Origin: Acidimicrobiia bacterium
Lineage (GTDB): Bacteria; Actinomycetota; Acidimicrobiia; Spongiisociales; ZC4RG35
Assembly: GCA_041744375.1 (NCBI GenBank)
Contig: JBGTLA010000053.1
Location: forward strand, 44,536-108,535
Direction: 5' to 3'
Length of the DNA: 64,000 nt
The notes under the pieces are model-generated. The model was not told where the DNA came from, made no database searches, and saw only the letters and a program-made list of their open reading frames with translations. Within the stretch, counting starts at the first letter, position 1; each line of letters opens with the position of its first letter. This document shows positions 1 to 64,000 of this stretch, one piece after another. Made by a program: the position numbers and the translations under genes.

Positions 1-68
1 GCCGACGCCCTCAAGCCGAAACAACAAAGGGCGACTGTGTTCTTCGAATACCCTGTCGAGGTTTGCTG

Positions 69-1727
69 ATGAGGAGCGGTGGTGAGGTCCTCGTCGACCA
101 GCTGCGAATTCACGGGGTAGACACGGTCTATACGGTGCCCGGCGAGAGCTTCCTACCAGCACTGGACGCTCTCTACGAGGGTCGTCAGGATATTCGGCTC
201 ATCACCGCTCGACATGAGGGTGGTGCATCGAACATGGCCGAGGCCCATGCCAAGCTGACCGGTGCCCCGGCAGTCTGCTTCGTCAACCGTGGTCCGGGGG
301 CCACCCACGCCACCAACGGTGTGCACACCGCCTATCAGGACTCGACCCCGGTGGTCGTCTTCATCGGGCAGGGGCCGCGGGGATTTCTCGATCGGGAGTC
401 GTTCCAAGAGATCGACCACAAGTTGCTGTTCGGCGAGCTGACCAAATGGTCCGGCCAGGTCGAAGATCCAAGGCGGATCCCCGAAATCGTCAGCAAGGCC
501 ATGCATGTCTCCATGGGAGGAAGGCCGGGCCCGGTCGCTGTTGCTCTTCCTGAGGACGTCTTGACCGAGAAGATAATTGTTGCCGACGCCCGGCGCTACC
601 GCATCACCCGGCCGCATCCGGGCACAGCGGAGATGACGGAGCTCAGGTCGATGCTCGAGCGGGCATCGCGGCCGGTCATGGTGGTGGGCGGTGGGGGATG
701 GACCAGGACCGCCAGCAGAGACCTACTCGCCTTTGCGGAGGCCAACCGCATACCGACCGCCGCCTCGTTTCGATGTCAGGACTACATCGACAACCACTCC
801 GACATCTACTTCGGTTACGGGGGCCTCGGTATTCGTCCCAAGCTGGCCAGCCGCATAACGGAAGCGGATCTCTTGTTGGTGGTGGGTGCCCGGCTGGGCG
901 AGGCCACCACCAATCGCTACTCGTTGGTGGATATCCCCGTGCCCCGCCAAGCCCTGGTGCACGTACACCTCGGACCTGAGGAACTCGGCTCGGTCTACCA
1001 ACCGGACCTGCCCATCAACAGCGGATACGCCGAGTTCGCCTCCGCCGCCCGGGCGTTGGAGCCGGTGGACCACGGGAGATGGGACTCTTGGGCCACCGAG
1101 GCTCGTTCCGACTACCTCGACGATCTCGAGCCACCCGATGCCCCTGGCCCCTTGAACCTCGCCACCGCAGTTCGACACATGAGTCGCGTGTTGCCCCCCG
1201 AGTCCATCATCACCAACGGTGCCGGCAACTTCACTGTTTGGGCTCACCGGTATTACGAGTTCACTCAGTTCAGAACGCAACTGGGCCCGACCAGCGGGTC
1301 GATGGCGTACGGGATACCTGCTGCGATCGCTGCCAAGGTCGTTCACCCCGGTCGCCCGGTGGTGGCCTTCACAGGCGACGGCGACTTCATGATGTCGGTC
1401 CAAGAGGTGGCCACGGCTGTCCAGCACCGCCTCGACCCGGTCATCGTGCTGATCAACAACGGGATGTTGGCCACTATGCGCATGCACCAGGAGCGCCAGT
1501 TCCCGGGACGTGTCTACGGTACCGACCTCGTGAACCCGGACTTTCAGGCGTTGGGCGCTTCGTTGGGCCTACACACTGAGATGGTCCGAAGCGATGCGGA
1601 TTTCCCCGGTGCCTTGGAGCGGGCCCTGGAGGCCGGCCGGGCAGCGTTGATCGAGCTGGTGGTCGACCCGGAGCAACTGACGCCCGGCAGGACGCTTTCC
1701 GGCACTCGCGAAGCGTCGTTGGGCTGA
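69..1727 (+). CDS. Thiamine-pyrophosphate-binding enzyme, acetolactate synthase large-subunit-like
   Basis: 554-aa ORF. The N-terminus 'GGEVLVDQLRIHGVDTVYTVPGE' matches the TPP-enzyme N-terminal domain. A central domain and a C-terminal 'GDGDFMM' TPP-binding motif are present. The ATG at 69 has GAGGT 8 nt upstream, and the ORF track's TTG at 63 is an alternative. Confidence 0.8.
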   Translation: MRSGGEVLVDQLRIHGVDTVYTVPGESFLPALDALYEGRQDIRLITARHEGGASNMAEAHAKLTGAPAVCFVNRGPGATHATNGVHTAYQDSTPVVVFIGQGPRGFLDRESFQEIDHKLLFGELTKWSGQVEDPRRIPEIVSKAMHVSMGGRPGPVAVALPEDVLTEKIIVADARRYRITRPHPGTAEMTELRSMLERASRPVMVVGGGGWTRTASRDLLAFAEANRIPTAASFRCQDYIDNHSDIYFGYGGLGIRPKLASRITEADLLLVVGARLGEATTNRYSLVDIPVPRQALVHVHLGPEELGSVYQPDLPINSGYAEFASAARALEPVDHGRWDSWATEARSDYLDDLEPPDAPGPLNLATAVRHMSRVLPPESIITNGAGNFTVWAHRYYEFTQFRTQLGPTSGSMAYGIPAAIAAKVVHPGRPVVAFTGDGDFMMSVQEVATAVQHRLDPVIVLINNGMLATMRMHQERQFPGRVYGTDLVNPDFQALGASLGLHTEMVRSDADFPGALERALEAGRAALIELVVDPEQLTPGRTLSGTREASLG

Positions 1728-1795
1728 CGGCGTTTTCGGGAATGGCGCTCCAGGGAACATCACTAGGGTGAGTGCACGGAGCCCAGGAGGAGTAG

Positions 1796-1999
1796 TTGCC
1801 ACTGATTCGAGTCGAGCTGTTCGATCACCGCATCGACGATGCGGTGAGCGCCAAGCTGATCGCGGGGATGACCGACGTCATGTGTGACGTCATCCACGAG
1901 AGCATGCGCGATCACACGTTCGTGATCGTCGAAGGCCATTCGCCGAAGAACTGGGGAGTGGGGGGTCGGCCCTGGCCGATCGAGGAAATGGAAGTCTGA
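1796..1999 (+). CDS. 4-oxalocrotonate tautomerase family protein
   Basis: 67-aa ORF starting 'MPLIRVELF' with Pro directly after Met, the size and catalytic Pro1 of the 4-OT family. TTG start with GGAGG 5 nt upstream. Confidence 0.7.
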   Translation: MPLIRVELFDHRIDDAVSAKLIAGMTDVMCDVIHESMRDHTFVIVEGHSPKNWGVGGRPWPIEEMEV

Positions 2000-2231
2000 T
2001 CGACCACGTTGCCCGTCGACGAGCAGCGCCCGGCAGTCGTGGGGGAGTTGGCCATGACTCAACCTATCCGGTCGGCCATCCACGCAGGCGTGAGCATGGC
2101 GGTGAGGGGCCGGGCGGCTCCGGCTCATCAGCGCCGGCCCCGCCATCGCGGGTTTCGTGGCGAGCAGGGTCCCGAAGACCTCGAGAAGCGATCGGGGACG
2201 GAAACGTGACCATCTTCGAAACGGAGGGCTC

Positions 2232-3809
2232 ATGGTGGTAGAACCCGTGCTCATCGACGGGGAGTGGCAGAAGTCCACCGGCGTGGGGACGTTTACGGCT
2301 CACGATCCGAAGACCGGCGAGGCCCTGCCTGCGAGTTTCCCGATGTCGGGAATGGATGACCTGGCCAGGGCACTGGACTCGGCTCGTAGGACCGTCCGAG
2401 AGCTGCGTCAGGTCCCCGCGGAGGTATTGGCAGGGTTCTTAACTGCATTTGCAGACGGGCTTATCGCCAACCGAGACGCATTGGTGGTGAGCGCCCATCA
2501 AGAGACCGGGCTCGCGGTCGAGCCTCGACTGAACAGTGTGGAGCTACCCCGCACTGTCGACCAGCTCCACCAGGCGGCGCGAGAGGTGCGCGATCGTTCC
2601 TGGGTAGCGGCGACGATCGACACAGCCGCCGGAATCCGGTCGATGTTCCGTCCGTTGTCAAAACCCGTTGCGGTATTCGGTCCCAACAATTTCCCATTCG
2701 CCTTCAATTCGGTCTCCGGTGGCGACTTCGCGGCGGCGGTGGCCGCGGGCAATCCGGTCATCGCCAAAGCCCATCCCGGTCACCCGATGACTACGAAGCT
2801 GATCGCCGATGTGGCCCGGGAGGCGATCGAGTCGTCGGGGCTGCCTCCCGCAATGCTGCAGTTGGTCTATGGGCTCCGGCCCGAGGACGGGACGGCCTTG
2901 GCGAGCAGCGGCGACTTGGGGGCGATCGCCTTCACCGGCAGCAGGCGCGGTGGTCTGAGTCTCAAAGCACCGGCGGACGCCGCCGGTGTTCCGATCTACC
3001 TGGAGATGAGCAGCGTCAACCCGGTGTTCGTCCTGTCGGGCGCACTGGCGAGCAGAGGCGACGAGATCGCCGTCGAGTTCTTCGGCTCTTGCACTCTCGG
3101 CGTGGGGCAGTTCTGCACCAACCCCGGCCTCGTGGTCGTTCCGGCTGGGCCCGAGGGAGACGCGTTCGTCGACACCGCCAAGAGACTCTTCGGAGAGGGA
3201 GAAACGGGTACGTTGCTCGGGCCGTCCAGCCATGTGGCTTCGGCGGTGAGGGAGCTCGAGGCGGCGGGAGCCGAAATCCTCATCGGCGGGTCGAGCGGGA
3301 AAGGCGAAGGCTTCCGATTCGCCAACACACTGCTCACCGCCTCCGCCGGCCAGTTCCTGGCCGATCCGGTGGCGATGCAGGCAGAAGCGTTCGGTCCGGT
3401 CTCGCTCATCGTCAGGGCCGGCAGCGTCGACGAGATGGTGGGCATAGCCGAAGCGCTCGAAGGCAATCTGACCGGGTCCATCTATTCGGCTGCGAACGGC
3501 GCCGACGAAGATGCCTACCGGCTGCTCGAGCCGGAGTTGAGGCCGCACGTCGGCCGTCTTCTCAACGACAAGATGCCCACGGGAGTAGCTGTCTCGCCGG
3601 CTATGAACCATGGCGGGCCTTACCCGGCGACAGGTCATCCGGGGTTCACGGCTGTTGGGCTGCCGGCCGCCATCCATCGCTTCGCCGCTCTTCATTGCTA
3701 CGACAACGTGGCTCATCATCGACTGCCGATCGAGATCCAGGACAAGAATCCCAACGGCAGAATGTTCCGCTACATCGACCGGGTGTGGACTCGCGAGGAC
3801 GTGTCATGA
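2232..3809 (+). CDS. NAD(P)-dependent aldehyde dehydrogenase (alpha-ketoglutarate semialdehyde dehydrogenase-like)
   Basis: Aldehyde dehydrogenase superfamily fold with 'FTGS' and 'EMSSVNP' style motifs. The ATG at 2232 (MVVEPVLIDGEWQ) is preceded by GGAGGG. The ORF-track start at 2157 is an upstream in-frame extension. Confidence 0.8.
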   Translation: MVVEPVLIDGEWQKSTGVGTFTAHDPKTGEALPASFPMSGMDDLARALDSARRTVRELRQVPAEVLAGFLTAFADGLIANRDALVVSAHQETGLAVEPRLNSVELPRTVDQLHQAAREVRDRSWVAATIDTAAGIRSMFRPLSKPVAVFGPNNFPFAFNSVSGGDFAAAVAAGNPVIAKAHPGHPMTTKLIADVAREAIESSGLPPAMLQLVYGLRPEDGTALASSGDLGAIAFTGSRRGGLSLKAPADAAGVPIYLEMSSVNPVFVLSGALASRGDEIAVEFFGSCTLGVGQFCTNPGLVVVPAGPEGDAFVDTAKRLFGEGETGTLLGPSSHVASAVRELEAAGAEILIGGSSGKGEGFRFANTLLTASAGQFLADPVAMQAEAFGPVSLIVRAGSVDEMVGIAEALEGNLTGSIYSAANGADEDAYRLLEPELRPHVGRLLNDKMPTGVAVSPAMNHGGPYPATGHPGFTAVGLPAAIHRFAALHCYDNVAHHRLPIEIQDKNPNGRMFRYIDRVWTREDVS

Positions 3810-4999
3810 CCGTCGCCATGGTGTCTGCTCTTCGTCCCGAAGCGGCCCTTCCGTTCGACGCCACCACCGGGACCCTCGTCGGTCGGGCCTGGCTACCGGG
3901 AAATCCTCCCGGGCCTGGTGTCGTGGTCGTGAGAGAAGGCGCTGTGTACGACATCTCGACGACAACTCCGACGATGTCCGCCTTGTGTAATCACCCGGAT
4001 CCGGTGGCCGTGGCGTCATCCGACGGAATCGCCCTCGGCTCCATCGAGTCGATACTCGCCAACAGTGCCTGGGACCTGCGCGAGCCGTCTCTGGCGTGGT
4101 TGATGGCGCCGGTCGACCTGCAGACGGTGAAGGCGAGTGGCGTCACGTTTGCCGAGAGCCTGTTGGAGAGGGTGATCGAAGAGCAAGCAGGAGGCAACAG
4201 AGCGGCGGCTGATGAGATCCGGGAGCGAATCACCGCCGTCATCGGTGACGACCTGTCTCAGATCGTGCCCGGTTCCGACGCGGCCATGAGCCTGAAGCGC
4301 CACCTCGTCGCCGAAGGTGTCTGGTCCCCCTACCTGGAGGTCGGCATCGGTCCTGACGCCGAGGTGTTCACCAAGGCCCCGCCCATGGCCGCCGTCGGTA
4401 CTGGGGCCGAGGTGGGTGTTCGTCGCGACTCCGACTGGAACAACTCGGAGCCCGAATTGGTGATGGTGGTATCCGCGGCCGGCACAATCGTGGGCGCTTC
4501 CCTCGGAAACGATGTCAACCTGCGCGACATCGAAGGCCGGAGCTCACTCCTGCTGGGGAAGGCAAAGGACAACAATGCAGCCGCCGCCATTGGCCCATTC
4601 CTGCGGTTGGTGGATGGGTCGATGTCCGTGGGGGACTTGAAGGGACTGACCATCGACATCTCAGTGAAGGGCGAAGACGGTTTCGAGATGCACGGACACA
4701 ACTCGATGAGCCGGATCAGTCGAGACGTCGAGGATCTGGTGGCAGCAACAATCGGAGAGAGCCATCAGTATCCCGACGGCATGGCCCTGTACGCGGGGAC
4801 GATGTTCGCTCCCACCATGGATCGCGACATACTCGGCGAGGGATTCACCCACAAGGTAGGGGACATAGTCGAGATCTCCTGCCCACAGTTGGGAACCCTG
4901 GTGAATCGTGTGAATCTGTGCGAAGACGTCGAGCCGTGGACGTTCGGGGCAGGGGCTCTCATGGCCAATCTGGCCGAGCGGCGTCTGCTGGGAGGCTAG
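3806..4999 (+). CDS. Fumarylacetoacetate hydrolase (FAH) family protein, possible 2-keto-3-deoxy sugar-acid dehydratase
   Basis: 397-aa protein whose C-terminal half resembles the FAH fold ('GDIVEISCPQLGTLVNRV'). The ATG overlaps the upstream stop (ATGA). The long ORF called at 3089 is an out-of-context 5' extension. Family call is moderate. Confidence 0.5.
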   Translation: MTVAMVSALRPEAALPFDATTGTLVGRAWLPGNPPGPGVVVVREGAVYDISTTTPTMSALCNHPDPVAVASSDGIALGSIESILANSAWDLREPSLAWLMAPVDLQTVKASGVTFAESLLERVIEEQAGGNRAAADEIRERITAVIGDDLSQIVPGSDAAMSLKRHLVAEGVWSPYLEVGIGPDAEVFTKAPPMAAVGTGAEVGVRRDSDWNNSEPELVMVVSAAGTIVGASLGNDVNLRDIEGRSSLLLGKAKDNNAAAAIGPFLRLVDGSMSVGDLKGLTIDISVKGEDGFEMHGHNSMSRISRDVEDLVAATIGESHQYPDGMALYAGTMFAPTMDRDILGEGFTHKVGDIVEISCPQLGTLVNRVNLCEDVEPWTFGAGALMANLAERRLLGG

Positions 5000-5093
5000 A
5001 GGACAGTGTTGAAAGGTTCGACCCCCACCAGCCGGGGGACGTTCTCACCGTTAACCCCCTACCCTGGATGAGAATGCGACACGGGAGATCTAG

Positions 5094-6683
5094 ATGAGAT
5101 CGTTGAAACCCCATGGGATCACCCCGGCTCTTGCCGTTCATTGGGATCTGACCACGCCCGAGCTCTATGAGCACACGCTCCTGCGGGGGGAAGGCGAAAT
5201 CGCTCATCAGGGAGCCTTGGTGGTCGACACGGTCCCCTACACCGGTCGCAGTCCCAAGGACAAATATGTGATCCGAGAAGCGAGCACCGAGGGTGAAATC
5301 TGGTGGGGAGAGTTCAACCACCCCATGGAACCTGAGGCGTACGACGCCCTCTATGCGCGCGTGTGCGAGCACCTGAGCCAGCGTGATCTGTACGTGCAGG
5401 ACATGTATGCGGGAGCCGATCCCAAGAATCGTCTGTCGGTGCGGGCCATCACCGAGAGCCCTTGGCATGCTCTGTTCTGTAGGAACATGTTCATCCTTCG
5501 ACGCAGATTCGAGAGCTCAGACGAAATCGAGTCCTTCGTGCCCGACTTCACGATCGTCCACGCTCCGAGCTTCCAGGCTGTGCCCGAACGTGATGGCACC
5601 CGCAGTGAGGTCTTCATCTGTATCAGCTTCGAACGCAAAGTGCTGCTCATCGGCGGCACCACCTACGCCGGGGAGATGAAGAAGTCGGTCTTCTCGGTGA
5701 TGAACTACTTGCTCCCCAAGCGCGACGTGCTGTCGATGCACGCTTCCGCCAGCGTAGGACGCGAAAGGGGCGACTCGGCCGTCATCTTCGGGCTATCCGG
5801 GACTGGGAAAACCACCCTGGCCACCGACCCGTCCCGCCTCATGGTGGGTGATGACGAAATCGGATGGGGGGCCGGAGGGATCTTCAACATCGAAGGCGGT
5901 TCGTACGCCAAGACCATCAACCTGTCGGTGGAGGATGAGCCGCTCATCTTCCAGGCGGCCAATCGATTCGAGACCATTCTCGAGAACGTGGTGGTCAGCC
6001 CTGACACCCGTCGCCCCATCTTCAGCGACGGGTCGAAGACGGAGAACACCCGCTGTGCTTATCCGCTGGGTCATCTCCCCAACGCCGAGCCGAACATGAC
6101 CGGGCCCCACCCCCGCAACATCGTGTACTTGTCGGCCGACGCCTTCGGCGTCCTACCACCCATCTCCCGGCTCACACGTGAACAGGCCATGTACTACTTT
6201 CTCAGCGGGTACACCGCCAAGCTGGCAGGTACCGAGCGGGGCGTAACCGAGCCGGCGGCCACCTTTTCGCCCTGCTTCGGAGCACCTTTCCTTCCGCTCC
6301 CACCCTCCTACTACGCCAACGTCCTCGCCGGCAAGATCGACGAGCACGACTGTCGAGTGTGGATGATCAACACCGGATGGAGCGGCGGACCCTACGGCGT
6401 GGGCAGCCGTATTCGCATACCGCACACCAGGGCAATGCTCAACGCCGCCCTCGAAGGAAAGCTCGACGACGTCGAGTACATCGACGATCCCGGCTTCGGT
6501 CTTGCCGTGCCCGCTTCGGTTCCGGGCGTTCCCTCAGAACTGCTGATGCCAGAGAGGACGTGGAAGGACGGCGCCGCCTTCAAACAGGGGGCGCGTGATC
6601 TCGCCGAGATGTTCGAATCGAATTTCGCGTCCTACGCAGACGGCGTCGACGAGTCCGTCGCTCGGTCAGGACCGAGGGTTTAG
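5094..6683 (+). CDS. pckA: Phosphoenolpyruvate carboxykinase (ATP)
   Basis: 529-aa protein with the ATP-PEPCK kinase-1a P-loop '[11 protein letters not shown]' and an N-terminal '[14 protein letters not shown]' region. Confidence 0.93.
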
Positions 6684-6686
6684 GCC

Positions 6687-7391
6687 TCAGGAGCCGACTT
6701 TCCCGGCCACGTCTGGGGGTCCGCCCGTTCTCTTCTGCAGCCGGGATGCCACAGAGCGGGCGCCCACGGCGAAAGTGGCGTTGACCACGGCATGGACGCC
6801 GACGGAGGCCCAGATCCCCCCGGTGACGAGGCGGAGCCATCCGAGGACGAATCCGGCGACGAGTGTCATCGCCAGGGTGGTCGAGAGCCAGCGACCGATC
6901 GGATAGCCCTCGCGTCGGGCTTGCTGGCGGGCCACCACCACATGTCCCAAGGCGAAGGCGACCGAGCTACCGACCCACGCCAGCGGCACCCCCCCGAGTT
7001 GGGCCAATAGGGCCCAGACGACGCCCCGGAACAAGATCTCCTCGGTGAGGGCCGTGAGCACGGGGATGCGCACGAGCGTGTGGGCTACGAATCCTCTCCG
7101 CGACATGCCCATGATCCGGCGATCGGCGATCAGGCGGGCGATGGCAGGAAAGACGTGGCCTAGTATCACCACCGAACCGGAGATCACCGCTGCCACGAGT
7201 GTCCAGGTGCCTGCTTGCCTCCACCCGCGTTCGGGATCGACGATGGAGAACAGCCACAGCGCCCCGCCGAGTCCCGCCAAGGTCAGACCGACTGAGACGA
7301 CGAGCTGGCGACAGCGCGCCGGCGTCAGATGGAGAGCGTTGTTCCAGCCGGTCACCGAGACGACGACCAAGGCTGCGACTACGGTCTCCAT
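6687..7391 (-). CDS. CPBP family intramembrane metalloprotease (CAAX protease-like)
   Basis: Polytopic membrane protein carrying the CPBP motifs 'EEILFRG' and 'FALGH'. Confidence 0.8.
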   Translation of the reverse strand: METVVAALVVVSVTGWNNALHLTPARCRQLVVSVGLTLAGLGGALWLFSIVDPERGWRQAGTWTLVAAVISGSVVILGHVFPAIARLIADRRIMGMSRRGFVAHTLVRIPVLTALTEEILFRGVVWALLAQLGGVPLAWVGSSVAFALGHVVVARQQARREGYPIGRWLSTTLAMTLVAGFVLGWLRLVTGGIWASVGVHAVVNATFAVGARSVASRLQKRTGGPPDVAGKVGS

Positions 7392-7605
7392 GATTTCGCT
7401 CTCCGCCCTTCGACGATCGATGGGTGGGCCGCAACGGCGGAGCAGTCGTGAGAGCGCCGCCGCAGGCCATGCCTTCTTCCCAGGCTATCGGACTGCCAGG
7501 GGAATGAGCTGAAGCGATGCGGCATCGAGGTCCGAGACGATCCATGTTGGATATGGTTGTGCTCGCTGTCTGATCGGAAGAGCCGGGCCAAAGGAGCGCA
7601 GAGAG

Positions 7606-9633
7606 GTGTCGCGATCGAAGGATCTTCGTCGGCTGATGGCTCGACGCGCCACCGACGCGGGGTTGGTGGCGGCCGCCGCCGGCGTGCCCGACGGTTTTCA
7701 ACGCACCCTCACCAGTCGTTCCAATCTCGACCAGGCCATAGTGTCGGGCCTGACTTTCGTCATCGAACAAGGCGTCGTCTCGACCATTCAGGAGACCATC
7801 CAGAGTCTGGCGTTGAGGGTGGCCAACGAAGGTTCGGGCCTCGACCCGCGCACGTGGAGTCGTTTCAGCCTCGGGGCCGACGGAGTAGCGGTAGCGGTGG
7901 GGCTCGGGTTGCAATCGGCTTTGCGCCAGACCGAGCAGGAATCGACCGCACGGGCGGTTGGGCGCACCGGCGGGCGGTTTCTCTCGCTGGCCGGAATCTC
8001 GGGCGTCGTGGCCGGGGGCGTGCACGAAGCCGCCGAGGCTGGAAGGTCCCCTACGAGCCGCTCGAGCAGAATCGGCCTCGTCGTCGCCGCCGGATCTGCG
8101 GCCGCCGTCGGCGAGTACCGCCGCCGTCGCCGAGAACGCCTCGATGAAAGCGGCCATTCTGAGGAAACGGAGATCTCGGCTGTCCGCTCCCTGGTGCTGG
8201 GGGTGGCAGTGTCGATCGGAGCGACGGGCATGGGGCGAGCCGAAGGCTGGTTCAGTTGCAGGGTGTCCGACGTGCTCTCTCGGGTGCTTCCCGGCGACGA
8301 GTTGATCTGGCGTCCTGTTGGTCACCTTGCCGCACTCGGTCTGTTCGCGTTGGGGGGCCGTGCCGGAGCCCAGGTCGTCTTCCGTCGGATCGAAGGAGGC
8401 CAATTCGGATTCGAGGCGGCGTTGGACGTGCCTCCTCTGGAGAGGGAGGTGTCCGGGTCCTCTGCCAGCATCGTGCCGTACCCGACCATGGCGAAAATGG
8501 GCCGGAGAATGGTATGGACACTGCGACGGCCCGAAGAGATCGGGCGGGTCATGGACGAGAATGCAGTCGCCCATCCGGTGCGGATCTACGGCGGCCTGGC
8601 ATTGGCGGACACGCCGGCGGAGAGAGTCTCGATTGCCCTCGACGATCTCGAACGTGCCGGGGGTTTCGATCGCTCCTGGCTCATGTTGGTATCCCCGACA
8701 GGGACTGGGTATGTCAACTACGCCGCCGTCGGGGCACTCGAGTTCCTGACGAAGGGCGACTGTGCCACGGTGGCGTTGCAGTACTCGGCTAGACCCTCGC
8801 CGATATCTCTCGATCGAGTCAACGAAGGGCGAGAACAATTCCGCCTCCTCGTAGATGCCGTCATGTCACGACTGTCGACCCGGGGGTCGGTACCTCGGAT
8901 CGTAATTTTCGGCGAAAGTCTGGGAGCGTGGACAAGCCAGGACGCATTCCTCCATCGGGGGACCGAAGGTCTGGTGGAAGTTGGAGTCGACCACGCTGTC
9001 TGGATCGGCACCCCCTACGAGAGCAAGTGGAAATCCCAGGTACTGAAGGAGGACCGATCCGACGTCGATCGGTCGCTGGTCGGGGTGTTCAACGACATCG
9101 GGGAGTGGGACGCCCTCGACGACGAGACCCGGGCAGGGATCCGATACGTGATGGTCACCCACCACAACGACGGCGTGGCCTTGTTCGGGGCATCACTGCT
9201 CGTGCGCCAGCCCGACTGGCTAGGAGACCCGGCCGAGCGTCCGCCCGGGGTTCCTCGGTCGCAACGATGGATACCCGTGACGACCTTCGTCCAGACGCTC
9301 ATCGACATGAAGAACGCAGCCCGGGTGGTGCCGGGGGTCTTCGAGGCCGACGGTCACGACTATCGGGCCGACCTTCCGCCCTTCCTGAGAGCCGTGCTCG
9401 GGCTGGAGGCGACTTCGGAGCAACTGGAACGAATCACGCTGGCGCTGGAGGCGGAAGAAGCCCTTCGAACCGAGTGGCTGACACGGCACGGGAGCACCGG
9501 TCAGGGCATGGCGAACGAGCTGCTCCGTCGTATCCGGGACGCGGCTCCCGAGGTGTACGAGGCGGCTTTCGCCGAACTCAGAGATGACATGCGCGCCAGG
9601 CAGGAGGTTTGGGAGTCCAACCGGCGGAGCTGA
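7606..9633 (+). CDS. Membrane-anchored alpha/beta-hydrolase family protein (Abhydrolase_9-like)
   Basis: 675 aa with N-terminal transmembrane segments and a C-terminal alpha/beta-hydrolase region containing the nucleophile elbow 'GESLG'. GTG start with AAGGAG upstream. Family assignment is moderate. Confidence 0.6.
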   Translation: MSRSKDLRRLMARRATDAGLVAAAAGVPDGFQRTLTSRSNLDQAIVSGLTFVIEQGVVSTIQETIQSLALRVANEGSGLDPRTWSRFSLGADGVAVAVGLGLQSALRQTEQESTARAVGRTGGRFLSLAGISGVVAGGVHEAAEAGRSPTSRSSRIGLVVAAGSAAAVGEYRRRRRERLDESGHSEETEISAVRSLVLGVAVSIGATGMGRAEGWFSCRVSDVLSRVLPGDELIWRPVGHLAALGLFALGGRAGAQVVFRRIEGGQFGFEAALDVPPLEREVSGSSASIVPYPTMAKMGRRMVWTLRRPEEIGRVMDENAVAHPVRIYGGLALADTPAERVSIALDDLERAGGFDRSWLMLVSPTGTGYVNYAAVGALEFLTKGDCATVALQYSARPSPISLDRVNEGREQFRLLVDAVMSRLSTRGSVPRIVIFGESLGAWTSQDAFLHRGTEGLVEVGVDHAVWIGTPYESKWKSQVLKEDRSDVDRSLVGVFNDIGEWDALDDETRAGIRYVMVTHHNDGVALFGASLLVRQPDWLGDPAERPPGVPRSQRWIPVTTFVQTLIDMKNAARVVPGVFEADGHDYRADLPPFLRAVLGLEATSEQLERITLALEAEEALRTEWLTRHGSTGQGMANELLRRIRDAAPEVYEAAFAELRDDMRARQEVWESNRRS

Positions 9634-10036
9634 CTCGGGACGCCGACAACCAACTGCTGTCGACTTCGCACTGCGGCCAAGCCCCACCAACCCCCCAGCC
9701 GGTAGCTCGAACCCCCTAAGAGAACAGGCGGATAGACGGCCGGCCAGGGAGCGCCGCGATAGCGCGGCTCCGGTTCCTTCAGCCGTCCCTATCCCCTAAG
9801 CCGACGCCGGGGTCATGAAGGCAGCCCCGTCAGTATATCCAGGAGGCTGCCGGCGCCACGTCCGCGGCCGACGAGCTGGCCAAACTGGCCGACCTGAAGA
9901 ACAGTGGCGTTCTCACAGACGACGAATTCCACCGTCAGAAGGCGAAATCCTCGTTTGACGGCGGCCTCGGCCGGGTGAGCGGTCGCAGCCTTCGCACGGC
10001 GCGGTGCAGGATGTCTGGCGGGTATCCTCGGAGGCG

Positions 10037-11092
10037 ATGCGGGCCGCCTTGATCACCGAGTACGGGCGGCCGCTAGAGATGGCCGAAGTTGCGGATCCCG
10101 AACCTACCCCCGGGGGAGTAGTCCTCCGGGTAGAAGCCGCTGGGGTCTGCCTGAGTGACTGGCACGCGTGGATGGGGCGTGAGGAGCTCCCCGGTTTGCC
10201 CCATGTCCCCGGCCATGAGATGGCGGGGGTGGTCGAAGCCGTTGGTGGGCAAGTCACACGGTGGCACATCGGGGACCGGGTGACGGTGCCGTTCTCCATG
10301 GGATGTGGCCGATGTCTTTCATGCGGGCAGGGCCACCTGAACACGTGTGACCGCGCCTTCACCCCCGGCTTCAGCCACTGGGGGTCATTTGCCGAACTGG
10401 TGGCCCTCGACCACGCCGACGTCAACCTGGTAGGTGTGCCCGAAGACCTGCAGCCGGTCCACGCTGCCGCCCTGGGCTGTCGCTTCATCACTGCCTTCCG
10501 GGCGGTGGTCGACAGGGGACGAATTGAACCGGGTGAATGGTTGGCGGTGCACGGATGCGGTGGTGTGGGACTGTCGGCGGTGATGATCGGCGCCGCGCTC
10601 GGCGCCAGGGTGGTGGCCGTGGACATCAGCGGCGAGAAGTTGACGATGGCCGGCGAGTTGGGGGCCGAAGCCACAGTGGATGCCACCACCGTCGACGACG
10701 CTGCCAACGCGATACGCGACCTGACCGGTGGGGGTGCCCACGTTTCCATCGATGCCGTTGGCAGCACCAGCATCGCGATCGCCTCGATCGGCTCGGTGCG
10801 CAAACACGGGCGCCACATCCAAGTGGGCCTCATGCTGGGCGCCGACGCCGCCCCACCGATCCCGATGGAGCCGATCATCATGGGCGAGGTCGAGGTCCTG
10901 GGAAGTCGCGGCATGCCGGCCACGGATTACCCACGCGTGTTCGAATTGATTTCGTCGGGAGCCGTCGACCCGAGGCGACTCGTCACCCGGACCGTGGCGT
11001 TGGAGCAAGCATCAGGTGTACTGGCGGCCATGGGTGCATTTGCGGTTGTCGGCATGACGGTGATCGACATGGTCGAGTTCGGCGGCCGGTAG
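10037..11092 (+). CDS. Zinc-dependent alcohol dehydrogenase (MDR family)
   Basis: Carries 'GVCLSDWH', 'GHEMAGVV' and a structural-Zn motif 'CGRCLSCGQGHLNTC', plus a Rossmann 'GCGGVG' motif. Confidence 0.85.
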   Translation: MRAALITEYGRPLEMAEVADPEPTPGGVVLRVEAAGVCLSDWHAWMGREELPGLPHVPGHEMAGVVEAVGGQVTRWHIGDRVTVPFSMGCGRCLSCGQGHLNTCDRAFTPGFSHWGSFAELVALDHADVNLVGVPEDLQPVHAAALGCRFITAFRAVVDRGRIEPGEWLAVHGCGGVGLSAVMIGAALGARVVAVDISGEKLTMAGELGAEATVDATTVDDAANAIRDLTGGGAHVSIDAVGSTSIAIASIGSVRKHGRHIQVGLMLGADAAPPIPMEPIIMGEVEVLGSRGMPATDYPRVFELISSGAVDPRRLVTRTVALEQASGVLAAMGAFAVVGMTVIDMVEFGGR

Positions 11093-11172
11093 GACCAGAG
11101 CCATCGTTGGGGCGGGAAGGGTGGGTTCATCGTTGAGGCGGGTGGATGCACGGGCGCCTTGGAGGGATCGGC

Positions 11173-12690
11173 TCAAGAACCCACCAAGACCAGCCCGAAC
11201 GCAACGACACCTCCGGCGGCGAGGTATGCAGCCGTGATCCACAGAGTGGTGGCGAGAACCTCGCCTTCCTTGCCAGTCTGTTCCACCACGGCGTTGGCCG
11301 CGATCACGTTGTGGGGGCAGATCATGTTGCCGGCGGCGGCGCCAAAGCCCTGGGCTCCGATGAGCGGGAGGGGGGGCAAGGCCAGCGTGTTGGCGGTTGT
11401 GTTCTGGAAGTCGGTGAAGAGGATATTGGAGGCGGTGGCTGAACCGGTGACAAAGGTGCCGAGTGCCCCTACCACCGGGGCCAGCAAGGGCCAGCCCGCA
11501 CCGGCGAGGTCGGCGGTGGCGCCGGCCAGGGCGTCGATCATCCCCGAGTGGACCATGACTCGCGAAAGGCCCAGCATCGCCACGAGCGCGACGGTGACGG
11601 TGCCCACCTGTTGGATTGCCTTTCGCACCGCCTCCGTGAGATTGCTGTGCGGCAATCGCTGTAAAGCCCATCCCAGGAGAAGGCCGCCCACCACCATCGA
11701 GCCTGGGTGGTAGAGGGGAGCAAAGCTTCCGGCGAACCCACCCTGTAGCCTCCAGGTCCACTCGAGCCCGCTCAGGGTATCGCTGACTCGTGGCGGAAGG
11801 CGGGTGGCCAGAACCAGGCCGACGACCCCCAGGTAAGGCGCCGCGGTCCACACCGGGCCGGGGAGGTCGGCCTCCGGCGGTTCGTCGGCGATGGGGCGGA
11901 AGCGACGGACGAGGGGAACGAAGGCCAACCCCCCGATGAGCGCTCCGCCGAGGGTGGGCAGCTCGGGCCCCAGGAACCAGGCGATGGCGAGATAAGGCCC
12001 GAGAAAGAACAGGGCGGCGGTGGCGGTGGCAGGGACGGCGGTGCGGGTCATGTCGCCGGTGGTCCTGGCCCGCCTGGCGATGATCACTACCAGTGCCGCC
12101 AGCCCGGCTCCCAAGATGGCGTGATACGGAGCGGTGGCCCGGGCCAGTTCCAGAGCAGAGAAGCCGGTGGCCGCCACCTGGGGAAGGATCGGTGTGCCCA
12201 CCGCCCCGAACGAGACCCCGGCGGCGTGGCCCACCATCGCCATGATCACCGCCTGGATGGGACTGAATCCCGTCGCCACCAAGAAGGGAGCGGCCAGGGC
12301 GGCTGAAGTCCCAAAGCCGGCGGCACCCTCCATGAAGAGGGCGAAGAACCATGCCACCAGGAGAGCAAGCACGCGCGGGTCTCCGGTGAGGCGGCCGAGG
12401 GACCCTTCTATGGCCTCCAATGCCCCCGAGGTTGATTGCATCTGGTGGAGGGCGAGAGCGGGAACGATGATCCACAAGATCGTGATCGACGTGAAGATCG
12501 CCTCGGCCATCGCCCCGCCAGTGGCGGCCAACGGCCCTACGTCGGCGGTGTACCCCTCGCGGAACGGCCCCAAAGCGAGGAGTAGCGCCACGGCCAGTCC
12601 GGCCAGACCGGCCCTTGATGCCGGCCATCGCATGCCCAGCATGAGGACCAGGATGACCACGATAGGAAGTGCTGCCAGACCAGCCGACAT
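11173..12690 (-). CDS. L-lactate permease (LctP family)
   Basis: 505-aa polytopic membrane protein with the LctP-family glycine-rich membrane segments. The overlapping 639-aa ORF at 11012..12931 is treated as spurious. Confidence 0.8.
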   Translation of the reverse strand: MSAGLAALPIVVILVLMLGMRWPASRAGLAGLAVALLLALGPFREGYTADVGPLAATGGAMAEAIFTSITILWIIVPALALHQMQSTSGALEAIEGSLGRLTGDPRVLALLVAWFFALFMEGAAGFGTSAALAAPFLVATGFSPIQAVIMAMVGHAAGVSFGAVGTPILPQVAATGFSALELARATAPYHAILGAGLAALVVIIARRARTTGDMTRTAVPATATAALFFLGPYLAIAWFLGPELPTLGGALIGGLAFVPLVRRFRPIADEPPEADLPGPVWTAAPYLGVVGLVLATRLPPRVSDTLSGLEWTWRLQGGFAGSFAPLYHPGSMVVGGLLLGWALQRLPHSNLTEAVRKAIQQVGTVTVALVAMLGLSRVMVHSGMIDALAGATADLAGAGWPLLAPVVGALGTFVTGSATASNILFTDFQNTTANTLALPPLPLIGAQGFGAAAGNMICPHNVIAANAVVEQTGKEGEVLATTLWITAAYLAAGGVVAFGLVLVGS

Positions 12691-13004
12691 CGTCGCCGGA
12701 GGCTAGTCGGGTCGGCTCCCGAGGACGGGGCGTGCGGTCATTAAGAGTTCCTCGAAGCGATATGACCGAGCCCGGCCGCTTGGGCGTCAAAGTGAGGTCG
12801 TCGGCGCCACGGCGACGGCCACACCGTGTCAACGGCCAGGTGGTTGTCCACCATTCACGACGCGCGATCCAGCCGCGGGCGGCGAACAGAACGACCGCTC
12901 CGATCGAGGCCGGGGTCACGCGAGCCTTCACCGGCTGATTGTTTCACACGACACTGATGGAGAGAACCATCGCCACGCCACCCTAGGTCGACAACCGAAA
13001 AGGT

Positions 13005-13691
13005 ATGCTCGGGCGCATGCTGGCCGATTTCACCGTCACGGACCAGGAGGGCAATCCCTGGGTCTTATCGGACCATCTCGACGCGGCCGCCCTGCTGGTG
13101 TTCCTGCGTGGCGACTGGTGACCGTATTGCAATGGCCAGCTGGTCAGCCTGGCAATGCACCACGATCGGTTCCTGAAGGCGGGTACCCGCATCTTTGCGG
13201 TATCGGTAGACAGCCCCGGGCGCAACGCCGCCCTGGTGGAGAAACTGTCGCTTCCCTTCCCCCTGCTTTCCGACCCTGATCGCGCCGCCGTCATCGATCC
13301 CTATGGGCTGGCAGACCCCCACGATGAGCGCAACATCGCCATTCCGGCCATCGTGCTCGTCACCCCCGACCGACAAGCGGCCTTTCGCTTCGTTTCCCGT
13401 GACTTCGCCGACCGGCTGCCAGAAGAAGAGATCCTCGAAAAGGCCGCCGGCCTTGGCCTCGCGGCCACATCCCAAAAGGAACCGGCCGTCGCCGACCCCG
13501 AACCGGGCGAGCGATCGCTGAGCCCCGAGCAGCTGCGCCTCTATTTCCGCGCTGCCCGCTTCGCCGCCTACGCCCTGGGTCGACGCCATCGAAGCTACGA
13601 GGACGTGAAGGCAGACAGTAAGGCCTTCGTGGCCGAGATGGATCGGTATACGACGGCGCTCGACTGGCTCTCTGCAGCGCATCGCTCCTGA
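13005..13691 (+). CDS. Redoxin/AhpC-TSA family thiol peroxidase, candidate selenoprotein with in-frame TGA at the active site
   Basis: The frame reads 'MLGRMLADFTVTDQEGNPWVLSDHLDAAALLVFLRGDW-TGA-PYCNGQLVSLAMHHDRFLKAGTRIFAVSVDSP...LPFPLLSDPD'. The TGA at 13119..13121 sits exactly where the first Cys of the redoxin 'WCPxC' motif belongs. A hairpin with GGUC in its loop lies 11-35 nt downstream at 13132..13156. The ORF caller reports only the post-TGA part (13155..13691). The call is either a selenoprotein or a nonsense pseudogene. Confidence 0.55.
13132..13156 (+). promoter_or_regulatory. Candidate bacterial SECIS element
   Basis: Stem 13135-13139/13149-13153 (GCCAG/CUGGC), extended by 13132-13133/13155-13156. 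The 9-nt apical loop CUGGUCAGC contains GGU and starts about 13 nt after the in-frame UGA. Confidence 0.35.
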
Positions 13692-13723
13692 GAGTCGACC
13701 TTGGCCGTCGACCTCGGTTTGAA

Positions 13724-14608
13724 TTAGCCCTGGGCCCGCCAGCCGCCAACGATGTCGGCGGTCTGGGCGATGGTGTCGAGCGTGATCGGGTCGAGAACGA
13801 GTTGCACGGTGGCGACGCCGGCCTCGTCGAGGGCAGTCAGGGCCTGTTCCTTGGCTCTCCGATCGGAGAGGCGATGTGCGGCGTCACGCCGGACGGGGTT
13901 CAATTCGAAGTGCCACAGCATCGCCAGCGTCTTGGCGACGGTGTCCGGGTCGCGTCGAACCGTTCGGCAGGCTTCGTCGATCTGGCTCAGCAGAGCGGGG
14001 ACCTTCGCCGGGTCGTTGTCGTAGGAGGCGTACCAGGCGTTCCACTGCTGCACGTGCGGAAGCGTCGCCGCCAGCATCCTTCGGCCGGTGGAGCCAATGA
14101 GAAGAGGTGGGCCCCCGGCCGTCGGGCCGAGGGGATCGATCACGCAGTTCGGGAAGTGGTAGTAGGTGCCGTGGAAGTCGATGGCGCCTTCTCGTAACAG
14201 AGTGCGGATGACGGTGAACGCCTCCTCGAAGCGGCTGGCCCGGTCTTCGAACACGAACCCGAAGGCATCGAACTCGGTCCGATTCCACCCCGACCCCAAG
14301 CCGAGGATAAACCGTCCGCCGGAGATCTCGTCGAGGGCCGCCGCCTGGCGCGCCAGCACGGCCGGGTTGTGAAAGGGAGTCGCGGCCACCAAGGGACCGA
14401 TGGCGACCGTGTCGGTGGCTTCGGCCAGGGCCGCCATGGTCGTGAACGTGTCCCACGGACCCCGCCAACCCTCCGGGGTTTGGTAGAGCAGGTGATCGCC
14501 CACCCAGATCGAGTCGAGCCCACTCTCTTCGATGAGGCGCGCCATTGCCTTGATCTCGATCCACCGAACGCGCCGCTCGATCTCGGGAAGCTGAACCCCG
14601 ACATTCAT
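13724..14608 (-). CDS. LLM-class (luciferase-like) flavin/F420-dependent oxidoreductase
   Basis: TIM-barrel luciferase-like monooxygenase signature ('SIWVGDHL', 'GRFILGLGSGW'). Start taken at the internal Met 'MNVGVQLPE'. Confidence 0.75.
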   Translation of the reverse strand: MNVGVQLPEIERRVRWIEIKAMARLIEESGLDSIWVGDHLLYQTPEGWRGPWDTFTTMAALAEATDTVAIGPLVAATPFHNPAVLARQAAALDEISGGRFILGLGSGWNRTEFDAFGFVFEDRASRFEEAFTVIRTLLREGAIDFHGTYYHFPNCVIDPLGPTAGGPPLLIGSTGRRMLAATLPHVQQWNAWYASYDNDPAKVPALLSQIDEACRTVRRDPDTVAKTLAMLWHFELNPVRRDAAHRLSDRRAKEQALTALDEAGVATVQLVLDPITLDTIAQTADIVGGWRAQG

Positions 14609-14821
14609 TCCTGCTCCTAGGCGGCTTGGTGGTCGACTCTCTGTCCATCTAAGCAAGCGCGGAGATGACGTACGATCTCCTCTGAGAAGTCGTGTGCCTC
14701 CGCCTGCAGCTTCTCGGCTCCCTAACGTCGGCGGTGTCGTTTCGTCGGTGAGGGACGATCGGCGTCTCGATACGGTCTTTGGACCCGTGACATTGCGCGG
14801 TCCGGGTCGAACAATCGACTC

Positions 14822-15298
14822 ATGATCGATTCACACGACTACCGATTGACATTGAGCGGCACCGGAGTCAAGACCGGCCGGTTCTCGGCCGGCGACGGGC
14901 GGCTGCCTCCTCTCGAGGTGGCGTCCCCTCCCGAGTTCGGTGGGCCGCCTACGACGTGGAGTCCGGAGGACCTCTTCGTGGCCGCCATCTCGGCCTGTCT
15001 CATGACGACGTTTCGAGCCATGGCGGATCTGTCCCAGCTCGAGGTGCTTGCCTACGCCGACGAGGCGTCGGGCCGACTGGCGCGCGACGAGGCGGGGGGT
15101 TACCGCATGGAGTCGGTGACGCTCCGCCCGCGTGTGCTCATAGGCGACCGCGACAAGGTCGCCAAGGCACATCGCCTACTCGAAAAGGCGGAGAAGGCCT
15201 GTTTGATCAGTCGCTCGGTGAGTGCAGAAGTGCGGATGTCCGCCTCGGTAGACGTCCCCGAGGTTGCGCACACCGTACCCAGCCTCAGTGGGCCCTGA
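14822..15298 (+). CDS. OsmC/Ohr family peroxiredoxin-like protein
   Basis: 158 aa. The OsmC family fold shows the conserved Cys pair context 'AAISACLMTT' and 'EKACLISRS'. Confidence 0.75.
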   Translation: MIDSHDYRLTLSGTGVKTGRFSAGDGRLPPLEVASPPEFGGPPTTWSPEDLFVAAISACLMTTFRAMADLSQLEVLAYADEASGRLARDEAGGYRMESVTLRPRVLIGDRDKVAKAHRLLEKAEKACLISRSVSAEVRMSASVDVPEVAHTVPSLSGP

Positions 15299-15373
15299 CC
15301 CATTCTTCCTGCTCCCGTCGGCAAGAGGCCGACGCACAAAGACCCACTCGGCGATCACAAGGAGTCACCTCCC

Positions 15374-15754
15374 ATGCAACCCATCGAGACAACGGTGGCG
15401 CTTTCCCTCGAACGGGCGGAAGAAGCCGTGCGAACCACCTTGGCGGCCAACGGGTTTGGGATCCTCACCGAGATCGACGTGGCGGCCACGCTGGCGTCCA
15501 AACTCGGAATCGAGCGTCCACCTTTGAAGATCCTCGGCGCCTGCAACCCGGTCTTCGCTCATAGGGCTCTCGAACTGGATCCCGACGCAGCGATGGTCCT
15601 TCCCTGCAATGTCGTGCTGGAGCCTGCGGCGGGAGGCGGCACCAGGATCAGAGCCGTGAATCCGCACGACTTGATGCCCGATCCGGCTTTCGCCGAACTA
15701 GCCGCGGCTGCGGCCCAGGACCTGACCGCTGCCCTCGATGCTGTGGGCGAGTGA
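15374..15754 (+). CDS. DUF302 domain protein
   Basis: 126 aa with 'FGILTEIDVAATL...KILGACNP' matching DUF302. AAGGAG RBS upstream. Confidence 0.65.
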   Translation: MQPIETTVALSLERAEEAVRTTLAANGFGILTEIDVAATLASKLGIERPPLKILGACNPVFAHRALELDPDAAMVLPCNVVLEPAAGGGTRIRAVNPHDLMPDPAFAELAAAAAQDLTAALDAVGE

Positions 15755-15788
15755 ACCCTGCGCCCCGGCGTTGATCCCAGACCGGCCG

Positions 15789-16067
15789 CTACCGTCCGAG
15801 ACGTCGCCGCCACCGTTCCCACCACGAGGGGGACTGCGGTTGTGTTGCTCTCCACTCGTCCCAGGTGGGAAGGTCACCGGCGGCGCGGGCCTGGGCGACA
15901 CATTCCGTGTGGGCGTGCCGGCGGCGTGCACCGGCTCCTTCGGGGGTGACGAGCATGTGCTCGGAGAGCGCCGGGATGCGATTGTCACAGAAGGGGCAGC
16001 GGTACACCGAAGCCGAGCGGTTCTGGGCCCGACGGAAAGCCCACCAGCGAACGTCGTCGTTGCTCAT
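15789..16067 (-). CDS. Small Cys/His-rich hypothetical protein (putative zinc-binding)
   Basis: 92-aa ORF 'MSNDDVRWWAFRR...YRCPFCDNRIP...HMLV...HAHTECV', with GGGAGG 9 nt upstream of the ATG. Function unknown. Confidence 0.4.
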   Translation of the reverse strand: MSNDDVRWWAFRRAQNRSASVYRCPFCDNRIPALSEHMLVTPEGAGARRRHAHTECVAQARAAGDLPTWDEWRATQPQSPSWWERWRRRLGR

Positions 16068-16125
16068 GAGGGCACACCTCCCCACGTCGGGCCACGAGTG
16101 GCGCTGGCTGGCCCGTTCACGCCGA

Positions 16126-17340
16126 TCACGTCTCGTCACGGGTGGCTTCGAGGAACCAGGTGGCGAGCGCCCCTTTGCCCTTCGCTTCGATCGTTCCCCG
16201 GGGCACGCACACGAAGTCCTCGGCGATGAGCCGATAGGTGCTCTCGGAGATCTGGATGCGACCCGGTTCACCGTGCGATTCCATCCGACTGGCGGTGTTC
16301 ACCGTGTCGCCCCACACGTCGTATTGGAACTTGCGGGTGCCGATCACTCCGGCCACAGCCGGGCCGGAATGGATCCCGAGTCGGAACTGCAGCCCGCTGT
16401 GGCGGCTGTACTCCAGCATCTCCAATGACATGGCCGCCAGGGCGTGGGCGTGGTCCGGTCGTGCCACGGGCACACCCGTCGCGGCCATGTAGGCGTCACC
16501 CATGGTGCGGATCTTCTCGCAGCCATGCTTGTCGGCGAGAGCGTCGAAATGTGAGAACACTTCGTTGAGGCGTCCCACCATTGTCTCGGGGTCGGTGTCG
16601 GCAGACATGACGGTGAACCCAACGATGTCGGCGAAAAGGACGCTGATCGACTCGAACCGTTTGGCCGTCGTCTGGCCGTGCTCTTTCAACTCGGACGCCA
16701 CTTCAGCCGGAAGGACATTGAGCAGAAGACGCTCAGCCCGCTCCCGCTCGAACATGAGACGTTTGAGGAAGTACACCAGAACCGAGGTGACCATGGCCAG
16801 ATTGCCCACCAGCACGGCCGTGAACATGGCGGTCGACAGAGTGGAGGAGGGGGGCGGTCGTGTGGCGGCAACGCGTGCCTCGACGAGGCCGAGCGCGATG
16901 GCGGCTGCGACGTAGAAAGCCCCCACCGCCGTTGCCTGTCGACGACCCAGCATGAGAACGAGAGCGAATGTCAAGCTGATACCCCACATCAGGTAGGCGC
17001 CGGAATGGGCGTATCCCCCCAAGAGGAGGTGGACCGCCACCTGGTTGGCGACGCTGGCTCCTGCCGCGAACCAGGCCGGGCCACTCACGTTGCCCGTGGC
17101 GGCGTGCCAGCCCCAACTCGTGAGGTACGCCAAGCTCAAGCCGAGCGTGACCCACCCCGCCGGGGCTTCCCCGAAACCGAAAAGGACGATCCCGATCAGG
17201 GCCGTGAGCAGGGCAGCGCCACCCAGGGCACCGGTGACCAGCCAACCCACCGTCCTCGGATTCTCGAGAGTCGCCAGCGCCTCGGCCGGGGTGGTGCGGG
17301 CGGCGAGATTGTCCCAGAACTGGCCACCAGACTCTTTCAC
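16126..17340 (-). CDS. Membrane-anchored class III adenylate/guanylate cyclase
   Basis: About 200 aa of N-terminal transmembrane helices followed by a CYCc domain ('VLFADIVGFT', 'KIRTMGDAYMAA', 'VWGDTVNTASRMES'). Confidence 0.85.
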   Translation of the reverse strand: MKESGGQFWDNLAARTTPAEALATLENPRTVGWLVTGALGGAALLTALIGIVLFGFGEAPAGWVTLGLSLAYLTSWGWHAATGNVSGPAWFAAGASVANQVAVHLLLGGYAHSGAYLMWGISLTFALVLMLGRRQATAVGAFYVAAAIALGLVEARVAATRPPPSSTLSTAMFTAVLVGNLAMVTSVLVYFLKRLMFERERAERLLLNVLPAEVASELKEHGQTTAKRFESISVLFADIVGFTVMSADTDPETMVGRLNEVFSHFDALADKHGCEKIRTMGDAYMAATGVPVARPDHAHALAAMSLEMLEYSRHSGLQFRLGIHSGPAVAGVIGTRKFQYDVWGDTVNTASRMESHGEPGRIQISESTYRLIAEDFVCVPRGTIEAKGKGALATWFLEATRDET

Positions 17341-17368
17341 AGTGTCTCCTCCGCCGTGCCTACTCGGA

Positions 17369-17809
17369 TCATGGCACCAGCGAAACCGCCACCGCGACGA
17401 CCGCCACGGAAACCACGGCTCCGGTCACTCCGATCGTGCGGGCGGCGCCAGCGGACGACCGCACGGCCGTCATGCCGTGAATCGCCGCCAACCCGAATGA
17501 AGAGAGTGCCAGAGCGATCTTCACAGAGAGCGCCGTCCCATACCCCGGCGAAGCAAGGCCGGCCAAAGTCACGCCACGGTGATAGGCGAGGGCCAGGCCG
17601 CTCCCGAGCAGGATGGGGATGAGGCCAAAAGTGGCCAGCCGACCAAAGCGCGACCCCAGCGCAGATACGAGGTGGCGACGCGCCGCATCGTCCATGAGGC
17701 GGGCCGAAACTGGTCGCACCACCAGACTCAACGTCAACTGGCCACCTACCCACAGGATCGCCGCACCCACGTGGAAGAACCGAACGACAGTCCACCCGTC
17801 CAGCCTCAT
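17369..17809 (-). CDS. Hypothetical integral membrane protein
   Basis: 146 aa with 4 predicted transmembrane helices. Start at the internal Met with GAGGAGG 7 nt upstream. It lies immediately upstream of the cyclase gene on the same strand. Confidence 0.45.
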   Translation of the reverse strand: MRLDGWTVVRFFHVGAAILWVGGQLTLSLVVRPVSARLMDDAARRHLVSALGSRFGRLATFGLIPILLGSGLALAYHRGVTLAGLASPGYGTALSVKIALALSSFGLAAIHGMTAVRSSAGAARTIGVTGAVVSVAVVAVAVSLVP

Positions 17810-18037
17810 CCTTGTTCCTCCTCGGTAAGAAGTTGAGAATCCATCCTGGCAGGCGGCATGAGACATGAAGACGGCGGTCAGGACCCACAATCGGCACTCG
17901 GCCCCGGCCGTCGGCATCAGCCTGCACGGAAAGGGGAAGCCGGCCCCGCCTTCGGATGGAGCCGAGCGTAATTCCGGTGTGCGAGAGAGCGGCGCGACCG
18001 GTTAGGTTCGGGGCGTGCATTTCTTCGAGGAGGTAGG

Positions 18038-20449
18038 TTGAACTCGCAATATCGGGTGGTCGTCGTCGGTGGGGGTGTGGTCGGAGCCAGCGTCTTGTAT
18101 CACCTGGCGAAGCTCGGCTGGACGGACGTGGCGATCGTGGAACGCAGCGTTCTCACGGCCGGGTCGAGTTGGCACGCAGCCGGCGGGGTCCATGCTCTCA
18201 ACGCCGATCCGAACATCGCCGCCCTCCAGGCCTACACCATCGACCTTCTCGCCGAGATCGAAGATGAGTCCGGTGTCGACATCGGGCTGCACATGACGGG
18301 CGGGATCTCCGTCGCTTCTGCCCCCGAGCGGTGGGAGTGGCTGCAGGACGCCTACCGGGTGTACCAGACGATGGGTATCGAGGATGTGAGGCTCATGGAG
18401 CCCGACGAGATTCGAGAGCTGTGCCCGATCATCAACATCGACGGTGTCTTCGGTGGGCTGTGGGCCGACCGCGAGGGATACATCGATCCCTCCGCAGTGG
18501 TACACGCCTACGCCAAGGCGGCGCGTCAGCTCGGCGCCACCGTCATCGAGCACAACCGTGTCGTCGATCTGAACCTGCGAGCCGACGGGCACTGGGACGT
18601 GGTCACCGAGCAAGGCACCATCGAGGCGGAGCATGTCGTCAACGCCGCCGGGCTGTGGGCTAAGCAGGTGGGGAGGATGGTGGGTGTCGAGCTTCCGGTG
18701 TCACCCTTGGCGCATCACTTCCTCATCACCGAGGCGATTCCCGAACTCGAACAGCGGGACTCTGAGATACCGATGATGATCGACCTCGAGGGTTTTACCT
18801 ACATGCGCCAGGAGCTGGGCGGCTTGCTGGTGGGGATCTATGAGATCAACCACCGGCACTGGAACATGGACGGTGCTCCTTGGAACTACGGGATCGAGTT
18901 GATACCTCCCGATGTGGACCGATTGTCCGACGAGCTGGCCGCCGCCATGTTCCGCTACCCGGTCCTCGAGGACACGGCCATCAACCGGTGGGTCAACGGC
19001 GCCTTCACGTTCTCTCCCGACGGAAACCCCCTCATCGGTCCCGTGCCCGGCGTGCCCAACTACTGGTCGGCGTGCGCGGTCATGGCCGGTTTCCTCCAGG
19101 GCGGGGGGGTGGGCAAGTCGCTGGCCGAGTGGATGATCGGAGGGGAGCCGGAAGAGGACATCTTCGGCATGGACGTCGCCAGGTTCGGGTCGTTCGCCGA
19201 GAACCGCGAGTACATCCGGCAGATGACGGGCCAGTTCTACTCGCGCCGTTTCGTGATGACCTACCCCAACGAGCAGTTGTGGGCAGGGCGACCGCTGCGG
19301 ATGGCCCCCGCCTATGACGCCATGACCGAGGCCGGGGCACAGTGGGGATGCTCCTACGGCCTCGAGGTACCGATCTACTTTGCCGAGCAAGGATTCGAGG
19401 AGACGCCCACGTTGCGGCGCTCCAACGCTTTCGACATCGTGGGCGAAGAGTGCCGTCGGGTACGGTCGGGTGTGGGGATCCTCGACATCGCCGGCTTTTC
19501 CCGGTACGAAGTCATCGGGCCCCACGCGGAAGAATGGCTCAACCATCTGGTGGCGAGTCGTCTCCCGGCGCCGGGCCGAATCAAGCTCGCTCCCATGCTC
19601 GGCCACGACGGGCGTCTCAAAGGCGATCTGACTCTCTTGAACTGGGGAGACGGGGTCTATTGGATCATGGGCTCCTACTACCTGCGGGCCTGGCACATGC
19701 GCTGGTTCAACGAACATATGACCGAGGGGGTGACGGTGCGCGACATCTCGGATGCCGTCGTAGGGTTCTCGCTTTCGGGGCCGAAATCGCGCCAGCTGTT
19801 GGAGCGGCTGACTCCCGACGACGTGTCGGCGGAGGCGATTCCCTTCATGAGTTGCAGCCGGCTGGATGTGGGGTTGCTCCGGGCCGGGGTGGGGCGGATT
19901 TCGGTGACCGGTGAGTTGGGTTATGAGATCCATTGTTCGGCGTCCGAGCACATCGCCCTACGGCGGATGCTCGTTGAGGCCGGCGCAGACCTGGGTGCGG
20001 TCGAGTATGGGTACAACGCGCTGTTGTCATTGAGGACGGAGAAGAGTTTCGGGGTCTGGTCGGCGGAGTTCCGACAGGAGTACACCCCCCAGATGACCGG
20101 AATGGATCGCTGGATCGACTGGTCGAAAGACTTCATCGGAGCCGAGCCGGCCCGCAAGGAGCACGAAGCCGACAGCGCTCCCCACAAGTTGGTGACGCTC
20201 GAGATCGATGCCATCGACGCCGATGCCTCGGGATACGAGCCGGTGTGGAGCGGCGCCACCCGGGTAGGGTTCATCACCTCGGGTGACTACGGCCACACCG
20301 TTGGGAAGAGCCTGGCAATAGCGTTGTTGGATCGGGGTTTCACCGACGAGGGAACCGAGCTGACCACCCATGTCGTGGGTGTGGAGCGCCCCGCCCGGGT
20401 CGTTGCCCCCTCCCCCTACGACCCGACCGGATCAGCGATGCGGCTGTGA
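18038..20449 (+). CDS. Dimethylglycine/sarcosine dehydrogenase family protein (FAD oxidoreductase plus GcvT-like aminomethyltransferase domain)
   Basis: 803 aa. N-terminal DAO FAD-binding region 'VVVVGGGVVGASVLYHL', C-terminal GcvT-like folate-binding domain. TTG start with GAGGAGG upstream. Confidence 0.85.
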   Translation: MNSQYRVVVVGGGVVGASVLYHLAKLGWTDVAIVERSVLTAGSSWHAAGGVHALNADPNIAALQAYTIDLLAEIEDESGVDIGLHMTGGISVASAPERWEWLQDAYRVYQTMGIEDVRLMEPDEIRELCPIINIDGVFGGLWADREGYIDPSAVVHAYAKAARQLGATVIEHNRVVDLNLRADGHWDVVTEQGTIEAEHVVNAAGLWAKQVGRMVGVELPVSPLAHHFLITEAIPELEQRDSEIPMMIDLEGFTYMRQELGGLLVGIYEINHRHWNMDGAPWNYGIELIPPDVDRLSDELAAAMFRYPVLEDTAINRWVNGAFTFSPDGNPLIGPVPGVPNYWSACAVMAGFLQGGGVGKSLAEWMIGGEPEEDIFGMDVARFGSFAENREYIRQMTGQFYSRRFVMTYPNEQLWAGRPLRMAPAYDAMTEAGAQWGCSYGLEVPIYFAEQGFEETPTLRRSNAFDIVGEECRRVRSGVGILDIAGFSRYEVIGPHAEEWLNHLVASRLPAPGRIKLAPMLGHDGRLKGDLTLLNWGDGVYWIMGSYYLRAWHMRWFNEHMTEGVTVRDISDAVVGFSLSGPKSRQLLERLTPDDVSAEAIPFMSCSRLDVGLLRAGVGRISVTGELGYEIHCSASEHIALRRMLVEAGADLGAVEYGYNALLSLRTEKSFGVWSAEFRQEYTPQMTGMDRWIDWSKDFIGAEPARKEHEADSAPHKLVTLEIDAIDADASGYEPVWSGATRVGFITSGDYGHTVGKSLAIALLDRGFTDEGTELTTHVVGVERPARVVAPSPYDPTGSAMRL

Positions 20450-20531
20450 CCGACCCCTTCCCAGTGCCACCCAGGCACTTGACAGCCCCCAGCGGAGGGA
20501 GAAGACATTCGCCCGTTCCCAACGGCATACG

Positions 20532-22010
20532 TCACCAGCGGAACAAGGCCTGGGCCACCGCTTTCCAATAACGCAGACCGCGCCGGCGGGGATACCGTGC
20601 TCCGAGCAGCGCCGACGTCGAGATGGGCAGCCGGGTGGCGGTGATCCCTTGGGCGTAACAGAAAGAGCGAATTCCCTCTGGGCCGAAGGCCACCCCGAGA
20701 CCGGAGTCCCCGATGCCGCCGAAGGGCAGGGAGGGCATGATGAAGTTGACATCGAGATCGTTGATGGCGACTGTGCCCGAGCGGATGCGGGAGGCGATGC
20801 GGGCGGCGCGACTGCGGTCGCGCCCCCACACGGAGGCGTGGAGTCCGTAGCGGTTGTCGTTGGCCATCTCGACGGCGGCTTGTTCGTCGGCCACGCGCAT
20901 GACCGAGATGATCGGGCCGAATGTTTCCTCCCGCATGATCGCCATCGTGTGGTCGACCTCGGTGAGCAGGGTGGGTTCGTAGTAGAAGCCGGAGACGTTC
21001 TCGACCCGTCGGCCGCCCCGCACCAGTCGAGCTCCCTTGGCGAGGGCGTCGGCGATGTGAGCTTCGATCAGCTCGAGCTGAGCCTGGTCGATGACGGGGC
21101 CGATCTCGTGACGGTCGTCGGTGCCGGCGGCCACATCCTCCAGCGCCCTGTCCAACTCGGCGAGGAAGGGTGCGTAGATGGCGTCGACTGCATAGACCCG
21201 TTCGACGGAAACGCAGGTTTGCCCGGCGTTGAGCATGCCGCTCCAAACCACCGCCTGGGCGGTGCGCCTGAGGTGGGCGTCGTCGAGGACGATGATGGGG
21301 TCCTTGCCGCCGAGCTCGAGAACGGCCGGTATCAGGCGTCGGCCGGCCGTCTCCCCCACTTTCTTGCCTACCGCGGTCGAGCCGGTGAAGGCGACCGCAT
21401 CGACTTGATTGACGAGGGCTGCTCCTACATTTCCGGCTCCGTGGACGACCTGGACCAGATCCGGCGGCAGGCCGGCGTCACCGGCGATGTGCCCCAAGAG
21501 CTCTCCGGTGAGGGGGGTCTTCTCGGAGGGTTTGAGCACTACCGAGCACCCGGCGGCGAGGGCTGTGAAGGCGGGAATCATCGAGAGAAAGAACGGGTAG
21601 TTGGAGGGTGAGATCACGCCCACCACCCCCCTGGGGTGGTATTCGGTCCATCCCCGTGTGGAGAGGTAGGGCCAGGAACCGGCGCGACGTGGCTTGAGGT
21701 AGCGGTGGGCATGGCGAAGGTAGTGGTCCATAACGGTCAGGGAGGTGACGACATCGAAGGCGTAGGCATCGCCGATCGGTTTACCCGTCTCCGAGGCCAC
21801 CGTCCGGGCCACCTCGTGGCCGCGAGCGAGGACCGTGCGCTTGAAAGCCCGCAGCACGATCCGGCGGTCGTCATGTTCGAGGGAGCTCCACTCTGCGAAC
21901 ACCTTGCGTGAGCGCTCAACCACCGTACCTATCGATTCGGGTGAGGTGACGGCGACGTCACCCACCGGCTCCAGCGTGCAGGGGTCGTAGGAGATGATCC
22001 GTTCTTGCAT
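20532..22010 (-). CDS. Aldehyde dehydrogenase family protein
   Basis: 492 aa with ALDH motifs 'ELGGKDP' and 'GQTCVSVERVY' (catalytic Cys). Confidence 0.85.
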   Translation of the reverse strand: MQERIISYDPCTLEPVGDVAVTSPESIGTVVERSRKVFAEWSSLEHDDRRIVLRAFKRTVLARGHEVARTVASETGKPIGDAYAFDVVTSLTVMDHYLRHAHRYLKPRRAGSWPYLSTRGWTEYHPRGVVGVISPSNYPFFLSMIPAFTALAAGCSVVLKPSEKTPLTGELLGHIAGDAGLPPDLVQVVHGAGNVGAALVNQVDAVAFTGSTAVGKKVGETAGRRLIPAVLELGGKDPIIVLDDAHLRRTAQAVVWSGMLNAGQTCVSVERVYAVDAIYAPFLAELDRALEDVAAGTDDRHEIGPVIDQAQLELIEAHIADALAKGARLVRGGRRVENVSGFYYEPTLLTEVDHTMAIMREETFGPIISVMRVADEQAAVEMANDNRYGLHASVWGRDRSRAARIASRIRSGTVAINDLDVNFIMPSLPFGGIGDSGLGVAFGPEGIRSFCYAQGITATRLPISTSALLGARYPRRRGLRYWKAVAQALFRW

Positions 22011-22059
22011 CAGGGGCGAATCGTACGCTCACTCCGGCGGTGTGGCGACAATCGTCTGT

Positions 22060-22584
22060 CTAGTGCGATCGAATGGTGTCGGCGAGCCGTCGTGCCAGGT
22101 TTCGCAACATCCCCAGCGCGATAGTCGGCTCTCTCTCCAGTAGTTCGTCGAGATCCAGACGGCTGATGGCCAGGGCTCTCACATCCGTCAACGCCGATAC
22201 CCGGGCAGTCCGGGGTGTGTCTGCCAGGACCGACAGTTCCCCGACGAACCCTCCCGGCCCCACGGTGATCGGGGCGTTGTCGCCCATGTCGACTTGGACC
22301 GAACCGTCTTCGATCACGAACAGGCCGTTGCCCGCCTGACCCCGCTCCATCAGCACGTGACCTTTCGAGGCCTGGAACTCGTTGGCGATGGCTGCCAGGT
22401 GCTCCAGGCCGCTCTGATCGAGTGACGAGAAGATGGGCACCTGGTGCAGGCGTTGGGTATCTGGTGTTGTCACACGCTCAGGGTAGCGATGGAGGCGTGG
22501 GGCATCCGCCGACCAGCGTCGATGTCCGGGACAGTCGTGAGCAACTGTTTCCAAGGCGTCGACGACAGTCCTGCGCCCGCGCAC
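22060..22584 (-). CDS. Standalone cyclic-nucleotide-binding (cNMP) domain protein
   Basis: CAP-family cNMP-binding beta-roll ('GHVLMERGQAGNGLFVIEDGSVQV', 'FVGELSVLADTPRTARVSALTDV') with no HTH domain. The exact start is uncertain. Confidence 0.65.
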   Translation of the reverse strand: MRGRRTVVDALETVAHDCPGHRRWSADAPRLHRYPERVTTPDTQRLHQVPIFSSLDQSGLEHLAAIANEFQASKGHVLMERGQAGNGLFVIEDGSVQVDMGDNAPITVGPGGFVGELSVLADTPRTARVSALTDVRALAISRLDLDELLEREPTIALGMLRNLARRLADTIRSH

Positions 22585-22623
22585 CGGCGACCAAGCTCCG
22601 CTCTTACCTGACCATTCGCCAGT

Positions 22624-23118
22624 TCATGTCGCGGTGGGATCGGCCCGCTGCTGGAACCTTCTCAGCTGGTCGGCCGCACTCTGGCGGATTCGGTTCTGCA
22701 TCCACGGTGTCCGGCCCAAGAGCACACCCGGCACTCCGGTGGCCTGGCGGGCCCAGGCGCCCAGGTCGAAGTGGTCGCGATGGGCCACAATCTGTCCGCT
22801 TGCGAACTCGAACTCGGCTGCGATGAGGTTGCGCACGGACCGTCGGGTCGGAGGAAAAGCGTAAGAGGCCTGCCAGCGGGCCGTGCCCTCTCGGTCGTCG
22901 GCGGTCACGTCTGAGAACTCCACCGTGAGGTCGGCCCCAGCAGCGCAGAACATCCGCCACATGTCACCGATATCGGATCCGGTCAGGTCGAAGATCGGAT
23001 CGTGAAACGTTGCCTCGGGGTGGTACAGGAGCGCCATGGCTTCGGCATTGCCGGCCCCGAGCGCCTGGTAGAGCAGGGTGATGGTGGCGGCGTTGGCATG
23101 CACGGTGCTGGTCCCCAA
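22624..23118 (-). CDS. NTF2-like/SnoaL-like family protein
   Basis: 164-aa small alpha+beta protein with a ketosteroid-isomerase-like pattern. Moderate call. Confidence 0.5.
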   Translation of the reverse strand: MGTSTVHANAATITLLYQALGAGNAEAMALLYHPEATFHDPIFDLTGSDIGDMWRMFCAAGADLTVEFSDVTADDREGTARWQASYAFPPTRRSVRNLIAAEFEFASGQIVAHRDHFDLGAWARQATGVPGVLLGRTPWMQNRIRQSAADQLRRFQQRADPTAT

Positions 23119-23124
23119 CTTCTC

Positions 23125-26100
23125 TCAACCGGTGGCGGCTTCGGCCGGAGCGGCTGTGGGTAGGCCGTCGGCGAACACCTCGAGCAGGTTGACCCGACCA
23201 TGACCGACGAAGATGCGGTGGGCGGATTCCGCCGCCTCGGCTCCGAGCGGGTCCTCGGGTCCGAGGAGTCGGGCGACGGTGGCGTTGATCACCCCCACCA
23301 TGCTCTCATGGCGAATCTTGTGGGTTTCATCGAGGAGGTGGCGGGCGAGGTTGGTGGCGTCGTCGACGTCGCCACCACCTGCTGTCGCCGCAGCCGCGAA
23401 TGTCTGCAGGGCGGAGATGAGACGGCCTCGCTCACGAATCATCGAGATTCTCTCGGCGGCGGCGGCGACCTGGTCGGGGTCGTCGAGCCAGATGGCGGCG
23501 ATGAGAGCCCATTCGAGCTCGCTGGGATATCCGTACACGTGCTCCACGGCCATCGCCTGGTCGTAACCCTCGGCGAAGTCCCCCGCCATGACGCTCACTT
23601 CGGCGTTGAGCCACCCGGCGATGGCCTTGATCTGCGGCTCTTGTGTCTCGCCCAGGACTTCGAGGTTGGCTCTGACCTTTTCGAGGCCGGCGGCCGCATC
23701 TCCGTTGGTCAGTTCGACGAAGGCCCACAGGTACTCGAATTGCCGTCGGGTGGTCTCCGGCATGACGGCGGGGTCCAGCTGAGCTTCGATGGCACGCACC
23801 TCGCTCAAGCGGCCGTTCTCCTGGAGGACCGCCGCCCGGTCGAAGGCGTAGCGGTAGATCCACGACGGATCCCCCAGCGCCAGCGCCTTCTCCCAGGCAG
23901 CCCTGCCGTTCTCATCGGTAGCTTTGTGGTCTTCGAGCCCGAGGACCACGCCGATGTTGTTGTGGGCTCGCAGAGCGGCCAGGGTCAGGTCGTGTGCCTC
24001 GGCCAGAGCGAGCGCGCCCCGGATGACGGCCAGGCTCTCGTGTCGCCGTCCTACCTCGATGAGCGACGTCCCCTTGGTGATGAGGAGGTCGACGAGCACG
24101 GGGAGATCCTCCGATCGCTCGGCGGCGGGGAGGGCCGCCTCGGCCACCTCAATCGAGTCGATGGGTTGGTTGGCCATCATGTGAGCCCGGGACAAGGCCG
24201 CCGCCAGTGCCAGCTCGGGCGAGGTGGCGGGCGGATCGTGGTCGGCGAAGACGGGCTTCAACTCGTCGATGGCGTCGAATGGGCGGTTGCTGTCGATGAG
24301 GCCCGTCCCGACCAACGTCATCGCCCGCAGTCGACCGTCTTCGTCGGGAATATCGGCGAAGTTCGACGCCGCCGACCGGGAAGCGGCGAGCGCCTGCTCA
24401 CCGTCGGCCAGGCCCCCGGCGGCTCCCGACCGCAGCAACTGCAGCTCGCCCTTGACTCGTTCATCGACGGCCATCGCCCTGGCGCGGTCGCTCAGTGCCA
24501 GGACCTGGCGGTGGGAGTGGAGGTCCGCGGCCCGGCGAGCGCTGCGCATCAGTGCTTCCAGGCCGCGGTTGGCCAGCTCCGCCGCGTCAGGTGCCTCAGG
24601 ATCGGCCCGGTGGGCGTCGATGAGGTGAGAGGCGACGACCCCGGCCACCTCGACGTCCTCGATCTGCTCGAAATAGTCAGCGACGGCGAGGTGGCGCTTC
24701 TTGCGTTCCCCCAAGGTGAGGCGGCCGTACGCCACCTCGCGAATAAGGCCCTGGATGAATTGGTACTGGCCACGTTCCGGTGAACGCGGGTCGTCTTCGA
24801 GCCGCAGGATCTCGGTGTCGACGAGGCGGGCCAGGAGTGGTTCGATCTCCTCTCGTCCCGTGCCGGCCACGACGCCGAGACCTTCGATGGTGAAGGACTG
24901 GCCCAAGACGGCGGCGTTCTTGAGCAGCGCCCGCAACTCCGGCTCGAGACGATCGATACGCGCACCGATGACGGCCTGGAGGGAGTCGGGAACCGTGATC
25001 CTCGCGATGTCGCCCTCGACGCGGTAGGTGCCGTCTCCGGCCGCCACGACGGTGCCGTCGTTGACCAGGGTTCTGATCATCTCGACCGCGTACAACGGAA
25101 CACCGGCGGCGCGTTCGACGATGGCGCTGAGGATGTGCCTGTCGAGGCCGGGAACGGTTCCTCCGACCAAGTCGCGCATGGAGCCGTCGGCGATGGGTCC
25201 GAGGTGGATCGAAGTTAGGTTGCGGCGTCCCCCTCCCCACCCTTCGGCACGGTCCAACAGGTCGGGGCGAGCCAGTGAGACGACCAGGATGGGATGGTGG
25301 GGTGAGCGGTCGATCAGCTCTTCGATGAATTCGAGAAGGCCGGCGTCGGCCCAATGGAGGTCCTCGAACACCAGCACCGTCGTGCCTCGCTCGGAGATGC
25401 GCTGGAAGAAGGTGCGGATGGCGGCGTACAGCTCGGTGCGGTCGCCGGCTGGCATCTCTTCCAGGCCGAGGAGCCCCGCCAGACGCGGTTCGATCCAACG
25501 CTGGTCTTCGGAGTCGGGGAGATACTCGGCTACGGCGGTCCGCAGGCGCATGCGGGATTTCTGGGGATCTTCGAGCTCGCCCAAACCCGTGCGACGCCGA
25601 ATCATTTCTCCCAGCGACCAGAACGTCAGTCCGTCGCCATAGGCCGGGGAGCGGCCCTGGTGCCAATAGATGTCGTCGACGAGCCCATCGACATACTTCT
25701 GGAACTCCCAGGCGAGCCTGCTCTTGCCGATCCCGGGCTCCCCGACGATCGACAACATACGGGCCCGCCGTTCGGATCCGGTGACGTGGAGAAGGTCTTT
25801 CAAGAGCCTCAGCTCGTGGTCACGGCCGACAAAGGGAGGCTCGAGGCCATCGCTACGGCCGCGGCCACCTCGGGCGGTAGCCACCCGGACGGCCCTCCAC
25901 ACTCGAATCGGCGCCTCTTTCCCCTTCAGCTCTCTCAGTCCTATCTCCTCGTAGGTGATCGACCCGTCGGTGAGTTCTTTGGTCGAGTCGCCAACGGCGA
26001 CCGTGCCGGGGGTGGCGATGGATTGGAGCCGGGCGGCCGTGTTGACCACGTCGCCCAGGACCAGGCCCGTTTCGTTCCCACCCGGTCCGACGGCGGTTTC

Positions 26101-26664
26101 GCCCGTCAGCACTCCCACCCGGAGACTCAAGTCGGCCACCCCGATCTCCTCTCCGAGGGAGCCGATTGCATCCACCAGTTCGAGGGCCGCCCGCACGGCG
26201 CGTTCGGCGTCGTCCGGTTCGGCCACTGTGGCCCCCCAGAAGACGGTGATGGCGTCACCAGTGAATTTGTCTATCACACCGCCGAACCGCTCGACGATCG
26301 CCCGGGACCTGTCGAAGTATGCGGTGAGCATGGCCCGTACCCGCTCCGGATCCCGGGTTTCGGAAAAGGCGGTAAACCCGACCAAGTCACAGAAGAGCGA
26401 GGTGACCAGTCGCCGTTCGGCCAGCGCGGGTGTCGGAGCCGTGGCGGCGGGAGCGTCCGCCGGCGGTGAGTGCTGCAGGGCCGAGCCGCACTCGGGACAG
26501 AACCTGTGGCCCGGTTGAGCATGGTGACCACACTCAGCGCAGCTGATGCTCAGCCTGTTTCCGCACTCAGCGCAGAACTTGTGACTGGCGTCGTTGTCGA
26601 ACTCGCAGGATGGGCAATACAAGGCGTCCTCCCTGCCGGAGGGTACCGGCGGGGGGCGCACCAC
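23125..26664 (-). CDS. Multidomain signalling protein: double zinc-ribbon, class III adenylate cyclase, AAA/STAND ATPase and TPR repeats
   Basis: N-terminal 'CPSCEFDN...CAECGNRL...CAECGHHA...CPECGSAL', then a CYCc domain ('LFCDLVGFTAFSE', 'KFTGDAITVFW', 'GDVVNTAARLQS'), a P-loop 'GEPGIGKSRLA' with Walker B 'VLVFEDLHWAD', and a long TPR-like C-terminus. Start reassigned to GTG 26664 (GGAG 7 nt upstream) because the ATGs at 26862 and 26823 overlap the RRM gene and its terminator hairpin. Confidence 0.8.
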   Translation of the reverse strand: MVRPPPVPSGREDALYCPSCEFDNDASHKFCAECGNRLSISCAECGHHAQPGHRFCPECGSALQHSPPADAPAATAPTPALAERRLVTSLFCDLVGFTAFSETRDPERVRAMLTAYFDRSRAIVERFGGVIDKFTGDAITVFWGATVAEPDDAERAVRAALELVDAIGSLGEEIGVADLSLRVGVLTGETAVGPGGNETGLVLGDVVNTAARLQSIATPGTVAVGDSTKELTDGSITYEEIGLRELKGKEAPIRVWRAVRVATARGGRGRSDGLEPPFVGRDHELRLLKDLLHVTGSERRARMLSIVGEPGIGKSRLAWEFQKYVDGLVDDIYWHQGRSPAYGDGLTFWSLGEMIRRRTGLGELEDPQKSRMRLRTAVAEYLPDSEDQRWIEPRLAGLLGLEEMPAGDRTELYAAIRTFFQRISERGTTVLVFEDLHWADAGLLEFIEELIDRSPHHPILVVSLARPDLLDRAEGWGGGRRNLTSIHLGPIADGSMRDLVGGTVPGLDRHILSAIVERAAGVPLYAVEMIRTLVNDGTVVAAGDGTYRVEGDIARITVPDSLQAVIGARIDRLEPELRALLKNAAVLGQSFTIEGLGVVAGTGREEIEPLLARLVDTEILRLEDDPRSPERGQYQFIQGLIREVAYGRLTLGERKKRHLAVADYFEQIEDVEVAGVVASHLIDAHRADPEAPDAAELANRGLEALMRSARRAADLHSHRQVLALSDRARAMAVDERVKGELQLLRSGAAGGLADGEQALAASRSAASNFADIPDEDGRLRAMTLVGTGLIDSNRPFDAIDELKPVFADHDPPATSPELALAAALSRAHMMANQPIDSIEVAEAALPAAERSEDLPVLVDLLITKGTSLIEVGRRHESLAVIRGALALAEAHDLTLAALRAHNNIGVVLGLEDHKATDENGRAAWEKALALGDPSWIYRYAFDRAAVLQENGRLSEVRAIEAQLDPAVMPETTRRQFEYLWAFVELTNGDAAAGLEKVRANLEVLGETQEPQIKAIAGWLNAEVSVMAGDFAEGYDQAMAVEHVYGYPSELEWALIAAIWLDDPDQVAAAAERISMIRERGRLISALQTFAAAATAGGGDVDDATNLARHLLDETHKIRHESMVGVINATVARLLGPEDPLGAEAAESAHRIFVGHGRVNLLEVFADGLPTAAPAEAATG

Positions 26665-26708
26665 GCTCGATCTCCGGTGAGGCGGAGTTTCGATGCCCCC
26701 ACGAAGAA

Positions 26709-26733
26709 GGTCCCCGTCGGTACGACGGGGACC
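26709..26733 (-). terminator. Intrinsic terminator-like hairpin downstream of the RRM gene
   Basis: Perfect palindrome GGTCCCCGTCG-GTAC-CGACGGGGACC (11-bp GC-rich stem), followed on the minus strand by UUCUUCG, 38 nt after the RRM stop codon. Confidence 0.55.
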
Positions 26734-26770
26734 TTCCGTGGCGGCTGTCGCTGCCCTTAAGCGTGCTTCC

Positions 26771-27025
26771 TCAGCGGGAGCGTTCCTTGGCGAGGTTGAC
26801 GGTGAGCTCGCGCCCGTCGACATCCTTGCCGTTGAGTGACGAAATGGCCTTCTGGGCCTCATCGGCGGAGCTCATCTCGACGAAGCCGAAACCGCGTGAG
26901 CGGCCCGAGTCCCGATCGGAGATGACCTGGGCGCTCGTGACCTGACCATGGGGCGCGAAGAGCGTCTCCAGGTCGTTCGAGCTGGTGTTGAACGTGAGGT
27001 TTCCCACGTAGAGTTTGTTGGACAT
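26771..27025 (-). CDS. RNA-binding protein with single RRM domain
   Basis: 84 aa with RNP-2 'LYVGNL' and RNP-1 'RGFGFVEM'. Confidence 0.9.
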   Translation of the reverse strand: MSNKLYVGNLTFNTSSNDLETLFAPHGQVTSAQVISDRDSGRSRGFGFVEMSSADEAQKAISSLNGKDVDGRELTVNLAKERSR

Positions 27026-27339
27026 TGCCTTGCTCCTTTGAGCTGAACCGTCGAATTGCTAGACGCCTCCGCAGGTCGAGCAGATGAATCCGGGTCTGTC
27101 TATGCGACGGGTGGAGACTTGCTTGCCCTGCGGCGACTTCACCCGACGGAACGAGACAAGCGAAGAAGAGGCGCAGCACGCACCAGGCGTGCGCTGTGAT
27201 CCCGAGTATAGCGGCTCGGTGGGGATGTGGCCCAAGTGTCACCCAATCTCACATCTGCGGTAGGGTCGGGCGTGAAACCCCGATTCTCCCGGATCGGATC
27301 GCTCTCAAGGACACGTGATGTCTCAACCAGGTTCTCCCC

Positions 27340-27636
27340 TTGTCTTCCTTTCCCGCTCGACCGCCGAAACTGGATCCTGACATGGCCAGGCGAGGACGCG
27401 AAGCGATGAACAAACGAGCCCGCGAAAGGGCGCGTCAAGAGAGACAAGAGGCCAAACAGGAAAAGCGAGAGTTGCGCGCCGATGAGCCGGCGCCCGAGGT
27501 CGTCGACGAAAACGCACTCATGGACGAGTTTGCCCGGCTCAGCGAGATGTACTCGGCCGAAAAGATCACCGAGGGAGAGTATGCCGAGGAGCGCCGCCGC
27601 ATCTTCGAAGAGCTCGGCATACCCAGCGACGGCTGA
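27340..27636 (+). CDS. Small charged protein with SHOCT-like C-terminal motif
   Basis: 98 aa with a Lys/Arg/Glu-rich N-terminus, then 'LSEMYSAEKITEGEYAEERRRIFEELG', which resembles SHOCT. Confidence 0.4.
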   Translation: MSSFPARPPKLDPDMARRGREAMNKRARERARQERQEAKQEKRELRADEPAPEVVDENALMDEFARLSEMYSAEKITEGEYAEERRRIFEELGIPSDG

Positions 27637-27990
27637 CGCGTCTGACCCAACGGGCCGGCGGTAGGCTCGACTCTCATGGAGGGACAACAGCCACGGGTGT
27701 GCGGTTGGCGGGACGACCTCGACTCGACACGCCGGGGTGAATTCTGGGTGGACCGCGAGGCTCTGACCGAGGTCATGTCGAGTCTCACGCCCTCGGAGCG
27801 GTCGATGTTCCGTTGGGGGATCGTGGAGGAATTCAATCGGGGTCTCGAAATCATCTTGGTGCAAGATCAGGCCGTGGGCGAGATGAGAGAAGACTTCACG
27901 GACCAGTGACGGCGTAGCCGCGCGGCTGACTCTTGCGTTCCTGGAGGGCGCTGCGCAGACGCCGAGAGCGATGGTTGGTAGCGTTGGCGG

Positions 27991-30900
27991 GTGGATCCTG
28001 TTGCATCGCCGAGTTCGACTGTCTTGCTCGAGGGGATCCTCGAACGTCTAGCCGACACCGAGGGGTCACTCGCCGCCTTTGCCAACGCCTATCTCCGACG
28101 GATCCCCTGGGACGTCGACATGTCGGAGGAAGCGATTTATCACGAGATAGTCGGCCTGTACGACTTCGTCGGGAAGCGGCCCCCCGGCACCATCTCGGTG
28201 CGTGCCTTCAACCCCACTCTTCCCACCCACGGCTACGCCTCGGACGGAACGGTGGTCGAGGTCAACATCGACGACAGCCCTTTCCTCGTCGACTCGGTGA
28301 CCAACGAGTTGCAGTCCCACGATCTGGCCGTGGTGAGGGTCTTGCATCCGGTGGTGGGGATGACCCGGGATAAGGCCGGACAGCTCTTGTCGGTGCAACC
28401 AGCGGCCCGCTCCCAGGTACGCGAGTCGGTTCAGCACTATGTCCTCGATCGTCATGTCGACTCCGACGACCTGGCGCCACTGGAAGAGAGGTTGGAGGAG
28501 GTGCTGGCGACCGTGCTCTCGGCGGTCGGGGACTTCGAGAGAATGCTCGGGACGGTCGAGAGCATGGTTGAGCTCGTGCGCGCCGGTGCCGGGCACTTTT
28601 CGCCGGTCGAAGTGGATGAAGCGGTCGCATTTCTCGAGTGGCTGCGCGACGACAATTTCGTCTTCCTCGGGTATCGCGAATACCGGATATCGGACACTCC
28701 AGAAGGCAGAGCACTGCATGGTGTGCCCGGGTCCGGCCTGGGAATCCTCTCGGACCCCGAACGGTCCCGGGTGTCGAAGCCGATACTTCTTTCCTCGCTC
28801 TCTCCCGATGTAGCTGCTCGTTACGAAAAGGGTGACCTCCTCGCCATCACGAAGACCAACCGACTGTCGGTTGTCCACCGTCGAGCCAGGATGGATTACG
28901 TCGGTGTCCGTATCGTGGGGCCGAAAGGAGAGACGGTGGGCGAAGCCCGCATGTTGGGCCTGTTCACCTCGAAGGCCTACATGGCGAGCGTTCTGCGCAT
29001 ACCGGTACTCCGTCACAAAGTGGCCCAGATCGCTGCCGCTGAGGATCTCATCGAAGGTTCACACGACCACAAGATGATCGTCGGGTTGGTGGAGGGCTTC
29101 CCCAAAGACGAGTTGTTCGGGTTGCCCACCGAGGACCTGCGCCGAGTCTTGATGGGGCTCCTCGCCTTACAGGAACGGGCACAGGTTCGACTCTTCGTCC
29201 GACGCGACCTCCTCGATCGGGGAGTGCGGGTGTTGGTGGCGATGCCCAGGGAGCGTTACTCGTCCGAGCTCGGCCGCCGCTTGCAGGAACTCTTCCTCGA
29301 GCGATTTGAGGGAACGACCGTCGATTACCACCTGACCTTGACTCGAAGCGACCTCGCCCGGCTCCATTTCACAGTCTGGGTGCCGCAGGGCCAGATACCC
29401 GATGTCCCCTTCGAAGTGCTCGAAGCCGAAGTGGCAGCCCTGGCCCGGTCGTGGTCCGAGCGGGTGGCCGAAGTGCTCACGGCTCGGCGCGGCGCGAGGC
29501 GTGCCCAAGAACTGGTGGAACGGTGGGCGGACCGAATGCCCGGCTACTACTCGGCGTCCACCCAGCTCACCGTTGCGGCCGGCGACATGGAGTGTCTCGA
29601 CGAGTTGACCCGGACCGGTCAAGAGTCCCTGGTGGGGCTCCAAAACGAAGCCGCAGGGCCCGATATCCTCACGCGGGTCGCACTGTATGAGATGCAAGGA
29701 AAACGGCCCTTGTCCGAGCTCATGCCGGCGCTGGAGGACATGGGGCTGAAAGTGGTAGAAGAGGTTCCGACACGCCTCTCGGGTGCTGAGAACATCTTCA
29801 TCCACGATTTTGGAGTCCTGGCGGCCGACGGCAAGCTCCTCGACCTCGAGACGTCGGCCGACAAGGTGGCAGCGTCCCTGGCGGCGGTGTGGGACGGCTC
29901 TGCCGAGAGCGATTCGCTCAACCGGTTGGTTCTGGTGGCCGGCCTCGACCACCATCAGGTCGCCATTCTTCGGGCCTACCAGACGTACTGGCGACGGGTG
30001 GCCTCGATCTTCACGGTGAGGTACGTCAACGACACGTTGGTGGCCCATCCCGAGGCGACGGCGGCCCTGGTGCGCCTCTTCGAACTCAAGTTCGATCCCG
30101 CCTCGGATGGGCACGGCTACCCCGAGGCATGCGACGAGATCATGGCCCGACTCGATGCTGTTCCGTCACTCGACGAGGATCGCATCCTGCGAGGGTTCTT
30201 CCGGCTGATCGAGGCCACCGTCCGCACCAATGCCTATCGGAAGGGTCGCCGGGCCCTTGCCCTCAAGGTGCGCTCGGCCGAAGTCCCGGACATGCCGGCG
30301 CCAAGGCCCTTGTTCGAGGTGTTCGTCGTGGGCGATGAGGTGGAAGGCATCCATCTCCGGGCCGGGCGTCGCGCCAGGGGGGGTATCCGCTGGTCGGAGA
30401 GGCGGGAGGACTACCGCACCGAGGTTCTGGGATTGATGAAGGCGCAGGTCACCAAGAACTCCATCATCGTGCCCACGGGGGCCAAGGGTGGATTCGTCTT
30501 GCGCAGGCCGCCTTCTGGGCGGGAAGCCATGAGAGAGGCGGTTCGCTCGGGCTACGAGACTTTCATTCGCGGATTGCTCGATATCACCGACAATCTCGTC
30601 GGTGGTGAGGTGGTTCATCCTGTCGATACGCGCGTTCACGACGACGCCGACCCATATTTGGTGGTGGCGGCCGACAAGGGAACGGCCAAGTTCTCCGACA
30701 CCGCCAACGACATCGCCCGAGAGTACGACTACTGGCTCGACGACGCCTTCGCCTCAGGTGGGGCATCTGGTTACGACCACAAACGTCTGGGGATCACGGC
30801 GCGGGGGGCCTGGAAGTCGCTGGAGCGCCATTTCCTCCAAGATGGCCTCGACCCTCACACCGAGACGTTCACGGTGGTGGGTATCGGCGACATGTCCGGG

Positions 30901-32754
30901 GACGTGTTCGGGAACGGCATGCTCGGGTCGGACACCATCAGACTGGTGGCCGCCTTCGACCACCGGCACATCTTCTTGGACCCCAATCCGGATCCGCAGG
31001 TGTCGTTCCGAGAGCGCACGAGGCTCTTCGATCTGCCCGCCTCCAGTTGGGACGACTACAACCGGGACCGGATTTCTGAAGGCGGAGGGGTCTTCGCCCG
31101 GACGGTCAAGCAGATCGAGCTCTCTTCGCAGGCACGGGAGAGGTTGGACACCCAAGCCACGGCAGTCACGCCCGCCGAACTCGTCACGATCGTTCTTCGG
31201 GCACCGGTGGACCTGCTCTGGAACGGCGGTATCGGCACGTACGTCAAGGCGACTGACGAGACCCACGAGTCGGTGGGCGATCGAGCCAACGACTCGGTGC
31301 GCGTCAACGGCTCGGACCTCCGCTGCCGGGCTGTGGTCGAGGGAGGGAACCTCGGGTTCACCCAGATGGGACGGATCGAGTACGCCAGTCGCGGGGGAAG
31401 GATCAACGCCGACTTCATCGACAACTCCGGCGGCGTCAACTGCTCGGACCGCGAGGTGAACCTGAAGATTCTGCTGCGTCTGGCCGAGTTGAGCGGCGAG
31501 GTCGGACGTGCCGAGCGTGATGAACTGTTGGCCCGACAAGCCGACGATGTGGTCGAGGGCATTCTCCACGACAGCTTCCGGCAGGTCCAAGTTCTCGCTC
31601 TCGAAGAAGAGGACTCGGCGGAACACGTGGACGCCTACGAGCAACTCATGACTTCTCTGGAGGGTGAGGGAATGCTCGACCGTAGCCTGGAACACCTACC
31701 CACTTCCCAGCAGATGACGGAGCGGGCCAAGGCCGGGTTGGGACTGAGCCGCCCGGAGTTGGCTGTGCTTCTCGCCTACTCCAAGAGAAGCCTGGTCGAG
31801 GCGTTGTTGTCGTCGGATCTTGTGGCAACGGCCTCAGCAGCCGAAGATTTGCACAAGTACTTTCCACGCGAAGTCGTCGACCGATTCGAACACATCGTCG
31901 AGCATCACCCCCTTCGTCGTGAGCTGGTCGCCACCTTGATCACCAACGACGTGGTCGACAGTCAAGGTCTCACTTTTGTGTCTCGCCTCGCCACCCGCAG
32001 TGGCGCCGCCGCGCCCGATGTCGTCGCGGCCTACCGCATTGCCCGCGATTTCGTGGGAGGCGCCCAGCAGCGGAGCGCCATCGAAGCGCTCTTCGGTTTG
32101 GTGGACCCGCGGATCTGGAGCGAGATGATGGCCGCCAACGATCGGCTCGTGGCCACCCTGACCAGGTGGTTCCTGAGGCGTAGGCCCGGGGGTCCGGATC
32201 TCGGCGGGGATCTATCAGCGTGGGAGTTCTCCCAGTTGGCAGAAGAAGCAGCCGATTGGGGAACATTCCAGTGGCGGCTCGCCCGCCGTGCAGGCATCGA
32301 TCGCCTCGAATCCGCAGGGGTACCGGCAGACCTCGCTGGTCGGACGGTGCTGGCTGTCGATCTGGTGCATGCCCCCGACATCATCGAGGTGGCGAGAGCG
32401 ACCGGTCGTTCTCGGGGCGACGTCGGGCGCATGTTCTATCGCGTCGGGCGTGCTCTTCGGTTGACGGCTGTTGGCAGGGTATTGGCGAACTTGCAGTTGG
32501 CCGATGCCTGGCAACGGTGGGCGCTGCAGGAGATCGAAGATGACCTCTTGGCTGCGCGTCGATCCTTGGCTGAGGCAGTCCTGGCCGAAGCCGCGCGGGG
32601 ATCGGTCGACGAAGCGGTGGAGAGGTTCGTGGCACAGCGGGCGGATGAGGTGCGCCGAATCCTAGAGCTGGTGAGGTCTCTCGAATCGGGGCCGGTCACC
32701 GACCCCGCTCCGCTCATGGTGGCGGTGCGCCAGATTCAGGCATTGTCCTCCTGA
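27991..32754 (+). CDS. NAD-specific glutamate dehydrogenase, large bacterial form (~180 kDa)
   Basis: 1587-aa ORF whose length and central catalytic region ('GGIRWSER', 'VPTGAKGGFV') match the Bac_GDH family. Confidence 0.85.
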   Translation: MDPVASPSSTVLLEGILERLADTEGSLAAFANAYLRRIPWDVDMSEEAIYHEIVGLYDFVGKRPPGTISVRAFNPTLPTHGYASDGTVVEVNIDDSPFLVDSVTNELQSHDLAVVRVLHPVVGMTRDKAGQLLSVQPAARSQVRESVQHYVLDRHVDSDDLAPLEERLEEVLATVLSAVGDFERMLGTVESMVELVRAGAGHFSPVEVDEAVAFLEWLRDDNFVFLGYREYRISDTPEGRALHGVPGSGLGILSDPERSRVSKPILLSSLSPDVAARYEKGDLLAITKTNRLSVVHRRARMDYVGVRIVGPKGETVGEARMLGLFTSKAYMASVLRIPVLRHKVAQIAAAEDLIEGSHDHKMIVGLVEGFPKDELFGLPTEDLRRVLMGLLALQERAQVRLFVRRDLLDRGVRVLVAMPRERYSSELGRRLQELFLERFEGTTVDYHLTLTRSDLARLHFTVWVPQGQIPDVPFEVLEAEVAALARSWSERVAEVLTARRGARRAQELVERWADRMPGYYSASTQLTVAAGDMECLDELTRTGQESLVGLQNEAAGPDILTRVALYEMQGKRPLSELMPALEDMGLKVVEEVPTRLSGAENIFIHDFGVLAADGKLLDLETSADKVAASLAAVWDGSAESDSLNRLVLVAGLDHHQVAILRAYQTYWRRVASIFTVRYVNDTLVAHPEATAALVRLFELKFDPASDGHGYPEACDEIMARLDAVPSLDEDRILRGFFRLIEATVRTNAYRKGRRALALKVRSAEVPDMPAPRPLFEVFVVGDEVEGIHLRAGRRARGGIRWSERREDYRTEVLGLMKAQVTKNSIIVPTGAKGGFVLRRPPSGREAMREAVRSGYETFIRGLLDITDNLVGGEVVHPVDTRVHDDADPYLVVAADKGTAKFSDTANDIAREYDYWLDDAFASGGASGYDHKRLGITARGAWKSLERHFLQDGLDPHTETFTVVGIGDMSGDVFGNGMLGSDTIRLVAAFDHRHIFLDPNPDPQVSFRERTRLFDLPASSWDDYNRDRISEGGGVFARTVKQIELSSQARERLDTQATAVTPAELVTIVLRAPVDLLWNGGIGTYVKATDETHESVGDRANDSVRVNGSDLRCRAVVEGGNLGFTQMGRIEYASRGGRINADFIDNSGGVNCSDREVNLKILLRLAELSGEVGRAERDELLARQADDVVEGILHDSFRQVQVLALEEEDSAEHVDAYEQLMTSLEGEGMLDRSLEHLPTSQQMTERAKAGLGLSRPELAVLLAYSKRSLVEALLSSDLVATASAAEDLHKYFPREVVDRFEHIVEHHPLRRELVATLITNDVVDSQGLTFVSRLATRSGAAAPDVVAAYRIARDFVGGAQQRSAIEALFGLVDPRIWSEMMAANDRLVATLTRWFLRRRPGGPDLGGDLSAWEFSQLAEEAADWGTFQWRLARRAGIDRLESAGVPADLAGRTVLAVDLVHAPDIIEVARATGRSRGDVGRMFYRVGRALRLTAVGRVLANLQLADAWQRWALQEIEDDLLAARRSLAEAVLAEAARGSVDEAVERFVAQRADEVRRILELVRSLESGPVTDPAPLMVAVRQIQALSS

Positions 32755-32922
32755 CCCCCACACGGCCGTGTTCGGTTGGTGTGCCACTGCCCTAGACTGG
32801 GATGGACGGCTCGATGGCCGTTTCACTTCTGTTCGCGGAGCCTCGTCGGCTCACCGCTACCCCGCTTGGATGAGTGATGTCGCCCGCTCGCCGCCTCGGT
32901 GAGCTCCCGACGAGGAGGATGG

Positions 32923-34107
32923 ATGGAAGTCGAGATACCTGAAGCCTCGATCGGTTTCGTGAGCACTTATCCACCCACCGTTTGCGGTTTGGCCACCTAC
33001 ACGAGTTCGCTCATCAACGGGATCGCCTACGATCGAGGCTCTCGATCTGGCCTGGGCGTGGTCAGCCTCACCGACCGACACGCCTCACCCAGACCACGCG
33101 ACGTCGTCTTCCGGCATCGTGTGGGCCACGGCCCTTCGCTCGATGCCGCCCTACGAGCACTCAACTCCTACGACGCCGTCTCGATCCAGCACGAGTTTGG
33201 AATCTTCGCCGGACCCGACGGCGTTGAGGTGATGGATCTCGTGGCCGGTGTCACGGTTCCTACCGCTGTGACCTTTCACACGGTGCTCGAGAATCCCACC
33301 GACCACCAGAGCCTCATAATCGCCGGCCTCTCCGAGCACGCCGATCGCATCGTGGTGATGAGTGAGGCAGCCTCGGCCAGGCTCACTCGCCGCTACGGGA
33401 TGGACCCGGGCGAAATCGATGTGATACCCCACGGAGCCGACGCTCGCCTCGCCCGACCCTCGCTCGTCGACGGCGATCGCCCCCTGGTTCTCACCTGGGG
33501 TCTGATCGGCCCCGGTAAGGGCCTCGAAACGGCGATCGAGGCGTTCAGCCAGCTGACCGACCTCGATCCGGCCCCCCGTTATCTCATCGCGGGGTCCACG
33601 CATCCCAACGTGGTGGCCGCGTCAGGCGAATCATATCGGGAGGGTCTGGTCTCGCTGGTAGCTGGTCTTGGATTGGAGGAGCTCGTCGAATTCGACGACC
33701 GATATCTCGATGGTGCAGCCCTGGCCCGTCTCGTGCGCAGTGCAGAGATCGTGGTACTGCCTTACGAGTCCCTCGAACAGGTGACCTCCGGCGTGTTGGT
33801 CGAAGCGATCGCGGCCGCCAAACCGGTGGTGGCTACTTGCTTTCCTCATGCAGTGGAACTCTTGTCGCGAGGTGCGGGACTCACCGTTCCACATGGCGAT
33901 CCGCGGGCTCTGGGTGGGGCGCTCCGGCAGCTGCTCACCAACCGGTCGGTGATGGCCCGGATGGGAGGTGAGGCCCGGCGGATGGCCGATGGCTGGTACT
34001 GGCCGACCATCGGGCGGCGTTTCGGTACCATGATGTCCGCCCTGGCCGCGGCCGACGAGACGGGCGGGCCGGGAACCGTGCCGGAGGTGCGACGTGTCGC
34101 CGGATGA
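32923..34107 (+). CDS. Glycosyltransferase family 4 (GT-B, retaining; mannosyltransferase-like)
   Basis: N-terminus 'FVSTYPPTVCGLATYT' and C-terminal GT1 domain. Paralogous to the GT4 at 56554..57702. GAGGAGG RBS before ATG 32923. Confidence 0.8.
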   Translation: MEVEIPEASIGFVSTYPPTVCGLATYTSSLINGIAYDRGSRSGLGVVSLTDRHASPRPRDVVFRHRVGHGPSLDAALRALNSYDAVSIQHEFGIFAGPDGVEVMDLVAGVTVPTAVTFHTVLENPTDHQSLIIAGLSEHADRIVVMSEAASARLTRRYGMDPGEIDVIPHGADARLARPSLVDGDRPLVLTWGLIGPGKGLETAIEAFSQLTDLDPAPRYLIAGSTHPNVVAASGESYREGLVSLVAGLGLEELVEFDDRYLDGAALARLVRSAEIVVLPYESLEQVTSGVLVEAIAAAKPVVATCFPHAVELLSRGAGLTVPHGDPRALGGALRQLLTNRSVMARMGGEARRMADGWYWPTIGRRFGTMMSALAAADETGGPGTVPEVRRVAG

Positions 34108-35182
34108 CCAAGCCGGACCAGGTACCCATCCCTCCTCACCCGAGTCGGACCGGGGGCATCTGCCACCGCCATTGTTCGCCCATCTCCGGGCCCTCACCGA
34201 TCGCCTGGGAGTCTGGGAGCACGCCAAGTTCTCCGAGCCCCGAGTCGAGCACGGGTTCTGCACCGACGACAACGCTCGTGCCCTGGTTGTCGTCTCGCGA
34301 CAGCCGCAGTCAGGTGCGGATCTGGTAGACCTGTCGGGCATCTACCTGAAGTTCGTGCTGGCGGCTCGGATATCCTCTGGGCACTTCCACAACAGGCGCG
34401 AGGCGGGGGGCGGATGGATCGATGAGGTGGGGAGTGACGACTGTCAGGGCCGGGCCTGGTGGGCCCTGGGAACCGTTGCGCACCGGGGTCCGGGTGCGGC
34501 CATGCGCGCCGCGGGTGCCGACGCCTTCGCCACGTGCGCATCTTTTGGGTCACAACATTTGCGGGCCAACGCCTACGCCTCCCTCGGAGCCTTCGAGATG
34601 CTCCAGGCCGATCCGCGCCACTCGGGCGCCGCTCGCCTTATCGAGCAAAGCTCAGGGGTGATCGCCTCCGCCGCCCGCAGTCGGATTCCGTGGCCCGAGA
34701 TTCGCCTCAGCTACGACAACGCTCGCCTCCCCGAGGCGTTGCTGGGAGCCGGTGCGGCAATGAGCGACGCCAAACTGACCGCCATCGGTATCCGCCTGCT
34801 CGAATGGCTCGTGGGCGTGGAGACCAACGGTGATCACTTCAGTTTCGCGCCCGACCACGGATGGGCGCCCGGTGAACCGCGTCCAGGATTCGATCAGCAG
34901 CCCATCGAGGCATGGGCCATGGCCGATGCTTGCTACCGGGCCTGGATCATCACCGGCGACCCCGTTTGGAAGGCCAGGGTCCTCGATGCGGCCCGCTGGC
35001 TCCTGGGGCACAACGACACTCACCTGAACCTTTACGACCGAATCACCGGGGGGACATGTGACGGCCTGATGGAGCACTCCGTCAACCAAAACCGAGGTGC
35101 CGAATCGACCTTGGCCGGTCTGGGAGCTCTGCAGGCCGCGGCCAGGTGCGAGTCGGAGAGTCCCGCCGACGCCACCCGCTGA
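34094..35182 (+). CDS. Hypothetical protein, possibly (alpha/alpha)6-barrel glycoside hydrolase/epimerase-like
   Basis: 362 aa. GTG start with GGAGG RBS, overlapping the upstream GT4 stop. Fold assignment is tentative. The stop overlaps the next gene's ATG (TGATG). Confidence 0.4.
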   Translation: MSPDDQAGPGTHPSSPESDRGHLPPPLFAHLRALTDRLGVWEHAKFSEPRVEHGFCTDDNARALVVVSRQPQSGADLVDLSGIYLKFVLAARISSGHFHNRREAGGGWIDEVGSDDCQGRAWWALGTVAHRGPGAAMRAAGADAFATCASFGSQHLRANAYASLGAFEMLQADPRHSGAARLIEQSSGVIASAARSRIPWPEIRLSYDNARLPEALLGAGAAMSDAKLTAIGIRLLEWLVGVETNGDHFSFAPDHGWAPGEPRPGFDQQPIEAWAMADACYRAWIITGDPVWKARVLDAARWLLGHNDTHLNLYDRITGGTCDGLMEHSVNQNRGAESTLAGLGALQAAARCESESPADATR

Positions 35183-36645
35183 TGTCCGCCCTGCCCGTTA
35201 CCCGGCTCGGCGTCCAACTGGAGCCGGATCCGCGCCGAGTCATCACCAAGCCGTATCTGCCCACCGACTTTGACCCGGTGGCGGGTCAAAGTCGCATAGA
35301 ACGGGTCATCCAGCGGGTTCTGGCTCTGGCGCCCGAGGACGTGACCCGTTCGCTCGAAGAGCTGGGGGAGCGCTTCTCGGCGCGTCACACCGACCTTCAC
35401 GACATCTTCCACCGGGGTTTTGAGGTGGTGGCGCTATCGGTGCCGGCAAAAGTGACGCTCTCTGACGAGATCAAGATGCTGATTGGCGCCTATTTCACAC
35501 ACGAATATTCGCTGGAAGGGGCTGCTTTCACCAACCCTTCGTTGGTTGCCGCCCCCGACCAGTCGGGGGTGGCGGCCGGTTCCCTCAGGGTGATCGTCAG
35601 CCTGCGGGCAGTGGGAGAGGGCCACATATCCTCGATCGAGTTTCGCAATGGGCTCGTCGGGTCGGAGGGAGAGATCGCACTCGAAGTGCCCGGGGCCCCA
35701 GTGACGGGAACGCGTGAGACGCCGACGTTCGACAAGGCCGTGTTCTCGGCCAAACTTGAAGAGATCGGAGCCGACGCCGACCTCATCTGGAAGACGTTGG
35801 GTCGCTTAACGGACATGTTCTCCATGGCCGACCTCGACACCGCCCTTTCCGATCTCCACCGGAACGAAACCTCGTGGGATGTGGTGCACAACGTGACCCA
35901 CGTCATGCACTGGTTGGCGTCGTCCAACTATCTGCTCTCCTTTCCTCCCCGTACCGATATCTCCCAGCGTGTTCTCTTTCCCAGCGGGCCCGCCGAGAGC
36001 CGGGGAATGGAAGATGCCCGTTTTGTGAGGTTCGTAGACCCTGATGGCGAGGTCGTCTACTACGGCACCTACACCGCCTATGACGGGCTTCATATCCTGC
36101 CGCAGCTCATCGTGACGACCGACTTCCAAGACTTCCGGATTGCCACTCTCAACGGTCCGGCCGCCCAGAACAAAGGCATAGCCCTCTTCCCCCGTCCGGT
36201 GGCGGGACGTTACGTCGCTCTCACCAGGCTCGACGGGGAGAGCAACCTCCTCATGATGTCGGACAACGTGCGTTCGTGGCATGACGCCCAAAGAATCCAG
36301 ATCCCGACTCGTTCCTGGGAACTGATGCAGATCGGGAACGCTGGTTCACCCATCGAGACCGATGCCGGATGGCTGGTGGTCACCCACGGTGTTGGCCCGA
36401 TGAGGCAGTACGCCCTCGGTGCGATCCTGCTCGACATCAACGATCCCCGACGGGTGATCGGTCACCTCCGCGACCCCCTGCTGGAACCAGACGAGACAGA
36501 GCGTGACGGATACGTTCCGAACGTGGTTTACTCGTGCGGGTCGGTAGTACACGGGGACCGGCTCGTCATCGCCTATGGCGCCTCGGATACCTACACCAGG
36601 TTCGCCACGCTGTCTATCGACTCGCTGCTGGGCGAGTTGACGTGA
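35182..36645 (+). CDS. GH130 family glycoside phosphorylase-like protein with N-terminal extension
   Basis: C-terminal ~300 aa carry GH130 signatures ('EDARFVRF', 'YYGTYTAYDG', 'DPLLEPDETERDGYVPNVVYSCG', 'YGASDTYT'). An extra ~170-aa N-terminal domain is present. Confidence 0.75.
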   Translation: MSALPVTRLGVQLEPDPRRVITKPYLPTDFDPVAGQSRIERVIQRVLALAPEDVTRSLEELGERFSARHTDLHDIFHRGFEVVALSVPAKVTLSDEIKMLIGAYFTHEYSLEGAAFTNPSLVAAPDQSGVAAGSLRVIVSLRAVGEGHISSIEFRNGLVGSEGEIALEVPGAPVTGTRETPTFDKAVFSAKLEEIGADADLIWKTLGRLTDMFSMADLDTALSDLHRNETSWDVVHNVTHVMHWLASSNYLLSFPPRTDISQRVLFPSGPAESRGMEDARFVRFVDPDGEVVYYGTYTAYDGLHILPQLIVTTDFQDFRIATLNGPAAQNKGIALFPRPVAGRYVALTRLDGESNLLMMSDNVRSWHDAQRIQIPTRSWELMQIGNAGSPIETDAGWLVVTHGVGPMRQYALGAILLDINDPRRVIGHLRDPLLEPDETERDGYVPNVVYSCGSVVHGDRLVIAYGASDTYTRFATLSIDSLLGELT

Positions 36646-36660
36646 CATGAATGACCGCTC

Positions 36661-37704
36661 TCATTCTTCGAGGATCCGGTGGTAGAGCGCCAGATAGTCG
36701 TCGACCATCCTGGCCGCATCGAACCTGTCCTCGATGGAGCGCCGCACGTGGCGGCGGTCCAATCGGCCGGCTTCCTCGACGGCGTCGGCGGCTGACTGCT
36801 CATCGGTGACCAGGTAGCCGTTGATGCCGGGCTGGATGATCTCGGGCATCGAGCCTCTCGGATGAGCGATCACGGGAGTACCACACGCCATCGCCTCGAC
36901 CACGCTGAAACCGAACGGCTCGTCGAAGTCGATGAGATGAAGCAGGGCTCGAGCGCTCCCTAAGACCTCCTGGCGGTCGGCCGGTCCCACCGGGCCCAGG
37001 TAGGTGACTCGCTCGTCGTCTATGTTCGGTTCGACTTCCCGACGAAAGTACTCGTCGTCGTGGACGATCCCGGCGATCACCAGCGGGATGCCGACGCGAG
37101 CCGCCACCTCGATGGCAGTGGCCGTTCCCTTGTCGGGATGGATCCGACCGAAGAAGACCAGCGGCCCGCCCCCGGGACCCGGTTCGAACGCAGCGGTGTC
37201 GATGCCGTGGTGGATCGTGGCGGCGTATGGCAACGCCGGGTGTCGATCGGCCTCGCTGATGGCGACGTAGCGCACCCGGTCGCGGTACTCCAGGTACGCC
37301 GGCAAGGTGGCGTCCGAGGCAAACCCGTGGATGGTTGTGACCATCGGCGTGTCGACCAGCCTCGAGTACGTGAGCGGCACGAAGTCGAGACTGTTGTGAA
37401 TCACATCGAACTCTGCGGAATGCTCGAAGGCCCTGGCGATATGAAGGGTCTCCCACACCCGGGCGTCGATGGTGGGGTCTTCCGAATACCCCGTCGCCGC
37501 CACCCCCACCAAGCGAGCCGAGGTGACAGAGTCGGCGGTAGCGAAGAGAGTGACATCGACGCCTCGCGACACCAGGCCCTCGGTGAGGAGTGAGGCGAAC
37601 TGTTCCCACGGTCCGTAGTGGCGAGGCGGCACTCTCCACGAGATCGGAGCGAGCACTGCCACGCGCAACCCGTTGGTTCGAGGCCGGGGCTCGGGAGTCA
37701 CCAT
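36661..37704 (-). CDS. Glycosyltransferase family 4
   Basis: GT-B fold with the 'EPFGFSVVEAMACGTPVIA' nucleotide-sugar-binding motif. Start at the internal Met (MVTPEPRP...). The upstream in-frame extension is low-complexity. Confidence 0.8.
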   Translation of the reverse strand: MVTPEPRPRTNGLRVAVLAPISWRVPPRHYGPWEQFASLLTEGLVSRGVDVTLFATADSVTSARLVGVAATGYSEDPTIDARVWETLHIARAFEHSAEFDVIHNSLDFVPLTYSRLVDTPMVTTIHGFASDATLPAYLEYRDRVRYVAISEADRHPALPYAATIHHGIDTAAFEPGPGGGPLVFFGRIHPDKGTATAIEVAARVGIPLVIAGIVHDDEYFRREVEPNIDDERVTYLGPVGPADRQEVLGSARALLHLIDFDEPFGFSVVEAMACGTPVIAHPRGSMPEIIQPGINGYLVTDEQSAADAVEEAGRLDRRHVRRSIEDRFDAARMVDDYLALYHRILEE

Positions 37705-37775
37705 CGCCTCCTTCAGACCCGGGCGGTTGTTCGAGAACTCACCCTTGGGGGCGCGGGTCGGGGTGAGGGCCGCGG

Positions 37776-37901
37776 TCAAACGCTCTTGTGCTGTTTGGAT
37801 CCGGCGGCGGCGCCTTTCGCCTTCTTGTCGAGGCGCTTCTGCTTGAGATCCTTCGCAGCCACCTTCTTGGTGGTCTTGTGACCCTTGTCCTTGGTTCCCA
37901 T
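37776..37901 (-). CDS. Small lysine-rich hypothetical protein (41 aa)
   Basis: 'MGTKDKGHKTTKKVAAKDLKQKRLDKKAKGAAAGSKQHKSV', preceded by GGAGG with a 5-nt spacer. No homology recognised. Confidence 0.4.
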   Translation of the reverse strand: MGTKDKGHKTTKKVAAKDLKQKRLDKKAKGAAAGSKQHKSV

Positions 37902-38013
37902 CGGTGCCTCCAGGCCGGCCGCCGAGCTGGCAGCCACCCTCCATTGTCCCACGGTCCGACTCCTAGGACGGCCGGCCTGGGTATGATCCCCGGGTAGTGC
38001 GCGCCGACCAGCC

Positions 38014-38844
38014 ATGAATACAGCCTTCGTGTTTGGTGGGGGTGGACGGTGGGGAGCCGTCGAGGTGGGCATGGCGGCGGCGGTCCTCGAGGCCGGTATC
38101 CGACCCGACGTCGTACTCGGCTCGTCGATCGGTGCCCTCAATGGAGCAATGGTCGCCGCTGACCCCACCGAAGCCGGAGCCATGCGCTTACGCCTGTCCT
38201 GGGAGCAGGTGGAGAACGAAGATCTGCTGTCATCGGGGATGTTCGACCGCATCAGAACTGCCGCCAGGCAGCGCGTATCCACCCACGACACCGACGAGAT
38301 GCGCCGGATCGTCAGCCAGTTCCTCCCCACCGACCGGTTCGATGAGCTTGTCGTTCCCTTCCAGTGTGTAGCTGCCTCGATCGAGCGGTCCGCTGAGCAT
38401 TGGTTCGACTCGGGGTCTCTCGTGGAAGCGATCCTCGCCTCGTCGGCCATCCCCGTCTTGTTTCCGCCCGTCGTCATCGACGGCGAGTCCTTCTACGACG
38501 GTGGCCTGGTCAACTCGGTGCCCGTCGATCGGGCCGTTCAGCTCGGCGCACGTCGCATCTTCGTGTTTCAGGTAGGACGAATCGAGCAGCCCTTGCGGCC
38601 CCCCACGCGACGGCATGAACCTGCCTTGCTCGCCTTTGAGATCGCCCGACGTCATCGCTTCTCTCGCGCCGTCGAGTCGCTTCCCGCCGACACCGAGATG
38701 CACCTCCTCCCCAGTGGGAACATCTTGAGCTTCGACGACACCCGACAGCTGAAGTGGCGCGACACATCCGATACCGCCTCACTCATTCAGAACGCCTACA
38801 CGGCGACCTCCGTCTACATGGCGGACGTCTTGGGGGCCAGATGA
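38014..38844 (+). CDS. Patatin-like phospholipase
   Basis: 'FVFGGGGRWG' oxyanion motif, 'GSSIG' nucleophile elbow and 'DGG' catalytic Asp motif. Confidence 0.85.
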   Translation: MNTAFVFGGGGRWGAVEVGMAAAVLEAGIRPDVVLGSSIGALNGAMVAADPTEAGAMRLRLSWEQVENEDLLSSGMFDRIRTAARQRVSTHDTDEMRRIVSQFLPTDRFDELVVPFQCVAASIERSAEHWFDSGSLVEAILASSAIPVLFPPVVIDGESFYDGGLVNSVPVDRAVQLGARRIFVFQVGRIEQPLRPPTRRHEPALLAFEIARRHRFSRAVESLPADTEMHLLPSGNILSFDDTRQLKWRDTSDTASLIQNAYTATSVYMADVLGAR

Positions 38845-39854
38845 GACTGCCGCCGAGATGGATCCGCCGTATCGTTCTGGGGCCGGCGGTGATCGCCGCC
38901 ACTGTCGCGTTGATCGTTTCTCTGCCGGTGGTGGCCATCGGTGCTGCTTTCGCCTCCCGCTACGTGCCAGGTCGTTGGCGGCCGCTCCGTCTCGCCTGGT
39001 TCCTGTTGGTGTGGTTGATCTTCGAAAGCATCACGGTGATGGCACTGTTCGTGTTGTGGGTGGCCTCGGGTTTCGGATGGAAACTGCGAAGCGAAGGTTT
39101 CCGATCGGCTCACTACGCACTGATGGCCTGGTTCTTGCGCCGGGTCGTGGGGTCGGCGCGTTTCACCTTCGGTCTCGCATTCGAGGGAGACCGGGTCGGA
39201 GAGGGCGATGTCGTCGGGCGCCCGGTGATCCTCATGGCCCGCCACGCTGGGCCGGGAGATTCTCTCCTGTTGGTGGATGCCGTCATGAACCGCTTCCAGC
39301 ATCGTCCTCGGGTCGTTCTCAAGGAAGCGCTGCAGTGGGATCCCGTCATCGACATCGCTCTCAACCGGTTGCCCAGTCGCTTCGTTGCTCCTGGGGGCAG
39401 GGGCGGCTCGGATGCCGTCGACGCCATCGCCGACCTCGCCGCCACCATGACATCGCGCGATGCCCTTGTGATCTTCCCTGAAGGCGGGAACTTCACGGCC
39501 TCGCGGCGGTTGCGGGCCATCGAGCACCTCGATACGGCTGGGCTCAACGTGTTCGCAGACAGATCGCGGGCGATGGAGTTCTTGCTGCCGCCCAAGCCGC
39601 GTGGTGTGGTGGCCGCCATCACAAATGCCCCCCCGGCTGTGGTCGGTCTGGTCGGTCACGTCGGCCTGGATGACATGTCCACTCTCTCGGACATATGGTC
39701 GGGCCTCAAGATGGATCGCACCGTGTACACCCGCATCTGGCTGACCCCCACCGAGGACCTACCTGCCGATAGGCCAGGTCGCGAGTTGTGGCTCTACGAC
39801 CGCTGGCACGACATGGATGGCTGGATCAGGGAACGGAGACGGGCTGGGGGCTGA
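38841..39854 (+). CDS. Lysophospholipid acyltransferase (PlsC/LPLAT family), membrane-anchored
   Basis: N-terminal transmembrane helices, the acyltransferase 'ARHAGPGDS' (HX4D-like) block and the 'VIFPEGG' block. The ATG overlaps the patatin stop (ATGA). Confidence 0.7.
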   Translation: MRLPPRWIRRIVLGPAVIAATVALIVSLPVVAIGAAFASRYVPGRWRPLRLAWFLLVWLIFESITVMALFVLWVASGFGWKLRSEGFRSAHYALMAWFLRRVVGSARFTFGLAFEGDRVGEGDVVGRPVILMARHAGPGDSLLLVDAVMNRFQHRPRVVLKEALQWDPVIDIALNRLPSRFVAPGGRGGSDAVDAIADLAATMTSRDALVIFPEGGNFTASRRLRAIEHLDTAGLNVFADRSRAMEFLLPPKPRGVVAAITNAPPAVVGLVGHVGLDDMSTLSDIWSGLKMDRTVYTRIWLTPTEDLPADRPGRELWLYDRWHDMDGWIRERRRAGG

Positions 39855-39879
39855 CCGGGGCCATCCAACCCGGTCCACC

Positions 39880-40734
39880 TCACGACGCCGGGTGGTCGGG
39901 CTCGGGGTCGAGATTGGGTCGCAACCGATCGCGCCCGTCGCCGGGACGGATCTCTTTGATGAAGCGGGCCGGTACGCCACCCACGACGGTGTAGTCGGGA
40001 ACGTCTTTGGTCACGACCGAGTTGGCCCCCACGATGGTCCTGTAGCCGAGCGTGACCCCGGCCATGACCACGACGTTGTACCCGATGACGCTGTTAGCTC
40101 CGATACTCACCGGATCGAGGCCTCGCCCGGCATGGGCGATCGGTCGCTCGAAGTTGTCGAAGGGGTGGGTGTGGGTCTCGACGGTGACTCCGGCCGACAA
40201 CATGGTGTAGGCGCCGACATCAATGGGCCCCCGGTCGTCGAGCATGGCGTATCGATTCACCAGCACACCGTCACCGAGCGAGATGTTCCTCCCGTCGGAG
40301 AACAAGACGTTGTGGTGGAAGATCACACCCTCCCCGCAGTGGCGGAAGAGTTTCTTGGCCAGGATCATCCGCAGCGGTATGGCGAAACCCTGAAGCATGG
40401 CGGCGGGCGTCTGGTCGAACATACGCCAGAACATTCGGTAATAGAGAAGGGGATCGTCCACGCCCTCCGGACCGTCTCCCTTGAACGGATCGGGTGGCAG
40501 ATAGAACTCACCCGTGGCCTGCGTGTCTCCCACCAGGCGATCCACCTCGTTCAAGAACCGGGTCGCCCTACCAACGAAGGTGTCGCTCGTTACCTCCTCG
40601 GAGAGTCTGGCAAGCAGATCTCCGGCCAGTCCTTCCGGGGGAGGCGCCGATAGAACGTCGCCCAAGCCAGGGAGCTCTGTGGTGGGCCGGTTCGGAGGCA
40701 CGCCGTCGGCCCTGTCTCCCTGCCCCCTAAGCAC
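39880..40734 (-). CDS. Hexapeptide-repeat (left-handed beta-helix) acetyltransferase
   Basis: C-terminal hexapeptide repeats 'IGANSVIGYNVVVMAGVTLGYRTIVGANSVV'. Confidence 0.75.
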   Translation of the reverse strand: MLRGQGDRADGVPPNRPTTELPGLGDVLSAPPPEGLAGDLLARLSEEVTSDTFVGRATRFLNEVDRLVGDTQATGEFYLPPDPFKGDGPEGVDDPLLYYRMFWRMFDQTPAAMLQGFAIPLRMILAKKLFRHCGEGVIFHHNVLFSDGRNISLGDGVLVNRYAMLDDRGPIDVGAYTMLSAGVTVETHTHPFDNFERPIAHAGRGLDPVSIGANSVIGYNVVVMAGVTLGYRTIVGANSVVTKDVPDYTVVGGVPARFIKEIRPGDGRDRLRPNLDPEPDHPAS

Positions 40735-41464
40735 GGCTGGGTACTTTGGTCAGGCTGTTCCTGTCCTGCCAGGCCCGGTAGACCGTCCGGGCATATCCCG
40801 TGAGCACCATTGTCCGGCCGCGCAAGGGTCCGTAGCGGTAACCCATCTTCGAGGTGTTCGGACCGTAGAGTCGAGGGATGGGGACTTCGCGGAACCGCAG
40901 TCCTGCCCTCGCCACTGCGAAGTGGGACTCGAGTTCGGCCTCGTATCCGCGACCGACCAGTGCGACTACGTCGACTGCTCGTTTCGAGAAGCTGCGGAAC
41001 CCCGAGAAGGGGTCGGTAACCCGGTCGCCCGTGAGCTTCTGCACAGCCCGGATCGACCCGGCCCGCACCATTCGACGATTCATTGGTGCGGATTGAACTG
41101 CTCGTTCCAGATATCGACTCCCCACGCAGAGGTCGACACCTTCGCCGAGCACGGGTTGAACGAGGCTCGGCAGCGAGGAGGGCAGATGTTGGCCGTCGCT
41201 GTCCATCCACACCAGGGCGGCGAAGTCCAGATCCCTGAGATGGTCCATGGCCCTACCCAGGGCCGCCCCCTTCCCTCGGTTTCTGTCCTGACGGATCAAC
41301 CTCACCCCGGCGGCACGAACGATCTCAGAGGTTCCGTCGGTCGAGCCGTCGTCGACCACAACTACCGTCACCTCATGACGACCGATGCTGTTCGGCATCG
41401 AGCCGAGAACCTGCCCGATGCTGGTCGCCTCGTTGAATGCTGGTAGGACCACGAAGACTCCCAT
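40727..41464 (-). CDS. GT2 polyprenol-phosphate glycosyltransferase (DPM1/Ppm1-like)
   Basis: 'VVLPAFNEA', 'VVVVDDGSTDGT', 'RNRGKGAAL' and 'DSDGQH' motifs. Start at the internal Met 'MGVFVVLP'. Confidence 0.8.
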   Translation of the reverse strand: MGVFVVLPAFNEATSIGQVLGSMPNSIGRHEVTVVVVDDGSTDGTSEIVRAAGVRLIRQDRNRGKGAALGRAMDHLRDLDFAALVWMDSDGQHLPSSLPSLVQPVLGEGVDLCVGSRYLERAVQSAPMNRRMVRAGSIRAVQKLTGDRVTDPFSGFRSFSKRAVDVVALVGRGYEAELESHFAVARAGLRFREVPIPRLYGPNTSKMGYRYGPLRGRTMVLTGYARTVYRAWQDRNSLTKVPSRA

Positions 41465-41609
41465 GGTAGGAACGTAACGAACGATCGTTCGTTGGTTGTA
41501 GGGTCCTTGGCCCCTAGTGGTCGCTCGAATGATGCCGCCCAATTCCCAACGATCTGTGCAGGCGAAAGGGACCCGGGCAACGCTCGGAGATGGGGAGGCG
41601 CTGGCCGGG

Positions 41610-42080
41610 TCAGGAGGCCGGGCCGGGGCGTATCGGAGGCGGCCCCCAGTGAGCTGCGAGCGCTCGACGGAGACTTTCCACATGTTCGGTGCCGATCCGT
41701 CCGGCGAGTTCGCCTTCGAGTTCTTCGATTACCTTGCTGGCCGCGTGGGCGAGTTGATTGCCTCGGCTCGATAGGCGCACCAACAAGGAGCGAGCGTCAT
41801 TGGGGTCTGGGTCCGTCGTCAGCAGGTCTCTCTGGATAAGCTTGGATATCACTGTATGCATTGATTGTCGGCTGATGCCGATGCGGCGAGCAAGCTCGAC
41901 GGGCCGCGTCCCGTCCTCGTCCACGAAAGCGAATACGAGCGCTTCGGTACGGCTGAATCTTGGCCACCCCGAGGCTTGCAGCCGGCCAACCAGAGCGTCG
42001 TTGAACCAATCCGACGCGAACAGCAGCGCGGCACCCAGGTTGGTGGTCGGTGGGAAGGGGCGGAGAGTATGGTCCGGCAT
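41610..42080 (-). CDS. MarR family transcriptional regulator
   Basis: Winged-helix 'ELARRIGISRQSMHTVISKLIQRDLL...DARSLLVRLSSRG'. Divergent from the NmrA-like gene. Confidence 0.8.
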   Translation of the reverse strand: MPDHTLRPFPPTTNLGAALLFASDWFNDALVGRLQASGWPRFSRTEALVFAFVDEDGTRPVELARRIGISRQSMHTVISKLIQRDLLTTDPDPNDARSLLVRLSSRGNQLAHAASKVIEELEGELAGRIGTEHVESLRRALAAHWGPPPIRPGPAS

Positions 42081-42135
42081 GGATCTCCACCCTAGCCGCC
42101 ATCGGGCGGTTGTAAGGTAAGCTGACGATCTGATA

Positions 42136-42154
42136 TTGTAAGTGAAACTTACAA
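42136..42154. promoter_or_regulatory. Putative MarR operator
   Basis: AT-rich perfect palindrome TTGTAAGT-GAA-ACTTACAA in the 85-bp divergent intergenic region, with an extra TTGTAAG half-site at 42108. It overlaps the RBS-proximal region of the NmrA-like gene. Confidence 0.5.
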
Positions 42155-42164
42155 AGGAGTCGTA

Positions 42165-42794
42165 GTGAATGTCGCCGTAATCGGGGCAACCGGACGCACC
42201 GGTATTCGGGTCGTGGAAGCCCTCGCACAGCAGGGTCACCAGGTACGGGCGCTGGTGCGGAGCCCGGAGAAGGGGAGGGGCCTTCCGGCCGGCATCGAGG
42301 TGGTGGAGGGCCATGCCACCCATGAGGTGGCGATGTCGAAGCTGGTGGCCGGCGTCGACGCCGTCATCGATGTCGCCGGCCCCAGCAAAGCTCACCCCGT
42401 GATACGCCAGGCCATCACATCCAACCTCCTGGTGGCTCTAAAATCGGGTGGCCGGCCTCGGGTGCTGATGCTCACCGGGGCCGGGGTTCGGTTCCCCGAC
42501 GATGTCCCCCAGCTCATCGACCGTCTCATCGTCGGCGCTCTACGTCGCTTGCAGGGAGCCGTGCTGGCGGATGGTGAGGCGGCGGTCCGACTCCTCGCAT
42601 CGTCTGATCATGACTGGACCGTGGTGCGCGTGCCTCGTCTCGTGCAGAGGCCATCCGCGCGGCCCTACCGAATCGTTTCTCATGTGGGACCGGACTCTGG
42701 CACCCAAATCGACCGCCCACAGTTGGCGGCGGCCCTCGTCGAGATCCTCCAGAGTCAAGACTGGAAACGGCGCGCCCCCGTCGTGTCGCGCTGA
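42165..42794 (+). CDS. NAD(P)H-binding NmrA-like/atypical SDR oxidoreductase
   Basis: Rossmann motif 'VAVIGATGRTGIRVV'. GTG start with AAGGAG 5 nt upstream. Confidence 0.7.
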   Translation: MNVAVIGATGRTGIRVVEALAQQGHQVRALVRSPEKGRGLPAGIEVVEGHATHEVAMSKLVAGVDAVIDVAGPSKAHPVIRQAITSNLLVALKSGGRPRVLMLTGAGVRFPDDVPQLIDRLIVGALRRLQGAVLADGEAAVRLLASSDHDWTVVRVPRLVQRPSARPYRIVSHVGPDSGTQIDRPQLAAALVEILQSQDWKRRAPVVSR

Positions 42795-42816
42795 GCTCGA
42801 GGTCGGAGTCCGGCTG

Positions 42817-43041
42817 CTACCCGCCGCGCAGGAGATCACTGATCCTGGCTGCTTCCTCGTGTGACACCTTGGAGACGGCATACCCGGAGTGGACGAGGAC
42901 GTAGTCGCCGGGCTCGGCCTCGGGCACCATGACCAGATCGATGGTGGTCACCTTGTCGTCACCGAGCGCTACCCGAGCCGGGCGGGAGAACTCTGTGCCC
43001 GTTTCGACGGCGATGACTCGGGCGGCGACCGCCAAGCACAT
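42817..43041 (-). CDS. hypC: [NiFe]-hydrogenase assembly chaperone HypC/HupF
   Basis: 74 aa beginning 'MCLAV' with the conserved Cys2. 1-nt gap to the upstream protease gene. Confidence 0.8.
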   Translation of the reverse strand: MCLAVAARVIAVETGTEFSRPARVALGDDKVTTIDLVMVPEAEPGDYVLVHSGYAVSKVSHEEAARISDLLRGG

Positions 43042-43042
43042 G

Positions 43043-43468
43043 TCAGGCACCTGCCCTCTCGAGCTCGTCGATCACTGTCGACACCGCGGATGCGACTTGG
43101 GGAGAGAGTTCGCTCCCTACTTCGAAGCGGGCACCTTCGATCCCATAGATGTCGAGGCGGGCGGGAAGGCGGTGTACCGCGCGCGCCAGTTCGACGATCT
43201 CGGCCAACCCGAAGGAATGGGATGAGGCAAAACTGCGGGTCGGTAATCGGTCGGCGATGGCGTCGAACCGCACGACGGTGCCGGGCAGCCGGCCGGAGCG
43301 GATGGCGTCGACCACCGTCACGTCTTCTTCGCCTTCCCACAGATCCATGAGATCGGAGCAGTCGCTCCTCGCCACCGACGGGACCGATGTGAGGCGCCGG
43401 GCGACGAGGACCCCGGCGGCGTCGTCGCCACGATCCGGGTGCCCGAGACCGATGACCAGACGACCCAT
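43043..43468 (-). CDS. Hydrogenase maturation endopeptidase (HycI/HoxW-like)
   Basis: 'LVIGLGHPDRGDDAAG' metal-binding motif. The ATG lies 2 nt after the large-subunit stop. Confidence 0.75.
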   Translation of the reverse strand: MGRLVIGLGHPDRGDDAAGVLVARRLTSVPSVARSDCSDLMDLWEGEEDVTVVDAIRSGRLPGTVVRFDAIADRLPTRSFASSHSFGLAEIVELARAVHRLPARLDIYGIEGARFEVGSELSPQVASAVSTVIDELERAGA

Positions 43469-43470
43469 CG

Positions 43471-44763
43471 TCAAATTCGCTCCACCGACAGGTCGAGGAA
43501 GTGGGTGGCACAGGAGATGCAGGGGTCGTAGTTGCGGATGGCCTGTTCGAGCTGCCATTGCAGCGTCTCGTCACTGAGGTGAGTGCGCCCGGGAATGTAG
43601 TCGCGCAAGTCCTCCTCGATGCTCAGCTGATTCTGTGAGGTCGGTGGGACGATCTGGGCGGATTCGATCAGTCCTTCCCCGTCCATCGCGTAACGGTGGT
43701 AGAGGATGCCCCGGGGAGCCTCGGACACTCCGTGACCGGTCGAGGACCTCGGATGAGCCTCCACGGCGGGAGCCTCGGGTCGGCGATAGCTGCCGATCAG
43801 CCGCAAGGCCTCTTCGAAGGCGAACACCAGCTCGACCGCCCGGACGATGACGCTGCGGAACGGGTTGGTGCAAGTGGGTCCGAGGCCGGCCCGTTGCGCT
43901 TCGGCCTGGGCTCGTGAGGTCAGCTGTTCGAAATTGAGGCTGTACCTGGCCATCGGCCCTACGTGGTAGGAGCCTCTTTCTTTGATCCGGGCATGGAGGG
44001 CGTTGGACCACTCGACATGCTCCTCTTCGAAGATGTCGGGCCATTGGCCCGGACCGATGTCGATACCCCGGTTAGAGACGATCCGCCCCCGTTGGATGGC
44101 GTATTCGTCGGGATGGTGGACGGCGACGAATTCGTAGTCCCGTTCGAAGTCCGGGAACGGAAACTCCGAGACCCAGCGTACGGTGTCGACCGCAGCCTCG
44201 AGCCCCCACTCGAGGTCGGCGACGAGGGCGTCGAGCTCGGATCGGGTGGGGACCCGAAAGAATCCGCCGACCTTGACATTGACGGGGTGGATCTCCCGCC
44301 CTCCCAGGACCGTCATCAGGTGGTTGCCGATCTTCTTGAGCCGCAAACCGTTTCGCACGAGATCGGGGAAGTCTGCGGCCATCTCGATCCCGCCCGCGTA
44401 CCCCAAGAAGTCGGGTGCGTGGAGGAAGTACACGTGCAGACCGTGGCTTTCAATCCACTCCCCGCAGTAGATGAGCCGCCGAAGATCCTGCAGCTGAGCC
44501 GGTATCTCCACCCCAGCCGCGTCTTCCATGGCGTTGCAGGCGCTCGTCTGATAGGCGATGGGGCAGATCCCACAGATCCGGGCGGTGATGTCGGGAGCTT
44601 CGGAGAAGCGGCGGCCGGCGAGGAGAGCTTCGAAGAAGCGCGGAGGCTCGAAGATCTTGAACTGGAGATCTACCACCTCATCGTCTTGCAGCTTGAGGTA
44701 CATGGCCCCTTCGCCCTCGACACGTGCCAGGTAGTCGACCGTGAGGTCTCGCTCACTGTGCAT
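43471..44763 (-). CDS. [NiFe]-hydrogenase large (alpha) subunit, group 3b-like
   Basis: N-terminal '[10 protein letters not shown]' and C-terminal 'DPCISCATH' Ni-Fe ligating motifs. The C-terminal motif has Cys, not Sec. Confidence 0.9.
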
Positions 44764-45526
44764 ATGAATCGCTCACTTCTCTGAACTCCGGCGCCCACGC
44801 GTTGAAGGTTCTGAGTGCTCGCACCAAATCCACCTCGGGAACTCCCAACGTCGTCCACCACTCGGCCAGCCCTCTCACGTTGGGCGACTCGGAGGGACCG
44901 AAACACCCGTAGCAGCCCCGGTCGTAGGCCGGGCAGATGGCACCGCAGCCGGCCTGGGTCACAGGACCGAGGCAGGGCACCTTGGCCCTCACCATGATGC
45001 ATGGCGTTCCCCGGGCTTTGCACTCCACACATACGCTGTGGCGGGGCACGTTGGGTCGGCGCTGGTGAAGGAAGGAGTCGACGACCTCGATCAATTGCCG
45101 TTTGGAAATCGGACATCCCCGCAGCTCGAAGTCGACGCCGACATGGTCGCTGATTGGGGTGGAGGTCTCGAGAGTGCTGATGAAGGATGGCTCGGCGTAG
45201 ACGATCGAGGTGAACGCCGACACGTCGGCCCAGTTGCGCAAGGCCTGGATGCCTCCCGCGGTGGCGCAGGCGCCGATGGTCACGAGAGCCTTCGACTGGC
45301 CTCGGATCTCGAGGATTCGGTTGGCGTCGTGGAAGGTCGTGATCGACCCTTCCACCAGCGAGAGGTCGTAGGGGCCCTCGATCACGGACTTGGTGGCCTC
45401 GGGGAAGTAGGCGATCTCGACCGCTTCTGCCAATGCCAGTAATTCGTCTTCACAGTCGAGCAGGCTGAGCTGACACCCGTCACACGAAGCGAACTTCCAC
45501 ACGGCGAGTTTCGGTCGATGGTTCAC
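44753..45526 (-). CDS. [NiFe]-hydrogenase small (delta) subunit
   Basis: Proximal cluster motif 'CDGCQ' and NuoB-like fold. GTG start overlapping the upstream stop (GTGA). Confidence 0.85.
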
Positions 45527-46347
45527 AGCTCGTTCACCGACAACCTCCCGGCGAACTGGCCGTAGGAGACGACCGGTCCCGACTTGCACAGGAAATCCGA
45601 GCCGAACTGGCAACGTCCGCAGAATCCGAGGGCGCATTTCATGTTGCGCTCGAGGCTGATCGAGATCCTGTCGACTGCCACGCCCCGGTCTCTCAACTCC
45701 CGGGCGACTGCTCGCATCATCACCTCCGGCCCACACACCAAGGCATCGGTGGTGGACGGTTGGAATGAGGCACGGCCAATGAGGCTGGTCACCATTCCCA
45801 CGTCCCCCCACCAGTCGGTCGGTGCCTGATCGACGGTGACCTCGAGGTCTATGTCGGGTGATGCCTTCCAGCCGAGCAGGTCCTGCTTATAGAGGAGGTC
45901 GGTGGGGGTTCGGGCCCCATAGAGCAACGTGAGGCTCTGGTACTCGCCACGGCGGGTCAGGCCTTCGAGGACTGCGGGTCGCAAAGGAGCCAAACCCACC
46001 CCCCCGGCAACGATGACAAGGTGACGGTCGGTGGCCTCGTCCACCGGCCAGCCACGACCGTACGGGCCCCTGGCACCAACGACATCACCCGGCCCCAGCG
46101 CGCAAATGGCGTCGGTCACGGCCCCAACGGCCCGCACCGTGTGGACGAGGTTGTGGGGCATCTTCGGGTTTCCGGCGATGGAGATGGGAACCTCCCCAAC
46201 GCCGAACACATAGATCATCATGAACTGGCCGGGTCGAAAAGGGGTGACGGGATCTTCGAGGTTCTCGAGCACGAAAGTGATCGTGTCGGGCGTCTCGGCG
46301 AATCGGTCTTGTATGCGAAAGGGTCGGGGACGCATGGGTTGGGGCAT
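45523..46347 (-). CDS. Hydrogenase gamma subunit (FAD/NAD(P)-binding, 2Fe-2S)
   Basis: FNR-like FAD/NAD fold with C-terminal '[17 protein letters not shown]' [2Fe-2S] motif. Confidence 0.8.
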
Positions 46348-46373
46348 CGTCCCGGTCGGGACCCTTGTCTGGG

Positions 46374-46831
46374 TCACGTCCCTGGCTCCTTGTAGAGGTC
46401 GAGGAGGCGGAGGCGAGCCTGGTGGAGGCGGCGGACGGCTTCTTTGGCCACCGCTCGGTGCACGTTGAGCGCCAGGGCGGTGTCGTGGTCGCATCTCGTT
46501 CGGACCGCTTCGGCGTCGAAGGAGATGACGGTGGTGGCGGCCAGGGCTCGCGCTCGCCAGTTCCACCTGTAATGGGGGAACAGCCAGCTCACTCCCAGAA
46601 GGTCACCTGGTCCCAGCGTCTCGATCAGCACCGCCGGCCGGGTGCGCGGTGGCACCTCGAGCCCCACCTTGCCATCTGTGATGAGAAAGAAGTTCTCGGC
46701 GGGACCGTCCTCCTCGAAGATCACCGTTCCCGTCTCGAATGTGACCTCCTCGGCTACCGACTCCAAGAACCTGAAGCTGTCCTCGGAGAGGTCGGCCAGC
46801 AGCTGGGAGTTGACGCGCAGCTCTTCGAGAC

Positions 46832-46835
<4 letters not shown>
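46374..46835 (-). CDS. Standalone cNMP-binding domain protein embedded in the hydrogenase operon
   Basis: 153 aa with a CAP-type beta-roll ('[25 protein letters not shown]', '[10 protein letters not shown]') and no DNA-binding domain. Its ATG overlaps the hydB stop (ATGA) and its stop lies 24 nt before the gamma-subunit ATG. Confidence 0.7.
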
Positions 46836-47944
<1,109 letters not shown>

Positions 47945-47983
47945 AACGAGGCTATCGATGTCATTGTGAAGATGACGGCCCTC

Positions 47984-48667
47984 TCACCAATTCGGCCTGG
48001 GAACTCCGTACGGTCGGGTTTCTTCGGAGGGACGAGTGTCATCGACCATATAGCCGACGGCACTTTCGACCTCCATCACGCCGTCGACTCCGGCAGTGAG
48101 GTCTTCCAACAGCCTCGCCTCCCTCAGGGTGGGGACGGTGCCCGTCAGCTCCACCCGCCCGTCGTCGACCGTAACCGACACGTTCTTGGGGTCGAGCAGC
48201 ATCACCTGTCCGATCAGGCGGTGGCGAATTTCTTGCTCGATGGCATGATCGGGTCGGGCAAAGACGGCCAGTACGTCGGAACGAGAAACGACGCCGAGGA
48301 GGTGGCCGTCTTCGTCGATGACGGGCAGTCGCTTGACGTTCTTGCGATCCATCTTCCGAGCGGCAGCCCTGTGGCTCATGTCTGGTGCAATGGAGATGAC
48401 GTGGCGGGTCATGGCCTCTCCGACCGTTTCGGCGGTGAGCCGCCGGGTCTTACGATCGAACAACGTGGCAACGAGGCCGGCGCGTTGGCCCGACGAGGCC
48501 CTTTCCACGAAATCGGCCTCGGTCAGCATTCCCACGACGCGACCCTCACCGTCGACGACGGGAAGCCCGCTCACCCCGCGCCCGCTCATCAATCGGGCCG
48601 CCTCTTTGAGCGACGTGCTCTCCTCCACGGTGACGACATCGGTCGTCATCAGGTCCCTGGTTTTCAT
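47984..48667 (-). CDS. CBS-pair plus BON domain protein
   Basis: Two CBS motifs ('LMTTDVVTV...GLPVVDGEGRVVGMLTEAD', 'AMTRHVISIAPD...LPVIDEDGHLLGVVSRSD') and a C-terminal BON-like segment. Lies 37 nt upstream of hydB. Confidence 0.7.
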   Translation of the reverse strand: MKTRDLMTTDVVTVEESTSLKEAARLMSGRGVSGLPVVDGEGRVVGMLTEADFVERASSGQRAGLVATLFDRKTRRLTAETVGEAMTRHVISIAPDMSHRAAARKMDRKNVKRLPVIDEDGHLLGVVSRSDVLAVFARPDHAIEQEIRHRLIGQVMLLDPKNVSVTVDDGRVELTGTVPTLREARLLEDLTAGVDGVMEVESAVGYMVDDTRPSEETRPYGVPRPNW

Positions 48668-48892
48668 GTCCTCCTCGCTTCCGTTCCTCTCAGGATGGGG
48701 GCTGGGGGTTGGCGCCGCTAGGGCCTTTGGCCTCTCGAGTCGGGCCGGTGGTCCCGTCTCGCTCTGCAGGAGCACGCCCGGATCACGCCCTCGGTCTCAT
48801 TGAGACGGTCTTCCTCGTCGAGTGGGACCTCTGCCTCTAGGCGACGGGGAGGTACGGTCGCATGCTGTCGACATCGCGAGAAAGGAGAGCGG

Positions 48893-49480
48893 ATGTACGG
48901 AGATGATATCGACAACGGTTGGGATGAGCCTGAACCCGTGGTGGACCTCCCTCCGACCGGCATCGACTTCGAGGTCGACATGGTTTCGACGATAGCCGGA
49001 GAGGTCGACTCCACGACAGCCGTTCCCGCAGGAATCGTGTCGCCGAATGAGGTGACCTTCCTGGCCGACTCCGCCGAGGTCGACGATGCCCTCATCGAAT
49101 TCGTCGAACTCGTGAATGCGCGGGACCTCGACGGCCTGGCTGATCTGTTGGCTCCGGAGGTAGCCGCCGGTCTCCTCGGTGCGACGTCTCGGGCCGCCGT
49201 CCTCGAGGGGCTCGACGAGTTTTTCGCTGCCAACCCGACATCGGTGGTCACCCGCGGTGATCTCGGCGTCGATCCCATCGCCGTCGTCTGGTCGTACGAC
49301 CCGGACCAGGAGCGATACGGCATGGTGGGCTACTTCACCGTCGAGGTTGCAGAGTCCGACGAAACCCGGATAGAGCGGTTGGACTTTGTGGATGAGATCC
49401 CCGACTGGCCGGAACTGGTGGTCGAGACGCCGGAAACGGCCGAGCGTCCCGAATGGCAGAGCTGGGACACGAACACCTGA
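48893..49480 (+). CDS. Acidic hypothetical protein
   Basis: 195 aa with AAGGAG RBS before ATG 48893. Sits directly upstream of the sigma-factor gene. No family recognised. Confidence 0.45.
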   Translation: MYGDDIDNGWDEPEPVVDLPPTGIDFEVDMVSTIAGEVDSTTAVPAGIVSPNEVTFLADSAEVDDALIEFVELVNARDLDGLADLLAPEVAAGLLGATSRAAVLEGLDEFFAANPTSVVTRGDLGVDPIAVVWSYDPDQERYGMVGYFTVEVAESDETRIERLDFVDEIPDWPELVVETPETAERPEWQSWDTNT

Positions 49481-49633
49481 TCCGTGGAGGGGGGTACGCC
49501 ATCGTGCTGCGATTTCTGCTCAACACCAGGCGTTGCGGGAAGAGGCAAGAACGCCGAGCTCTTCTTGCGCGCCCTCCTAGTTCCTGTCGCAGGTGCCGGG
49601 TTTGATTGAATACCGATTCGGTGATCCACTGGG

Positions 49634-50641
49634 TTGAGTCCACAATGGAATGAGACCGAAAGAACAGGTGTTCGTAGAAGCGTGGAGTACCAACAGACAA
49701 GAACAAAGCGCCATCGTCCGATCGACTTCGCCTCGTCCGGCGTGACACAGGACGTTCTCGGCCAGTATCTCGAGGGTGTCGGGCAACTCGGCCTGCTCAC
49801 AGCCGAAGACGAGGTTCGACTTGCACAGACGATGGAAGCAGGGATCGAAGCGGGCACACTGCTCAACTCCGGCAAGGTCGTCTCAGCCTCCGAGCGGATG
49901 CGCTTGCAGCGCGCCGTCGACGATGGTCGTCGCGCTCGCGAGAAGTTCATCGAGGCGAATCTGCGGCTGGTGGTAGCCAACGCTCGCCGCTACTCGGGAG
50001 CCGACGTCGAGATGACTGAGCTCATCCAAGAGGGCAACCTCGGATTGATCACGGCCGTCGAACGTTTCGACTGGCGTCGGGGTTTCAAGTTTTCGACCTA
50101 CGCCACGTGGTGGATCCGACAGGCCATGCAGCGGGCAAGGGCCAGCCTCGGTGGCTCGTTGCGGATCCCGGCAGCGGTATTCGACATCCTTCCGACCGTG
50201 CGGGCAGCAGCCGAGCGCTTGCAGGGAGCCACCGGCGCCGCCCCCGGGGCCGTCGACATCGCCGAAGCAACCGGAATTCCCACCCGCGAGGTGGAAAAGG
50301 CCTTGTCTGTCACGACGACGGTTGCCCTCGAAGAGCCGATCGGAGAAGACGGGGCGTCCTTGGGAGACCTCATCGCCGACCCCGATGCGATCGATCCGGC
50401 AACCGAAACCGAACGCCGAGTCATGGCCGAACACGTCCGCAGGGGCGTGGATACCTTGCCGCCCTTGCAGCGCCAGATCCTCGAACTGCGATTCGGGTTC
50501 ACAGAAGACGCTCCCACCAGTATCGCCCAGATCGCCCGGGCGACACATCTGTCGGAACGCCAGGCCCGAATCTACCTCTCCGAGGCCTTGGAGTCGCTGC
50601 GCGACCGCCTAGCCGACGTCGAAGAGATGCGGGTCGCCTGA
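49634..50641 (+). CDS. RNA polymerase sigma-70 family factor (group 2/3, SigB-like)
   Basis: Region 1.2 'YLEGVGQLGLLTAEDEVRLA', region 2.4 'TYATWWIRQA' and region 4.2 'IAQIARATHLSERQARIYLSEAL'. Confidence 0.85.
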   Translation: MSPQWNETERTGVRRSVEYQQTRTKRHRPIDFASSGVTQDVLGQYLEGVGQLGLLTAEDEVRLAQTMEAGIEAGTLLNSGKVVSASERMRLQRAVDDGRRAREKFIEANLRLVVANARRYSGADVEMTELIQEGNLGLITAVERFDWRRGFKFSTYATWWIRQAMQRARASLGGSLRIPAAVFDILPTVRAAAERLQGATGAAPGAVDIAEATGIPTREVEKALSVTTTVALEEPIGEDGASLGDLIADPDAIDPATETERRVMAEHVRRGVDTLPPLQRQILELRFGFTEDAPTSIAQIARATHLSERQARIYLSEALESLRDRLADVEEMRVA

Positions 50642-50726
50642 GGGGAGCATTTCCGGGACAGCGTTGACAGGTCGTTCCAGCCACCGACGACTTGGGCCTC
50701 CGCTGTTGGCCAACAGCCCGACTTCC

Positions 50727-51071
50727 TCAGGTCATCGCCTCGCGTGCTTCGGTGTAGGCCTTCTCCACCTGCCGGAAGACGGGACTCAAGTCGACGAGCT
50801 TGTCGGCGAAGGCGTCGCGGACCATGCCGGGTACAGGGCTCAGTTCTTTGCGGGCACTCTCGAGAGCTGCTCGCAACCGCTCCATGCGCGGCGCCAGTTC
50901 GTCTCGCATCTCCATGCGACCCAGTGCCACCTCGAGTTGCAGTTGTTCGATCCTCGTCTCCCAGGTGTTCATCTGGGTGTCCGTCAGCTGCTTGGAAAGT
51001 GACTCGACCTTGCGCTCGAGAGACTCCACCTGCTGTCGCAGGCTGTCCAGGGTGGTGTCGACGGTGTTCAT
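50727..51071 (-). CDS. Coiled-coil hypothetical protein
   Basis: 114 aa with a heptad-rich sequence. GGAGG with a 4-nt spacer before ATG 51071. Confidence 0.45.
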   Translation of the reverse strand: MNTVDTTLDSLRQQVESLERKVESLSKQLTDTQMNTWETRIEQLQLEVALGRMEMRDELAPRMERLRAALESARKELSPVPGMVRDAFADKLVDLSPVFRQVEKAYTEAREAMT

Positions 51072-51158
51072 CTCTCCTCCTATCGGTTGCGTGCTCGCCA
51101 TGTTCCGTTGCGGGATGCTCCCGATACCAGGGTCGAGAGTCCCGATGGTGGGGTGAGG

Positions 51159-52079
51159 TCACTCGCGGAGCCTGACCGGGTATTCCCGGAGGTTGATCTG
51201 GCTTCCGTCCTCGGCGAATGCCTCCCAGACGATGAGCGCACCGAACTGGTCGCGGTCTATCTGGTAGTTGACATCCATCGCGAAGTCGCCCCAGCACCCG
51301 GTGCCACACGACGCCGTCACCGTCTCCTCGAAGAGGGGCAGGCCGTCGTCATCGGTCAATGTCAAATAAAAAACTGCCTCGAACACGTTGGCTACTCCCA
51401 CGACGGTGACGGGACTGTCCACCGGCTGACCCCAGGCCGGCCTGTCCACGAAGATCGCCGGGAGCTGGTCGATGTAGTCCTGTCGCGTCTGGGGACCATC
51501 CAAGACGATCCCCTCACTCGAGAAGGTATCCACCTGTGCTCCATCGACGACCAGGGTGACCCGGTCGATGTCTTGGTAGCGGGTGAGCGTGTACACGACT
51601 TGGGCCAAACGACCGAACATGGCGGCCGAACCTCCTCCGGAGGCATATTCACCAGACAGGTCGACGGTGGCTACGCCGTTTTCCCAGGTGACACCCAAGA
51701 GTCTGGTTCCGACGGGGATGGCGCTTGAAATCGCCGGCAATCCGGCAGTCTCATCGTCGGTGGGCCCAGCGAGGAGAGCAGCCATGGCGGCCTGAGGAGT
51801 GTCCGCTCCCGACGAACCCCGAAAGACCGGAACCAACCGAGGCCCAAGGGATTCTTCGCCGACGTCGTCGACGAAGAAGTAGGCCACCGGACCATCCGCT
51901 CCTTCGATGGTCGTCGTAGGGGTGGTAGTCGCGGGCTGTGTCGATGGGGGCGTGGTGAGGGGCGGCCCGCTCGTGGTGGCGCCCGTCGGCGTTCCACATG
52001 CCGAAACCGCGAGCATCGCAAGGGCGGCGACGGCGACCGATACGGGGGGGAGGTGGTTGAGTGGGCCACCTGCTGACAT
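51159..52079 (-). CDS. Lipoprotein with GerMN-like domains
   Basis: Signal peptide with lipobox 'LAVSACG', a Thr/Pro-rich linker, then a GerMN-like region ('VTLVVDGAQVDTF'). Confidence 0.55.
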   Translation of the reverse strand: MSAGGPLNHLPPVSVAVAALAMLAVSACGTPTGATTSGPPLTTPPSTQPATTTPTTTIEGADGPVAYFFVDDVGEESLGPRLVPVFRGSSGADTPQAAMAALLAGPTDDETAGLPAISSAIPVGTRLLGVTWENGVATVDLSGEYASGGGSAAMFGRLAQVVYTLTRYQDIDRVTLVVDGAQVDTFSSEGIVLDGPQTRQDYIDQLPAIFVDRPAWGQPVDSPVTVVGVANVFEAVFYLTLTDDDGLPLFEETVTASCGTGCWGDFAMDVNYQIDRDQFGALIVWEAFAEDGSQINLREYPVRLRE

Positions 52080-52204
52080 GGCTCTCCTTGTCTGTCTGGT
52101 CCTGATCATCAGGCATCTCGATGCAGGGGAGTAGAGCCGCAAGTCACTTCTAGTGGAGGGGTCGGCGGCCTCTCGGCGGTGCCCGCTCCGAGACCCGGAC
52201 ATCC

Positions 52205-53338
52205 CTACTCGGGTTCGGTCAGACCGAGCTCGTCCGAGCGGCGAACCCAACGGGCGACGTCCCGGGATGTGATGATCCCTACGACTTCGCGACCGTTCAT
52301 TACCAGCACGCGATGTTCCTCGGATTCGTCGAGGAGGTGCATCACCTCTTCGAGGGCGGCGTCGACCGCCACCTTGGGCGCGTCGTCGAGTCGGGTCATG
52401 ACCGACCACACCTGGATGATTGGCCATTGGTCGCGCGGCACCTGGCGGACAGCTCGTAGGGTGAGGATCCCGCTCGTGGTGCCCTCGTCATCGTGCACTG
52501 GAAAGGCGGAGTGGTCGAAGCGAAGGAAGTAGTCGTCGACCGCCTCTTGCACCGTCGTGCCGGTCGAGAGCGCTACCAGGCGAGGGGACATCACGTCGGC
52601 CGCCACCATGCCTTCGAACAGACGCCGAATGATCATCTGTTGCCCGGACACGGCGGCAGCCGAGAACAAGAACCAACCGATGGCTGCGTACCACAGGCCT
52701 CCGAGGTTGCCGCCGAACACCTCCAACAGGCCGAGTCCGATCAGTAATGATGCTATGACCTTGCCGCCCGTGGTGGCTGCTTTGGTGGCCCGGTCCATGC
52801 TGCCGGTGATCTGCCAGATGAACGACCGGAGAACCCTCCCACCGTCGAGCGGGAAACCGGGGAGCATGTTGAACACTCCCAGGGCGAGGTTGATCCACCC
52901 GAGGTGACCGAAGCCGTAGCGGACCGTCGCTGGGAGCACGTCACCGGTGAGGTTGACCAGCGACCAGAAAACACCGGCCAGTCCGATGCTCGTGATCGGC
53001 CCCACGACGGCAATCGCGAACTCTTCTCGGGCAGAGCGCGATTCCTGGCTCGTCTTGGTGACGCCCCCGAATATGAAAAGCGTGATCCCCTCGACGGGAA
53101 TTCCCAGCCGGCGAGCCATGAGCGAGTGACTGAGCTCGTGCAGGACGACGCTGACGAAGAAGAGGATCGCAGTCCCCAAGCCGAGAAGGATGGCGGCAGC
53201 TCGGGCAATCTCGGTGAAGGTCACTTCGAACAGGGTGTAGAAGGACCATGCCAGCAGAAGGGCGATGATGAACCACGATCGGTCCACCGTTACTTCGATG
53301 CCCAGCCACTTTCCCAGGCTGAATCCGTTTCCGAACAC
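52205..53338 (-). CDS. Site-2 protease (M50) with C-terminal CBS pair
   Basis: 'HELSHSL' zinc motif within transmembrane helices, plus a C-terminal CBS pair. Confidence 0.8.
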   Translation of the reverse strand: MFGNGFSLGKWLGIEVTVDRSWFIIALLLAWSFYTLFEVTFTEIARAAAILLGLGTAILFFVSVVLHELSHSLMARRLGIPVEGITLFIFGGVTKTSQESRSAREEFAIAVVGPITSIGLAGVFWSLVNLTGDVLPATVRYGFGHLGWINLALGVFNMLPGFPLDGGRVLRSFIWQITGSMDRATKAATTGGKVIASLLIGLGLLEVFGGNLGGLWYAAIGWFLFSAAAVSGQQMIIRRLFEGMVAADVMSPRLVALSTGTTVQEAVDDYFLRFDHSAFPVHDDEGTTSGILTLRAVRQVPRDQWPIIQVWSVMTRLDDAPKVAVDAALEEVMHLLDESEEHRVLVMNGREVVGIITSRDVARWVRRSDELGLTEPE

Positions 53339-53391
53339 GCTGTTACCTTCCTCTTGGTCCGCTCGCCGCGGTCGGTTTCACGGTTCGGCCT

Positions 53392-54669
53392 TCACCCTTT
53401 TGACTCGGGGGCTTGGAGTGCCCGTTTCACACGCAGGCGACGCACCGCCCGGTTCCGCACGTCGACCGACTCCAAGATCCAACCTTCGATCTCGATCTCC
53501 TCCCCAGGGTATTCGGGAATTCGACCGAGGCGGTCGATGAAGAGCCCCGCCACCGTGGTGTAGGCCCCTTGCGGGAGGTACACGCCGATATCATCGAGGT
53601 CATGGATGGGAAAGGCCCCTTCCAGGAGAAGGGAGCCGTCGGGGAGATGGACCACGGCCTTGACATCGGGGTCGGCATCGTCGTAGATCTCCCCAACGAG
53701 CTCTTCGACGAGGTCTTCGACCGACACAACCCCCTGCACTCCTCCGTGCTCGTCGACGACGATGGCCAGTTGCTCGCGCGCCTCCTGAAGACGCTTGAGG
53801 GCGGCGACCACCGGGATCACTTCGGGCAAGAACACGGCAGGGCGCACGATCTCGCTCAGGTGCAGGCCCGGTTGAGTGATCAGATCGCGCAGCGAAACCA
53901 TTCCCAACACCTCGTCGAGACTTCCATCCACGACGGGTGCTCGAGTGTGACCGTGATCGGCCAGTCGACGGGCGGCGTCCACGGCCTGCTCGTCGGCCTG
54001 GAGGGCAAACACCTGCCCGCGCGGAACGAGTACTTGGCGAAGCAGTCTGTCTCCGATCTCGAAAGCCCCCGAGATGATCCTGCGCTGCTCGATGCTGAAG
54101 GCCGTTTGGGCCGCCACCATGTCGGCCAGCTCCTGTTGGGTGATCTCGATGCGATCGTGGCTCGGGTCGCCACCCAGAAGACGGACCACGAGGTTGGTGC
54201 CGGCACCGAGAACCCAAACGACGGGGCGGGTGAGCTGGGCGAGTGCCGACAGCGGACGAGCGGCGAGAAGTCCCCAACGTTCTGCACGCTGCATCGCCAT
54301 GCGCTTGGGCGCCAGTTCTCCCAACACGAGCATCACGAAAGTGAGTGAGATGGTCACCAGGAGGATGGCAACCGGCTGGGCGCCGGCGCCCAAGAATCCG
54401 AGTGGTTCCACGAGAGGCTGGGCCAGAGAGACGGCCGCTACCGCCGAGGCCAAGAAGCCGGCCAGGGTGATCCCGATCTGGATCGTGGCGAGGAACCGAT
54501 TGGGGTCACCTATGAGCCGAGCCAGCGTTCGACCCCGTGCGCTCTGCTCGGCGAGTCGCGCCACCTGGCTCTCCCGGAGGGAGATGAGGGCGATCTCGCT
54601 GCCGGCGAACAAGGCGTTGAAGAGGACCAACGCACCCAACAAGGCGAGTTGGGGGAGCACCTCAGGCAT
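53392..54669 (-). CDS. CNNM/CorC-HlyC family transporter (DUF21-CBS-CorC_HlyC)
   Basis: N-terminal DUF21 transmembrane domain, CBS pair and C-terminal CorC_HlyC domain. Confidence 0.8.
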   Translation of the reverse strand: MPEVLPQLALLGALVLFNALFAGSEIALISLRESQVARLAEQSARGRTLARLIGDPNRFLATIQIGITLAGFLASAVAAVSLAQPLVEPLGFLGAGAQPVAILLVTISLTFVMLVLGELAPKRMAMQRAERWGLLAARPLSALAQLTRPVVWVLGAGTNLVVRLLGGDPSHDRIEITQQELADMVAAQTAFSIEQRRIISGAFEIGDRLLRQVLVPRGQVFALQADEQAVDAARRLADHGHTRAPVVDGSLDEVLGMVSLRDLITQPGLHLSEIVRPAVFLPEVIPVVAALKRLQEAREQLAIVVDEHGGVQGVVSVEDLVEELVGEIYDDADPDVKAVVHLPDGSLLLEGAFPIHDLDDIGVYLPQGAYTTVAGLFIDRLGRIPEYPGEEIEIEGWILESVDVRNRAVRRLRVKRALQAPESKG

Positions 54670-54887
54670 CTATGACTCCCGGTCGGTTGCAGTCGTTGTA
54701 CAACATAGGAGGCGAACCACCGCCGGGACCTTTCGGCCCTCGAAGGGCCGAAAGGTCCCTACTCGTTCCAACACCCCTCGATCATCTGGGGGCGCGGCGG
54801 CGCAAGCGTGCCCGCGGCCATCGGGAGGTGGACGATGAACCTACCGAATCGATGATGATTCCGGCTTGCCACGATCGCGGCCGGTTG

Positions 54888-55274
54888 TTAGGTGGTGCCG
54901 AGGGGGGCCGGGGCTCCGCCACCACCGAGGGCGTGGCGCTCATGGAACCTGATGATCGTCGTCGGACTGTCGCCGGACTCCACCGAGATGGCGTGGACGA
55001 TTCCCTCTCGCTCCTCGATCCACACCCTGGCAGGGCGATGGATGGCGTGTCGGAGTACCACGTCGGCTTGTTCTCGTCTCCCTCCGACCGATACCTCGAT
55101 GACGTCGTTGCGTGAGTCGTATGTGACGCCGTGCCACGCCAGGTGGTCTGCCGCCACTTGATCACCTACGTCTTCGCCCACCACCTCGATCGTGACGTCG
55201 GCTGTGTTGGGAGCCGGAAGAATGCGGTGCATGTCGTCCACCGCTTTGAGTGGCACTTCTCTGGTATTGCTCAT
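54888..55274 (-). CDS. Hypothetical protein
   Basis: 128 aa with GGAG 4 nt upstream of the ATG. No family confidently recognised. Confidence 0.4.
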   Translation of the reverse strand: MSNTREVPLKAVDDMHRILPAPNTADVTIEVVGEDVGDQVAADHLAWHGVTYDSRNDVIEVSVGGRREQADVVLRHAIHRPARVWIEEREGIVHAISVESGDSPTTIIRFHERHALGGGGAPAPLGTT

Positions 55275-55460
55275 GCGAGGCTCCGTGAGTCGATGTCCTC
55301 ACATGGTCTTGCGAGAAGACGAGAACGACCAGAGTCGAAGGTCCTGACGATGTTCCTGGTCTGAATCTGGCTCTCCCCGGCTTCAGCGGAACGACAGAAA
55401 TGCCGATCCCTCAGGTGAAATCCACCGTGTGGAGCCGTCATCTCGCCAGGATGGACAAGG

Positions 55461-56435
55461 ATGCCGATCGTCAACGTACAGCGACTGAGCTCGGATCCGG
55501 TGCTCGGGCCGGGTTCGGTGCCCGGCTATGGCGCCATATTTAACGCCGGAGTCACTTTCCACGAAGGCCGGTTTCACCTCTTTGCGCGCGGGGTGCGAAG
55601 CGGATACCGGCGCAATCAGGGCGCAGGAGCCCGCTTCTTGGACTATCGCTCCGACGTCCTCTTGTTCAGCTCGGGCAACGGAGTCGACTACACATTCAGC
55701 CGAGTGCTGGCCGAAGGATCCGACGAGGGTGCGGTGTGGTCGTATGAGGACCCCCGGGTTCAATGGGTCGATGCCGACGGTTCTTGTTACATGACCTACA
55801 CCGATCTCCCCGCCCCCCACACCGGAGAACCATGGCGAATCGGCCTACACCGTCTCGTCCCCCGCAACGGAACTTTCGAACTTAACCGCACCTCGGGCCG
55901 CGTGGTCGGCCCACCGGGAACTCCCGACAAGGACGCCGTGATCTTCGACCTCACGGGCGGGGGTGTCGCCATGATTCACCGGGTCGCCCCCGACATCCAG
56001 ATCGCCGTCTTCGAGTCCATGGAGGACCTCATCGATCCTCCTGCGGGCTACTGGGAGGAGCATCTCGAGACGCTGGAGGATCATGTGATCATCCGTCCGT
56101 CCGACGGCGCTCTGGGAGTCGGGGCCGGGGCTCCGCCGATCGCGACGCCAGCAGGACTCCTCTTCTTCTATCACGAGCGGGACGCGTCCGGCGTTTACAC
56201 CGCTCGGGTCGCCTTGCTCGATCCGGGGAGTGGTCACCCCACCGGGGTTGCTCCCCTTCCGATTCTCGTTCCCGAGCTGTCGTGGGAGCGGCATGGTGAC
56301 GTTGACGACGTCGTCTTCGTGCAGGGTGCTCACCGCTTGGAGGACGGTCGAATCTACTTGACCTACGGCGCGGCGGATCGCGCCGTAGGCGTGGGAGTCG
56401 TCGACGAAGGCGAGCTGCTCGACCTCCTCGCCTGA
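55461..56435 (+). CDS. GH130 family glycoside phosphorylase/hydrolase
   Basis: 324 aa with 'GRFHLFARG', 'EDPRV', 'DGSCYMTYTD' and 'YGAADRAVG', matching the GH130 beta-propeller. Confidence 0.75.
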   Translation: MPIVNVQRLSSDPVLGPGSVPGYGAIFNAGVTFHEGRFHLFARGVRSGYRRNQGAGARFLDYRSDVLLFSSGNGVDYTFSRVLAEGSDEGAVWSYEDPRVQWVDADGSCYMTYTDLPAPHTGEPWRIGLHRLVPRNGTFELNRTSGRVVGPPGTPDKDAVIFDLTGGGVAMIHRVAPDIQIAVFESMEDLIDPPAGYWEEHLETLEDHVIIRPSDGALGVGAGAPPIATPAGLLFFYHERDASGVYTARVALLDPGSGHPTGVAPLPILVPELSWERHGDVDDVVFVQGAHRLEDGRIYLTYGAADRAVGVGVVDEGELLDLLA

Positions 56436-56553
56436 TGGGCAAGCCGCCCTCTAGGGCAGTGTTGAACAATTCGTTCCAGCCGTCGACTGCAGTCCTCCGA
56501 GCAGGGACTTTGCCGAGCTACTGGACGGGCTTTCATTGTTATTCAACACCGTC

Positions 56554-57702
56554 CTAGGCCACCCCGGCGGTGGCTGCCGCGTCAACCACCCGACCCGCCA
56601 ATGCCTCACACTGGCGAGCTACCGACGACCAGCTCAGCTCTGGCGCCGAGCGTCGGGCCGCCCAGGCCGAAGCCCTAAGAGCCTGGGGACGGGTCAGATA
56701 GTTCTCCAGCGCGTTCGCTATCGCCAGAGGGTCCCGGTGGGGGACAGTCCGCCCGGCACCATCCGCCAGCATCTCGACGGCGTGGGGGAAGGCCGTTGCC
56801 ACCACCGGTAGGCCGGCGCCTATGGCTTCTACCAGCACTCCTGATGTGACCTGCTCGGTGGAGTCGTATGGAAGCAGGGCCAGGTCCGCCTTTCCGATCA
56901 GGTCGGCCAGTTGGGCCGGTGCCAGGTACCTCTCGTCGATGTCGACCATGTGGGCGACATCGAGGTCGTCGACGAGGGCGAACAGGCTGTTGCGGTAGGC
57001 CTCACCTTGTGCTCTCAAGACATTGGGATGGGTGGCGCCTTGCACCACGTAGCGGGGGAGGGGTCGAAGGTCGCGGAGACGATCCATTGCTCGGATACCC
57101 CATTCGATGCCTTTGCCGGGTCCTACCAGGCCCCACGTCACGATGGTGGGCCGTGTGTGCCGGTTCCGGGTTACCAGACGCGGGTGGCAGTGGGCACCGT
57201 GGGGGATCACAGCCACCTTGTGGGGGTCGACGCGAGTGGTCTGGACGAGCATCTGTTGGGCCGCATGAGACATCACGACCAGCTTCTCGGATCGCCTGGC
57301 CAACGCCTCGACGATCGACCCCTGGCCCGGGGTGGGGTTGCTGAGGACGGTGTGCATGGTCGTCACGACGGGAACCGGGACTGCTTCGCACAGATCGAGG
57401 ACCCGACGGCCGTCGTCGGGTCCGAAGATGCCGAACTCATGCTGAATCCAGAGCACTTCGTAATGCCGGGCAAGGCGGGACACCTCCTCTGGCCAGGTGC
57501 TCGAGTCGACACAAGTCTCGCCGACCACGAGAGGGTCGAGGGAGATGGTGGTGTCCATGGCGGAGTGCACCCGCGCCACCCCCAAGCCCTCTGAACTCTG
57601 GCGAACGGAGGCCACGCTTTCCACCAGGGCCCGGGTGAAGGTGGCGAGCCCGCATGCGGTTGGTGGGTAGGTGCTGGCGAACAGGAGCTGTGGGTGTCGC
57701 AT
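56554..57702 (-). CDS. Glycosyltransferase family 4 (paralog of the gene at 32923..34107)
   Basis: N-terminus 'FASTYPPTACGLATFT' parallels 'FVSTYPPTVCGLATYT' in the first GT4. Start at the Met of 'MRHPQ' after GGAGGGAGG. Confidence 0.75.
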   Translation of the reverse strand: MRHPQLLFASTYPPTACGLATFTRALVESVASVRQSSEGLGVARVHSAMDTTISLDPLVVGETCVDSSTWPEEVSRLARHYEVLWIQHEFGIFGPDDGRRVLDLCEAVPVPVVTTMHTVLSNPTPGQGSIVEALARRSEKLVVMSHAAQQMLVQTTRVDPHKVAVIPHGAHCHPRLVTRNRHTRPTIVTWGLVGPGKGIEWGIRAMDRLRDLRPLPRYVVQGATHPNVLRAQGEAYRNSLFALVDDLDVAHMVDIDERYLAPAQLADLIGKADLALLPYDSTEQVTSGVLVEAIGAGLPVVATAFPHAVEMLADGAGRTVPHRDPLAIANALENYLTRPQALRASAWAARRSAPELSWSSVARQCEALAGRVVDAAATAGVA

Positions 57703-58282
57703 GCTCTCATCCTCCCTCCGCAGTTTGTTTCTCATCTTCGATGGATACCTCTTTGTACGAGGGCTGAAACGGCCATAACAGGGCCAGAAGTCCCGCCGTC
57801 GGATCAGGCCCATCGGGAAAATTCACAACGGGTCTTATTCCCCTGGCCGCGTACAGCCACCTGATCCACTATTGGTCTCATGGAGGGCTCGCACATCCCG
57901 GACGACGAAGTGCGGTGGGCGATCGATGCCGCCGGGCTCGACCTCGCTGAGGAGCCGTTCGGCTTTGCCCAGCTGCAGCGAGGCATAGAAAACGAGCTGC
58001 AGCTCAGGCCTCGGGCGGCTCGCAGCGAGCGCACGCCGGCCATCGTGCTCGCCGCCACCCTGATCGCAGTGTCGCGACTGCGCCACGACCTGGAGCACTA
58101 CGCGCGACTCGCCCAGACGTCGGCGGTGAGCGAGGCCGCTCGTGCCGTTGCCCGGGAAACCGGATTCGGCGTCGTTCATCATCGCCCGGTGGATCGACAT
58201 CGCCGTGAAGGCTGAAGTTGTTCAGCGCCTCGACAAGCGGTAGCTTCCGCCGAGTCTCTCTCACCTAGGCGAAATACTCTTC

Positions 58283-60940
58283 ATGGCTGACCAGCTGGCG
58301 AACGACGTTGCTGATTGGGTGACGATGCCCACCGAGGAAGTGGCCGGTGCCCTCGACGCCGGTCCGGAGGGTCTCAGCGCAGAAGAGGTGGCCGCACGCC
58401 AAGAGTCGTTTGGTCCCAACCTCCTGACCGAGGCCGACCCGCCGGGTGTTCTGGCGGTGCTGTTGCACCAGTTCCAGAGTCCGCTCGTATACATACTGCT
58501 GGTTGCCACGGCTGTCACCCTATTGATCGAGGAGTACGTCGACGCCGGTGTGATCTTCGCCGTCTTGGCTCTCAACGCCGGGATCGGCTTCTTCCAGGAG
58601 CGCAAGGCCGAGAACGCCGTCCGGGCCCTCATGGGTCTGGTCGCGCCAAAGGCTCATGTGGTCCGGTCGGGTGCGGACCGGGTGGTGGAGAGCAGCGAAC
58701 TCGTCCCGGGGGACCTCGTTTTGGTGGAATCGGGTCAGCGGGTGCCGGCCGATCTCCGCCTCGTATCGACCACCTCTCTGGCATGTGACGAGTCGCTCCT
58801 GACGGGCGAATCGACTCCGGTGGCCAAGCGAGCGGAGCCTTTGACCTCAGACTTGCCGCTCGGTGATCGAATCAACATGGCGTTCACCGGCACCGTGGTC
58901 ACCTCCGGGAGGGGTCGGGGGTATGTAGTGGCCACCGCTGACATCACCGAACTGGGCAAGATCGCCACCCAGATTCGCGAAGAGGTGGAGCCGGCCACCC
59001 CCCTCCAGCAGCGTATGACCCGCTTCGCCCGTATCGTTGGGGTGGCCGTGGCCCTGGCGGCGTTGGCCTCATTGCCGCTGGGGTTGATGCGGGGAGAGAC
59101 GCTGTCGGATATCTTCTTGGTGGGTGTGGCGCTGGCGGTGTCGGCCATACCCGAGGGATTGCCGGTCGTGTTCACGATCACACTGGCGGTGGGTGTGCAG
59201 CGGATGGCGCGGCGGAACGCCATCATTCGGCGACTCCCGGCCGTGGAGACTCTGGGCAGCATCACTGTCATCGGTTCCGACAAGACGGGGACGCTCACCA
59301 CCAACGAGATGACCGTGCAAGAGGTGTGGGCGGGCGGGCAGACCGTTTCCATCAGTGAACACGACGATGATGTGGGTGAGGCAATGCGCCTGACCCTGCT
59401 GGCGGGAGTGCTGGCCAATGAGGCGAGCATCCGGGTCACTGGTGACGAGGTCGTGACAACCGGGGACCCGACCGAGACCGCGCTCTTGGTTTCAGCTCGC
59501 CGTATGGGTGTCGATCCGAGCGTCGAGCGCCGGCTCTGGACATCGAGTGCTGAGATCCCATTCGAGCCGGAGAATCGGTTCGCCGCCAGCTTCCGAACAG
59601 ACGGTGAGCGTCACCTGGTGCTGGTCAAGGGCGCCCCCGAGCGGGTGCTGGACATGTGCGCCGACATGGCGACCGATTCCGGGTCGGCACCCCTCGACCC
59701 TCAGCTCGTCAAGGCCACAAACGCCGAGATGGCATCTCGCGGTCTGAGGGTGCTGGCCATGGCCTACCGGGACGACCCGAGCCCCCCTGGGGAGGTGGAA
59801 GAGCCCCAGGGCCTCACATTCCTAGGTTTGCAGGGAATGATCGACCCTCCCCGTGAGGGAGTGAAGGAAGCGATTGCCGGCTGTCAGCGCAGCGGCATCA
59901 GAGTGGTGATGATCACCGGCGACCACGCCGACACGGGTCTGGCCATCGCCACGGACGTCGGCCTCGCCTCCGCCGGCGACCCAGTCGTGACCGGCGAGGA
60001 CATGGAGCAGATGGATGACGAGGTCCTCCGAGACCGGGTTGGTGACGTGGCTGTCTTCGCCCGGGTCTCGCCTCAGCACAAGCTGCGAGTTGTTCGTGCC
60101 CTGCAAGCGAACTCAGAGGTGGTGGCCGTGACGGGTGACGGGGTGAACGACGCTCCCGCCCTCAAGGTGGCCGACGTGGGTGTCGCCATGGGCGAATCGG
60201 GTACCGACGTCGCCCGGGGCGCGGCCGACATGGTGTTGGCCGACGACAATTTCGTCAGCATCTATGAGTCGGTGCGGCAGGGTCGTGTCACTTTCGACAA
60301 CCTCAGAAAGGTCACGTTCTTTCTCATCTCCAGCGGCGCCGCCGAAATCCTGGTCATCCTGGTGGCGGTGGCGGCGGGGTGGCCTCTGCCGATGCTTCCC
60401 GCTCAGATCCTGTGGTTGAACCTCGTGACCAACGGTGTCCAAGATGTCGCCCTCGCCTTCGAACCTGGCGAGAAAGGAATCATCGATCGTCCGCCGCGTA
60501 GGCGTAACGAGGGCATCATCTCCCGTCTTCTCTGGGAGCGTACCGCCCTGACCGGGGTGGTGATGGCCGCCGGAACGCTCGGCATCTTCGGCTGGGTTCT
60601 CGACAGAACCGGTTCTCTCACTCAAGCTCAAAGTGCAGCCCTCACCGCGCTGGTGATCTTCCAGGCCGTTCACGCCGGGAATGCACGCTCCGAACACACG
60701 TCGGTCTTCAGGATCTCCCCGTTCTCGAACCCGTTCCTCCTCACCGCGGTGGCCGGAGCGGTGGGCCTGCACATCGGGGCCCTCTACCTTCCCTTCACCC
60801 AGTTCGTTCTCAGGGTCGAGCCGATCGATCTCACCACCTGGATGGTCATACTGGCCGTGAGCCTGTCGGTGCTGACGGCGGTTGAGGCCGACAAGTACAT
60901 CCGCCGGCGCTTCAGCCGATCAGGGGTCGGAGCGACCTGA
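58283..60940 (+). CDS. P-type cation-transporting ATPase (P2-type, CtpF/Ca2+-ATPase-like)
   Basis: 'DKTGTLT' phosphorylation motif, 'TGDGVNDAPAL' hinge and about 10 transmembrane helices in 885 aa. Confidence 0.9.
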   Translation: MADQLANDVADWVTMPTEEVAGALDAGPEGLSAEEVAARQESFGPNLLTEADPPGVLAVLLHQFQSPLVYILLVATAVTLLIEEYVDAGVIFAVLALNAGIGFFQERKAENAVRALMGLVAPKAHVVRSGADRVVESSELVPGDLVLVESGQRVPADLRLVSTTSLACDESLLTGESTPVAKRAEPLTSDLPLGDRINMAFTGTVVTSGRGRGYVVATADITELGKIATQIREEVEPATPLQQRMTRFARIVGVAVALAALASLPLGLMRGETLSDIFLVGVALAVSAIPEGLPVVFTITLAVGVQRMARRNAIIRRLPAVETLGSITVIGSDKTGTLTTNEMTVQEVWAGGQTVSISEHDDDVGEAMRLTLLAGVLANEASIRVTGDEVVTTGDPTETALLVSARRMGVDPSVERRLWTSSAEIPFEPENRFAASFRTDGERHLVLVKGAPERVLDMCADMATDSGSAPLDPQLVKATNAEMASRGLRVLAMAYRDDPSPPGEVEEPQGLTFLGLQGMIDPPREGVKEAIAGCQRSGIRVVMITGDHADTGLAIATDVGLASAGDPVVTGEDMEQMDDEVLRDRVGDVAVFARVSPQHKLRVVRALQANSEVVAVTGDGVNDAPALKVADVGVAMGESGTDVARGAADMVLADDNFVSIYESVRQGRVTFDNLRKVTFFLISSGAAEILVILVAVAAGWPLPMLPAQILWLNLVTNGVQDVALAFEPGEKGIIDRPPRRRNEGIISRLLWERTALTGVVMAAGTLGIFGWVLDRTGSLTQAQSAALTALVIFQAVHAGNARSEHTSVFRISPFSNPFLLTAVAGAVGLHIGALYLPFTQFVLRVEPIDLTTWMVILAVSLSVLTAVEADKYIRRRFSRSGVGAT

Positions 60941-61741
60941 GCCCTCGTCCTTGGATGGGGGAGGAACGATGAGGACGGCTGCTGTTGCCAGACGAGCGAT
61001 CGCGCCGGCGGTGGACCCCACGAGGACCCGCCGGAGGCCGGTGTGGCCCCGGGTGCCCATGACCAGCAGGTGAGCCGGAAGGGAATTGGCGTGCTCCAGG
61101 AGGGTGGCGGCCACCTGCTCTTCGGCCTCGGCGAGAACGATCTCGGGGTCGAACTCGGCCAGGGTCTGAGCGGCCCTCTCCAATCCCGTGGTTACCACCT
61201 GGCGGTCGCTGGCCAGCGTGTCGACCACACCGAGGACCGAGACGTGACTGGCCTGAGCCGCCAACGGCAACCGAGCGAATGTTTCGATCGCCCGGTGAGC
61301 ATGTTGCGATCCGTCGGTGCACACGAGGATGTGCTGAGCGGAGTCTGGAGTCTTGGCGATGACGAGGGGGGCGGGGGGGTGGTGGAGCAGGTGCTCGGCA
61401 GTGCTCCCCAGCAAAAGAGCTTTCAACCCAAAGCGCCCCTTCGGCCCCACCACTATCAGGTCGGCGTCGTGGCGGGAATCGAGGACCAGGCGGGCGTCGG
61501 CCGTCGCCTGCAGATGCCGGACGTCGCCGAGGCCACATTCGGCGAATGGCTTGCGGGGTGTGTCGGGCTGCCATCGGTGGAGCCTGACCGGGAGATCATC
61601 GCTCCACAAGTCTCCGGGGTCGTAGCGGGTATTGACGACTTCTACGGCCCAGCCGGACCAGCGCTGATGGTTGATCCACAGCCATGCTCGGTCGGCATAG
61701 GTCGAACCGTCGTCACCGAACACGATCAGACGTTCATTCAT
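60920..61741 (-). CDS. Universal stress protein (tandem UspA domains)
   Basis: Two USP domains with ATP-binding 'VMGTRGHTG...GSTA' style motifs. Confidence 0.8.
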   Translation of the reverse strand: MNERLIVFGDDGSTYADRAWLWINHQRWSGWAVEVVNTRYDPGDLWSDDLPVRLHRWQPDTPRKPFAECGLGDVRHLQATADARLVLDSRHDADLIVVGPKGRFGLKALLLGSTAEHLLHHPPAPLVIAKTPDSAQHILVCTDGSQHAHRAIETFARLPLAAQASHVSVLGVVDTLASDRQVVTTGLERAAQTLAEFDPEIVLAEAEEQVAATLLEHANSLPAHLLVMGTRGHTGLRRVLVGSTAGAIARLATAAVLIVPPPSKDEGSGRSDP

Positions 61742-61792
61742 GGGCGGCCTCCAGCGGCTGCTCGCAGGTTCGCGGGCACATATCTTGGTTGG

Positions 61793-62239
61793 TCAATCCC
61801 ACTCAGGAGGAATCTGGCTGTCGGGAAGTCTCCGACCCGTGATCTCATCGGGCAGGATCTGGACCCAGTGCATCGGTCGGAGAGCGGTGCGGAGCCAGGG
61901 CGACAGCCCGCACTCGGCCACCTCTGCCAGGTCGGCTTCGTCGACCGGGGTGCAGATGCCCCGGGCCAGGACACTCCAACCGGTGCGCTCGGCTGCGTTC
62001 CATCCATCGATCTCGAACGCCACTCGCCGACCACCACTTGCAGCCTGGAGCTTCGACCCTCCTGATGAGAGAAAATAGATGCGTCCTCGCCAGAATCGGT
62101 AGGCAACGGGCAGTATCACCGGCTCGTGGTCGTCGGTGACGAACCCCATCCGCCCCAACGTCTGGTCGTGGAGGATCCGAAGGCACTTCTCGCGGGTGAG
62201 GATCTCCATGCCGGCGTGGTCGAAGTGTCTGGCCATCAT
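61793..62239 (-). CDS. Pyridoxamine 5'-phosphate oxidase family (split-barrel flavin-binding) protein
   Basis: 'LTREKCLRILHDQTLGRMGFV' start of the PPOX fold. The exact start could be M1 or M11. Confidence 0.6.
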   Translation of the reverse strand: MMARHFDHAGMEILTREKCLRILHDQTLGRMGFVTDDHEPVILPVAYRFWRGRIYFLSSGGSKLQAASGGRRVAFEIDGWNAAERTGWSVLARGICTPVDEADLAEVAECGLSPWLRTALRPMHWVQILPDEITGRRLPDSQIPPEWD

Positions 62240-62245
62240 CTCGGT

Positions 62246-62683
62246 TCAGTCTTGTGCGTCTTTCGTGTCGACCACCAAGACGTCGCACGGGGCGTCGTGG
62301 ATTACCCCGCGGCTCGTCGAGCCCAGCACCAGGGAGGCGACACCGCCGAGGCCCCGGGTGCCGATGACGATCAGGTCTGCCTTTGCCTGGCGGGCGTAGT
62401 CGGTGATGGCCGAGGGTGGATATCCCTCGAGATCCACTCGCACCCATTCGAGGCCTGAGTCGTCGAGGAGGCGCGCAGCCTCTTCCCACACGGCCTTTCT
62501 CCCCGCCTGGGCGAAGGTCTCCAGTTCTGGGACGTATGCCATATGAATGGTGTACACCATGGCTGGCGGTTGGAAGACATGCACGACGTGGAGCTGGGCT
62601 CCCGTCAACCGTGCCTGTTCGATGGCGCGGCTGATGACTTTCTCTGCGGCCGGCGATCCGTCGGTGCCTGTCACGATGAGCAT
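62246..62683 (-). CDS. Universal stress protein
   Basis: Single USP domain ('MLIVTGTDGS...', 'VIGTRGLGGVASLVLGSTS'). Start at the internal Met. Confidence 0.8.
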   Translation of the reverse strand: MLIVTGTDGSPAAEKVISRAIEQARLTGAQLHVVHVFQPPAMVYTIHMAYVPELETFAQAGRKAVWEEAARLLDDSGLEWVRVDLEGYPPSAITDYARQAKADLIVIGTRGLGGVASLVLGSTSRGVIHDAPCDVLVVDTKDAQD

Positions 62684-62928
62684 GCGCGTTTCTCCTCTTC
62701 GGCCGGGTCGTGGCGCTCGACCACTTCTATTCAGCATCGCCCAGATCTGACCGGTTGGTTAGGGGCATTGTGCCTTCTTGGCGATGGCGGTGGTCCACAA
62801 GAACGCCATGAAAGACCGATAGCCGAGCCTGCCGCCGCGGGTACGCGCGGAGAACAACCTCCCTCGGGTTCGTCGTCGGGAACGATCAAGCGGGTCGCAG
62901 GGGCCGGTAAGAGACGATGGCGCTCGTC

Positions 62929-64000
62929 TCAGGGACGGAAGTAGCGGTCCTCTACGGCTGTGATCAGACCCGCCCTGATCCTCTCTGGATCCTCGCCACG
63001 AGATGTTAGGTCCTCGTTGCTGGCGAGCAGCTCTGCCAGAACCGAGTCTCCCAGCGCGTCCGCGGCCCAGCGCGAAAAGTCCCTTCGCCTGGCATGGTCC
63101 AGCACGGCCGCTGCTTGGGCCGACCGAAGGTTGCGGTGGAACTCGACCAGGTTCTGGGCGACCCTCTCTTGGGCCGATGCACCGTCGATGAAGCGGAAGT
63201 TCAGCATCGGCGGCAGGTTCGCCTCCACGTATTTGTGCCAGTGGCGGACATGGCGCGTAGTTCGGGGGGCCAATCGGAACAGTTGTGGCTCTCCAATTGG
63301 TGGCACCACGAGTGCCTCACCGAGGCGGGGCTGGGTGGCGGGGCCGGTCGGGTCGATCCCACGGGCCTCGAGGAGGGTTGAGATGGCGTCGCGAGCCTCG
63401 TCGTCGTATTCGGGTAGAATCAATAGCGCATCGAGTTCCTGAGTGAATCCAACAGGAAGGTCCTGAGGGCGGTACGTGACGGCGCAGACCCCGCGCGGCG
63501 CCTCTTGGGCAAGTTCGGTGAGACCGTCTTCATCCGACAGGAATCGGTGGGCTTCGTCGAGCACGAGCCAATGGGGGAGCCCGCGTGCCTGTCGCTCACG
63601 GGCCACCTCGGGCAACAACTCACGGACATAGGAATCCTGTTCGGAAGAAGACAAGAGCGACAGGTCGATCACGAGGCTGGTCGAGCGGTGATGCAGGATC
63701 TCGGCGACCCGGTGCGGATCGGGCAACGGCTGGTCGCCTCCCAGTGCCAAAACCTCTCGGAGGGAGGCGAGCTCAACGTGATCACCTTCCACGTCGACGA
63801 CAAGAACGGAGTAACCAAGACGGACGACCAGCTCCGTGAAGAGGCCGGCCGAGTAGGACTTGCCGGCCATGCTGCCCCCGGCGATGAGGAGGTTGTAGCG
63901 CGCGGCCGGAAGCCTTACCGGCCCATCACTCGCCTCGCCTAGCGCGATCGACCAACGGCTGGGAGGAAATCTCTTTAGTTCGGCGGTCGCCGTACCTGCC
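62929..64000 (-). CDS. P-loop NTPase (HerA/DUF87-like ATPase), 5' end beyond the window
   Basis: The frame stays open to the window edge. Walker A 'AGGSMAGKS' lies just upstream of the ORF-track Met, and Walker B-like 'LVLDEAHRF' follows. Confidence 0.5.
   Translation of the reverse strand, partial: AGTATAELKRFPPSRWSIALGEASDGPVRLPAARYNLLIAGGSMAGKSYSAGLFTELVVRLGYSVLVVDVEGDHVELASLREVLALGGDQPLPDPHRVAEILHHRSTSLVIDLSLLSSSEQDSYVRELLPEVARERQARGLPHWLVLDEAHRFLSDEDGLTELAQEAPRGVCAVTYRPQDLPVGFTQELDALLILPEYDDEARDAISTLLEARGIDPTGPATQPRLGEALVVPPIGEPQLFRLAPRTTRHVRHWHKYVEANLPPMLNFRFIDGASAQERVAQNLVEFHRNLRSAQAAAVLDHARRRDFSRWAADALGDSVLAELLASNEDLTSRGEDPERIRAGLITAVEDRYFRP

Follow-up and report, generated by a model that had tools for sequence, protein, structure and literature searches.

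The gene pair GH130b and GT4b, at the second of two glycosyltransferase/GH130 loci in the 64,000-nucleotide stretch of Acidimicrobiia DNA analysed here (the window), is best explained as a reduced copy of a conserved module in which a special GT4 glycosyltransferase is accompanied by an (alpha/alpha)6-barrel protein and by one to three GH130 proteins. The module's most likely function is to synthesise, and later mobilise again, a soluble mannose-containing glycoside or a short beta-1,2-oligomannoside in the cytoplasm, and we estimate the probability of this reading at roughly 55%. The donor, acceptor, product and direction of flux given below, and a role as reserve or stress protectant, are what we infer from the sequences. 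In the window the complete version of the module would be locus 1, comprising GT4a, the barrel protein, GH130a and a glucosylsucrose-synthase-like enzyme, GT4c.

GH130b (55461-56435, plus strand) is a 324-aa protein of GH130 class B, identified by a match to PF04041 Glyco_hydro_130 over residues 19-323 (E 3.2e-29; 102 bits, cutoff 26), and is predicted to be a cytoplasmic beta-1,2-mannoside phosphorylase. It aligned over its full length with the beta-1,2-mannobiose phosphorylase Teth514_1789 (7FIP, E 1.5e-25) and with Teth514_1788 (9FJ8, E 4e-25); these two beta-1,2-mannoside phosphorylases are the closest solved enzymes to both GH130b and GH130a. Residues R43, E96, D97, K157, R174, H238 and D306 were invariant in the GH130b orthologues (n=19) and in class-B sequences (n=90). 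D97, in the segment YEDPR, corresponds to the proton-donor Asp (D104 in UhgbMP numbering) and aligns with VEDPRI of 7FIP, and the invariant R174 and H238 are the equivalents of the phosphate-binding residues R168 and H231.

The same positions are kept in the other GH130s of the module. The proton-donor Asp, the phosphate-binding Arg and His and an E/K pair at the +1 subsite (E for Y103 and K for R150; E96/K157 in GH130b, E289/K343 in GH130a) were invariant in 55 class-A and 90 class-B sequences, and were retained in nearly all of 67 class-C sequences. The E/K pair has been tied to beta-1,2 linkages in GH130 (Li et al. 2020, PMC7660257), and GH130 phosphorylases are recognised by basic phosphate-binding residues and the lack of a signal peptide (PMC7660257, PMC4599007). 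When the translations were read by eye, no N-terminal hydrophobic segment was seen in any protein of the module. GH130b and GH130a share their catalytic Asp, E/K pair and phosphate-binding residues with the Teth514 enzymes, but identity to those enzymes is low (92-121 bits). Against the equivalog model for beta-1,2-mannobiose phosphorylase (NCBIfam NF052550, cutoff 450 bits) GH130b scored 122.4 and GH130a 142.3 bits, which marks both as relatives of the characterised enzyme and not equivalogs. Since these scores lie far under the cutoff, substrate specificity may differ from that of the characterised enzymes.

GH130b and GT4b are convergent, as the first-pass annotation had described, and are separated by a spacer of 118 bp. 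An inverted repeat extends across this spacer (56451-56557, not assigned to a strand), with 19-nt arms at 56451-56469 and 56539-56557 that are 84% complementary, and the RNA has a predicted folding energy of -43.2 kcal/mol (z = -2.18). The repeat is a possible bidirectional terminator or RNA-stabilising hairpin; no canonical T-tract terminator was found in locus 2, and a scan for canonical promoters and terminators gave nothing useful there. Locus 2 also lacks a barrel gene and a class-C GH130, which are the usual companions of GH130b.

GT4b (56554-57702, minus strand) is a 382-aa retaining GT-B glycosyltransferase. The longest open reading frame spans 56554-57813, whereas the orthologues and an identical 382-aa database protein (P0001) begin at the ATG at 57702. 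This ATG is preceded by GGAGGGAGGA, with a GGAGG Shine-Dalgarno sequence, and because the orthologue starts agree with it we take 57702, the start already chosen in the first-pass annotation, as the true one. GT4b matched PF00534 Glycos_transf_1 (43.9 bits), PF13692 Glyco_trans_1_4 (50.3) and PF13439 Glyco_transf_4 (30.2), all above cutoffs. Its AF2 model (pLDDT 89.4) has the GT-B fold, with a Glycos_transf_1 C-terminal domain and a GT4-type N-terminal domain. The top Foldseek matches were all GT4 enzymes, namely MshA, ManT (7QSG, the MMP mannosyltransferase), GlgM, PimA and SPS. In the C-terminal domain, where GT4 enzymes carry an EX7E motif, GT4b has E283-QVTSGVLV-E292, a spacing of eight residues; across the GT4b alignment the first position is E, D or T and the second E or D.

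ManT is the best PDB match of GT4b at the sequence level and the second best by structure. This cytoplasmic GT4 assembles a mannose polymer inside the cell, and a dedicated glycosidase encoded nearby, the MmpH hydrolase, recycles it. The mycobacterial MMP system differs from the module in other respects: GT4b is only 20% identical to ManT (E 3e-6, over the C-terminal half), no methyltransferase genes are present here, and the partners are predicted phosphorylases acting on beta linkages rather than an alpha-endomannosidase. According to the structural comparison, the nearest relatives of GT4b (MshA, ManT, GlgM and SPS) act on soluble or intracellular acceptors, which suggests a soluble product.

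The first gene of locus 1, GT4a (32899-34107, plus strand), encodes a 402-aa paralogue of GT4b. Across 377 residues the two proteins show 46% identity (E 6e-104), so their likeness extends beyond the near-duplicated N-terminal motif reported in the first-pass annotation; the start given there for GT4a, 32923, is an internal ATG. The motif reads FASTYPPTACGLATFT in GT4b and FVSTYPPTVCGLATYT in GT4a, and the consensus 'STYPPTxCG(L/I)ATF' was present in 89 of 90 members of the subfamily from many phyla, the sole exception having a truncated N-terminus. In the GT4b alignment S10, T11, P13, T15, C17, G18 and A20 are invariant. The possibility that the motif is generic to GT4 was rejected, as none of 33 other (GT4c-like) GT4 genes of the same loci carried it. 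The generic Pfam model of the GT4 N-terminal domain misses it, the match in GT4b starting only at residue 107. We defined the GT4 subfamily as the proteins that carry this N-terminal signature and are most similar to GT4a or GT4b.

The gene that follows GT4a, which it overlaps by 14 bp, had been overlooked in the first-pass annotation although it is the third conserved partner. It encodes unk362 (34094-35182, plus strand), a 362-aa protein of an unannotated family with 2932 representatives at E<=1e-10. No Pfam or NCBIfam match was found, and relaxing Pfam to E<=5 returned nothing, GlcNAc_2-epim included. The AF2 model (pLDDT 84.9) contains 12 helices and has the (alpha/alpha)6-barrel fold; Foldseek placed YPO2471 (7TEM) first (E 1.8e-13), followed by AGE-type epimerases and isomerases including cellobiose 2-epimerases, with TM scores of 0.6-0.72 to 7TEM and the cellobiose 2-epimerases. 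A profile of unk362 matched 7TEM alone among PDB sequences (E 4.5e-20). Membership of the AGE superfamily is unsupported at the sequence level, since that profile search recovered no AGE member, and the AGE catalytic His pair was not found in the family alignment, which has a single invariant His, H53.

An (alpha/alpha)6 protein of AGE fold next to a GH130 gene recalls the catabolic pairing of GH130 mannosylglucose phosphorylase with cellobiose/mannobiose 2-epimerase. However, the closest characterised structural relatives of unk362, which are epimerases and isomerases, share only about 12% identity with it, the comparison yielded no assignment of catalytic residues, and neither an AGE sequence match nor a Pfam GlcNAc_2-epim match was obtained. 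Moreover, the barrel protein of the module is fused to a glycosyltransferase in many phyla, never so in the catabolic pair, and the E/K pair of the GH130s predicts beta-1,2 and not beta-1,4 linkages.

GH130a (35146-36645, plus strand) is a long-form, 499-aa GH130 of class A in which PF04041 matches residues 275-495 only. It matched 9FJ8 with E 6e-34, and its N-terminal ~270 aa remained without a match in Pfam or the PDB at a cutoff as loose as E<=5. GH130a and GH130b are remote from each other (31% over 90 residues, E 1e-3). They belong to different classes and differ in length (499 versus 324 aa), and a recent duplication of one module was therefore rejected. The "second GH130/GT4 module" of the first-pass annotation accordingly stands for the GT4s, which are paralogous; the GH130s are not paralogous copies, and locus 2 combines a paralogous GT4 with a different GH130 class.

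Locus 1 ends with GT4c (36661-37704, minus strand; likely start the ATG at 37704, the open reading frame extending to 37944), a GT4 of a different type without the subfamily motif. It is closely homologous to the glucosylsucrose synthase (alpha-1,2-glucosyltransferase) TeGSS (7FG9/8X3Q; residues 8-340 against 4-342, E 1.9e-70), whose structure 7FG9 has been reported (PMC9909042), and this activity is predicted for GT4c from sequence. GT4c-like genes are present in 33 loci. In 8 loci a gene for a HAD-IIB sugar-phosphate hydrolase accompanies GT4b-type or GH130b genes. Together with the structural neighbourhood of SPS and GT4b, these genes resemble compatible-solute pairs such as sucrose-P synthase/SPP and the TeGSS system (PMC9909042). 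The window lacks sucrose-P synthase and its phosphatase, and a compatible-solute role is what we infer from the resemblance. The likeness of GT4c to a compatible-solute enzyme, the HAD-IIB genes and the lack of hydrophobic N-termini suggest that the product is soluble and cytoplasmic.

Co-occurrence in other genomes was determined with the GT4 subfamily alignment as query and one genome per species, which gave 80 loci, 54 of them complete (at least 5 kb on both sides of the GT4). A GH130 gene lay within 3 kb of the GT4 in 46 of the 54 complete loci (85%), representing more than ten phyla, and 8 had the GT4 without any GH130. A homologue of unk362 adjoins the GT4 or is fused to it in 50 of 54. 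Class A was the GH130 partner in 54 of the 80 loci, loci of mixed type being counted. The reverse scan began with GH130b orthologues in metagenomes. Of 17 loci flanked by at least 2.5 kb on both sides, 11 contained the GT4, and of 41 loci extending at least 1.2 kb downstream, 30 contained the GT4 or the barrel partner; about a third of the GH130b loci in this reverse scan were without the GT4.

GT4 is one of the largest glycosyltransferase families and the convergent genes of locus 2 are not co-transcribed, as would be expected if common GT4 genes merely happened to lie beside GH130. That explanation is refuted by the genome scan, the reverse metagenome scan and the flank densities: the near flanks (up to 4 kb from the GT4) contained 72 GH130 genes in 565 kb, the outer flanks none in 681 kb. 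The GT4 is moreover fused to its partner in some genomes, and the convergent orientation of GT4 and GH130b is itself conserved in other loci. These results bear out the functional partnership favoured in the first-pass annotation, which had named a lack of co-occurrence beyond this genome and a motif generic to all GT4 as grounds for refuting it; neither was the case.

The arrangement of the genes supports the same view. Around GH130b orthologues the usual layout is class C (minus strand), class B (plus) and then the barrel gene and the GT4, both on the minus strand. The GT4 and the barrel protein form a single chain, about 740-990 aa long, in Bacteroidota, Verrucomicrobiota, Myxococcota, Acidobacteriota, Armatimonadota, Planctomycetota, Melainabacteria and Calditrichia. 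Two GH130b orthologues have such a fusion at their loci too, and for one of them a source gives the name Gaiellaceae. A barrel-GH130 fusion was also considered and rejected; the N-terminal-barrel fusions among long family members carry no Pfam domain, or GFO/IDH/MocA. GT4 clades co-segregate with GH130 classes. GT4b falls in a clade (96/100 NJ bootstrap) whose neighbours are GH130s of classes B, C and D, and GT4a groups with the GT4s of L083 (L083a), L013 and L003 (94/100) in a group whose GH130 is class A. The module is present in Actinomycetota (Mycobacterium, Frankia and Streptomyces among them), Acidobacteriota, Verrucomicrobiota, Bacteroidota and others.

In the nearest relative, L083 (69-80% identity), all six genes are contiguous, with order and orientation as in the window, where 17.5 kb separates the two loci. 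The first-pass annotation had missed this single cluster. The genes encoding Usp and DUF5335 adjoin the module in the window and in L084. A link to a general stress regulon was rejected, as a phmmer search of 168 loci turned up Usp in 5 of them and DUF5335 in 1; this stress-gene neighbourhood is local to the lineage, not general.

Between its two loci the window encodes a GT2, an acyltransferase and a hexapeptide transferase, a polyprenyl synthase is encoded upstream in L083, and JGI names some members of the subfamily 'polysaccharide biosynthesis protein PslF' or 'involved in cell wall biosynthesis'. The GT4 could then be a PslF-like mannosyltransferase of an envelope or extracellular polysaccharide pathway, with GH130 editing or trimming the nascent chain, which was the synthase-plus-editing idea of the first-pass annotation. 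We regard this as improbable. The PslF name was transferred automatically, the loci showed no psl-like neighbours, and no flippase, polymerase, export or initiating phosphoglycosyl-transferase gene recurs among the conserved neighbours. The intervening GT2 region is missing from the contiguous L083 cluster, no hydrophobic N-terminal signal or membrane segment was seen in the module proteins, and the phosphate required by phosphorylases is cytoplasmic (PMC7660257).

GH130 beta-1,2-mannoside phosphorylases also adjoin a GT4 gene in Thermoanaerobacter sp. X-514, where the cluster Teth514_1785-1796 contains two GH130s, a Man1P guanylyltransferase, GT4 and an ABC transporter (Chiku et al. 2014, PMC4264767). 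This cluster, which also includes a GH5, has been read as one for uptake and salvage. By analogy, the GH130s, whose residues indicate phosphorylases yielding Man1P, might phosphorolyse imported beta-mannosides to alpha-Man1P and so to GDP-mannose, which the GT4 would spend on an unrelated glycan; the link would be a shared sugar-nucleotide pool and not a shared product. This appears unlikely, if less so than a role in the envelope. The module has none of the transporter, GH5 and guanylyltransferase genes and has the (alpha/alpha)6 protein instead. ORF clustering over 168 loci, with Pfam and NCBIfam scans, revealed no recurrent Man1P guanylyltransferase, transporter (solute-binding or permease) or phosphomannomutase genes. 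The recurrent neighbours were generic ABC ATPases, SDRs, GAF-ANTAR proteins, response regulators and the HAD-IIB hydrolase, and of these the only transport-related one was the generic ABC ATPase, in 22 loci at variable distance. Fusion or tight coupling of GT4 to the barrel protein (the 14-bp overlap in the window) argues for a shared substrate and not a shared pool, and the co-segregation of GT4 clades with GH130 classes is not predicted by a mere pool link.

For a cytoplasmic glycoside that the cell itself makes and re-mobilises, the following scheme may be proposed. The retaining GT4 would use a nucleotide sugar to place an alpha-linked primer on a small acceptor. The GH130s would then reversibly add beta-1,2-linked mannose from alpha-mannose-1-phosphate or remove it with phosphate, and since both steps would run on alpha-mannose-1-phosphate and phosphate, the store could be filled or drained without ATP. 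The barrel protein may hydrolyse or isomerise the leftover core. Locus 2, without a barrel protein of its own, probably borrows that of locus 1 or handles a simpler substrate. The pairing of a synthase with a recycling phosphorylase suggested in the first-pass annotation is compatible with the conserved phosphorylase residues; as retaining GT4s form alpha linkages and GH130s act on beta-mannosides, the two would not simply make and break one bond.

In concept the scheme resembles the Leishmania mannogen cycle (GT108; Sernee 2019; Franceus 2024, PMC10913872), in which a cytoplasmic beta-1,2-mannan reserve is primed by a nucleotide sugar and five-bladed propeller enzymes extend or degrade it via alpha-Man1P and phosphate (PMC10913872). 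In the module, by contrast, the enzymes are GH130 and not GT108, priming would fall to a separate GT-B enzyme of GT4, and a beta-1,2-mannan in these bacteria is hypothetical. Beta-1,2 GH130 enzymes also show weak GDP-Man transferase activity (Ladeveze et al. 2025, PMC12814180). A bolder reading, which we advance tentatively as a doubtful possibility, is that more than ten phyla run an unrecognised mannogen-like cycle of cytoplasmic beta-1,2-mannoside as reserve or stress protectant, in which a bifunctional GT4-(alpha/alpha)6 enzyme primes and trims and up to three GH130s elongate or drain via mannose-1-phosphate.

The biochemistry of beta-1,2 GH130 phosphorylases is well characterised, far better than the substrate they meet in nature and the role they have beyond gut glycan foraging; in Thermoanaerobacter the source of the beta-1,2-oligomannan was not found (Chiku et al. 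2014, PMC4264767). Our literature searches on GH130 with GT4, gene cluster, compatible solute, DUF377 and YPO2471 did not find a description of the module. GH130s locked to a specific GT4, and a barrel protein fused to that GT4, point to an endogenous glycoside made by the cell, and several carriers are cultured strains and thus tractable systems for finding the product, such as Geothrix fermentans DSM 14018, Georgenia muralis, Mycolicibacterium stellerae CECT 8783 and Catenulispora yoronensis. The barrel family comprises about 3000 sequence clusters without a Pfam model, and the one structure solved in it, 7TEM, is without an assigned function. If the bolder reading is correct, the barrel protein would be the first of a new family of glycoside hydrolases or epimerases, and non-gut beta-1,2 GH130 phosphorylases would gain from the module the endogenous substrate and the physiological role that they have lacked.

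The GH130 and GT4 genes of the second locus were confirmed by ORF analysis and Pfam as a convergent pair at 55461-57702. GH130b (55461-56435, plus strand; 324 aa) matched Pfam Glyco_hydro_130 (E 3.2e-29), and GT4b (56554-57702, minus strand) encodes 382 aa. The longest ORF of GT4b spans 56554-57813, and its start was placed at the ATG at 57702, where the orthologues and an identical 382-aa database entry begin and which is preceded by the ribosome-binding sequence GGAGGGAGGA. No other gene belongs to this locus. The 118 bp spacer is enclosed entirely by an inverted repeat (56451-56557) with 19-nt arms, 84% complementary and relatively AT-rich for a window of 64.5% G+C, which overlaps the stop codon of GT4b and folds with -43.2 kcal/mol (z = -2.2); it could act as a bidirectional terminator or as a palindrome for protein binding. 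The database proteins closest to those of the window are labelled Acidimicrobiia. Between GT4b and a P-type ATPase gene lie two overlapping small ORFs on opposite strands (57835-58215; 111 and 121 aa), both coding-like in codon-position GC and neither with a Pfam match. The locus is flanked by a DUF5335 gene (54888-55274) and a tandem-Usp protein gene (60920-61741), and DUF5335 and Usp also follow the module in the related database locus L084 (13356-14213). A general association was rejected, since 5 of 168 loci had Usp and 1 had DUF5335.

Locus 1 begins with GT4a (32899-34107), which overlaps by 14 bp the gene of unk362 (34094-35182), a 362-aa protein without Pfam or NCBIfam match. In GH130a (35146-36645, 499 aa) the GH130 domain is restricted to residues 275-495; for the N-terminal region of about 270 aa (35146-35955), neither Pfam nor PDB gave a match up to E<=5, and its length is conserved across phyla among partners of this long type (class A). 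GT4c (36661-37704), another kind of GT4, lies on the strand opposite to the rest of the locus. Its ORF reaches 37944, and its start is probably the ATG at 37704, since homologues do not match the long ORF over its first 80 codons. A 1587-aa ORF immediately upstream of the locus (27991-32754), which from its size and sequence may encode a large NAD-specific glutamate dehydrogenase, had no counterpart beside the module in the other loci compared. About 17.5 kb (37945-55460) separate GT4c from GH130b and encode a patatin-like lipase, an acyltransferase, a hexapeptide transferase, a GT2, a MarR regulator, CBS/BON proteins, a sigma-70 factor, a Germane/Gmad2 protein, an M50-CBS protease, a CNNM transporter, a DUF5335 protein and a four-gene group-3-like [NiFe]-hydrogenase set (43471-47944).

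The first-pass annotation had regarded the GT4 of the second locus as a paralogue of that of the first. For the GT4s this held: GT4b and GT4a are close paralogues (46% identity over 377 residues, E 6e-104) and both quoted N-terminal motifs were found, whereas GH130b and GH130a can hardly be aligned (31% identity over 90 residues, E 1e-3). The motif is a signature of the subfamily and not of GT4 in general. Its core, (S/G)(T/D/N)Y.P(T/R)xCG(L/I)(A/G)TF, occurred in 89 of 90 subfamily members, the sole exception having a truncated N-terminus, and in 0 of 33 GT4c-like genes of the same loci. The generic Pfam model of the GT4 N-terminus matches GT4b only from residue 107, and at the sequence level solved GT4 structures match its C-terminal half only. 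The GT4b model is a GT-B enzyme (pLDDT 89.4), nearest in structure to MshA, ManT (methylmannose-polysaccharide mannosyltransferase), GlgM, PimA and sucrose-phosphate synthase.

Neighbour joining of 89 GT4 domains from the subfamily (100 bootstraps) separated a GT4b clade (96% support; window GT4b, L083b, L084, L081/82, L001, L088 and L002), whose neighbours are GH130s of class B (the GH130b type) or of two further types, C and D, from a group of GT4a, L083a, L013 and L003 (94%) with class A neighbours. GT4a and GT4b are therefore old paralogues, each tending to travel with its own kind of GH130. Basal positions in the tree are occupied by fusions of GT4 to unk362 found in other phyla.

The proposed partnership of GT4 and GH130 was examined beyond this genome with an alignment of 16 GT4-subfamily members (A1), searched against one genome per species. 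The 80 loci obtained came from Actinomycetota, Acidobacteriota, Verrucomicrobiota, Bacteroidota, Myxococcota, Armatimonadota, Planctomycetota, Melainabacteria and Calditrichia, and their ORFs were assigned by phmmer against the six window proteins of the two loci. In 46 of the 54 loci flanked by 5 kb or more on each side, a GH130 gene lay within 3 kb of the GT4, and in 50 of them unk362 adjoined or was fused to the GT4. Chance adjacency is excluded by these counts together with the distribution of GH130 genes, 72 of which lay no more than 4 kb from the GT4, in 565 kb of near flank, against 0 in 681 kb of outer flank.

A second scan, of metagenome contigs with an alignment of 19 GH130b orthologues (A3), also gave 80 loci. 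A recurrent layout consisted of a class C GH130 on the minus strand, GH130b on the plus strand, and unk362 and GT4 on the minus strand, the last two being one fused gene at some loci. Of the loci extending 2.5 kb or more in both directions, 11/17 contained the GT4; unk362 or GT4 was present in 30/41 that had at least 1.2 kb downstream, and the class C enzyme in 41/51 with sufficient upstream sequence. Individual look-ups of four GH130b orthologues agreed with the layout in three cases; the fourth gene lies beside a recombinase. Because this layout recurs, the convergent orientation is a conserved arrangement, and locus 2 of the window represents it minus unk362 and the class C enzyme.

The nearest relative is a soil MAG locus, L083 (identities: GT4b 69%, GH130b 80%, GT4c 77%, GH130a 73%, unk362 66%, GT4a 76%). 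There all six genes are contiguous, in the order and orientation of the window and with unrelated genes on both outer sides; the window differs from L083 (9146-10457) by the 17.5 kb between GT4c and GH130b, which may be an insertion in the window or a deletion in L083, and in this lineage the six genes behave as a single unit. L084 (GT4 59% identical) carries GT4, unk362, GH130b on the opposite strand, a GFO/IDH/MocA oxidoreductase, a class C GH130, DUF5335 and Usp. Its public gene calls (9155-11254) give two plus-strand ORFs of 455 and 238 aa without Pfam hit; tblastn located a unk362 homologue at 9209-10174 (plus) and a 66%-identical GH130b orthologue at 10193-11146 (minus), so that the missing calls look like a gene-calling error in high-GC DNA. 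In L081 and L082 (GT4 63%) a fourth GH130 type is followed by GT4 and a HAD-IIB hydrolase. Hydrolases of this family (sugar-phosphate phosphatase/phosphomannomutase type) lie beside GT4b-type or GH130b genes in 8 loci (L081:9332-10087, L082:5063-5818, L124:6682-7530, L151:6626-7555 and four more), suggesting a phosphorylated intermediate or Man1P/Man6P interconversion.

The full length of GH130b can be aligned to two phosphorylases: Teth514_1789 (7FIP), which acts on beta-1,2-mannobiose, and Teth514_1788 (9FJ8), which acts on 1,2-beta-oligomannan. By published criteria (Li et al. 2020, PMC7660257; Ladeveze et al. 2025, PMC12814180), such enzymes have a proton-donor Asp and bind phosphate through an Arg and a His, and an E/K pair marks those for beta-1,2 linkages. 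The corresponding residues are D97, R174, H238, E96 and K157 in GH130b and D290, R361, H414, E289 and K343 in GH130a; they are invariant in 55 class A and 90 class B sequences and present in nearly all of 67 class C sequences. Since both proteins score far under the NCBIfam equivalog cut-offs, they are treated here as new subgroups of predicted beta-1,2-mannoside phosphorylases rather than as equivalogs of the characterised enzymes.

The unk362 model is an (alpha/alpha)6 barrel (pLDDT 84.9). Among solved structures, only YPO2471 (7TEM; profile E 4.5e-20), an uncharacterised protein of Yersinia pestis, is related to it at the sequence level; in structural rank this protein is followed by AGE-type sugar epimerases/isomerases, with GH76 and GH9 barrels lower. 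The family is large, 2932 of 1.84 billion cluster representatives belonging to it at E<=1e-10; it includes many GT4-unk362 fusions and has no Pfam or NCBIfam model. NCBI names some members 'glycosyltransferase', perhaps because of the frequent fusion to GT4. One protein, P0506 (760 aa), is a fusion of unk362 to a GFO/IDH/MocA oxidoreductase, a separate gene for which lies inside the L084 module (11254-12255), and five other fusions with an N-terminal barrel (680-765 aa) have C-terminal halves without Pfam domain. GT4c is a close homologue of TeGSS (tll1591; E 2e-70), a glucosylsucrose synthase that acts as an alpha-1,2-glucosyltransferase and lengthens a soluble compatible solute (PMC9909042). 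In 33 loci the module comes with a GT4c-like gene.

Gene linkage, GT4-unk362 fusion, co-segregation of GT4 clades with GH130 classes and conservation of the phosphorylase residues are the observations behind a proposed cycle, in which the retaining GT4 would use a nucleotide sugar to form an alpha-linked primer, the GH130 enzymes would add or remove beta-1,2-mannose via alpha-Man1P and phosphate, and the barrel protein would handle the core. Its weak points are that a retaining GT4 and a beta-specific phosphorylase cannot share the same bond, that the barrel gene is absent from locus 2 and that not every locus shows the linkage. The two families could instead be linked by salvage through GDP-mannose, as proposed for Thermoanaerobacter, where a GT4 gene mentioned in a GH130 cluster is the sole precedent found (PMC4264767); however, neither the fusion nor the co-segregation of GT4 clades with GH130 classes would be expected from salvage, and the guanylyltransferase and transporter genes of the Thermoanaerobacter cluster were not recovered among the recurrent neighbours. 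An exopolysaccharide role of the GT4, with editing by GH130, is raised by automatic 'PslF' labels on homologues, but finds no supporting neighbour genes. Three observations favour a soluble cytoplasmic product rather than an envelope polymer: no genes for export or lipid carriers were recovered in the comparison of neighbours across loci, GT4c belongs to the glucosylsucrose-synthase type, and HAD-IIB hydrolases lie beside some GT4b-type genes. No N-terminal hydrophobic segment suggesting export was seen by eye in the translations of the module proteins.

Neither a GT4-barrel-GH130 module nor the barrel family was found described in the literature searched. The component families are known and the logic is akin to known synthesis/phosphorolysis cycles; it is like that of the mannogen cycle of Leishmania, although the enzyme families differ. 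The module would be of greater interest if its product proves to be a bacterial mannogen-like reserve.
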